Shown here one piece after another: positions 1 through 44,432 of a stretch of 44,432 nucleotides of DNA (within the stretch, counting starts at the first letter, position 1; every line of letters begins with the position of its first letter). The translations under genes and the position numbers were made by a program. The stretch lies in NCBI GenBank assembly GCA_000708835.1, contig DF237633.1, forward strand, positions 1 to 44,432, written 5' to 3'. The DNA comes from Klebsormidium nitens. Its lineage: Eukaryota; Plantae; Klebsormidiophyceae. The notes below the pieces were generated by a model, which had not been told where the DNA came from, made no database searches, and saw nothing but the letters and a program-made list of their open reading frames with translations.

Positions 1-139
1 GCCAACGCTCAACGAAAGCAACAGACGCATGGTGCAAATCCTCCAACTTTTCACCCGGTGGAGTCCGTGGATGAAAGTCGTGATTTAAGAAGAACGGTGT
101 CTGACCCACAGAAGAGTGAAACGCTGCATTGTGGGCAAA
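1..139 (-). mobile_element. Ty3/gypsy integrase C-terminal fragment (cut by window edge)
   Basis: Near-identical to 10681-10819. Minus strand reads FAHNAAFHSSVGQTPFFLNHDFHPRTPPGEKLEDLHHASVAFVERW, the gypsy integrase '(Y/H)N...H.S.G.TPF' region. Confidence 0.85.
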
Positions 140-2206
140 ATACGATCGAAAATCGGCGTCCAAAATTTGCCCCGCAGCTTTCGGGAAGCGCCTTCGCGGC
201 GCTGAACACTTGAATTGTCGCAGCGCCTTAACGGCGCTGCGGTAGCCGGGGCTCACCCTTCCGATGTTGTGGGGATCTGCAGGTTAGTGGGCCTTTTGAA
301 AGCTTGTATCCTTCGATTTGCGCGGCAGCAATTTCTTGAACGAACAGTGAAGCTGGATTGACTATCATTAGTATGAGGTGTACTTGACATGGAGTACTAG
401 CACACTACAAAGGGACTACAGACGTCGAATCGCCTTTTCAATTCTAGTCGCAAACTAGCATCCCTTGTTTGTTTTGCAGGATCCGCAACAGGGACGTTCT
501 TGCAGAGTGGGCCGTTGCATTCTGCGAGTGGGTGCAAGCACCATTGTGGACGTGGGAGGGGGAGCATGATGACGAGACGCTGGACAGGTCCGATGAGTTG
601 TTGCCTGTGTTTGAGGAGAAGTGCCATGCGCTGGCGCCCTTACAAAAGTCCCATTGGTGCTTCCGGAAGATGCACGAGACGTCCAAATTCACGGATTTCA
701 TCCGACGGTTCGGGTCGCCCCGGTGGTTCTGACGGAGCGAGGGGAAAGGCGGCACCACTAGGTGAAAAAGTGGTGGAAGGAGACAAACGGGAAGGACGTC
801 TCAAAGTCGCTGCACAAGTGGTGAGCAATCCATCCTTCTGTGCTTCGCACAGCGGGTCTTTCCAGTCACTTTCTAGTAGCATTGGAAGGGTCAGATGGCC
901 TCACGCACACCTTCAAATGTAGTCAGTTCGTCAGTACTATCTGAAGACCTGCGCGCGCTCAATTGTCTTCTTGTTGATGCTTTCTTTTTGCGTCTGCAGC
1001 TGGAATAACGCGCTAGCCATCGAATCAATCGAGGCGCAGCGGGCAGAGCTGGCCGAGTTGCAGAGTTACATGATGTGTACGACTCAGCGATGTTGGAGGC
1101 CTTGGACGCTAATGGGGAGGGTGGGGAGAACCGGCTCAACAAGACGGAGCTCTTCACCATTTACTATCCCAATCTACTAGTCCTGCCGGACCGCAAGGAC
1201 CAGGACCTCATCTTCGGGGGTAAGCCTTCAATATAGGGTACTGTTGCCCGACTGACTTTAGCGGCAACTCCTAGCTAGCAACATTTTAGGGTGACATTTC
1301 ACAAGGCATCTCCCTCAAAGCTTGAGTTGCTCGTCTATAATAGGTTTTTAAGTGACGATTACCATCCCCCGAAAACGTTGCCCCGTTTTCTAAGGAGCTT
1401 ATTCCATGTTGCAGATTGGGCAAAGGGTCGACAACTTCGGGACTGGATGCGGCGCATTCCGCTGTTGAAGGATCTTCCGGTCGCGTTGGCGGCTTACTTC
1501 ATGGACGATGAGGACATGCCGACTGCACGGAGGAGGGGGTTAAACATGATGGAATATCTGTCCGGCAAAATAAGCGAGCGGGTAAGCCACAACAGCTAAT
1601 AATACCAGCCAACGTGACCGTCTTGCCTTTTCAAACTCTGGAGGCCCTTGCAAAGAAGTTGCAACTTTAGTGTGGATAAGCTTTTGAATCCACGCTTTAG
1701 TCTGTCGTCCTAGTCAAGAGTCCTACGCTGCCATGTTGCAGATTGGTGTTGTCAGCTCCTGCTACGTGGTGCCGCACGAAGGAGGGAAGGAGCGGCTACA
1801 AAGCGCACGAGCAAGCGCAAACTACCACGGCGCCACAATTCTGAGTGATTTGCAAACACGGGATGGAAACAACCCAGCAGACCCGAATGCGAGCTGGTAT
1901 GGCACGGCCCACTTGTTTTTTAAGGCCACTGAGTCGAGGCGGGTTTGGGATAATAACAAAGGCAGGCGGGTGACGAAGAATATAGTCCACGATTTAGTGT
2001 TCATCCGTTGGTACAATGAGACCGGTTACCTTGATGCAACGAAATGCCCGCAGCTAGAGTGGGAGAACCGGCCGGGAAGTCCTCCCGGCACTCCCCATTG
2101 CACTGTAGAGAGCATTAGTTGCATTAAGTCTGTTCAAATGATGGTGCCCAAGCACACGTTTACACACGGCAAAAGCTTAGTGTACAGAAACTTGTACTAT
2201 AGGTAG
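140..2206 (+). pseudogene. Decayed, intron-containing Plavaka/CMC-like DNA transposase (3' part)
   Basis: Spliced fragments with GT-AG introns at 283-479 and 1582-1741, plus one at about 821-998. Contains KMHETSKFTDFIRRFGSPRWF(fs)TERGERRHH*VKKWWKETN, resembling the 'H...I..FG....TE.GE..H' motif. C-terminus reads RASANYHG..SD...WYG..LFF...LVFIRWY...V.SI..V.MVP. Frameshift at about 730 and an in-frame stop. Family assignment is from motif recall. Confidence 0.7.
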
Positions 2207-2633
2207 AGCAATCTCAAGACGCTAGGATGAACACATTTGTAACATTGTAGTGTGGCAGACTTTCATTGAGTAGACTTGGAATGGATCGCCAGTGCTCACA
2301 AATGATGAAGCATTCAACAAAATGTCCCACCCAATTTGCAGATTACCTTGCGCGCGCTGCGTCGTGCAGCTGGCGCGAGCATTCAATATTGGCTCTTTGA
2401 TTGCATTTTATTGAATCCATGCGCCGGTGCAGCTTTATGGTTTAGAGAGAATACATAGCACCTTGATGCTAGTTCAAGCTCTTTATACAGCCGACCAAGT
2501 ACGGAAATGTACAATGCAATCACTAGCATCAATTTACCGGTATGACAACAGTTGGCAGAGACCCAAGACTTCCCGCGCATCTATTCAAAACAAGCTGCCG
2601 TGAGAACCAACTATTGAAACCGTGCGCCAATGT

Positions 2634-4397
2634 CTAGAATTTCCCCCGCTTTGCTTTCACCTGCTCAATCATAGCCTCGTGCTCTGCTATCAATCCCGCA
2701 TCCTGTCTAAACTCCGCCCTCGCTCTCTTGAAAGCTTGCATCTCGCTCTCGTCTCCCGTTCCTGCCGCTCCGCTTTCTCCGCCGCCCGTTAGTCCTTCGC
2801 CTTCCCACTCGGGTCCTCTAAGCTTCACTACCATACTCATCAGCTGTTGGGAGCTTGCATAGCCGGTTTTGTCGACCGGCAAGCCCTCGCTGACATACAT
2901 CGCCTCGACCATCATGTTTCGCCCCGGCTCATCAAAGGCTTCTGGCAATGCCCGCCTGACGAGATTCTCAGAAAAGAGAACCTCGTGATCCGATGTAGGG
3001 AACGGGATAGTCGTAGGAAAGAAGCGGGAAAGAACGCTAAGAAGCCAGAGGTTGTGCTTTGCCTTGAACTTTTCAGCGATCTTGGCGTCATATCTGATCG
3101 CCATCACGACCGCCTCTCCCGGGATCCAGAAGTCCTCCCAGAACCCACGACCCATATTGCCAAGACCCTTAACCGGCGCCTTACCCGTCGTCTTCCTGCC
3201 CGGCTTCTCATAGAACGAGCTTCCTCCGATCTCTTCTTCCTCCTTCTCCAAGTCCACCGACCCTAAGTCCTCGCTCTCCGAACCCCCCTCCTCGGACTCG
3301 CTCTCCTCGATCTCGCTTTCCCCTTCCAAGTCCGTCTCCGTTTCCCCCGAATCGACGTCTGCATTCTCTTGATTGGCCGTGGCAGAACGCGAACCCCCTG
3401 CGCCGGCCGCCGCCGCTTCCGAATCGAAAGCTCGGGCGCCGCTTCAATCACATTTGCCAAATTTTTCAGGAATTCTCGCCGAAGCGCCACGTGGTCTCGC
3501 CCTACAGCTTGATACTGCCAAACCGCCCGCCTCATCGCCCCTTGAATGCCCAACCCCTAAGAGACGGCGGAGCGCACGACAATCTTTGCAAAGGCCTCGG
3601 GGGTGCGGTCTGCGGCACAGAGGTCACCAAGCCCAACCCTAAGAGTGGCGGCCGATGATCCTCACGCACGAGCGGCCAATGCTCGCGCCCGGGTCCCAAC
3701 TCCTTCTTGCGGTTCGGCCCCCGGCACTACATACCCGATTGCCCGGATCAAGCGCTCAGGACTTTGAGACACCCTCGCCTTCCACTTCCTTCGCCACCTC
3801 AAACTCCGACTCCTCGTCTCTATCTCCCAGCGGCCGCCATCCCAAGTCCTGTGCCCCGACGTCGCCTTCTCGCTCTTCGTGTGGCGTCCCAACCGCACCT
3901 TCCCTTTCTTTTCTATTTGCCGAATCACGCAACATCTGGTACAGCTGGAACGGGTGGGCATTGGTCCCCGTAGCGTACTTTAGCTGCGTTTCCGAGTAGT
4001 ACGCCCCGGACAACCCTCTAACGACAAACACGGGGAGCGCCCTCACCATGTCCGCCATTGCCTCCCCCTCCCTGCGCAGCTGATCAGCCGTACTCAATCC
4101 CTCACTCGCCCAAGCTTCCCGCTGCTCTTTCCACGTCTGCATCTGGATGCTAGTCTCGGCCCACGTTCCTCTCTCCAACCATTCATTGAAGACGTACACG
4201 GTCGCGTCTTCAATGGAGACCGTTCTTCCCTCCAGCCCCTGGTACTTCGACCCACTGACCGGAGGCTGGAGAACACCATGCCCACGGGCCTTCTGAGCGC
4301 CGAACAGGTCGTTGATGAGTTTGCACCGTGAGTACCACTTCTCCTTGGCCGGACCTTCCTCTGAACTTGCATTGCAGGAACCGGCGCACGCATTCAA
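2634..4397 (-). pseudogene. Unknown protein (ORF2) with acidic/low-complexity centre; frameshifted, probably transposon-borne
   Basis: Protein-like ORFs 3756-4397 and 2634-3329 are joined by frame-switching pieces (ERLIRAIGYVVP; MRRAVWQYQAVGRDHVALRREFLKNLANVIEAAPEL). GC-rich and purine-biased like a coding strand. No family recognised. Confidence 0.55.
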
Positions 4398-5320
4398 TTT
4401 TGATTGATCATTTGCGGAAATTTGAATCTGTGCGCGGCGGCCGCGGCTAGAGCATTACGCGGCCGCGGCTCGTCTATTGAGCCGCATCCGCACAACAGGC
4501 CCCAACACTCGCGCACAAATTCAAACCGCGGCAGGAAAGACCAAATCTTTAAAACTGTGCGCAAACCTTCCGCGGGCGGCCGACGCGCGCCTGCTTGATG
4601 GCGCGCGCACGCACGCGCTGCATTTGCACAGTTCGGCGCACAGATTCACAGAGTGCTGCCAGAGAGTCCCACTGTGAAATCTTGCGCTACTAAGCATTGT
4701 CTATTTAACACGTACATGTGAAGCGTACCTGGTTCTGGAATGGAGGCAGTCCTCGAAAGCTCCTCGACGAAGGACGCCAACACGGTGCCCAACGGCAATT
4801 CTTCCGTCCGCTGTGACTTCCTTCTCCGAAAAGACCCTCCAATCATGCATGAGCCGGGCGCACACCGGCTTGCCCTCCAAGGCCGCGGCATTCGCAGCTA
4901 GCGTAGCTGAGATATCTAATTGAACGTCGAAAAACGATTCTGGTGGACTGGGCCGCTCTGCAAAGATTAGCGGGCAACATATAAAACACTTGAAATATAA
5001 CTGTGACTCGCTTTATAATTTTAAGCAGTGTACAAGTAGATTCATGTTTAGCAGAGGTCGCCTAGTAAACATGATGCAAGCGAACATGACACTTTGCTCA
5101 TCACAAGAATTCACTGCCATGTTTGTACAACCCCAGGAGTGTATGGTATATACAAAACAAATGGTTGGTTCTCTAATGGCAATTGTCAGGAAGCACCGGC
5201 TACAATCTTCATGTTCTCAATTCCAGACAAAAACGACCCTAGGTAGCCATTTCTAAAACAGAAAAAAAGCTTGGCAAGTTATTAAAAGCTATCCTACCCG
5301 CTCCACTTGCACCCTCTATC

Positions 5321-7127
5321 CTACTGGTCTTGTTGGGCAAGTAGCTCCTCCTGCCCCTCAGCCACCAGGAGCGCCGCGTCGAGCTCCACTTCCTCTCCCC
5401 CCCCCCCCTCAGCGTGCTGCTCCTTGCGCACCGGCTCCCGGTTCTCAGCCAGCTCCCGGGCCCTCTCCGCTGCTTCAAGCTTCTCATGCGCCCGGGCGTC
5501 TTTCAACGCCTCCTTCCTTGCCTTCTCCTCCAATGCCGCCTCGAGCACCCTCACCCTTTCCGCTGCAGCTGCCGTCTCGTCCTCCTCCGCCTCCTCCTCC
5601 TCCTCACCCCGGGCCTCCCGCTCCACCCTATCAAATTCCCTAACGCGCCTGTCGTATTCCGCCCTGCGCCGCGCTTCACTACCGGTGCGTTTTGCCTTGG
5701 GCGGACGAACCCAGTGTTCGGGATCCACTCCCTCAAGCGAGGGTCCCACTCCGCACGGCCGGCAGTCTCTTCTTCCGCCGGCGAGTACTTCACCGCAGAC
5801 TTTAGCACCTCCGTCTTGTCCCCGGGAGTATCTCCCCGAATGCGCCGTGCAAGCTTGAATTCCTAAGTTGGGTTGCAACGTGACCGGCTTGGCGTGCACA
5901 GCTGCAAAGTTGGCGTCTTCGAGGACGTTGGATGAGTAGTCCTCTGTAGCAGTTTGAAGCGCGGTGACTGTGTCAATGGTCCACCTGCAATAGAAGCAGC
6001 GCACAGATTCATTGGCGCCTTGCTTTTGCGGTGAAATGTGAAACCATGCGCGGATTGCACATGCCCCAGATGAAAGGCGCGCACGGATTCAAAAGTGTTG
6101 CATTCAAGCTAAATTTTTGAAATCTCGCGCCGGATGGGAAGACAACACTACAAGGGAATTGTGCAGCCCAAAGGCAAACTAGAAGTGCCCTCACGACGCC
6201 ACAGTTAAGAATATTAAGAAGAGTAGGTAGGAAATGATAACGAGTCGCCCGCTCTAAGAATATCAAGTTTGAAGATGGTAAGACGAGCGGCGCGCAACCG
6301 TTCAAATATCGAGCATCAGGACGTCTGAATTGAAAGCATGCGCAGTCTCAAGCAGAACAGATATTTGAGGGTAGATGCAGTGAACTCCCTTAAAAAATAA
6401 AGGTATTGAGAAGAATAGAGCAAAACCAAAGGTGCCCATCAGCGGTTTTCAACAAGCTTGGTAGTAAAAAGGCATTATGAAGCAAGTGGGCCGCCCAATA
6501 GAAGGATATTACTTGATACAAAAGGGCGCATAAAACGATTGAAATAACAGTTTAGAGCCATTTCACAAACGGCATTGCGTCAAAATGCACGAAATAAAAG
6601 CTGCTGCATTACAAAGAGGGCTACACAAATCACATTGTCTTCAAACCCGAGCTTACAATTCCAAGCCTGCGCTAGGAGGTCACATTGAGGCACTCACCGA
6701 ATGTCGTCCCGCCCTGAGACCTTGCTGGTGATTTCCCTAATCACACGGTTGAAAGGCAAGCGGCGAATGAGAAGGCTGCCGTATCTCTGGAACTTTCTGA
6801 TTTCCTTGAGGGACCGGGGGAGGCGCGCCTTGTAGCGCTTCTTGGCGGGCGGCTCCGAAGTGGGGGTAGGCGGGTTTTTCACAGCCACGTCCCGGCCTCT
6901 CTTCTCACCCGACACGTGTTGCTTGCCCTTGTCTGCAGTCGCCGCCTTCCGCGTCATTCCTCAAGCCTTTTGCGCTTTTGCTTCAGCTTTTCTAGGTGTC
7001 TGTTCAAATTGGGAGGCTTTTTCATGGGCCCTTTGCCCCCGCTGCCCTGCGCCGGCTCCGTCGCATTAGTTTCCTGGACTTGGTTAGAGGGCCCTGCTTC
7101 TCTTGGCCTGACGAATTTTTGCCGCAT
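5321..7127 (-). pseudogene. Histone H3-like (CENH3-like) gene with ~170-aa charged C-terminal extension; 2 exons, frameshifted
   Basis: Exon ends at 6698 (cg|GTGAGT), intron 6697-5985, exon resumes at 5984 (TGCAG|g tgg). Spliced fold reads KKRYKARLPRSLKEIRKFQRYGSLLIRRLPFNRVIREITSKVSGRDDIRWTIDTVTALQTATEDYSSNVLEDANFAAVHAKPVTLQP[+4 nt]KEFKLARRIRG, which aligns with H3 residues ~37-132. Frameshifts at about 6958, 5864-5867 and about 5700. Start could be 7127 or 6957. Confidence 0.9.
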
Positions 7128-7260
7128 TTCGAGTGTTGGCCGACGGGGACTTGAAGATCATTAGAAGCAAGGTCAAGCGCCCTAATGAGTTAAGCGCCCT
7201 TTGCCGACGAGCCTATCTTGGAAATGATGCTGATTGGATCATGTTTCCCGCTAGATCCAG

Positions 7261-7293
7261 AAACCCTAGGTATCGTGACCCGCTGAAACCCTA
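7261..7293 (+). promoter_or_regulatory. Two telo-box (AAACCCTA) motifs
   Basis: AAACCCTA at 7261-7268 and 7286-7293, between the H3-like start (7127, minus) and gypsy gag (7721, plus). Function not shown. Confidence 0.3.
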
Positions 7294-7720
7294 AATGGGG
7301 TATATCCAACACGTGCGCGCGGGCATTCACACATGCAGAAGTATTGCAGGGTTTGTGAATCTCCGCGCCCCGCGGCATGAGCCGCGGCTCCTGCGCGGCG
7401 CCGCGATCGGCGGTACGCACACGGTCGGCACCATGCGGCACGCAGGCATGAACAACCAGACATGTACCCGGCACACTGGGCGGCATCACAGTACTCTGAT
7501 GCACGGCAACACAGCTGCCGGTCACAATGCGGACCGGCACACATACCGCCGCGCACATACCTCAAGTGCGCCGCGCGTTAGAGAATACCGCCGCACGGCG
7601 ATCGACTTTGCCCCTCGAACCGGCACCAACATGTGCGGCAGCTGCGCGGCACGCCCCGGTCGAGCGTGTTTACCAGCGGCACACCATCCTAGATATGCGC
7701 GGCGATACCCGATTTTTCTG

Positions 7721-10386
7721 ATGCAGCAAGCTCATGCTACGGCTGCACAGGCACAACAGCAAGCTCAGGCTGCTGCCGTTGCAGCTGCTGCAGAGCAGGT
7801 AAAGGCCTCGCCTCCTTCCAAGTGGGAGAATAAGGCGAGCAACCCGCCCATTCTGGAGTGGTTCGATCAGATCGAAGAGTATCTTCGGAATACGCCTAAC
7901 GCTAAGTACCTATTTGCGTTTGGCGTCTTCATATCTGAATGGGAAGCCAAGGTCGTATTGGTTCTTCTCAGTATGTTGTGTATCAGCGTGCGAACCCAGG
8001 GTTGTATCCTCGGAATGCTCGTCAGTTTTTCAGGGACACCATGACTCGTGGGTATGGTCTGAGGACTCCCATTCAGTCTTATTGGGACACCTGGAATAAT
8101 CTCAAGCAGGGATCCACAAGTGTGGATGAGTACAACGTTGCTTTCGAGCAAGCTGCTACTAACCTTGCCGCTGAGATTACAGACGAGCAGATCAGGATCG
8201 AGAAGTATCGGTCTGGTCTCCATGTGGATCTGAAGAAATTGTGCAGAACGTCTCGCAACGGTACTCGTTGGAATGCTCTGCGTGATCCTATGAAGTACGC
8301 TACTTCGCAGTGGCCAATGATCGAGGAACGCTTGGAGCGTAAGCCTGCCCAGTCCACCAAGTCGGTGGCTGGCAAATGTAAGGCGTCCGGAAGTGGCTCC
8401 GGGAGGACGTCGAAGGCGGGGCTGTCTGCTGCCCTTACGGACGAGCAGTACGCTTATAACATGGCGAACCGCCTGTGCCACAACTGCGGGAAGCCTGACC
8501 ATCATGGCATGTTGCAGCAGACTCTACTGAGGAACCTCAAAATAGCAGCAATAATGGGAAGGAACAGAAGAAGGGTAGGAAGGATTTTCAGAAACGCTAG
8601 GCAGTGCAGGACTGTTGTCTAGTGTTGATAACTCTGTGTTAGATCTGTCAGAACAAGACTTCCTGACAATATCAAACATTACTGGTCGTATCTTTGATAT
8701 GGGAGTTCGTCGTTCTGAAGATTCTATTTCCACATATNNNNNNNNNNNNNNNNNNNNNNNNNNNNNNNNNNNNNNNNNNNNNNNNNNNNNNNNNNNNNNN
8801 NNNNNNNNNNNNNNNNNNNNNNNNNNNNNNNNNNNNNNNNNNNNNNNNNNNNNNNNNNNNNNNNNNNNNNNNNNNNNNNNNNNNNNNNNNNNNNNNNNNN
8901 NNNNNNNNNNNNNNNNNNNNNNNNNNNNNNNNNNNNNNNNNNNNNNNNNNNNNNNNNNNNNNNNNNNNNNNNNNNNNNNNNNNNNNNNNNNNNNNNNNNN
9001 NNNNNNNNNNNNNNNNNNNNNNNNNNNNNNNNNNNNNNNNNNNNNNNNNNNNNNNNNNNNNNNNNNNNNNNNNNNNNNNNNNNNNNNNNNNNNNNNNNNN
9101 NNNNNNNNNNNNNNNNNNNNNNNNNNNNNNNNNNNNNNNNNNNNNNNNNNNNNNNNNNNNNNNNNNNNNNNNNNNNNNNNNNNNNNNNNNNNNNNNNNNN
9201 NNNNNNNNNNNNNNNNNNNNNNNNNNNNNNNNNNNNNNNNNNNNNNNNNNNNNNNNNNNNNNNNNNNNNNNNNNNNNNNNNNNNNNNNNNNNNNNNNNNN
9301 NNNNNNNNNNNNNNNNNNNNNNNNNNNNNNNNNNNNNNNNNNNNNNNNNNNNNNNNNNNNNNAGGCATAACCGTAAGTCCTTCTTCTCGGACTATGCGTT
9401 TGGCGAACGATGTTGTTGTTGAAGATATTCTGGGTGAGGCGACAGTGTACGTCCAATTAGGGGCGTTTCACAAGCCTGTGAAGTGCTATGTCATGAATTT
9501 ATTGTACGAAGTGGATCTTATACTTGGCGATGAGTTTATGGACAAGCATAATTGCATTATGCATTATGGCAAGAATTGCGTGATGATCCAGAAGGGGAAA
9601 AGAAATACAACTGTGAAAAGCCCTGCTATTCCTCGCTTGCAAGTCGTTGAAGAAAAGAAAGCTAATCCCAGTGTGTTGTCTTATTCGCAGATGAAGCGGT
9701 TGATGCGGAAGGGCGTTCCTATGTACTTGGCCTCGCTGAAGCCAATGGACGATTGCGTCCCGCCCCAGGCCGTCGACGCTTCATCCGTAGCTGGCTCTGT
9801 TGGGTCTCCTACAACTGTGTCCCATGAACAACATGTCCAACCGATCGACCCCGTCTCAAGTGAGAAGAAGTGGGTTTCCGATTTGCTGTCTGAAATTTTT
9901 GAAGTGTTTCAGGGTCCAATGCCGGTTGACTTGCCTCCTATTCGTGCAGAAGGTGACAGTATTCCTACCGAGCCAGGTCATCCACCTACGTTTATGCAGA
10001 TGTACCGTTTATCTCCTTTGGAATATCGTGAGTTGGAAAACAGGTGACTGCGTTTCTTAAAGCGCAAATTGTGGAGTTTTCCCAATCTCCGTATGGAGCA
10101 CCTGTTCTGTTTGTTCCAAAGCCCAACGGTCGTGGTCTTCGTCTGTGTGTGGATTATCGAGCGCTAAACTCGATAACCATCAAAAACCGTTGTACGATTC
10201 CTCGTATTGATGATCTGTTAGACGCTGTGTCTGGATCTCAATATTTCACTTCGCTTGATCTTACGTCTGGCTACCATCAGATCTTGATTTCGGAAGAGGA
10301 TCGTCCGAAGACTGCTTTTCGTACGCCGTTTGGGCATTTCCAGTTCAAAGTGTTGATCGAAGGTTTGACGAATGCTCCGGCAACGT
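7721..10386 (+). mobile_element. Degenerate Ty3/gypsy retrotransposon: gag, protease region and RT N-terminal half
   Basis: gag with EWFDQIEEYL, LKQGSTSVDEY and zinc knuckle CHNCGKPDH (frameshifted). Protease C-terminal DLILGDEF. RT reads [66 protein letters not shown]. Frameshift at about 10042. Spans the 625-N gap. Confidence 0.93.
8738..9362. other. Assembly gap (625 N)
   Basis: Run of N. Confidence 1.
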
Positions 10387-10827
10387 CTGACCTCTAAGGC
10401 TCAAGCAGAGATACGTGAAATACAGGATGAACACGCCAACCTGGATTCATCTTCAGCTTGTATGCTACGGGACCCACAACCTGCTCGACTTCAAATGGAC
10501 CAATCCATTTGGGGAGAAGCTTGCGAGAAGTCTCGCCACGCTTAATGTTAAGATACTTCGTACTCAAAAGAACCTTATCTCCCACAGAGAACGTTTTCTC
10601 TATTCGACGCTGGTCTGCATCCGCTTTCTGTCTCTGTTGAGCTGCAATTAAACACTTGCGAGCAAAGGCGAGAGCAGATTGCCAACGCTCAACGAAAGGA
10701 ACAGACGCAGGGTGCACATCCTCCAACTTTTCACCCGGTGGAGTCCTTGGGTTAGAGCCGGAGTTAAGGAAAAACGGTGTCTGACCTACAGAAGAGTGAA
10801 ACGCTGAGTTATGAGCAAACTCCGCTC
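10387..10827 (-). mobile_element. Inverted Ty3/gypsy integrase C-terminal fragment
   Basis: Minus strand reads ...QRQKADADQRR..FSVGDKVLLST...KLLPKWIGPFEV..VGPVAYKL..HPVFHVSLLEP*, the GPY/F region upstream of a chromodomain position. Confidence 0.92.
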
Positions 10828-10847
10828 NNNNNNNNNNNNNNNNNNNN
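10828..10847. other. Assembly gap (20 N)
   Basis: Run of N. Confidence 1.
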
Positions 10848-11410
10848 TTGGAAAAGCAGGTGACTGCGTTTCTTAAAGCGCAGATTGTGGAGTTTTCCCA
10901 GTCTCCGTATGGAGCACCTGTTCTGTTTGTTCCAAAGCCTAACGGTCGTGGTCTTCGTTTGTGTGTGGATTATCGAGCGTTAAAGACTCGATAACCATTA
11001 AGAACCGTTGTACGATTCCTCGTATTGATGATCTGTTAGACGCTGTGTCTGGGTCTCAATACTTTACTTCGCTTGATCTTACGTCTGGTTACCATCAGAT
11101 TTTGATCTCAGAAGAGGATCGTCGTACGCCGTTTGGTCACTTTCAGGTCAAAGTGTTGATCGAAGGTTTGACGAATGCTCCGGCAACGTTTCAGACCGTT
11201 ATGAATTCGATCTTTTCACCTTATCTGAAGAAGTTTGTCGTCGTGTATTTAGATGACATTCTTATCTTTTCGAAGTCTGAGGAAGAGCACCAGACGCATG
11301 TGCGTATGGTTTGAGATGTCCTGCGTCACGAGAAGTTTTACGTGACGAAGGCTAAATCTAAATACGCTCAGACTGAGATTCAGTACTTGGGGCATATTGT
11401 TAATGATCGA
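10848..11410 (+). mobile_element. Second Ty3/gypsy RT fragment including the YLDD motif
   Basis: Paralogue of 10034-10386, continuing FQTVMNSIF..VVVYLDDILIFSKSEEEH..*..YLGHIV. Lacks the 15 bp encoding PKTAF, has a frameshift and a stop, and ends at about 11410. Confidence 0.92.
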
Positions 11411-11572
11411 GCAGCTTTTGCAGACTGCGTTGTATGATTCAGCGAGCTGCTTTGTCGAACTTCCTCTCCTTTCTCCTGACTTCTCCGCTTGCCAAACCCC
11501 CACCTGAGTTCACGACCAGAATAAGCTTTCCTTCCTTGACATTGACGGTAACGAAGACAGCTCTTGATGCAG

Positions 11573-11702
11573 ATTACATGGCTGAAAAGGAGCTGGTTGC
11601 GGCCCTGGACAAAATATCCGCGCGGAAGAACTAGAGGCGGCGCTCGTGCAGTTCGCGCAAAAGCGGCATCTGGACGAGATCAAGCGCAGCCTGCAGGCAC
11701 AG
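11573..11702 (+). pseudogene. Orphan pseudo-exon of unknown gene
   Basis: TGCAG| ... |GTGCGC boundaries. Reads DYMAEKELVAALDKISA(fs)EELEAALVQFAQKRHLDEIKRSLQAQ. GC-rich island in lower-GC flanks. Confidence 0.35.
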
Positions 11703-12766
11703 GTGCGCCAAACGTAACAGCATTTGGCAAGATTCGTACCTTGCTTTGTCTTGCTTTCTGACTTCCAGACGCCCGGATTTTGGCGATCGCTCACTGTTCG
11801 TGCGTTCGTATTGCCAGGATTGCAACAGCTGTCAGCGAAAACTTGAAATGTCCTTTTTCTTCTTTTCCTTTGAAAGGTGTTTCTTGTTTTTGATGTATTA
11901 TATTGTTAGACCGATTGGTGAAAGCCTGCCATGATCCGGATTACACTTCCGTTCCGAGTTTGGGGCCGTAGTAGGCGACCAAAAGGTCGATCCTCGCATC
12001 CGAATTATTGGCACTCGAGCGAGGCCTTTTGTGTGACACGTGGCATCCTTTCCGGCAGTAGGCTATGATGCATCGTTACCGCTTGAAGCTCGTTAGAGTC
12101 CCCGTCAAAGAGACTATCTGTTTTCCAGCCGACTAACCGTCAATATGTCGCTGTGAAATGACTGAGTGGCGCATGGATACGACCTGGGCGCGCCAGCAAG
12201 TCATCAATGTGAAAGTGGATTTGACTTGCAGCTAGGTACAGATTCATTGACCAGATCTGGGCGTGGTCGACAGAGATGCCAAGAGGTCTTGGAGAACGGC
12301 CAATGGATTTCTTGATATAGTATGTGGTTGACCCGCAAGTTGTGCAATCGTTAACGCATAACTACAAATCACGGTTTATACGTTTGCTTCATAGCAACCG
12401 ATGCTGCGGAATGAAGCCCCAAACTTGAAAGGGAGGGTGTTAATTCTCGTGACAAGTTGTACATGTTGACTTACTGTGGCAATCCTATAAGAAACACGTC
12501 ACGCCCATCTTGCATGACATGGTCGGCACGATAATGGCACTAAATATTGGATGCAATAACGACTTTATCAAACTTGAAACGACGATCTGCGAGAGACTGT
12601 CTGGCAACTAGTAAGCGGGAAAACTACGTAAAAATGTCAATCGAGCATCTAAAACCGGTTCGATCAGCATTTTGTGTGCTGCTACCGCACCACTGATGCG
12701 AGACTGATGCACCTCGTAAACATTTCATCACCAAGTAAACCAGAAAAGCATTAGCTTTTCTTTGTC

Positions 12767-15700
12767 CTAAGTAAGCAATGGGCGTTCAATTCCTTGCTCA
12801 CCATAGCTAATATTTTCCCCCGCATATACTATCTCTAGGGATCTGGCTAGTTGCGTGCCCGTATTTGCAGCTTGAATCTCCCAGTTCGTGAGCCATACCA
12901 AGGTCACCTCCGCTCCTAATTGTGCTACGTCAGCAATGACCATCCCCATCCATAGTCCACTAACGCCTGGACGCTCTTTGAATCCAAGCACGAACGATGC
13001 AACGATCCCAATTGGATATTGAGTAATTAACACTATGAGGAAGACAACGTGGGGACGCGCACTGCCTTGCAGAATACCCTGTGCGACCTGCTGTGGGCTG
13101 TCTAGAACGGCATACAAAGCAAGCACAAGGAGGATCTTGGATGCGCGGCGGACCATTTCGGGCTCCGAAGTCAGGAGGCCGATTAGTGGGTTACGGAAGG
13201 CCGCAAGCGCAAGGGCAATCACAGCACCGAGGCCGAGGCCGACTAGGAGGAAGGCCCTGGAAGCAAGAGCCGCGATCTGGGGCTTGTTTGCCCCTAGGGC
13301 CATGGCGATTCGCGTACTGCAAACCAGCAAGAGTGTGTGAGGCGCATTCACCGTCCTGAGAGCCGCCGAGCTATCGATGGATTGAGGATGCTCAGCAAAA
13401 TGAAGGTTGTGGAATCGCTAGCAGCGAAGCAGTACCTTCCATGCGGAAACCTAGTAACTGCAAGTGACCAGAACATTCTTCATGACTGATTATTGCATTT
13501 GCCTACTGCGGAGCATCTGATATGAGTCGATTCGACTGAAAAGCCAAGGACGAACGAGCTTCCGCGGGGCCCGGTTGGCATAAGCGGTGTAAGGCTAGGC
13601 CTTGGTTCTTCTGTTCGACACGGCCCAGGCTAGCTTTGCACCCTACTCCCGGAAAGCATTCGAATTGGAGCAAGTCACTTGCTCCAATGAAGAAGTCAAT
13701 AAACCGGAGCTCTCCTCCACTTTGAGCCGGCTTGCACGAAATTCATCCGGGCCCCATCATCGATTTCTTTTTGAGGAGGCAGGTTTTTGTTTGCTAAACA
13801 GTTGCACAGCGGCCTCGCTCCCGAGAAAGCGCTTTACTTCCTGCCACCAATCTGGTAACGCCTTTGTCTTCGACGTCAAGTACTTAGCCCTTAGACGACG
13901 AGATGACTCACCTTGACGCCGTTGCGACACCAAAGGTGATCCCAGAGAGCACAGCGTTGATGTAGAACGCAATGGCAAGGGCAGCAATGTTGTAAGCAGG
14001 ATTCTGCACGCGCACACGGAGCTCAGTAGGTAGCATCGTCTGGCCGGACAAAGGTACGATGTCAAAGGCCGGAGCAAATTTTAGCTGCGTAAACTGATTG
14101 GCGGCTACAAGCATTTTGGAGTCGGAACACAGAGGGCAAAACGGCTGACCACCTTCTACTTATGGTGCCTTCTGTTCTGCACGCTTTCTTTTAGTCTATT
14201 GGAAGCACACTGCTGATAACCCACAAGCTCAGAGTCAAGGTGCCCCTAGAGCAATCCTGTTCGTTGTGTCAGAAATCCTAGCTGATACGACTCTGCTTGC
14301 TGATGTTGCGGAACAACAACGAGAAAGCTGGATGCCCAACATTTCGGCGGACCGCCAATTCAATCTGCAACTCCTCTGCCAACTGACAGAGCTGCAAGAG
14401 TGGGCAACGATCAAGGAACTCACCGGAAGCCAACCACCCATCAATACCAGCGTTTCGAACGACCATACTTGCAACCATAGTGCGGCACAGCAAGGAACTC
14501 CCAGTCTGCAAACGCCAGTCTCAGAGTCATGGTTTGGTACTGTGAGACCTCTGCCAGTAGGCCGCCTTTGCTTACATGCAATCCATCAACATTCGCAGCT
14601 TGAAGGGCTGCTTCTGTAAGTGGGTCAGTACCGAAGGCGCAGTCCTAGCTTCATTGCAAGACGTTAGAGGACTCACTCTTACGGAAGCTCGATATCTTGA
14701 TGTAGATGATCCTCGGACTCGTATAAAGAGACATACTCAGTAATAGAGGCAACTTGCTGTAGGGCCCCCACAGCTGCACACTCAAAGATCGCCTAAGACT
14801 GAGCAGCCTCGCACTGTAAGATGTCAAAATTGAGCACGAACGCACCTCAAGAAAGTACCCCAACCCACAGCCCATACACGTGGCGACCATCCAGGCCAGC
14901 ACGGCGCGAATGTCTGGTTGTAGGCTCCATGTGACACAAGGAATACGATGTGCACAATCTCGAAGCAGTACCCTGCAATTGCAGGCCCAACGACTCCCAG
15001 TCGAATGTAGTCCATGAACAGATAGTTCAGGGGGATTTGGAGCAGAAATCCGCGGGAGGCGCCCATTGCAATTGGTGTCGTGTGGCCCTGCATGGAAGAT
15101 GTTGAGCTTTGTGTCCACAGGTTTCCTTGCTCTTGAGCAGACTGCGGTTTCAAAAAAGTGAAAAGTGCAATCAGCAATACAATATGTCTTTCCAAGTCTA
15201 GCCTGTTGTCATGCTGACAAATGGTACACATGTGCTTCAGCAAGCGTGCCAGACCTTTCCTCTGAAGTAATCGGTAAGTTGTCAGAATGACTTGAATTCT
15301 GGAGTACATTTGCTGAGCTCTTATGTACTGCCTGTGGACTTTGCAAGAAGAACAGTGCGTAAAGAAATTCTGGCTCACAGTGCAGCGGGATCGAAGCTCG
15401 ACATGCATCTCAATGTGCGGCAGACTTACTTGAGACCGCGCAAAGAGACGGAGCGGCATGACAATAGCCATTAGACTATTTTGGGGTAGTTGATACCGCA
15501 GGAAAAGTCCAGCGATAGCGGCAATCTCTTTGGGCTGAGCGCACGCCAGCAAGATTGCTTCAGCATTCAGCCAGAGTACAGATATGGGCACGTCGGCAAG
15601 CAACAGTATGATCAGGCTCCTTTGCAACCATGCACCCTGCAAAAACAGCATTGCATTCTAATATCTACCAACAGCAAGAGAGTACCCAAAGGAGCAGCCA

Positions 15701-16717
15701 AAAGGTTTCCTGCTTTTGATCACTGAACACACGTCTGATTCAAGCGGCAAACCTCAGACTGGTCTAGAAGCAAAGCTTGCATTTGCACCCTTGAGTATTG
15801 CGCTGTGCTTCATGAGCTGGCACGCTTAAATGACCTGGACATTATATGATGCTATTCTGATTCAAGATTGTTTGCAAAGGGTCACAGGTGAATGCGATTC
15901 CGATACTCTTGAGAAAGCGCATCACCACCAGAAATGCTGACCGGCATCCATGGTCTGCCCACAGTTAACACAGAAGCTCGACCAGATCTCCCTAGTCCTT
16001 GGCATGTCGTCTGCCTATCTTTCATGGGGCACTTCACAGATGGCAGATAACCTGTCTCAACTACAAATTTCATGTTGCAGCTTCAGCAAGCTTTCAAATT
16101 GCAGTAGTACACAGTGGAATAGAACGTGCATATACTAGGCGTGCTTACCATCGACTTGAAGTCCTTCGCACCGATTGCTCTGCCAAAAAGCGGTTCAAGA
16201 GCCAGAGACAGACCAAGCATCGTGGATTGTGAGGTGATATTGGCAACTGTCAACGCCGAAGGGCACCCCCTGCAGACGCACAGCCACAGCAACCCAGTGT
16301 GAGCATTTCGAGTCATGTCTGTTGTGAACTCAGAGAGAAACCCAGGAACAAAAATCTACTATAAGGTGTTCGTTCAGAATCCCCTCTACTGCAAAATGAG
16401 GAGAGGGCTGGAACACGTGCCAGCTGGGAGCCCTTTTTGGCAGGACCTGAACCCTGAAATCAAGACGAGCTTCAACCCAGAGGTCTGACTCTTGTAAGCT
16501 TGTTTCCTGTAATAAGCTTGATTCCCACATGTCACACCAGCTCACCAGCAAGTTCCACATGACCTAGGCGTCCTAAGAATGCAAATGCTACCAACATGCG
16601 AAGGTTTGCCAGACAATTTGCTGTGGCAACCGGCCAGGCTATCCGCCAAACCGCGTTTCGTTCATCTGCTGGCAGAAATTTGAGCTCTGCCGGCGCCAGG
16701 ACTGGAGGGTTCGTCAT
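12767..16717 (-). CDS. MATE (DTX-type) efflux transporter, 7 exons, ~487 aa; apparent frameshift at the start of exon 2 (pseudogene or assembly error)
   Basis: Exons 16717-16546, 16269-16149, 15636-15430, 15087-14846, 14505-14424, 14003-13912, 13316-12767, all GT-AG. Motifs LGRLGHVELAG, ANIT..LGL..ALEPLFGRAIGAK, WLQRS, WPGWS, WSFETLVLMGGWLPNP, STRIAMALGANKP, QGILQGSARP, GLWMGM. All phases fit except exons 1+2 (293 nt). Confidence 0.9.
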
Positions 16718-17346
16718 GTCGTTGGGCAAACAGTCCAGCCCCTAAATCTCGGCCCTACAAGCTGCCCAGCTGCTTCAAAAGTGCTCTTCGATCCATCATT
16801 TTCTATTGCCAGCACGTCTCATGAAATCCTCATCCAGCTGACCAGAACTTATGATAATCCACGAAGCGAGCACAATTACAACCACGGTCAATTGTGGTGC
16901 CTGCACTAGCTTGTAATTATAAGGAGGGCACAAAAAATTTCATGCTGCAGAGCTGCTTGAAGGTTCCAATGCCAGCCTTGAACTTTAGACATTGGATCTA
17001 GATCTTGGTTTTTTACTACGTACGAATACACTACCGGCGCTAGTACTACGTTATTTAGGTATGTAACATTGGTCACCTCAGGTGACAGGCAGCTTGGCCC
17101 TACCTAATGAAAATTGCTGCCTAGCTCCGTCCGAGGTGAAAAGGCACGTCACGCGTACGTCATCCAGAGGTGTTTCTGGTACGGCCTCGCGGCGGAAAAG
17201 CCGAGTCCACGAACTTACGAAGCCTGGTTCTAGTCCTAGCAGATGTCAGAATTAATTCGAGGCCCTTGGTACACTTCATGCCACATGGGTACCTATTTGG
17301 TCCATGCAGTCACGTTGGCATACCGTAGGTACTGTTGTCGAATGTC

Positions 17347-17581
17347 CAGGGTTGGAGTTACCGTACCAATTGTCCGATTGGGCAGCAATTAAATATCCTT
17401 TGACTTGCCCAAAACTTCAGTGAATTGAAGATAAATTCGATATAAGATTTGCAGATCATTTTGCCCCGTAAAAATTAAAATAAATGGATAAATGAAGCTG
17501 CCCAAAATCCATGAGATACGAAATTGATTATTGGGCAAAAATCTGCCCAACCGGACAAATGGTACGATTAAAATCCCAAGA
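17347..17581. mobile_element. MITE-like element with imperfect inverted repeats
   Basis: 17362-17385 and 17543-17566 are inverted repeats (22/24 match). AT-rich interior with repeated TGCCCAAAA/TTTGCCCC motifs. Left end begins CAGGGTT (hAT-like). No target-site duplication identified. Confidence 0.55.
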
Positions 17582-18202
17582 TAGCGCAATCGACGAGACA
17601 GAGTATGAATTCGGTGCGACAAGCTAGGTACATGATGGCCGCGAGTCTGCCGCAAGGAGCACCGAGAAAGCGCTTGCCGTGCAAAATAGCGTGCTCGACT
17701 CGCAGGCTTAACACCAGACGCCGGACGGCAGTCTGCCACAGTCCTCAACCGAGATGCGGCACAGTATGAAAATCAGCGACGGCGTTAAGCTTGCGTCACT
17801 CGACCAATCAAATCGCCGAAATGGGTCCTGCAGTCCATCGCCCGGGAACTACTCTGCAACGCTTTGAATACCTAATATTGTGGAGGACAGGCTCTAGTCC
17901 CAGACTGCAGTAGGAACTCGGAAGAATGTCCAATCCTCCAGAGCTTAAAAGCCAGGCAGGTAGATCAATGACGAAAAGCCAGCAATCTGAAGACCGAGCT
18001 TCTGCTGTGGTGGCCCTAGCGCCATGACTAATCCAAGAAGTATCTCAGTATCTGACTCCTGATCATCTCTTGATGACTCTTGCAGCACGAACATTGTCAG
18101 CTGCAAGGATCTGCGGAATTTAGTTTAGGTTTAGGCATATACAGTGCTATATTGTGCACGTCATTCAAATTCTAAGTGGAAAGAAGTGAAAGATATTTAC
18201 GA

Positions 18203-21200
18203 ATGAAACCCCAACGGGAGTTAGAATCTAGTTCCGGCAATACTCTTGCTGAAGATGCAAGCCGGCGCAAGCATGAGGCAATTGACATGTGGGGAGCCTC
18301 AAGGTTTCCTCCGGGACACAAACGCTTCACGGCAACGTCGATGCTGGACTTTTCGGAAAGCGACCTGTTGGAGGCGAGAGTCTTCCAGTTGGGAGCTCAA
18401 CCAGGGGCGAATCCTCATCAGAAGGAATTGATCCCCCTCAAACAAGCAAACCTGGTGAGGCTTGAGTGGTGTAAATTCACCAGTGAGCATCTCAGGCTGG
18501 CCGGCAATGACAGTCTTGGGAGTCTTGCAGCTTATTGCACGTTCTCTGAATCTGTTCTATGATTCGACCTCGGATGGCTGATATGCTCAACAGAAAGGAC
18601 GTTGGCCGCAGTTCACCGCAAAGGGTTGCAATTTCCCCACCAACATAGACAGCCTTAGTAGATTCTTTGATATTTGAACAATTAAATATGGCATTGTCAT
18701 CAACGAGCTGCTCTCCATGACGATCTTGTGCTACAGCCTGGAAGATGAGCGGTGTAGGTGACCCGGTTCTTGCAATGATTGGAGTTGACCTGTCAAACTC
18801 CAGGTGTGAGGAGTGCACTCTGTGCTTCGATGAATTCATACACAACCTGGCAGTTTTCGCATGAGCCGTGCAGGTTGCACATGACCAGCTGGAAACCTGC
18901 AGCTTTTGAGGCTGCCTTTCCAAACTCCATTCTATGTTGCTGTCCCTAGTGTCTCTTCGAAAATGGGCAGAGATTGGGACTGAAGAATTCGAAGCATGCT
19001 TATCCACTGGTGCCTTTAGGCACGAGCATCAGCAACAGACCAGAACGCGCCTTCTCTGTGCAGATTCCCAAAGATACCTTCATCTACAATGCAGACCAGC
19101 CCGTCCGTCTCCTCCTTCATTTATCAGGCAGCTCTGTCAAGCTGTTTCTCCTGAGCCCGTCCTTCTGGGGGCTCATGGCCCTGCATCTGCTGCTCCTGGT
19201 GGTCTACTGGAAGGTCGCTAACCAGCACAGCCGCGTTGATTCTGCCACCGCAAAAGATTCTGCATGGCCCTTTCTGCGCACAACGACCTACACTGGCTAC
19301 CTAGGGACCCTGGTTTCCTTCTGCCTGGTCTTCCAGACTACGCAGAGTTACAACAGGTGCGTGTCAGCTGAAGCCTGATTTTGAACAGCCTCGGCTACAT
19401 GCTAAGATATGAAGAGGGCAACCTAAGGCAGAAGTATCAAACTCTGGCTTACTACCTGGAACGTGGATAGGCTATTCGACATTGCCCTTTCCTACGTGTC
19501 CACCTTTTGAAAGCATTTGTTGCTGTCCAGGCCCCTTGCTTTTCTGGTCAACCTTCTTCTCATTCTGCCAGAGCGCCGCTTGCTCGCACGAAAAATGGTC
19601 ATTTGTCCGACACAGCGTAAACAGAAAGTTCAATCTGCAAGTAGTGCCTGCAAATCTTTCGGCTGTAGTTGCACTTTCAAAGGCTGCGGAGCTTTGCCAG
19701 CTCAACGTGTTTGAGTTTGGGTAAGAGTTGGAGGTCATGTGCTTCAAGTTGGTCTTGCAGCATATGCACGGAGGGAGCCGCTTGAAGTTAGGCATCAAAT
19801 CTTGATCGACCGGCTCATTTCGGCTTTTGGGCTGCATTTCAACTTTCCCTGCACTTGCCCAACCATAGCAGATCCCAGCCAAAAAAGGTTGCAATCTGGG
19901 TAATATTCTGACTCATTTGTGTTCTGCCTCAGGTTTTTCCAGCAGTACATGGCTAGTGGGAAGATCTTAAACCAGGCCTGTTGCGTTCATGCAATCCCTT
20001 CGGACACACCTTCCTGACGACTCCTTCCCTGGGGCGAGGGCTGTCCGCGAGCAGATCCGGAAATACGTGGTTGTACAGATGTATCTAGGGTTCACGTGGC
20101 TCCCATATTACAAGGCAAAGCGGCTAAATATGTGGGCGTTTGGCTACATGCGCAAGTGCGGTCTCCTGTCGCCACAAGAGCAGCAACATATTCTGGCACT
20201 GCCTAGCTCTGCTCCGATGTTCCCTGTGGTGAGTGGCGCTCTGGACACTGATACAACTCGGAAAGACCTAGTCGAACGCACCCAACCCCATCTAATATGT
20301 GTCCTTAGTAGATTAGCAGCCGGCGGCCAGGCGCTCGAGTCGTCATGCGTTCAGCGTCCGTTAAAAGTGCAAGATTCCGCCCGTTTCAAACACAATCCAG
20401 TAATGTTTGCAGAGTGTATTTAGGATATGTTGGCTACCAAGCTAGCGTCTGGAGTTTCGACAAGTTGCAAGCCAGTGAAGCGAGTCATCAAGTAAGGCGT
20501 CAATGTTCTGCTTCAGCCCTGGTCGCAAGCCCGGCAAGAAGTGACCGACTCTTTTTGGTATCAAGATCAGAGAAGCCTCGCATTATCCGCAAGAAGCAAT
20601 GCGCACTATAAAAATGTGAGTGATCCTGTGGCGGGGGGGCGAAATTATCTTCGTACGCCAATTCCCGAAAGATTTGAGAGGGGCGCGTTGGGCCTTGCGA
20701 CTCCGGCAGTTCGTGTGGCTCACTTCTTATTCTTGACAGTGTTTCGACACTGCGGCCATAAGTATTCGTGCTGTCAAAGCATGGCTGCCCATTGTAATCT
20801 GCATAAACCCGCACCTTGGTGTCACCCAAACCGCCCCCCAACCCACTCGCCACTTTCTTTCCAGGCATGCGCTGCTGTTCTCAAAACGCTCCAAAGATGT
20901 TCGGAGTCAGTAGGATCTTCAGTTCCTCTTGTATTCCTCAAGACTCCACTTCGAAATCCAATTTGGGTAGCCTGCCAAACCAAACACCAATCTTTGTTTT
21001 CGAGGCAACTTCAGGAAACAGCAAATCAGGCGAATGAGGTGACACCAGGCGTCACTCCTCTCAGTCCTCTGCAGCTTCATCACTGGATCGAGCAGATCTT
21101 GTTTCGGGAGGTGCAACGGGGCCACATCACCGAGCGAACGTTTGACTGCTTGGCAACATTCACGACAGGGATCATGGCGAATTTCTGCGTCATATACAAC

Positions 21201-22391
21201 CTAGCTGCAATGCCGGTAGGTGCAAATGCAGTTGCGATTGGATTGTGGCTCCAGAGGGATTGACATTGCCTCCGCACGGGGCTCTGATTCTGCACTGCGC
21301 ACATCTCTTTCTAGTATTGGGAATTTTCTCAACTTCGTTGCCTTGTTCCATGCACTGGTGTAGATGTATGATGTCTTCGCAACGGACTTCGAATCGTGAA
21401 AATTTTTCGAAGACTTCCGCTGAAAGTTTCAACCTCACGAATGTCGGCGCTCGGCCAAGCTGGTCATCTTCATTTGCGTTTGAGCGGCGGTCCTTACTCT
21501 GACCCCGTCTTTTGAAAGGCTCAAGTCTCCATGGATCGCTGGCTCCATGCCCGAAATGTCAGGCTGCTTTCCTGCTTCACCGAGCCGCTCCTTTGCCACG
21601 TGTCACCGTCGCAGGTGCCTTTCGCTTTCTACCATCTGCTCAACGTCATGGCGTTAGGGTACCTGCTTCTTCTCTGCTACCCTTATGTAAGACTTTCCAA
21701 ATGTGACTGCAGAATCTCGCAGTGCCCAAAGCTTGTGAGATCATTCACAAAGGCACCTTTTCCCTCTTCACTTCCTCCAGTTTCTCAAAGCAAGCCCTTC
21801 CGGTATGGATTGTGCATTAGATCAGCCTTGATCTGTTCGTTCACAAGGATTCGCAAGAATTCAGTCCGGGGCCCACAGACCAGAAAATTCTTCAGCAGGC
21901 AGGATGCAGCCGCAACGAACAGAACTTGAGAAGGACGTCAGTGAATCCAAGTTGAGGGAGCCAAGGCTTGATCTTCGGATTCCGCCTTTACAAGACGTAC
22001 TTTTGACCTATTTCGTGGCTTCGCCGTTTACATCTATCTCCGTTTTAAGACTTGCGAGCCAGCACGCCTTTCTGCATTTTGAAGAGCTATGCCCAAAGGC
22101 TGAACGAGCGAAGCGGACCGTTTTCATTCTTTTGGGACGTTCGCATGATTAGCAGCCTAATGTGGCCTGCACGATTTGCAGATCAGCATGGCTTACTTCT
22201 ACAGCCTTCTCCCGTTCGGCCTCACTGCTTTAATCACCCTCGCCTTGCGTGAGGTGTCGAATGCTATGGCGGACCCTTTTGGACCTGACGACATGGACAT
22301 CCCTATTTTGGACCAAGTAGTCACGGTTCACATGGCAACTGCCGGACTCGTCAATGAAGGACAGCCATACTTTGACTATGAACAAAATTGA
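18203..22391 (+). CDS. Bestrophin-like (UPF0187-type) channel, ~420 aa; apparent frameshift in exon 3
   Basis: Exons 18203-18454 (tentative), 19064-19356, 19933-20228, 21075-21215, 21615-21686, 22182-22391. Motifs LGTLVSFCLVFQTTQSYNRF, MPVPFAFYHLL, LREVSNAMADPFGPDDMDIP. One net extra base near 19975-19990. Confidence 0.82.
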
Positions 22392-23386
22392 CGAACAAAA
22401 TGGACTCAAGGAGTAAGTCGATGGTACGTGACACGTAGCTACGTTGGGAGAGGAGCTAGAAGAGTTAGAAAGAGCTTAAGATCGAGCGCCGCTTTGTACA
22501 AAACGACGAATCACGACTCGACCTTTCACGATTTGTAATTAAGCGTGCTACTTGTATAGTCCATCTCGATCTGGCGTGTCCATGGAGTTGATCGAACGAG
22601 TTGGACGGCGCGCGGCTTGCACGGGCGCGGCCAAAAAAGAGAACTAATCTTCTTTATAGTGTAAAAGCTTTGGATCGGATGTGGAGGACGGCCGCTATGG
22701 CACTTGTCAATGCACCGCCGCCCTGCCGATCTGTATTTAGGATCGATGACTTCTGGCCCGGCCAGGCATACCAACGAACGAAGACCGAAAGCATGCATTC
22801 ATGGGCTTCCGACAATTATAGTACCGTCCGTGGCATCCAAAAGGCATACTTTTTAGAATGACATTGCAATGGAACGCCGCGCCCTAGATCTTGTAGTACT
22901 GTGGCCTTAAGATGAATCTATCATTTATATAAGTTCGGTCGCGATGTATGGGACGATCGGACATTGATCTGGGCCCGCCCGTGGCAGCACGATCAGGATC
23001 ATATGTACGCATAGTCTAGCTGTCATTCTTATCGCAGCCTGAGTACGTCGGACTCGAGTCATGCCATGATCGGCCGCTGATCGTCATATGTATGCACTGA
23101 TGCAGCTTGGTACGAAGTAAAAGCAAAAAATGCTCATAGTCGTGCCAAGTCCATGCAAAGGCATGCGAAGTGGTGCCTCAATCCGCAAAATCATGTTTCT
23201 AGTGGCTAGAAGCTTGCAGGGTCCCCCGAAGCTCATGACAACGACTTGGCGACCCGGAACTGCCGTCAAAGGTTGTTGGACGAATGCTCCCTTGTCTACA
23301 GAAGGACGTCATTTCTAGCGCTTCACAAAGAAAAAACATCCACCCTTCGATCTTCGAAACCTTAACGGGGCCCCAAGTTGCGAACG

Positions 23387-26300
23387 TCAAAGGTCGTCGA
23401 AGAAGCTGCTACCTTTCGGCTTCTTCCCTGCCTTTTTCCGCTTGCCTTTCCGCTTGGACTTGCGACTCTTGGGAGCTGCAATTAACACGGAAGGAACGAC
23501 CCATCTTAACAACTTACAGATGGAATCTCATAGCGATGGTTGACTGAGCAACTGAGATCGGCAAATATGAAATGCAAAGTCGCACAGCAGAGTCTCATAT
23601 CGAGGTGCCTTTAAACCCTCGAGGCAGCCCGCGGATTGGGAGCGTTTTCCGGAGATGGTCAGATCGCAATCGTCCAGAGTCGCAACACCCTGACCCCTCG
23701 ATCGCGAGTTGCTCACAATACATCAGATACGTTATCCTACAACCACTGGTCAATTTCTAAACACCCCCCAAGACAACAAGCAAGCAGACCTCACGATCTG
23801 GGCATGACTTCCAGCGGTACTCCCCAAGAGAAATTCGATCCATTAGACACAACGCCCCCTCCCACTGAAACGACCCGTTCGCAACGAAAGCTGTGATTCT
23901 GCCTGTCGAGGAAACGCGGCCCGGACGCCTTCCCGTCGCTGCTTCTACCATAAGACGGCAAAACGGCAGCGGATCGCAACACATGTGACTCGCAGAAGGG
24001 TTTACAACAAAGATTGACAGCACAACGCGATACAGTCCACACAGCCCGTGACAACCGGCCCACCCGTTATCATCAAGGCAGCTCCCGGTGTCAACTGCTC
24101 TATGTTTGACTTCAAGTTCGTCCTTTCTCTCGGAAATCACGGCATTCCCAGAATTTGTCTGCTCATGCGCTTATGCACCGGACAGGGGTCGCCCAGACTT
24201 CAGATTGGTTCACCATTAAAAACAGAGCCCGTGATTCGAATCGCACTCACCATCACTGTCCTCGTCACTCTCCGTGTCCGCCACGTCATCCACCTTGGCC
24301 TTCCCCTTATCCGCAACCATCACCGGCGGCCGCCCGGAGCCGCCCGCTTCGTCCTCTTCCATGGCTTCTGGCTTTTCTGCCGACTCTAGTTGCCTGCCCT
24401 CCTTCGCTTCGTCCTCGTCGTCTTCTTCGAGCAGATAAGCCGTGTCCCACAACTGCGCGAATAGTAACATATAACAGCGGTAAGCTATGTGATCTAGGGG
24501 AGAGCCTATATGTAAGCTCTGACGAAGGAAGGTCGTAATCCTGAAACAGGGTGAGGTGGATAATCACGGAACACACAAGCTACGCGAGCTGGGGAGCCGT
24601 TACGTGAGCTTTCAGGAGAGAAGATCCTGATGCTAGACCAGAGATCCGGGGGGTGAACGGGATTATGAACCGAAACGCTGTTCTTGTGATCCATAATCTG
24701 CTTATGATATCCCCGGGCGACTGTCCTAGCTGGATTTGAGGACGAGTGCAGGAGAGAAGAAAGCCCGACGTTCAAAAAGGCACTGTGGCTGAATGTATAA
24801 AGGCAGCGACCAATGACGAAAGGGGTTGCAAAACCAGAGTAAACGGCGAAAGAAACCATTCGCTGTGGTGATGGAATAACTTCGATGTTCGAAGTACGAC
24901 CGACGGGTGTTGAGTCCTTGACCTTCTGAACCGTTACTTCGCAGCTCAATTTGACAGATGCTGACTCAACCGGCGCTGGAACCTTTTCCGAGCACTTCGG
25001 CTGCGGCGTCGATTGGATGGCGAGCTTTCCGCATTTGAGAGGAGAAAGCGCTGCCGATTCTTCCACAAAACAGTAGGAACTTTGAATCAGACACCTGCGA
25101 CAGCTTTGTTCATCGTCTCGCAAAGAAGTGGATGAGACATAAGCATCCCTTTCGACAGAGAACAGTTAAAGTTATGAAACCGACCCTCTCCTACGAAGAG
25201 AGTAACGATATGCATCTTCAGTCGATATCAGCCAAGAACGACAAACACAAACAGAGGCGCTGGTTATGCGTGTTCCCTATGAGTATGATGCTCCCGTTAC
25301 CAGCTCGTCACGTGGCTCGGGCTCAACATCTGACGTCACCTGTAGTTGCCAGGAAGTCACGCACGAGAAAAGGAACGTGATCTACAAGTGCTTTAAGCAA
25401 AAGCTCAGCGATAGAGGAAAGTAAAGGGCAGAATGAGAAGCCCAAGGAGAACAATCAAGGCAGATAAAGCACAGACTAGAAAGGAGGAGGACAAACAGGG
25501 ACGGAAGAAAGAACGCAAGACGCGCCCACCTTGAGAGTGTGGTCGTGAGAAGCGCTGACGAGCGTCCGGCGGTCTGGAGAGAACGCTGCATCGCCACGTG
25601 ACAAACAGTCAGGACCAGACAATGTGCAGATTATTAGGAGGTCCGTACGGGTTTAGTTTGAGATGTGCCAAGGATCGAGCCTTGACATGTCCCCGAATAA
25701 CACTTGGAACTTTGGGATGAGTCTTTTAGAAGGGATTACGCTTTCTCGTCTTTGTCGCTCGGCCAGACAAGTCATTTTCCGACCCGTCAATCAATCCGTG
25801 AAAATGGGAACGCCCCCCATACGCACTTATAACAACCGCCTGGCTCAAGTTCGAATCTTAGCTCGATCAGAACCGCACACTTGTCCCGACTTGGACAGCT
25901 AGCAGCAAAGGGGAAGTCTAAGCGCGAACCGAGTGGGATGACACGACTCTCCCCCAACCGCTCGATCAGATACTCCGTGGCTTTCCCCACAATCCCGAGC
26001 ATCCGTATCGCGCACTGTAAGAGCTTTCCTATGTAAGCAAGCCGCTCGTGACTTGCGAAACTAAGAGAACGCAATATGAGAAGAGGATGAACAAAGCGGA
26101 GAAACGATTTCTACCCAACCGTTCAATCGGATACGCCGCGGATTCCCCCACGATCCGGAGCATGATGTTGCGCAGAAAAGACTATTCAGGAGGATAACCA
26201 CTGCTCCCGACTTTGAAACAGAAAAGAGGTAAAAACCGGTAACGAGACGGAGAATCGGAGAAAATGGAGACGGAAATGGAGAATAGAAACGGAAGCGGAG

Positions 26301-29300
26301 AACCGCGAGACGGAAAGCAAGCCCTGGTTCTGACCCAGCCGCTCGATTGGATACTCCGCATGTTCTCCCACGATCCCGAGCATCATGATGGGCACTCTAA
26401 AAACTCATTTATTAGAACTGCTCCCGACTTGAAGAACAGAAACAATGCGAAATCCGAAACGAGGAACGGGAGGAGGAATTCAATACTCACCCAGCCGCTC
26501 AATTGGATATTCGGCATGTTCCCCCACGATCCCGAGCATCTTATTGGGCAGAACACTGACGATCCTAATCAGCCCGTCGCTCGACCCGGTGACGACCGTA
26601 TCTTCGTCCAGCCGCACGAGGGCGTCCACCGAAGCGGGGTGGCCGGGGAAACGGTCGCTGCAATCGTTCCACGCGCCCCAGGAGTAGAGGCTCAGAACGC
26701 CGCTCTGGGATCCGCACACGATCTTGCGCCCCTGCTTTGTGGTGACCACGCTCAGGAGCTCGTCTTCGGCGTTCTCGGACCGGGCTTCTAACTGCAACGT
26801 ACGAGGTCTGAAATCATAATCTGCTTCAACGTGTCGTCGAGAACGGTGCGAAATGAGCATCCTGGGAATTTGTGCGTTGTGGAATGATATCTTGTTTGAT
26901 AGTGACGACGCTCAGAAGCTTGACGTTTGCCTTCTCGTTCTCAGAGCGCGCTTTTGACTGCACGCCAGGACACAAGCCGGAAGAGAATGAACAGCATCCT
27001 GAAAACGTCAACGGTTCTAAACGTGCTTTGAAAGTGCTCTAAGAGCCGCACAAGATTGTGCGCCCCTGCTTTTTGATCACGACGCTCAAGAGTTCGTCTT
27101 CTGCATTTTCGGACCGTGCTTCCAACTGCGAGGAAGAAGTTCAAAAACAGACTTTAGTCAGCGTCATCCGAAAAGCGCCGGAAGCAGCCAGAGCGTGGGA
27201 TGTACCTGAGATATACGGCGAGCAAGAAACAGGTTCAGAAGGGCGGAAAAGAGCGCTGCCGTGTGTTCTTCGCAGAAATGCACTGAGAATCACGAAAACT
27301 TGCGCAGGTGCGAAGGTGGCAGACGGGAAGCATGTCCCCGCCCGTCGACTTCCAGCTCCTCCATTCCAGACCCCCAGAATCTAAAAATCAACCTCCAGAG
27401 ACACTCAACAAAGCTGAACAATATCCATTTTTCTGTGCTCCCCACCCTGTTTTTCCGCAGGTTGCAGACAGAGAGCATGCCGTCCCCGCTTCTGTAGCGT
27501 TCCTACTACTTACAAATGCCCAAAACCCCACCTTCCCCGGACCCGAACCCGAAAGGCCAAGCACTCCAACTAATGCTTTAAAAGATTTCAGATATCGTAG
27601 CCTCTAAAGCCTGCAAGTCTAGATAACCCACCTTGTTTTTCCGTAGGTTGCAGACAGAGAGCGTCCCGTCCCCGCTGGCGGCCAGCAGGTGCTGCGAGTC
27701 CGCCACGTGTTCAAAATCCGCAATAAAGTCTTCGTGCACGTCGAAGAGCGCCGTGCAGTCCTGCGCGCGCGTGTCCCAGAGCTGTGGAGGCAGGAGAGTC
27801 ACATGACGTCAGCTTTTCCCTGAGCTTTAAGGGGTCTTTTATCCCATGTGGCTTGCGGCGACATCCAAATAACGGTTAACGAATACCCGTCGCTGCGAAT
27901 CGGCCCACAACGTCCTGTTTCAGGACCAACGAGAAAGAGAGGCTCAAACTTCGAGTATGTTTTGTGTTCAGATTCAAAAGCTGCGGGTCAATCTGTATGC
28001 AAGCTTGCAGGGAGCAAGGTAGTAAACAGCATTGGTTTGCTTCGGAAACAGCGGGTAAAGGATCCTCAACCTAAAGCCCAGAAACTGCCGTACAGACAAC
28101 CTTACATATGGTTTTTTTTCTTGTGCCACTTTGAAAAAGAGAAGGTGTCAGAAAGATCGTTTCGTAAACCCAGATCAAATATCAAAGGGAGTCGAAGCTA
28201 CAATTCAATAAGAGCTGTACCCCAAAACCGCGTCATCTAAGGCAGTTCGAGCATCGAAGACGCCGGCATATGTCTGTTTGCTGTTCTTCTTAGACGCGCG
28301 ATCGCCATTGAGATTTTGAGCTGCTGCCGATACTCTGCGATAAGCCCATCGATGAGATTTGCAGCACTTCTGAGGCGCACAAAAGAACACGCTGCAAACC
28401 CACAGATCTGACCGGTGAGGTCTGCTGCAAAACGAGAGGCAAAATACATCGGAAAAAGAGGACGACATAGTTAAAGTAGCAAAGGGAGGCTCTGCTTTTA
28501 GCAGAGACTTCAATTCTTAGCAAAGAGGACAGATAACGTCCGTATCTTTAGCAACACTGGGATTCAACCAAGTTCGAAACCGACAGATCATGCATTCAAG
28601 AGCACTCCTGTAAACTCGACGGCACTGCATTGAAGGCAGCAATCTAATTAGAAAGCTCATCGCAGCAAACTTCCGGACAGGGCGTCAGGAACCTTTTTTG
28701 GGTTTTGCAACTGCCTCGAACTCCTACGAAAAGAAGAGGCATCCGAGGAAGACTTAAAGCCTCCACCGCTACGTCGGAAGGGTCCTAAAGGCGATCAAAG
28801 CAGGGTCGATGCGCAAACACCCTTCACACCGACGTCAACAGCATCAAAACGCATATTCTACTGATATCTCTAGTCGGCTCAGGTGTCCCGTCTTTGTTTT
28901 GTTGGGCTTCATAGGCGCCTGTCCAATCCCGGACAGGCGCCAAAGCTTTGGAAAGGAATGCGAAGCATGCAAAACAGAGTACCAAGGATCGAAGGCCAAT
29001 GCTTTGAGCGCCAGAGAAACGGCACTACGGCAAGTCCAGCACTGACATTCTTTCAGCCGAGATTCAAAAATCGTCGAGCCATGGCTAAACAAACAACTGT
29101 GCGGAGTTGCGGGAAGTCAGATCCGGGTTTTCTAGGCCCATAGCATTTCGTCAGTGTTCCTCCTTCGGAGGAATCGGTGCCCAGTGCGTTTCATCATCCT
29201 TCCCGAACTCCTTGCTCAAAGGCGCTTCGCTCAAAGCGAGGCCTCAAACGTAGCCGAGCCATTGCTTCGGCCGCCAATCAAAGCAAAGCTGGAATCCAAA

Positions 29301-31395
29301 AGAAGACGCAGCAACATGACCATATGTCAAGCCAGCCGAAACCCAAAAGAGACAAATAACAGCGTAAGAAGTATAGGAGGCCAGCGCCTCGTGAATTAGA
29401 GCATACGCTGCATTAGCCAGAGACACACAAACAACTTGTACATTTCACTTTCTTTTGATTTCTTCCATTGCGGCCGTTGCTGGTTCTCTGCAGAGTTTCG
29501 GATATCGAAGCTCGCACCCTGATGGCCCAAAACTACACCTCCAAAAGCAAGAAGTACCCCAAATCTGAAACTGCAAACTTTGTAGCTCGCACCTTGATGG
29601 CCCCCTCGTCGTCCCCAGTCGCGAGCGTCGTCTCCGAGAGCGCCTCCATGCGGTTGATCGCGGCCGCGTGCGCGTTCTCGAGGCGCGCAACCTTCTGCCC
29701 GGTGATTGCGTCCGTGCACAGGATCGAGCGGTCCGCGGAACAGCTCAGCAGTAACCGCCCGCCGTCCATGAAGCGCAGCGCACGGCACGTATCGGTGTGG
29801 GCTGCAAATCAGCGACTTGAGTTCATATCTTTGAATCGTTCATGCTCGAACCAGCTTTTGAAATTGGAAAGCACCGAATCAGCGGTCCGCGGAACAGCTC
29901 AACAGCAACCGGCCGCCGTCCATGAAGCGGAGCGCACGACACGAATCCGTGTGGGCTGCAAAGAAGGGCATCGACTACGACGTCATGTTTTGCTCGGAAC
30001 AGAGGCTTCAGAGCCGGAGAGCACAAGGTTAGCATCGAAAAAGATGGCTCAGAAGCAGCCAGCCACCGCCCATGAACCGAAGCGCACGGTATGAGTCGGT
30101 GTGGGCTGCGATTCAGTGGAAACGAGTGTACTTTTCTGTTTACTCTGTGCTCGGTATCAGCTCTCGGACTGGAGAGAAGAAGATACGATTAAGAAATTGA
30201 TAGCGTATGAGCAGCCGGTCGCCGTCCATGAAGCGAAGCGCAAGGCATGAATCGGTGTGGGCGGCGATTCGTGGTAAAGAACAAGCTTTTCCGTTTACCC
30301 TTTGCTCGGTATCAGCTCTCGGACTGGAGAGAAGAAGATACAATTCAGATACGATCAATAGCTTATGAGCAGCCGGCCGCCGTCCATGAAGCGAAGCGCA
30401 CGGCACAAATTGGTGTGCGCTGCAATTCAGGTAACAAAGAGAAGTTGTGAAGGCACCTCTTGCTTGGAACAGCTTTGAAACTGGAGAGCACAAGAACTTG
30501 GTTCATGAGTTTAGAACGAGTACAAAATGTATATTTCAGGAACAAAGAACTCGTCAGCAGCCGGCCGTCGTCCATAACTGCGCGAAAAGAGTCCGTGTGC
30601 ACTGCGGATTGGGAACACCGTTTAGTTTCCGGATCACTCCTTGCTCGATACAGGGCTTTCAATCCCGGAAGAGCAGAACAGATGATCAAGAGACAGGTAG
30701 GTCAGCAGCAGCGGGCCGCCGTAAATATAGCGCAATGCGCAGCATGAGTCGTGTGGGCGGCAGAAGTACCGAAGAATCCTAACAATCAACATCCAGCTTT
30801 CATTTCGGATGCTCGTTAATCCGGATCTGCTTAGAAGTGAGCAGGAAATTCAGGATTTATGTCAGAGCGAGGGCTTTAGCACTCGAGGGTCTGTAGGGGC
30901 TTTCAGATGATGCCCCAAACACAAACTTATCTCCTGAGTGCCCCTTTTGAATGGTGAGTGCCCAGAGTTTCATAATAATAGTGCCGCAAGCCTGACCATG
31001 ACAAACCTTTGTCTCAGCATTATTGGCCGGGTCTGACGACAGCCTTCTTGCTGAAACATCAGGTATAGAAACCCACTCACGCTGTGATTGATGGAAAAAA
31101 CCTTGCCGAATGATCATAATCCCAACTCTTACGGTTCCCTTCTTGTCCGCTCTCTCGCCGGCCACGTTCCTCAAACGAAGAACTGGTCAGAGAAGCAGCC
31201 ATTATCAAAAGAAGTAAGCACAATAAGCTCACCTGGATATGATAAGAGCTGGCGCGGCGGTGTGTCGTCCCCATAGCGAAAGATCTCAACCTGCCCGGTG
31301 ATGATTCCCGCCGCGACAACCGGAAGCTCCGGATGGATGTGGACATCGAACGGCTGCGCCTCGAGTGAGATCTGGGCCGCCTCGCCCCCCTCCAT
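23387..31395 (-). CDS. WDR55: WD40-repeat protein 55 (JIP5-like ribosome biogenesis factor), 7 exons, 389 aa
   Basis: Exons 31395-31233, 29801-29593, 27781-27632, 26791-26491, 25585-25530, 24452-24251, 23475-23387; phases consistent, 1170 nt. Motifs PFDVHIHP..VAAGIITG, HTDTCRA, LATGDDEGAIKLWD, EDELLS, DRFPGHP.SVDAL, GSSDGLIR, GEH.EYPIE, SASHD, acidic tail, FFDDL*. Confidence 0.93.
25950..26384 (-). repeat. 3 degenerate copies of WDR55 exon 4 3' end plus donor
   Basis: Copies of MLGIVGEHAEYPIERL|GT. Donor-equivalent positions 26334, 26114 and 25953; real donor 26490. Confidence 0.9.
26891..27129 (-). repeat. 2 degenerate copies of WDR55 exon 4 acceptor plus 5' end
   Basis: Copies of CAG|LEARSENAEDELLSVV. 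Acceptor G at 26958 and 27126; real at 26792. Confidence 0.88.
27441..27490 (-). repeat. Degenerate copy of WDR55 exon 3 3' end plus donor
   Basis: SGDGMLSVCNLRKNR|GTGGG versus real SGDGTLSVCNLRKNK|GTGGG, 186 bp away. Confidence 0.9.
29881..30763 (-). repeat. 6 degenerate copies of WDR55 exon 2 acceptor plus 5' end
   Basis: Copies of CAG|(A)HTD(S/T)CRALRFMDGGRLL. Acceptor-equivalent positions 29956, 30106, 30262, 30420, 30602, 30758; real at 29802. Confidence 0.92.
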
Positions 31396-32061
31396 TTGTT
31401 GGTGTGATTAAGGGGGGGGGAGGGAGATGTTCTGGAGGGTGGCAGCAGGCGACTTGTCTTTACCTCACTGCGGTGGCGAGGACAGTTCTGTGCATCAGAG
31501 ACGCTGACTCAGTTCAACGACTATTTTCAACTGTGCATCAAGATCGTCGGTGAAAGGGAGCTTGTTCTTGGTTAGTGACGTTGTGATGGGTTAAAGTTGC
31601 TTAATTGTTGCAGTGCATCAGACACGGGTGAATATGACGCCTCTATTGTCGCCTAAACTTGCAGAAGCGCTAGCAGCTCTTATTTTTACAACAACATTGA
31701 TCACTCGGGATATGAGTCAACTTGCAACTGGAATCAGAGGTAGACAAGGGGCGCAAACGCCACCAAAGGCCCGAGCTTGCAGAACCGAGTCCAAAGAACG
31801 CCGCCCAGAAAGTTTCATGACATTAAGGATGCAATTGCTGGCATCAACATTGCTCACCTCGAAACGGGGTGTGCGTCCAATGTCCAAATGCGCCGGGATT
31901 CCAGTCCCTTGTACTAGAATTACTCGCGCCTTGGTTCCCTCAAACCTTCCTTTGGTCCTCTTCAAAACCACTTCCTGCCGCCTGATATATGTGAGACCCT
32001 CACTACCGACACGCTGTGTCAGGCTCAACCACCGGTATTTCACATGCCCACGGCGACTAAG

Positions 32062-32152
32062 CTATTTGTGCCCACCACTCTTAGCGGCGGCTTTCCCCTC
32101 CTCAAATTCTGTTTTCACTTTTCTGAACTGCACGGTCAGGGTCTGTGGTACC
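32062..32152 (-). repeat. Degenerate copy of the COA3-like CDS 3' end including the stop codon
   Basis: 32062-32152 aligns to 32185-32274 (GTTDLDRAVQK...AAAKSGGH.*), with a 1-bp insertion. Confidence 0.88.
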
Positions 32153-32184
32153 CTCAGATAGGCTACGCAGGGGCACAATGTAGG

Positions 32185-32373
32185 CTATGCGTGCCCACCA
32201 CTCTTCGCGGCAGCTTTCTCCTGCTCGATTTCTTTCTCCACTTTCTGAACCGCACGGTCAAGATCAGTCGTGCCCACCGCCTTCATCGAGTACACATACG
32301 CACCGACAACGAAGGCGGACAGCGTCCCTGCAACGAGCAGGTTCTTGAGGCGGAGCGAGCTTTGAGGGGCCAT
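32185..32373 (-). CDS. COA3: Plant-type cytochrome c oxidase assembly factor 3-like small membrane protein, 62 aa
   Basis: MAPQSSLRLKNLLVAGTLSAFVVGAYVYSMKAVGTTDLDRAVQKVEKE: KN..VAG.L..F..G.Y.Y.M.AVG single-TM plus coiled-coil pattern of the plant COA3/CCDC56-like family. ATG at 32373. Confidence 0.8.
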   Translation of the reverse strand: MAPQSSLRLKNLLVAGTLSAFVVGAYVYSMKAVGTTDLDRAVQKVEKEIEQEKAAAKSGGHA

Positions 32374-32814
32374 ATTCAAGCGCTGTTCTCAAATGTCCAG
32401 CGGAAGACGAACGCCAAGGGCAAAAGAGGTAGGAGAAATGCGCAGGAGAATGCTCCTGGTTGTCCAGAAACAGCAGCTGGAGACCTTTCTGATTGGAGTG
32501 GTTGTTGACACATTAGGCCACCTTGCCAGGCGTCGTTCATTACCAAGCGCCGGTTATCATGTCGGGAGAAATTTAATGTGAGATAGGGACTGGGTGGAAG
32601 CTAGGAACGGCTGTGGTAACGGCGCCAATCTCCATGTGGTGTCAAAAAGCCTCGCAGTCTCGAGACATTCACAGAATGTTTTGGATGTCAAATGTTGCGA
32701 GTTCTCCTCTCTGCCTCTGAGTCTGGGCAAGCGCTCTCAAACGCCGCTTGGTAGCCACTCCTTTTTCTCCTGAGACCAGGATTGAGGTAGCTGCATCATT
32801 AGAGAGAGAGCAGA

Positions 32815-35800
32815 ATGGGCAGAAAGAGTGGCGGAAAGCGGCAGGCGCGGCCGCAGGGGCTGCCGCCGAAGGCGAAGAAGCAGAAACGGGACGCGGGAGG
32901 TGCTGTTTGTGAGCCCATAAGCGATAGTGAGGATGGGGCGGTTTTGCCCACCCCTTATGAGTACGAGGAGCCAATGGCTGATGAGGAGCTGAAGAAGAAT
33001 AGGCGCTATGATGACGTGGACGTTTACGAATACGAGCTTCCAGACGATTTTGAGGTGAGCTGCCGGTGCAGTTTCTGGCAGGGGTTGCTTCCCCTTACTT
33101 CAAACTGGGTCTTTGGTTTGTGGGTTGTCCTTTAAAAAGGTAGCGAGCAGCTGTTGACGCCGCTGTGATCATGCTCGTTGTCACTTCAGACCAGGAGCGA
33201 ATTGAGCAATTGATTTGTGGCACACAACTCGTTAGCAATGCGTCAATACTACCTGAGCTGGATCCAAGTAGTAGATGCATCGGGCTACCGACGCGCCAGG
33301 AACCTCGAATGCACCACCCAATGCTGTCCAAAGTTTCTTCTCCACTACTTTCATCAGCACCATTACCATCAAGGTCTCAGTCTCATAGTGTTGGCTGAAT
33401 TGAGCCAACTCAGTTGTTGCGTCAGGTGAATCTTGGCGGATTGAAGCGTCAGAGGTCGCGGCATCAAACTCCTGATGCTTGTGCAAAAATGAACCTAGCG
33501 TGTTTCCACTCTTCGATTTTATCTCTGATTCATTGGACCTGCAAGCAGCCTGTATATGATTCCTGTTTCTGCCGTGGCGCCCATTCTTCTTGCACAAGGC
33601 AGGCCTAACGCTCCAGGTTGCTTCATGCATATGATTATTTGGCTGTTTTGGTGCTTACATTTTCCCAGAAGGTTGAGCATTGAAAAATGTCATGTCGCTG
33701 GACATGCGCATAAGAACATTCACTAGCAAGTTCATGAGCTCTCCCACTCATTTGAAATTCTCTAGGTGGTATGATTGAATTTAAGCATTCAAAGCACCGT
33801 CTCCTTTCTTCTTTCAGGACGAAGAGATCGACGAAGACGCCGCTTTTACGGAAGAAGACAAGGTCAAGTTCGGCAACCTCTTTGAAAAGGACGGCGAAGA
33901 AGGCGCTTCGGAAGGGGACTCCGACCGCGACGATGACGACGGCGATATCGATCTGAACAGCGAGGACGAGGGTTCTGACGAGTCGGAGGAACTAGACCCG
34001 GATGATTTCTCGGACGAGGAGCTGGCGGGTGGTAGAGACGAAACAGAAGCTTTGGGGGAAGAAGATGAAAGCGAGGATGTGGGGGGGCAAGATGAGGAGG
34101 GGGCCGATGAGGGTGAGGAGTACGAGGAAGCGGGGGGGAGAAGAGCGGGGCAAAATGAGGGGGGGGAAGAGGAGAGCGACGAGGAAAGTGATGAGGAGGA
34201 ATTGGACGAGGAACGGCATAGGAAGATGTTGGAAGAGGTGATGGGGGGGGCGCGCGGGCGGGAAAGCAAGAGGCGGGGTCAGGTGGTGCTTTCAGAGGCG
34301 GTTCCGGAGTCGGAGTTCAGCTTGAACCCAGGCGGGGGGACTGCAGGTATGGTCTGCGGACATGTTGTTTGACACGAGTTTGTTGGTCTGCCGCTAGAGT
34401 TGCGTCACAGCATGCCGCGATGTTAACTGACACATTCGTCATGGGTTGGAACCGATTCTTGGTCAAGCTCCGAGGCATACTCCTCTTGACACCAGAGCCC
34501 ACTTGGCTCCTACTGTGGTTAGTGTTTGGTCCCTAGTTTTGACCCCTTCCGAGAAATAGCGAAAGTCATCAGAGGGGTCATTCCGCAGTGATTGAAGCTT
34601 CCGCAGAATGACTGGTCAGCCTCTTTAGTTCTATATAACAATTCGTGAATAAAAGCAACTATTGATTTCGTTGTTACGAAGCCTGGTTGTTTAGCAGCGT
34701 TGTCCTAAGCCACCTTGTCAAGTTTCCAAAGTGGGCGTCGTCGTCACCCTTGTTAGACGTGAGTCTTTTCAAGGATAGGGTTAGACTTCAGTTTATTTTG
34801 CCCCTGGCAACGTGCAGTGGGCAAAGAAAAACGAATACTCCAAACCCAGCCAGGATGGGTTTGTATGGTTGAGTCGGCAGTGCCTCAAACACGATCCGAC
34901 AGCACACATCCGGAAGAAAGCATCGATCATCCGTGTGGATGCACGGCGGGAAATTTGTTTTTAATGATACGGCAGTGAGCGCCACGCCACTCCTTACACA
35001 AAAAGCATTGACAGCTGTGCTGACAAAGTCGGCGCTTTCTTCACAGGTGGCGGCGGCAGGATCAGCGTCGCCGACTTGGTTGGTTCTCTCGACGGCTCCG
35101 CCGGAAACCTCGCCAGCCTCCGAAAACGCCTCGAGAAAGTCGAATCAGGCGCGGGGCCTGTTTCCGCGCCCCTCGCGCGCGCTCTCAAAGAGCGCGTCGA
35201 GCGCCAGGCGGGGTATGAGCACACCAAATCAGACGTCGCCAAGTGGCAGCCCCTCGTGAAAGCAAACCGGGAGGCGCCCACGATCGTGTTCAGTGCGGAT
35301 AAGAAGGGGACGGTCGCGCAGCTATCGACGGCGGGGATGGCGGCGAAGTTTGTGCCGACGACGGATTTGGAGAAGGAGATTAGTGAGCTTTTGAAGGAAA
35401 GTGGCGCGGAGGACGGGAGGACCGTGGAAGCGGGGGAGGCGCTGGAGCTGAATAAGCTTACGGTGGAAGAGGTAAGGGACACCTCATTACCGCAAGCTTT
35501 TTGCGTTTCAGAGTCTTTGACATTGCTATCGGTCTAAGTGAATTGGGATTAAGGAACTGTATAGAAACCTGGATGCCTAGACAAAAGGGATTGTGGGCTT
35601 CAACAATACCAGCTACTGAAAATCACCTAGATAGATGAGCAGTGGGCTTCTGCGAAGGCCGATCCCCCTACTGCCCAAGAGTGGTCTTCGTTTCAAATGA
35701 CTTCAATCTACTCTTCTAAGCGCTGCGATTTGTCACCTTTCTCCCCAGGTTTTGGACCGCAAGAAGTGTCTCGCCAGGATGCGCGGGCTCCTCTTCCAAC

Positions 35801-38800
35801 ACAAAGCCAAAGCGAAGTCGTCAAAGAAAGTTCATGACACTGTCCTTTCCTGTCAAGTTATGGTTCTAAATACGCCCCCTGTTTAGTGGGACATTTCACC
35901 CTCCTTCCGCAGGTTTTGGAGCGCAAGGAACGCCTTGCCAAGATGTGCAGCCCTCTTCCAGCACGAGTTGAAAGCGAAGCCCGTCAAGAAGATCCAAGAA
36001 GATCAAGGACCCTTTCTTCTATAACCCTCTGTTGATCACCTCAATTGATACGCCTGAATCAGCCCCCCCGATTCTATACCCCACTCCCCACCACCCCGCA
36101 GGTTTTGGAGCGCAAGGAGCGTCTTGCCAAGATGCGCAGCCTTTCCTTCCAGCACGAGTCCAAAGCCCAGCACGTCAAGAAGGCCCAAAATTCGTTCTGC
36201 CTGAATCAGGGATGGATGATCTGAATACACCCGTCTGATATTATATTCCAGCCCCCTTCTCGCAGGTTTTGAGCGCAAGGGACGTCTCGCCACACTGCGC
36301 AGCAGGGAGCACGAGTCCAAAGCAAAGCGCGTCAAGAAGATCACGAGCCCTTCCTTTCTTCTTTGTGTTTGTTATCAAACCACCTCTCCGAATTGACAGT
36401 ACACTTCACCTTCTTTCCGCAGGTCTTGGAGCGAAAGGAACGGCTCGCCAAGATGCGCAGCCTGCTGTTTCAGCACGAGTCGAAAGCGAAGCGCGTCAAG
36501 AAGATCAAGAGCAAGGCGTTCCATCGGGCGCAGGCCAAGTCGCGAGCCAAGGAACGCGCGAAGAACGGGGGCGAGGTCGACCGAGAAGCCGCGCGCGAGG
36601 AGGCGCTGAAAGAGGAGTTCAAGCGCGCGCAAGAGAGAATGACGCTGGAGCATAAGAACACGAGCAAGTGGGCGAAACGAGCGCTGAAGAGGGGGCTCGA
36701 GGCGCACGTGGAAGACGGGACGAGGGAGGCGATCGCCGAGCAGCTGAGGATGCACGCGGCGCTGACGAGGAAGGTGAGGAGCAGAATTGGTTGCCTCCAT
36801 TTTGCCTTAAAGAGGGCGTCAGACTATAGCATACCGTCCCGGCTCGAGTTTTCTTGGACCAACTCGGAAGCACGGTGACTCCTAGCACAGTTGGCAAGGG
36901 TGCTTGACCTTCGCCGTGAATTCAGCGATCGAAACTCGGTCGGAGCAACTTTTCTCCTTTTTCCGCACGCCGCGCATGTCGAACTCACACCGGTTTTCAA
37001 ATTTCACGTCACGCGGGCAGACTTTCCGTGCGATTAAAATTCACCGTACGCGGCTGACGTCAGGCGTTACGGGTCACAGGACGCCCTCTTTAAGTCAGGC
37101 CTACGTTCATCCGTCCCCCGGGCTGAAAGACTGAACGAAACCCAAAGCTAACATGCTCCACTCTGGTAACCATCCTAAGTCCCCAAACCAACGTAACTCG
37201 TCCCTGGGCAACGACCCAACTCAACGTAGCCGTATTTCAACGGAGTTATGATACTACTGCCTGTTTCCGAAGGGATGTGTCATTTGAGTTGGGTTGCAGC
37301 AGTTTCGGTCCTCACTGTATTTGCGATTGAGCACTTTTCTGACTCCTTGTTACCGCGGGAGACCTGGACCTGCATATTCAAGTGCGGGTCGTTTTCCTGG
37401 GCTGTTTCTGTGCGCCCTTCTGGAAGGATATTGTGCCCGTTGGTTCTCGTCCTTCTGCCTGTGACGCTTGCGTGAGCCCGTTCTCTGTGCCACTTTTTTG
37501 GAGCTCGCACTTTGACATTTGCTGCACTTGATCTGTGGCACTTGTTTGGCTAGTGAACCCGATGGGTTTGAACACTTTCGGTTTAGGAAGTCAAAAAGGC
37601 GGTTACCGGCGCAGTCGCATCCTGTACACTCTTTCAAAAAGAACACCTCCAGAGTTTTTGGACGTTGAAGCAGCCTGCGAAAGCTGGTCAGGTTCAAGCC
37701 GTTCGATATTCCTCACTCGCCACGGATTTGGCCTTTCTCGAGGACGCTAGTCATTGCATTCCGTAGTCTCTCCGCTTGTGAACTGCTTGAAAGACCCTTT
37801 TCCCTCTTTGGCGACTCCTTCACATCTCCAAAATTTGAATCCCTCTTTTCTGACATTTTCTGGGTTGCTATACCTGATTTTCGACTTCCGTCCTGTCAGG
37901 TCGATCGGATGGACGACAAGAACAGCAGCGACGAGAGCAGCAGCGAAGACGAGTACGATGACGTCACTGCTGACGTGGCGGACGGGGAGACCGCCGAAGG
38001 GCTGCGGCTTGCTCGCGAAACGGCCCGTGACAAGGCGGCGGTGCTCCGGGTTTTGGATGAAGATCCTGAGGGGGATAAACCTAGAAAGGGGCTCTTCGCG
38101 CTGCCATTCATGGTAAGAATGCTTGCGGAATGTCGTGTGTTTGCACGCAATTCAAGGAAAAGCATCCGGATGCTTTGGATGGGTTTGCGAGTTACACTGC
38201 GATGATTTTGCATGAGGACCCTGAGGAGGACAAACCTAGAAAGGGGGCTCTTTGCGCCGCCGTTCGTGGTAAGAATGCTTGCAATTCTCTCTGATTACCA
38301 CTCGGTTCGAGGAGAACCGTTTAAGTGGTCTGGTTCGGCCTGCTGTTTACATGGGCGATGATTTGGTCGAAGATTCTGAGGGTGAGAAGTTTCGGAAGGG
38401 GCTGTTTGCGCTGTCGTTCATGGTAAGGTGGCGGAAAGATATTCGCTTGCACCTTCAGGTTTTGGAAGGGTTTCTCTGAAGGGTTTGGTTCGGCTTGCTG
38501 ATTACATGGGCGATGCTTTTGGAGGAGGATTGTGACAGAGAGAAGCTTAGGAAGGGGTTCTTTGCGCCGCCGTTCATGGTCAGGGGTCGGGGGAAAGTTT
38601 GTCTCGTACCAGCGTCTGGTTGTGTGGGAGGAGTGAGGGAACTTTGGTCTGCCAAAAGTTAGCCATGAAACAGCGGTACTGGGTGACTGTCGTACCTTTC
38701 AGCTACGCCAACCTCCTGGAACATTTCAAATATATGCATTCCTATCGAAGCCGAGGACAATGATCGTCAAAACCTCGCTTTCTGCTGCAAATTTCATCAG

Positions 38801-41800
38801 CCTTTTCCCTGCGTTCTCAACTGCCATTAAAAGGGATTCCGTATCCTTGCGTTCAAGTTCGCTGCTCTTTGTCAGGACCTACTGCCTTTGCGTTGCTATC
38901 AATCGCCTTGACGAGTTCTCGTCATGGGTTGTCCTAGTTCTTGCAAACGAAAGTGTCAGCCAGTAAAACGCTGAGTGTTTGTGGTCGTGTTCGTTCTGTG
39001 GCGATGAGATTGGACCGTCGCCATTTCCTTTGCGACTTGCTTGATTTCATTCCCTGCTCCACAGAAGTTGCGCTGCCAGACGCTCCGCAATCCATAAGAT
39101 GTCGCATTCTGACGCACTTGTCCTTCGTCTTCCTGGTTTCTCTTCTCCTGGTCACGAAGTGTCAACTGCTGGCGCAAAGAGCCCTTGCTTTATCTAGATG
39201 CGTTCCTCAGCATGCTCATTTCAATGTTGCTTAGTCATCGTTGTTTTGCATTCTTTGTTCTATCTTGATGTATACATGTGTTCGTTTGCTTCGTTTTTCA
39301 TTCTACCCGCCTCCAGTGATCGTCAGTTTCCGTCCGTCGTTGTTCCTCGTCTCTATGTTTTGTAAAGTCGTGGGGAGCATGTCTCCGGTACCTGTGAAGT
39401 CCCCAGAATTGATTTTCAAACCGGAAACACGTCTCTCACTTCAAGTGTTAAGATGTTCTTAACCTGTTTAAAGTTGTCAAAGACATCTCTGTGATTCCTG
39501 TGACATTGTCAGAAATGTCAGCATGCGTATTGCTCTCTACAGGCACGTGCCTTGGACCGCAAGAGTCAGGAGGCACGTGACGAGGCGATGGCGCTGCTAG
39601 ACGAGCTGGAGCACCGACAGGACCCCGAGGCGACAGCTGGCAACCCCGAGGACGCGCCACGTGGCACCACCGAGGCGCTGCCACCTGGCACCAGTGGCCG
39701 CATGTCATTCGGCGCGGCGGCTGCCGGTGTGAGTAGGCCCCACGCAAGCGACGATGAGGGCGGCGATTTTGAGGGGGACTCCGACCTCGAGGGGGGGTCG
39801 CAGAGCGAGGGGGAAGCAAAGGGGGAAGCAAAGGGGGAGGGAGAGGGGGGACGTCGGAGAGGGGGGGCAAAACGGGGGCCTGCTGAGGGGAGGGGAAAAG
39901 TGGAGATTCTGGAAGGGGAGGGTGAGTTGGCGCAGCTGGGGCTGCCGGGGGGGTTCCGGACAGCAACGGAGGGGCCTGTGAGCGTGGGAGGAGGGGGGGT
40001 GGCGGAAAGCATCGAAAACGGGGGGGGTGACGTCAGCATGGAGGGAGGGGGAGAGGGCGGGGAGCGCGCTCACTCGTGGTTGTTCCGGAGTGGGGGGGCC
40101 GAGAAGAGTAGGGCGGAGGGGGGAGTAGCGGACGAAACGATCTCAGCGGGGGCCACGGTTAAGAAGCATAAGCGGGGTTTAAACGGCGTGGAGATTGCGG
40201 GAGTAAAAGGGGGAATGAACGGTACTCAGAAAGCGGGTTCGGAGAGTTTGCACGTAGATGGGGAAAACAGTGCGCAGATAGCGGGTTCATCGGAAGTACG
40301 GATAGGCCCTGCGGAAGAGAGTGGCGCGAAGAATGCAAACGAAGGGAGTGATGGTCTTAATGCACGACCAGAGCAGAATGGGGGGGTAGATGCGGTGACG
40401 TTTTTGGAGGGGGGAAGCGAAGACGAGGGGGAAGGCGTTCCGGGCGCAGATCTGCTGCAAACAGACCTGTCACAGGCGGAACTGGTCCGAAGGGCGTTTG
40501 CGGGGGATGACGTGGAAGCGGATTTCGAAGCTCGCAAGGCTGAGATGGTGAGGTGACGTCAGCTTGGTGGATGTCAGCTGAGGCGTGTTGAAGTGACTGT
40601 GTGGCGAGAGTTGTCCTGGACTTATTGTTGGGCTGATGGTCACACCAGGTGTGGTGACGAGTGCCGGAACCTTGTCTAATGAGAACGCATACATGTTTAT
40701 CAGTGGCCTCGACGAGAGCAAATATGAGCTGATGCAAGGTCGTCTTTCCGCAGCAGTTCGGCTCTCGTCGAGCAGTCCGTCTGTTACTTATGAACGAAAG
40801 AGAGATCTGACACTAGACTCGCTCCTTTCTTCACTCTATGTGGGTTTCGTACTAAAGTCGGTTATTAAAATTCTTCCGCCATAATACCGTTGCACGAATA
40901 AGACTTGGCCATCGATGACCCGGTGATTCTCCTTAGTTGGGTTGTAAAGATCTTTCGCCGCAAATTGCTTGTCACTATCCTGATCATCATCTGAACAACC
41001 CGACGTTTCAAATTTACCGCAAAACAAAGAAGTCCCCGCCATCGGCCTGGTCAACCCAATAGATGCGAGGCTTGTACTCCTTGGTTCTTAGATTCAAACC
41101 TGCACAACCTCGCAATATTTTGCTCTTATAATGTCGTTCAAGAGTTTGAGCCTGCTGCTCAACCGAAAGAATCTGGACAAACCCGCCGTCTCCGTTTCGC
41201 AGCTGGACAAAGAAGTTCCGGCCATTGAGGGCCCGGTGCTTCCCCTCACTTGCGGTTCAAAGAATTTGCCACGACTCGCCCGGTCACCTTTTCCGTTGGT
41301 CGTCTAACAAACCCGCCGTTTCCGATTCGCAGCTGGACGAAGAAGTCCCGGCCATTGAGGGCCCGGTGTTTCTCCCGTTGATTGCGATTCAAAACCATTC
41401 CCCACGCCTAGTCTCCTTTTCCGTCATTCGTCTAACAAGTCCGCCGTCTTCATTCCGCAGCTTGACGAAGAAGTTCCGGCGATTGAGGGCCCGGTGACTC
41501 TCCCCGGGTGGGGCCAATGGACTGGCGTCCAGAAGAAGAAGGGGCTCCCCGGTTGGATCGTGAAAGAGCAGAAGGATAACGAGAAGAAGCGGAACCAGGC
41601 GATGGCGAAGCGGCAAGACGCCGGCAGGAAGCACGTCATTATCAGCGAGAAGTGGGACAAGAAGGTGAGGGTGATTGACTATCATTGGAGACACGTGTTG
41701 TCCTCAATGCAGAGCACGTCACTGGGGTTTTGTTCGTTCAAAGCGCGTCCTTCCGGGAAATTTGTTCCAGAACGTTGGCAGGACTCCTGTCTGCTCAGGT

Positions 41801-42598
41801 GTCCTGTGAGCGCTTCCAAGAAAGAAGGCCCGTCAGCTGTTGAGTTATATATAGACACGGTGCAAGGTGCTCGTAAGCCCTTAAAATTGTGATCGTAGAC
41901 GCTGAGATCGGATTGTGAGAACGTGAATATGAAGAAGTTTTTTTGAAAGCATAGCGCAGGCGTTCTGGACCTTGAGCTCCGGTTAAGCTTACCTGTAAAG
42001 TGTTTGCGAAAAAACGCTCTTCTTCGTGTTTGCTTCTTCAATGCTCCCCTGTAAGGGTGCTGCATATGTCTGATTCGACTGGCGGCAACACAAAGCTCAT
42101 AGGAGTTGATTCCAGTCTGGGAGGAGCGCGGAGCAGGTGGCGTTCTTGAAAAGGCTGTTGGGTGCACGTCAGAAGCGGTGACGTGGCATTCCCGGCCTTT
42201 AAGCTCGTTGTGAACAAGCCACATCTTCTCCCGTCTGTACCACGCGGTGACAGGTTGCGAGGTACATCAGGCACGAAGTCACTATGCATGACGTCAGGTG
42301 ATGATGCATTCTTTTAATTCTGGGCTTTGCGTTCCAGGCTGCCAAGTACGCCGCCGAGGGCGTCCCCTTCCCTTTCAAGGACCGGGAGGCCTTCGAGCGG
42401 AGCCTGCGGAATCCGCTCGGCCGGGAGTACAACACGGATTCCGCCCACCGGAACCTGATCCGGCCGCCTGTGATCAAGAGCACGGGGGTGATCATCGACC
42501 CGATCAAGTATGTGAAGCCGGAGCAGAAGGGAAGAGCTGAGAAGCCCAGCGCGGGAAAGAAGGGCAAAGGCAACGGTAAAGATACTTCACGAAATTGA
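32815..42598 (+). CDS. UTP14: U3 snoRNA-associated protein 14 (SSU processome), 8 exons, ~1075 aa
   Basis: Exons 32815-33054, 33818-34346, 35047-35471, 36423-36773, 37900-38112, 39543-40547, 41461-41664, 42338-42598; phases consistent. Motifs KW.PLVK.NREA, LAKMRSLLF.HE.KAKRVKKIKSK, ERMTLEHKNTSKWAK, KGLFALPFM, RRAFAGDDVEADF, LPGWGQW, VIISEK.DKK, VPFPF..EAFERSLRNPLG.EYN. A further 3' exon cannot be excluded. Confidence 0.95.
35735..36350 (+). repeat. 4 degenerate copies of UTP14 exon 4 acceptor plus 5' end
   Basis: CAG|GTTTT(G)GA.CGCAAG... copies start at 35749, 35913, 36102 and 36266; real exon at 36423. All keep AG. Confidence 0.93.
38200..38585 (+). repeat. 3 degenerate copies of UTP14 exon 5 3' end plus donor
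   Basis: Copies of EDPEGDKPRKGLFALPFM|GT. Donors at 38269, 38423 and 38579; real at 38113. Confidence 0.92.
41178..41380 (+). repeat. 2 degenerate copies of UTP14 exon 7 acceptor plus 5' end
   Basis: CAAACCCGCCGT..CGCAG|CTGGAC.AAGAAGT.CCGGCCATTGAGGGCCCGGTG; exon-equivalent starts at 41203 and 41333; real at 41461. Confidence 0.93.
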
Positions 42599-44205
42599 TC
42601 TTTAGATGCAGTTTGACGTGAGATGCTCCCAGAATTCCTCGTAGGACTCGTCCTTTATTGATTAAGACGGACAATTGGTTTTCGAAGGTCTTCAATGTGA
42701 AGAAGCTAGCAAACGTGGTAGAAGTGCCAAAGGGCATTGATGTCAAGGCTGTCAGCGCCTTGCATGCACTTTGCTAGCAGAGCTTCTTAGCAAAAAAAGC
42801 GGTGAATCGTGCAAGACAATATGCACGATAAGGTGGTGCATAGCAGTGCACAATATGCAAATAAATAGATGCGTCTGCTTTTAATTTCAATGACATACTT
42901 CAGGTACATCCTCCCGATAATCATTGTGCGGTGCGTGAGTTGAGAATTGCGGCCGCATTCCATGTTACTAATTAGGGCTGGCAGTCAACTTGTCAAATGC
43001 AGCGCATGTGACATGTTGTGGAGTAGTTGTTTGCTAGCCTGGCACATGCGCGCAGAATTGACTTTGAAATGTGAGCCTGATTGCATGGCTAGAGAACATT
43101 CAAATGGCATGGATATTGCAAAGGCCGGTATTGAGGGGTCATGAAGGGGTGAGTTCGGTACCAACACGATATCCACGCATTTTATTAGTTCAAGGTTGCA
43201 ATTATATCAGTTCCATCAATCAGAAACCTCACCTTTCCAGAGGCCGGCACGCTTTTTCCCAACCATGTACAAGTCGTTTTGAAGCATCCGGCCGTAATTT
43301 GATGCTCGATAAGCTCTAGGCGGATCCGGGTCGAGCGCATAGCGTATGGACATCATATGAGCATATAGGCATATAAAATGATGCACGGATATGTTTCTGC
43401 CTAGTCTGATAGTCTAGTTGGCTAGGCGTGAGACTCAGACATAAGCTCGATTGCAAATTTGCTCCTGCAACCTTATGTAAGTTGCTGGTAATATAGACTT
43501 CAGAGGGCGGTCTGATACCGGTGCACCTCTGTCCAATTATTAGTTTAAAAAGAAAGAAAAAAAAAATGCCAGTGCATATGTTTTAATGTGCATATATATG
43601 TTCAATGCGGACATCGTTGGTAGTTTGTTCGTTGGGCCAGTGCATTCTTAGATAGCATGGACGGTTGGTCAAGCATCGACCTCGACTCGATTAGGGCTCG
43701 ATTATGACAGGCATGACAGACACCTGAAGCCAAAAGCTTGAGTAAGTTCGATGATAGATGTTCTCCTCGTGTTCTCTAGCTTGTCAATTTTGATATTTCA
43801 ATTGTTCTGCTGGGCAGTAAGCCTGCGGCCGGTTACATGGTCTAAAACCGGCCTATTTTCCTCCTATTTTGACGTGCAAGGCTTAGAAGGTTACCCAAGC
43901 GTTAGGGCATGCCAGCATAGCATGATTGTGGTTGGCCAAGCCCGAGAAAACCAGTGGCAAGCATGTCAAAACTATTGAACGAGTATTGAACTTGCTCAAT
44001 TGGAGTTACTCATCTCGAATATAACAAGGTCGAGAATGTTAGTTTGTCAATGTTGCACCCGGACATGAGCACGTAAGCCGTGTTCATGTAAATTCTGCAT
44101 ATAATGACTAGATCAAGCAGCGAGCCAGTGACGGTGACAGCTGCTACTTGGCGAGAACGTGCAATTAACACGTACTAGCTGGGAGAATGGTCGTCATGCG
44201 AGTCT

Positions 44206-44330
44206 GCGAGGGAACCCGAGTTCGATATCATTGATGTACGGTCTCTTTATGTGAAGCCTTCTACGCGAGGAACCCGAGTTCGATGATGTTAAAGGTCTCT
44301 TCTCAGAATATGAAGGACTTCAATGATCCC
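44206..44330. repeat. Short degenerate tandem duplication (~59-bp unit)
   Basis: GCGAGG(G)AACCCGAGTTCGAT at 44206 and 44265, followed by similar ...GGTCTCTT...TGAAG. Confidence 0.6.
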
Positions 44331-44432
44331 TTTCATTCCTCCTACCAAATTTAACTTGAAGGGTGCTCGGAAGCGGAATTTGTTGGTCGTGGCCCGTACA
44401 TACGGTAGATCATGGCTACCGTACTTACAAGC

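Follow-up and report, generated by a model that had tools for sequence, protein, structure and literature searches.

Transposons of the CACTA/En-Spm type have a two-gene organisation, in which the transposase, TnpD, is accompanied by a DNA-binding protein, TnpA. Accessory genes have been described in giant Plavaka (EnSpm/CMC) transposons, namely PAG1-3 in red algae (bioRxiv 10.1101/2025.02.11.637652) and TET/JBP in fungi (PMC12730594). Chromatin-related accessory genes are among those carried by giant Plavaka elements (10.1101/2025.02.11.637652; PMC12730594). Plavaka is also present in streptophyte algae (PMC13519894). Histone H3 has also been picked up and multiplied by hAT transposons in Dothideomycete fungi (Dhillon et al. 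2019, PMC6710886); this case is a recent transduplication of a host H3 coding sequence (PMC6710886).

Here, we analysed a window of 44,432 nt, which is an entire scaffold of the streptophyte alga Klebsormidium nitens. Within ∼7 kb, a transposase (+ strand), a gene of no assigned family, ORF2 (− strand), and an H3-like gene (− strand) follow one another, each unit being backed by homology and each gene containing frameshifts or stops. The order, strands and decay agree with those given in an initial annotation of the sequence. We interpret positions 284-7130 as a dead, 5'-truncated fragment of a large cut-and-paste DNA transposon, probably of the CMC/Plavaka type, of which the H3-like gene is most likely the third gene (probability roughly 0.6).

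Organisation and boundaries of the locus

The features of the locus are as follows.

1-283, − strand: integrase-tail-like retrotransposon fragment forming the left boundary, identified by translation and internally truncated at ∼283
479-828, + strand: transposase exon a, around the last catalytic-type motif (tblastx to positions 4-360 of metagenome locus L001, 66-76% aa)
1000-1219, + strand: transposase exon b, frameshifted at ∼1065 (frame-by-frame comparison with L001)
1415-1581, + strand: transposase exon c (tblastx to L001 942-1103, translations and splice signals)
1742-2206, + strand: transposase last exon, encoding the tail domain; intact, stop codon included (match to L001 and to a second metagenome locus, L002)
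2634-4957, − strand: ORF2, a conserved orphan partner, here a pseudogene (protein P0003 bridges its frames)
5321-5984, − strand: H3-like exon 2, helices α2-α3 and a conserved ∼170-aa extension with a coiled coil (Pfam Histone)
6698-6957, − strand: H3-like exon 1, divergent tail, αN, α1 and loop 1 (Pfam Histone, E = 4e-8)
6954-7127, − strand: conserved ORF of 57 codons, immediately upstream of the H3-like gene (tblastn with P0046 residues 1-57)
7300-11400, + strand: gypsy-type retrotransposon forming the right boundary, with gag, a possible protease and reverse transcriptase (Pfam and ORFs)

In all searches, the pieces of each gene were used separately and by reference, none of them as a joined, spliced or mended model.

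The retrotransposon debris that had been reported on both flanks was recovered. On the right, Pfam identified Retrotrans_gag at 7939-8622, followed by reverse-transcriptase-like ORFs, in an element broken up by assembly gaps (N runs with flanking duplicates). On the left, the integrase-tail-like fragment (1-283, −) had no match in a Pfam search; its positions 1-147 are repeated at 10681-10827 with 86% identity.

Plavaka/CMC elements end in TGT..ACA, CATCA..TGATG or CAC..GTG and are flanked by 2-3 bp target-site duplications (PMC12730594). Unlike giant Plavaka elements, the present fragment yielded neither such typical termini nor such duplications: an inverted-repeat search around the region detected no convincing terminal inverted repeats and no target-site duplications, as the initial annotation had also concluded with respect to termini. 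The 5' truncation removed the left end of the element; on the right, the region meets the gypsy element at ∼7130-7300. The absent termini describe the present fragment; the family may still have termini.

The transposase and its ORF2 partner

The transposase (479-2206, +) is represented by its last four exons only, the catalytic front part being absent. It is a set of terminal exons, not a whole gene, and its proposed start at position 140 lies in intron or junction DNA, the first exon present beginning at 479. The damage amounts to two frameshifts and one TGG-to-TAG stop. In exon a, a frameshift occurs at ∼731-747 and the stop at 759-761, where the intact L001 reading has W. The four exons are collinear with L001, exon by exon, at 50-76% aa, and similarity at the DNA level is limited to the exons. 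Both L001 and L002 hold the tail exon, which was also represented in 11 protein clusters (90% level, several assemblies) at 52-84% identity and in alignment A2. The transposase family is mobile and occurs in multiple copies, related sequences being present at loci that are otherwise unrelated. An AlphaFold model of the tail had a mean pLDDT of 41 and was unusable.

Pfam gave no match for the transposase pieces present, nor for the intact L001 exon. The window lacks the catalytic front, where the DDE domain of PF18759 (Plavaka) or PF02992 (Transposase family tnp2) would be expected, and the remaining exons were without a match. According to language-model neighbours, which provide leads only, the Atlas clusters nearest to exon a carry DUF4218, then Plavaka (score 0.87) and DUF6830. 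Because Pfam is blind to the transposase pieces, the superfamily name rests on the Atlas leads and a motif that we take to be of the CMC/Plavaka type, from which the transposase is plausibly Plavaka/CMC-like.

ORF2 had been placed on the minus strand in the initial annotation, and its structure was corrected to that of one gene, 4957-2634, with at least one intron (from 4728 to ∼4400) and a missing first exon. It is interrupted by frameshifts at ∼4795, 3765 and 3420 and by stops at 3664-3662 and 3559-3557. The family comprises 29 clusters at the 50% level, including K. nitens GAQ92529.1; among its relatives, P0016, P0022 and P0032 are intact, with lengths of 721-819 aa. In this protein of ∼750 residues, helical domains are accompanied by a basic tail and a long acidic linker, and the C-terminal domain is conserved. 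No family member searched had a match in Pfam, and a PDB profile search with the ORF2 alignment returned nothing. A structural model (pLDDT 56) had no Foldseek match at E up to 0.001 and gave generic helical matches only in VIA-align (Z up to 7.3). The ORF2 alignment had no hit in JGI metagenomes; scans of bacterial and archaeal genomes and of viral contigs were likewise negative.

The pairing of the two genes recurs elsewhere. In L002, a soil-metagenome contig, the last transposase exon (657-1136, +) and the C-terminus of ORF2 (1997-1635, −) are arranged tail-to-tail, separated by 498 bp as compared to 427 bp here, and this pair shares 45-59% protein identity with the present one. In addition, transposase-tail and ORF2 proteins come from contigs of equal size, 5865 (Logan) and 14653 (ENA), and this size match suggests that two further assemblies hold both genes on one contig. 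Overall, it is well supported that the transposase and ORF2 are a conserved mobile pair in tail-to-tail orientation. These data bear out the earlier proposal that the two belong to one element: with its 29 clusters and its pairing with the transposase, ORF2 is neither single-copy nor unlinked. As in CACTA/En-Spm, a second element-encoded protein accompanies a CMC-type transposase. By contrast, ORF2 is without detectable Pfam similarity and is a separate convergent gene, not an alternative splice product.

These observations also bear on whether the window simply holds three unrelated pseudogenes, neighbours by chance and with no common history. Such an origin would fit the decay of three of three genes and the lack of termini joining transposase, ORF2 and H3-like gene, but the transposase-ORF2 arrangement was seen again in L002 and probably exists on the two additional contigs. 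The recurrence in L002 excludes chance for this pair, and we consider the explanation highly improbable for the locus.

A divergent H3-like gene

Pfam PF00125 matched both exons of the H3-like gene, and the histone fold matched 176 PDB sequences of H3 and CENP-A at E up to 1e-16. As judged by fold profile and the sequences of solved structures, the gene belongs to the histone H3 family. A 713-bp GT-AG intron (6697-5985) separates the exons, and the annotated protein P0045, which is GAQ90781.1 ('histone H3', 100% identity), joins the same two. In the present copy, two compensating frameshifts at ∼5865 and ∼5700 scramble helix α3; reading 5862-5700 in the alternative frame gives agreement with the family consensus. 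The 57-codon ORF upstream, conserved at ∼81% identity (counted by eye), is out of frame with the H3-like gene in this copy, while the paralogue GAQ93086.1 has it as an in-frame fusion. The H3-like gene occurs in several copies, and the two that are annotated in K. nitens both contain frameshifts. As their sequences read, the GenBank entries GAQ90781.1 and GAQ93086.1, both named 'histone H3', are frameshifted pseudogene products.

Because the catalytic front of the transposase is absent and frameshifts or stops are present in three of three genes, a functional product from the transposase, ORF2 or H3-like gene of this copy is ruled out. The value of this dead and truncated copy is as an extra data point and as the site at which the transposase-ORF2 pairing met independent metagenome support.

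The wider H3-like family appears to have been kept. Relatives at 40-64% identity retain the ORF and the extension motifs, and the age that this range implies, a level of ∼45% to canonical H3 in the fold and the family's own ∼170-aa extension together favour a gene that has been maintained over one passively captured. In these same respects the old K. nitens family differs from the H3 of fungal hAT elements, which it resembles in the association of a DNA transposon with several H3-like copies, most of them inactivated.

We also considered the H3-like gene as a CENH3/CENP-A. It shares a Trp at the start of α2 with S. pombe Cnp1, which gave the top score, and its N-terminal tail is divergent. However, this score was tied with that of canonical H3 (E ∼1e-16 for both), and the gene is multi-copy and decaying and has a long coiled-coil tail. 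The tie, the multiple copies and the broken state of copies rule against this candidate.

Relationship of the H3-like gene to the element

The H3-like stop lies ∼360 bp from the first recognisable ORF2 exon, on a shared strand and with the H3-like gene upstream. A splice acceptor (4959-4958) marks the start of this ORF2 exon, which lacks a start codon of its own within 360 bp. The acceptor means that an earlier ORF2 exon must exist, so the boundary between the two genes is provisional; no first exon was found. Taken with the relative P0031, which starts at the same point, the acceptor and the lack of a start codon could indicate that the H3-like gene is spliced to ORF2 as a single gene, encoding a giant histone-fold fusion of ∼1,000-1,100 residues as a single accessory gene. 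The relatives argue otherwise: three H3-like relatives share one conserved end, QQ(E/D)(G)Q and then a stop, the intact ORF2 relatives (721-819 aa) lack a histone fold and possess a start and a basic tail of their own, and none of the 29 ORF2 representatives exceeds 819 aa. Further, no GT donor in the right phase was seen just ahead of the H3-like stop. We consider a fusion unlikely. In one pairwise test, the H3-like tail and the ORF2 N-terminal tail had a marginal likeness (E = 0.034 over 17 residues).

It is plausible, from the adjacency, the multi-copy decay and the old, conserved family, that the H3-like gene is cargo of the transposase-ORF2 element. We favour this interpretation; frameshifts such as those in both annotated K. 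nitens copies are typical of the decay of transposon genes. A somewhat improbable, though sizeable, alternative is that the transposase and ORF2 constitute one transposon, while the H3-like gene is a multi-copy unit unrelated to it, belonging to a host gene family or carried as a passenger by some other element, and brought alongside in a graveyard of nested repeats. The region is indeed a nest of truncated elements, with gypsy sequences on both flanks and an internal junction at ∼283. Consistent with a separate unit, no size match ties H3-like proteins to the transposase-tail or ORF2 families, the contigs of H3-like relatives (9105, 4436 and 3349) being equal in size to none in those families. 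In metagenome, genome and viral scans, no locus was long enough to show the H3-like gene beside ORF2 or the transposase. The ∼360 bp between the H3-like stop and the ORF2 exon, on a shared strand and with no visible repeat boundary, speak against it.

An intact element would operate through a many-exon transposase that excises and reinserts it, with ORF2 as an accessory factor, for example a binder of element DNA or chromatin. The H3-like gene, if it is cargo, would supply an H3 variant, old and diverged and extended by a conserved coiled coil of its own, a protein that might let the element influence the packaging of its own DNA. We infer both the membership of the H3-like gene in the element and every function named here. 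More speculatively, and in our view doubtfully, a Plavaka-lineage family may maintain its own H3 variant, with a CENH3-like loop 1 and Trp and a coiled-coil tail, together with acidic ORF2 as its chaperone or targeting factor; the element could then package or mark its own chromatin, escaping silencing or guiding integration.

The locus resembles giant Plavaka elements in combining a multi-exon CMC-type transposase with conserved extra genes, some without an assigned function and some chromatin-related, and in that copies are mostly degenerate. Known Plavaka cargo includes TET/JBP, SET/methylase and ParB-like genes, whereas the locus described here has as extra genes one for an orphan 750-aa protein and possibly an H3-like gene. 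A literature search found no description of a giant Plavaka element with its own histone. If the H3-like gene does travel with the element under selection, this would be a eukaryotic transposon that brings its own nucleosome component. Such a system would be relevant to the ways in which transposons escape chromatin-based silencing or turn it to their use, and to the origin of lineage-specific histone variants.

Transposase exons and superfamily

In the homology searches, every gene piece was queried separately. None of the plus-strand transposase pieces matched a Pfam family. A word search with the last transposase ORF (1688-2203) returned 11 protein clusters of 52-84% identity. Their ORFs, all 125-172 aa long, come from ENA, Logan and JGI assemblies and indicate that the terminal exon is conserved (alignment A2). 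Scanning metagenomes with this alignment retrieved two JGI contigs, L001 and L002. L001 was collinear with window 475-2206 block for block, with 50-76% amino acid identity; likeness at the DNA level did not extend beyond the first two exons, as would be expected if coding constraint acts on the exons and leaves the introns free. The exon borders were set from the L001 blocks and from splice signals seen in the sequence:

479-828, plus strand, transposase exon
1000-1219, plus strand, transposase exon
1415-1581, plus strand, transposase exon
1742-2206, plus strand, last transposase exon

Relative to L001, the window gene is frameshifted at ~731-747 and again at ~1065, and carries a TAG stop at 759-761 where L001 encodes Trp. 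L001 is itself frameshifted in exon b (L001 499-560), with 'SWNNSLAIDDMD' and 'LEAQRTELQQL' in different frames; the metagenome relative is thus decaying too. Upstream of 479, only intron-like DNA was present as far as ~284, indicating that the transposase has lost its catalytic front. An exact 16-nt repeat, CCATGTTGCAGATTGG, occurs at 1404-1419 and 1731-1746, covering the splice acceptor and first exon bases of two successive transposase exons; by a rough estimate, ~0.01 such repeats are expected by chance within 8 kb.

According to the protein-language-model Atlas, the piece at 448-729 lies nearest to DUF4218 clusters, followed by Plavaka (score 0.87) and DUF6830, and the tail exon lies nearest to hypothetical proteins of Basidiomycota and to DUF6830 clusters. 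DUF4218 corresponds to the C-terminal portion of CACTA-type transposases. We also take a motif near 'FGSPRWF.TERGERRHH.VKKWWKETNGKD' to resemble the final catalytic region in CMC transposases. The transposase is probably CMC/Plavaka-like.

ORF2 and its linkage to the transposase

Sequence comparison indicated that ORF2 is a single gene, as an ENA protein (P0003) that is 87-90% identical to the window spans three window frames and two stop codons without interruption. In an all-against-all search, the C-terminal 269 residues gathered 29 clusters at the 50% level, among them K. nitens GAQ92529.1 and P0016, P0022, P0032 and P0031, each encoded by a single ORF (721-819 aa). Mapping the relatives onto the window DNA yielded the following structure, in which the first exon of ORF2 was not found:

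4957-4729, minus strand, ORF2 exon preceded by acceptor AG 4959-4958 and followed by donor GT 4728-4727, with a frameshift at ~4795
4728 to ~4400, minus strand, ORF2 intron
~4400 to the stop at 2636-2634, minus strand, final coding stretch of ORF2

The final stretch is broken by frameshifts at ~3765 and ~3420, and stop codons interrupt its frame at 3664-3662 and 3559-3557. Conserved blocks of the family (alignment A1) comprise one at the N-terminus, a middle part made of helices, a long and acidic linker, and a domain at the C-terminus. In relatives further removed, no break separates the start and the basic, Pro/Ser-rich tail from the remaining protein. The family matched nothing in Pfam, a sequence search of solved structures found no relative, and structural comparison of an AlphaFold model (pLDDT 56) turned up nothing meaningful.

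The initial annotation had joined the transposase and ORF2 in one element, and their linkage was borne out by L002. On this contig, the last transposase exon (657-1136, plus strand) and a C-terminal ORF of ORF2 (1997-1635, minus strand) lie tail-to-tail, 498 bp apart; the same ends are 427 bp apart in the window. The low protein identity between L002 and the window, ~59% in the transposase tail and ~45% in ORF2, indicates that the arrangement is old. Contigs of equal size provided an indirect sign of linkage: the transposase tail P0036 and the ORF2 relatives P0011 and P0029 come from Logan contigs of size 5865, and the tail/ORF2 pair P0039 and P0007 from ENA contigs of size 14653, where ~0.07 such matches are expected by chance among ~360 pairs (rough estimate). 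As ORF2 is a constant companion of the transposase, we infer that it has an accessory role, binding DNA or chromatin.

Scaffold setting and boundaries

The window is a complete scaffold (44,432 bp) of the charophyte alga K. nitens. Repeats are dense in its first 12 kb, and ordinary genes lie downstream; the scaffold has no tRNA genes.

from ~7300, plus strand, gypsy element (gag, then reverse transcriptase), the right boundary
12767-15651, minus strand, MatE transporter gene (ordinary host gene)
39552-40556, plus strand, Utp14 gene (ordinary host gene)

An inverted-repeat search found no terminal repeats around the three-gene region. The left end of the element was lost with the 5' truncation: the intron-like DNA before 479 extends to an integrase-tail-like fragment that starts at ~284 on the opposite strand. 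On the right, a conserved ORF upstream of the H3-like gene ends at 7127, and the gypsy element begins by ~7300. A 354-bp piece of a reverse-transcriptase gene is duplicated (10033-10386 and 10848-11189, 90% identity), with a 20-N gap (10828-10847) between the copies, which suggests either a scaffolding artefact or a nested copy. A further gap, of 625 N, lies at 8738-9362.

The H3-like gene and its relation to the element

The gene at 6957-5321 (minus strand) encodes the protein deposited as GenBank GAQ90781.1 ('histone H3 [Klebsormidium nitens]', 100% identity). Among solved structures, H3 and CENP-A/Cnp1 chains scored alike against this protein (E ~1e-16).

7127-6954, minus strand, 57-codon ORF directly upstream of the H3-like gene, ~81% identical to residues 1-57 of P0046
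6957-6698, minus strand, H3-like exon 1, with a Pfam Histone match
6697-5985, minus strand, H3-like intron, GT-AG
5984-5321, minus strand, H3-like exon 2, with a Pfam Histone match

The searches yielded three relatives, GAQ93086.1 of K. nitens (P0046) and the Logan ORFs P0047 and P0048; the two Logan ORFs are 64% identical to each other and 40-43% identical to the window copy. All three relatives share the alpha3 end 'KDI.LARRIRGD', the extension 'PGDK...RIPGTG..PPKA..GSEA.R.A.YD', a coiled coil and 'NREPVR'. The window encodes the conserved residues of the family in an alternative frame at 5862-5700. The annotated 307-aa product therefore contains ~55 out-of-frame residues, flanked by two compensating frameshifts, and its alpha3 is destroyed. 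In P0046, alphaN and alpha1 are read out of frame. These frame errors indicate that both annotated K. nitens 'histone H3' copies are pseudogene products. The equivalent of the 57-codon ORF is fused in frame in P0046, and this ORF may be the true N-terminus of the H3-like gene.

Judged from these alignments, the H3-like family is old, conserved as protein, multi-copy and decaying, and in these respects it behaves as a transposon gene and differs from a recent capture of the host H3 gene.

The absence of an ORF2 first exon from the window would fit a single fusion gene comprising the H3-like gene and ORF2. However, the H3-like relatives all end at the same conserved position and intact ORF2 relatives lack a histone fold; fusion is therefore not favoured over two separate genes. 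The H3-like tail VAVKNPPTPTSEPPAKK (window 6888-6838, minus strand) is similar to MATEQEPTSSSEPPLKK in the N-terminal tail that distant ORF2 relatives carry. This likeness, a single pair in a low-complexity region (P0032 residues 7-23, BLASTP E = 0.034), may be due to chance.

Among cluster representatives, the contigs of the H3-like relatives (sizes 9105, 4436 and 3349) equalled none in the transposase and ORF2 families, a mismatch that carries little weight in a comparison of representatives. Further scans of JGI metagenomes, bacterial and archaeal genomes and viral contigs gave no sufficiently long locus.

Plavaka has been reported in streptophyte algae (PMC13519894), and in red algae the giant Plavaka elements described carry three accessory genes (10.1101/2025.02.11.637652). 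In fungi, Plavaka elements with TET/JBP have described termini and target-site duplications (PMC12730594), and a hAT transposon carries a captured histone H3 (PMC6710886). Our literature search uncovered no publication describing a histone gene carried by a Plavaka element. Overall, the three genes first noted in this region are real, subject to the gene structures set out here. The window copy of the element is decayed, and it is plausible that the H3-like gene is part of the same element as the transposase and ORF2.

Follow-up and report, generated by a model that had tools for sequence, protein, structure and literature searches.

Results

Gene content of the window

The DNA analysed here, referred to as the window, is a 44 kb stretch of Klebsormidium nitens contig DF237633.1 that contains the genes WDR55, COA3 and UTP14 (Table 1). 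The WDR55 model was built from the sequence together with spliced RNA contigs from three runs. It has GT..AG introns of 1431, 1811, 840, 905, 1077 and 775 nt, besides a 390-nt leader intron, and its translation matches the annotated length. The COA3 ORF scored 29.5 bits against Pfam Coa3_cc (cutoff 27). Pfam searches of single ORFs also identified MATE within positions 1-25000, but gave no confirmation for bestrophin, and GC3 failed to separate the exons of MATE or of the presumed bestrophin. The junctions of these two genes were therefore left uncounted, and the 26 coding splice junctions considered below are those of WDR55 and UTP14 pooled.

Table 1. Genes and echo arrays of the window. Spacings are listed in the order recorded for each array; RNA joints give the two positions brought together in the WDR55 RNA contigs.
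Feature	Position	Strand	Content	Echo spacing (nt)	RNA joint	Basis
Window	 	 	Klebsormidium nitens contig DF237633.1, 44 kb; WDR55, COA3, UTP14	 	 	 
WDR55	23387..31395	-	7 coding exons, 389 aa	 	 	Spliced RNA contigs, annotated range and Pfam WDR55 match
WDR55 exon 4 donor array	25880..26550	-	Live donor 26491; three echoes anchored at ~26335, 26115 and 25954	156, 220, 161	Departs exon at 26491, re-enters at 25585	 
WDR55 exon 4 acceptor array	26702..27147	-	Live acceptor 26791; echoes at ~26957 and ~27125	 	26791/27632	 
WDR55 exon 3 donor echo	27441..27676	-	Self-comparison pair 27441/27627	 	 	 
WDR55 exon 2 acceptor array	29716..30830	-	Live acceptor 29801; six echoes	154, 150, 156, 158, ~185, ~155	29801/31233	 
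COA3 stop-codon duplicate	32058..32275	-	123-nt tandem, 80% identity; self-comparison pair 32058/32181	 	 	 
COA3 ORF, unannotated	32185..32373	-	62 aa	 	 	Pfam Coa3_cc and translation
UTP14	32815..42598	+	8 coding exons, 1075 aa	 	 	Model equals annotated protein P0166 exactly
UTP14 exon 4 acceptor array	35680..36512	+	Live acceptor 36423; four echoes	164, 189, 163, 158	 	 
UTP14 exon 5 donor array	38051..38590	+	Live donor after 38112; three echoes	155, 155, 156	 	 
UTP14 exon 7 acceptor array	40891..41504	+	Live acceptor 41461; echoes at ~41333, 41203, 41020 and 40891	128, 130, 183, ~130	 	 

Degenerate copies of exon boundaries form eight arrays

An earlier note on this DNA had proposed that copies of exon ends are arrayed at seven of the 26 junctions and at the COA3 stop codon. 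Self-comparison of the window, read against the exact gene models, upheld this proposal. Degenerate junction copies, here termed echoes, were found at the exon 2 acceptor, the exon 3 donor and both the acceptor and the donor of exon 4 in WDR55, and at the exon 4 acceptor, exon 5 donor and exon 7 acceptor in UTP14; the eighth array is a duplicate across the COA3 stop codon. The original tally of 22 copies, each with 40-90 nt of exon end, was revised to approximately 24 echoes with exon-derived parts of 44-93 nt. Arrays comprise 2-7 units, the duplicated unit measures 123-186 nt (mode ~155 nt), echoes are mostly spaced by 150-165 nt and the copies are 65-92% identical. Within the self-comparison, no sequence was common to different arrays, each matching its own exon only. 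TRF detected two of the eight arrays and is thus too insensitive for features of this kind.

In the RNA contigs from three runs, the dominant WDR55 mRNA is spliced solely at the junctions that adjoin the exon bodies, rare isoforms being lost from such contigs; for UTP14, the same usage is read from the annotated protein alone. A loose RNA contig end at 29113 has no match elsewhere in the window.

Orientation was uniform across the seven splice-junction arrays: copies of acceptors were invariably on the upstream side and copies of donors on the downstream side. The polarity to which the earlier note drew attention is thus real but not special: tandem duplication of a boundary-spanning segment must place the extra copy on the intron side, and the live boundary is the one on the exon body because no other boundary yields an intact mRNA.

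That the arrays were produced by assembly artefacts is extremely improbable. Short-read DNA contigs do break within the WDR55 exon 2 array, leaving positions 29843-30156 uncovered. However, a single contig of an independent DNA run from 2017 matches positions 25900-29842 without a difference, three arrays included; artefactual copies would be identical, which the echoes are not; and a metagenome contig from a relative bears the same type of feature.

Array structure and decay of the echoes

The WDR55 exon 2, UTP14 exon 5 and UTP14 exon 7 arrays show head-to-tail homology over the whole unit, intron-derived parts included. The arrays have the make-up of boundary-spanning tandem duplications, their units consisting of exon plus intron sequence, with the exception of the WDR55 exon 3 donor echo. 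This 50-nt copy (45 exon and 5-6 intron nt; 92% identical) lies 186 nt downstream, is bordered by non-homologous sequence both between the copies and beyond them, and so is no simple whole-unit tandem duplicate. A sharp copy of this kind, 141 nt away and with non-homologous flanks, is instead what RNA-templated or polymerase-theta-type templated insertion would produce, whereby short nearby copies are written into repaired intron breaks; the observation that exon-derived cores are better preserved than spacers points in the same direction. As an explanation of the arrays, templated insertion is nevertheless improbable. Whole-unit homology in the three arrays named above extends through the intron parts, the copies hold unspliced junction sequence, and a lower spacer identity is expected of copies taken at various times from a neutrally evolving intron.

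Echoes of one array stop at differing exon-side points, as seen for the two echoes of the WDR55 exon 4 acceptor, and some echoes must therefore represent independent events. Echo units were also copied from each other, echoes 3 and 4 of WDR55 exon 2 being 81% alike. In four of six arrays, the farther an echo lies from the live junction, the lower its identity to the live exon. Microhomology at unit borders is clear in one array only (TGTGC), and the units were not significantly centred on the junction in this window (unit exon share 0.24-0.76; ~10 events).

The echoes bear frameshifts and stops. Changes in the live lineage fell at third codon positions in 27 of 44 cases, and those in the echoes were distributed 71/69/120 across the three positions, a pattern that fits copies taken at various times from an evolving live exon. 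Selection on the coding sequence of the echoes, as third-position enrichment might imply, was rejected given the frameshifts, the stops and the excess expected from staggered copying. Nor are the echoes tandemly duplicated or mutually exclusive exons: each has one splice site, frameshifts and stops occur, and none of the RNA contigs contains them.

A function for the echoes, as decoy splice sites or binding platforms that tune splicing or unproductive splicing of housekeeping genes, is highly unlikely. The affected genes are indeed housekeeping genes, the AG or GT dinucleotide is retained in 17 of 21 echoes where ~13 would be expected from overall divergence (a marginal excess, P about 0.05), and CAG is intact in all four echoes of UTP14 exon 4. 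Against this, canonical junctions alone occur in the RNA contigs of three runs (from which rare isoforms drop out), the echoes are decaying and unconserved in the relative, and their copy number and spacing vary. By their frameshifts, stops and absence from a related species, the echoes are dead copies.

Independent duplications in a relative

A metagenome contig from a relative provided an orthologous UTP14 locus, with a divergence of 0.75 at 4-fold sites. The UTP14 arrays of the window are absent from this locus, which has introns at the same positions. The relative carries arrays of its own at the UTP14 exon 3 and exon 5 donors, grouping with its own exon sequence; duplication recurred there independently, in one case at a junction also affected in the window and otherwise at different ones. 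A single 68-nt tandem repeat lying wholly within an intron was also present. A WDR55 exon used to scan metagenomes did not retrieve any close Klebsormidium relative, the top match being 72% identical. Twenty-five WDR55-homologue loci from other organisms (~110 kb), which serve as a negative control only, held one local repeat altogether. Of the ongoing process that the earlier note envisaged, recurrent and lineage-specific local duplication with persistence of the boundary-spanning products is retained, but a special polarity was not borne out, nor was net inflation of the introns clearly so.

On the latter point, echoes do fill much of six introns, accounting for 40-80% of the DNA in these affected introns and for 34% over all WDR55 and UTP14 introns, yet net lengthening is not clearly supported. 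Mean intron length is 1078 nt for affected and 989 nt for unaffected introns. UTP14 intron 3 measures 951 nt here and ~890 nt in the relative despite a 740-nt array gained here after the split, and this near equality suggests intron turnover rather than net growth.

Arrays exceed chance expectation at coding boundaries

No purely intronic or intergenic local duplicates were found by self-comparison anywhere in the 44 kb, at relaxed thresholds too, and positions 1-25000 were free of local repeats. The earlier note saw none in MATE or bestrophin, of which Pfam confirmed the former.

The background tandem-duplication rate, against which the arrays were to be judged, was represented by a simulation of uniform duplication with selection, decay and the same detection threshold. 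The simulation expects 29-36% of detectable arrays at a coding boundary, and eight of eight were observed there (P about 5e-5 to 3e-4), an excess over background that is to be read with the proviso that the simulation may underestimate detection bias toward the conserved live exon. Detection does lean on that exon, since two of the seven splice-junction arrays stayed detectable when exon-derived parts were masked. The masking result would suit an untargeted process in which duplications fall uniformly, exonic ones are purged and junction-spanning ones are easier to recognise through their conserved exon half; geometry and selection would then explain polarity and survival, and the relative does carry its one purely intronic repeat. 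We nonetheless consider the absence of targeting unlikely. With selection, decay and threshold included, about two thirds of the arrays should have been purely non-coding, whereas none of the eight is (P about 1e-4), and the remaining 25 kb of the window has none at all. Founding events thus look concentrated at exon edges rather than evenly spread over non-coding DNA.

Discussion

We interpret the arrays as non-functional relics of recurrent tandem duplications, approximately one nucleosome repeat in length, that straddle coding boundaries and concentrate at exon edges, with breakage or slippage as the presumed cause; we assign this reading a probability of roughly 0.7. A founding duplication would leave the intron with an extra junction copy, and the array could then grow by two routes, the live junction being duplicated anew or an entire echo unit being doubled. 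An echo would offer one kind of splice site with no nearby partner and would be ignored under exon-definition splicing; because the spliceosome would pass over such a partnerless site, the echo would be neutral and left to decay. The duplications may originate from the filling and rejoining of breaks that are staggered, or nicks that are paired, at a distance of about one nucleosome or, alternatively, from replication slippage on the same scale, the putative link to nucleosomes being suggested by unit size. The setting might be chromatin phased on exon boundaries, or one break falling preferentially inside exons, with selection then purging all wholly exonic products.

There is a hint that the live junction, beyond its sequence alone, is the growing point of an array, given the fall of identity with distance, the recurrence of independent events at one junction and the lack of arrays away from coding boundaries. 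Such a process at exon edges might act in conjunction with the phasing of nucleosomes, with transcription or with co-transcriptional splicing. A broader proposal, that in Klebsormidium mutation is directed at functional exon edges and keeps writing ~155 bp units into introns, whose sequence and length would then reflect a balance between the birth and the decay of echoes, is tentative and at present doubtful.

Staggered breaks filled by Pol alpha-primase/CST, and likewise paired nicks, are known to yield small tandem duplications (PMC8355091, PMC5730883). Both there and here a short head-to-tail segment is duplicated, its length corresponding to the distance between two breaks. In those studies, however, the lengths were set by experimental breaks, whereas the events described here have a modal length of ~155 nt and lie at exon edges.

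Tandem duplication of a segment containing a splice motif is also the basis of the Rogers model of intron gain or sliding, with examples from Drosophila (PMC2891723), the potato RdRp (PMC4974935) and an engineered case (PMC3265369). The echo arrays likewise involve local tandem duplication that includes splice-site sequence, use of the outer sites with an intact mRNA, and conversion of an exon copy to intron. The published cases are single events, in contrast to the repeated events seen here, with up to seven units and at 7 of the 26 junctions of two adjacent genes. Furthermore, the UTP14 introns have positional counterparts in the relative and hence pre-existed; none was created, and Rogers-type intron gain was rejected.

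Minisatellites resemble the arrays in the size of their tandem units, from tens to hundreds of bases, and in growing partly by copying existing units. They differ in that each array here goes back to a unique boundary of coding sequence in the gene that carries it, has a functional junction as its end unit and has no sequence in common with the others. Introner elements, the intron-generating transposons of Micromonas, Aureococcus, dinoflagellates and fungi, occur as dispersed copies of one mobile family in many genes. A nucleosome-scale length and a role in shaping intron content genome-wide are points of likeness, but echoes copy the exon border of their own host gene, and an introner or other transposon origin was rejected for want of matches between arrays in the self-comparison. 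Literature searches found no published description of such arrays, in keeping with the earlier note, which knew of no named description at such density.

Gain and loss of intron sequence are mostly inferred from old, eroded events, whereas the events described here are young enough for their traces to be legible; the live exon provides a reference for dating them, they recur in a sister lineage and they are dense (7/26 junctions). Should the preference for exon edges hold genome-wide, it would indicate that the mechanism of mutation is linked to chromatin or to the architecture of genes. The arrays would then also allow the neglect of numerous intact decoy sites by the splicing machinery to be studied in a natural setting. 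In practical terms, they endanger accurate gene prediction and read mapping in this alga, a reference species for streptophytes.

Echo arrays at coding boundaries

In three independent self-comparisons, every local direct repeat in the window fell into one of 8 arrays, each consisting of a live boundary (that attached to the exon body) and its echoes, the degenerate copies of the exon border lying beside it (Table). Seven occupy splice junctions, four in WDR55 (exon 2 acceptor, exon 3 donor, exon 4 acceptor and exon 4 donor) and three in UTP14 (exon 4 acceptor, exon 5 donor and exon 7 acceptor); in the eighth, a 123-nt segment spanning the COA3 stop codon is duplicated. The earlier inventory of 22 echoes in 8 arrays, at 7 of 26 junctions plus the COA3 stop codon, was reproduced nearly to the number, our own count being ~24 echo copies when a weak fifth unit is included. 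The exon-derived portion of the echoes measures 44-93 nt. Spacing is 150-165 nt in 14 of 25 cases; one is 220 nt, and the remainder form clusters of 123-130 and 174-189 nt.

These assignments rest on gene models that likewise give 26 coding splice junctions for WDR55 and UTP14 combined. The best full-length match to UTP14 (plus strand) is the K. nitens U3 small nucleolar RNA-associated protein 14 (DF237633.1), and an 8-exon model is identical to the annotated protein, residue for residue. For WDR55, two exons placed by sequence complete those supported by RNA contigs, yielding a model of 389 residues with 7 coding exons and canonical GT..AG introns, equal in length to the WDR55 annotated on DF237633.1. 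The COA3 ORF lies between the two genes. Upstream of the exon at 31858, RNA contigs from three runs continue for another ~550-570 nt and, if colinear with the genome, start at ~32450-32471, upstream of the COA3 ORF, and run through it; colinearity upstream of 31899 was deduced from the lengths of the contigs alone. The same contigs splice from 31858 to 31467, into the exon with the WDR55 start codon, which suggests, given such colinearity, a dicistronic COA3-WDR55 mRNA. The longest WDR55 intron (1811 nt) contains no echo; within it lies a low-depth colinear RNA contig from one run, which may represent pre-mRNA or a separate transcript.

Coordinates of features in the window and on the relative's contig (L001)
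Feature	Position	Strand	Evidence or remark
Eight echo arrays, overall extent	25880-41504		self-comparison
Weak fifth unit	40891		
WDR55 exon	31233-31467	minus	RNA contigs, 3 runs
WDR55 exon	29593-29801	minus	RNA contigs, 3 runs
WDR55 exon	27632-27781	minus	RNA contigs, 3 runs
WDR55 exon	26491-26791	minus	RNA contigs, 3 runs
WDR55 exon following 26491-26791	start at 25585	minus	RNA contigs
COA3 ORF, unannotated, 62 residues	32185-32373	minus	Pfam Coa3_cc match above curated cutoff
RNA contigs upstream of WDR55	31858-32471	minus	3 runs
Longest WDR55 intron	27782-29592	minus	
RNA contig within longest WDR55 intron	28605-29009		one run
DNA contig without differences	25900-29842		separate run dated 2017
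DNA coverage gap	29843-30156		
AAGGTGGGG motif	27520-27540		
Micro-duplication of CAAGAAGATC	35985-36004		
UTP14 exon 5 donor echoes	38051-38590	plus	
UTP14 exon 5 donor echoes, relative	L001 10211-10631		offsets 188 and 332
Intronic tandem repeat and exon 6 duplication, relative	L001 11004-11126 and 11260-11348		
Non-local repeat pair	1-147 / 10681-10827		86% identity
Non-local repeat pair	10033-10386 / 10848-11189		90% identity
AT-rich island	~8000-10000		GC 0.31-0.37

A DNA contig from a separate sequencing run covers three of the arrays and reproduces them with zero differences. Being repetitive, the seven-unit array at WDR55 exon 2 predictably interrupts the short-read DNA contigs. Array copies are 65-92% identical, a level that does not resemble an assembly artefact. 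As judged from contigs, which lose rare isoforms, the dominant WDR55 transcript of each of the three RNA runs used only exon-body junctions.

Only two pairs of non-local direct repeats occur in the window, flanking an AT-rich island; they probably derive from mobile elements, as ends or fragments.

Excess of duplicates at exon edges

Purely intronic or intergenic local duplicates were absent from the 44 kb even at relaxed thresholds, the background in the relaxed search being ~0.1 matches per 500-nt offset bin. When exon-derived parts were masked, just 2 of the 7 splice-junction arrays remained detectable; the conserved live exon therefore aids detection. A null simulation was performed in which uniform duplications of the observed lengths were introduced into the region with its arrays collapsed. 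Any wholly coding event was lethal, and decay was neutral in non-coding sequence but five-fold slower in the live coding part; the score threshold was that of the real search, and a range of maximum ages was used. Between 29 and 36% of simulated detectable arrays crossed a coding boundary, compared with 8 of 8 observed (P = 5e-5 to 3e-4). As an outside control, 25 WDR55-homologue loci of other organisms (~110 kb) contained one local repeat in total. Set against the background tandem-duplication rate, the comparison proposed in the earlier note, the arrays thus hold up, and within the limits of the simulation model the excess at exon edges is real in this window.

Separate echoes in a related lineage

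The orthologous UTP14 locus of a relative was located on a JGI metagenome contig (L001) by way of a protein fragment with 92% identity to UTP14 exon 4. Divergence from K. nitens at 4-fold degenerate sites is 0.75, and the introns occupy matching positions at similar lengths, but their sequence is not alignable. The arrays of the UTP14 exon 4 acceptor are absent from the relative's locus, which possesses its own echoes at the exon 3 donor (period 123) and the exon 5 donor. The derived states of these echoes match the relative's own exon, not the K. nitens copies. The ongoing local duplication previously proposed is therefore borne out as recurrent and lineage-specific, with one junction affected in both lineages. 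At that junction, the exon 5 donor, the echoes of either species group with the exon of their own species, implying either independent origin there or concerted evolution; a single coincidence of this kind among so few arrays could be due to chance (~0.35). In the relative, UTP14 exon 6 also contains an in-frame 54-nt duplication and is closely preceded by a 68-nt tandem repeat that is purely intronic.

Echoes make up 40-80% of the length of the six affected introns and 34% of total intron DNA in WDR55 and UTP14. Net inflation of introns, as proposed earlier, is doubtful. Affected and unaffected introns of the window average 1078 and 989 nt, and UTP14 intron 3 measures 951 nt in K. nitens versus ~890 nt in the relative, despite ~740 nt of the former having arisen after the split. 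Such similar lengths argue for turnover over simple inflation.

Origin of the arrays

Duplication in these genes is a genuine, repeated process that favours exon edges, and the arrays are tandem, boundary-spanning copies, neutral and decaying, whose preferred unit is close to 155 nt. They would be of interest as a genome-wide mutational signature. Their polarity, with acceptor copies upstream and donor copies downstream, was correctly described before, yet is not special. When a donor-spanning segment is duplicated in tandem, the second copy falls downstream, in the intron, and that of an acceptor-spanning segment upstream; an intact mRNA results only when the boundary contiguous with the exon body is used in splicing. 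Polarity is therefore uninformative about mechanism.

An echo would be tolerated through exon definition, as one splice site without a partner. The founding lesion may consist of two breaks or nicks separated by roughly one nucleosome repeat and then filled in and religated, a route to small tandem duplications that has been shown experimentally (PMC8355091, PMC5730883). Replication slippage at the scale of the unit length is the alternative. The duplicating process would be either phased on exon boundaries, or founded on one exon-biased break with selection against wholly exonic products. The COA3 stop-codon array fits the exon-biased break as well as the phased version, and centring of units on the junction is not significant in this window.

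Intron gain or sliding through a single tandem duplication, whether exonic or junction-spanning, is textbook knowledge (PMC2891723, PMC4974935, PMC3265369), whereas the echo arrays create no intron. A literature search, with subscription journals mostly outside its reach, returned no description of junction-copy arrays this dense in Klebsormidium or elsewhere.

Growth and decay of the copies

In four of six arrays, the further an echo lies from the live junction, the lower its identity to the live exon. Exon-side ends differ between echoes of the same array (~78 and ~55 nt at WDR55 exon 2; ~62 and >90 nt at the WDR55 exon 4 acceptor), and some copies are therefore independent duplications of the live junction. 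Others are copies of each other, as indicated by echoes 3 and 4 of WDR55 exon 2, which are 81% alike mutually but match the live copy at just 57-62%. A possible microhomology, TGTGC, marks the unit border in one array. The echo of the WDR55 exon 3 donor is atypical, being a sharp 50-nt copy, 92% identical, 141 nt away and without flanking homology. Between this echo and its live donor lies a short AAGGTGGGG motif that resembles the donor and may be a remnant of an older copy.

Read in the live frame, echoes contain frameshifts and stop codons. Changes in the live lineage fall at the third codon position in 27 of 44 cases (28 synonymous, 16 nonsynonymous), while the three codon positions, in order, carry 71, 69 and 120 of the changes assigned to echoes. 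This third-position excess is as expected if copying took place repeatedly over time while the live exon was still gaining synonymous changes, so that older echoes retain ancestral synonymous states. Alignment with the orthologue shows this directly: CGC is common to echoes and orthologue where the live exon now reads CGA. Exon-derived parts are better preserved than intron-derived parts, and copying at different times predicts up to twice the divergence in the latter. AG or GT is kept in 17 of 21 echoes versus ~13 expected; the excess is marginal and is not taken as a sign of function. A functional role for the arrays is improbable. In one UTP14 exon 4 echo, CAAGAAGATC occurs twice at the exon-side end as a perfect 10-nt micro-duplication, showing small-scale slippage within a decaying copy.
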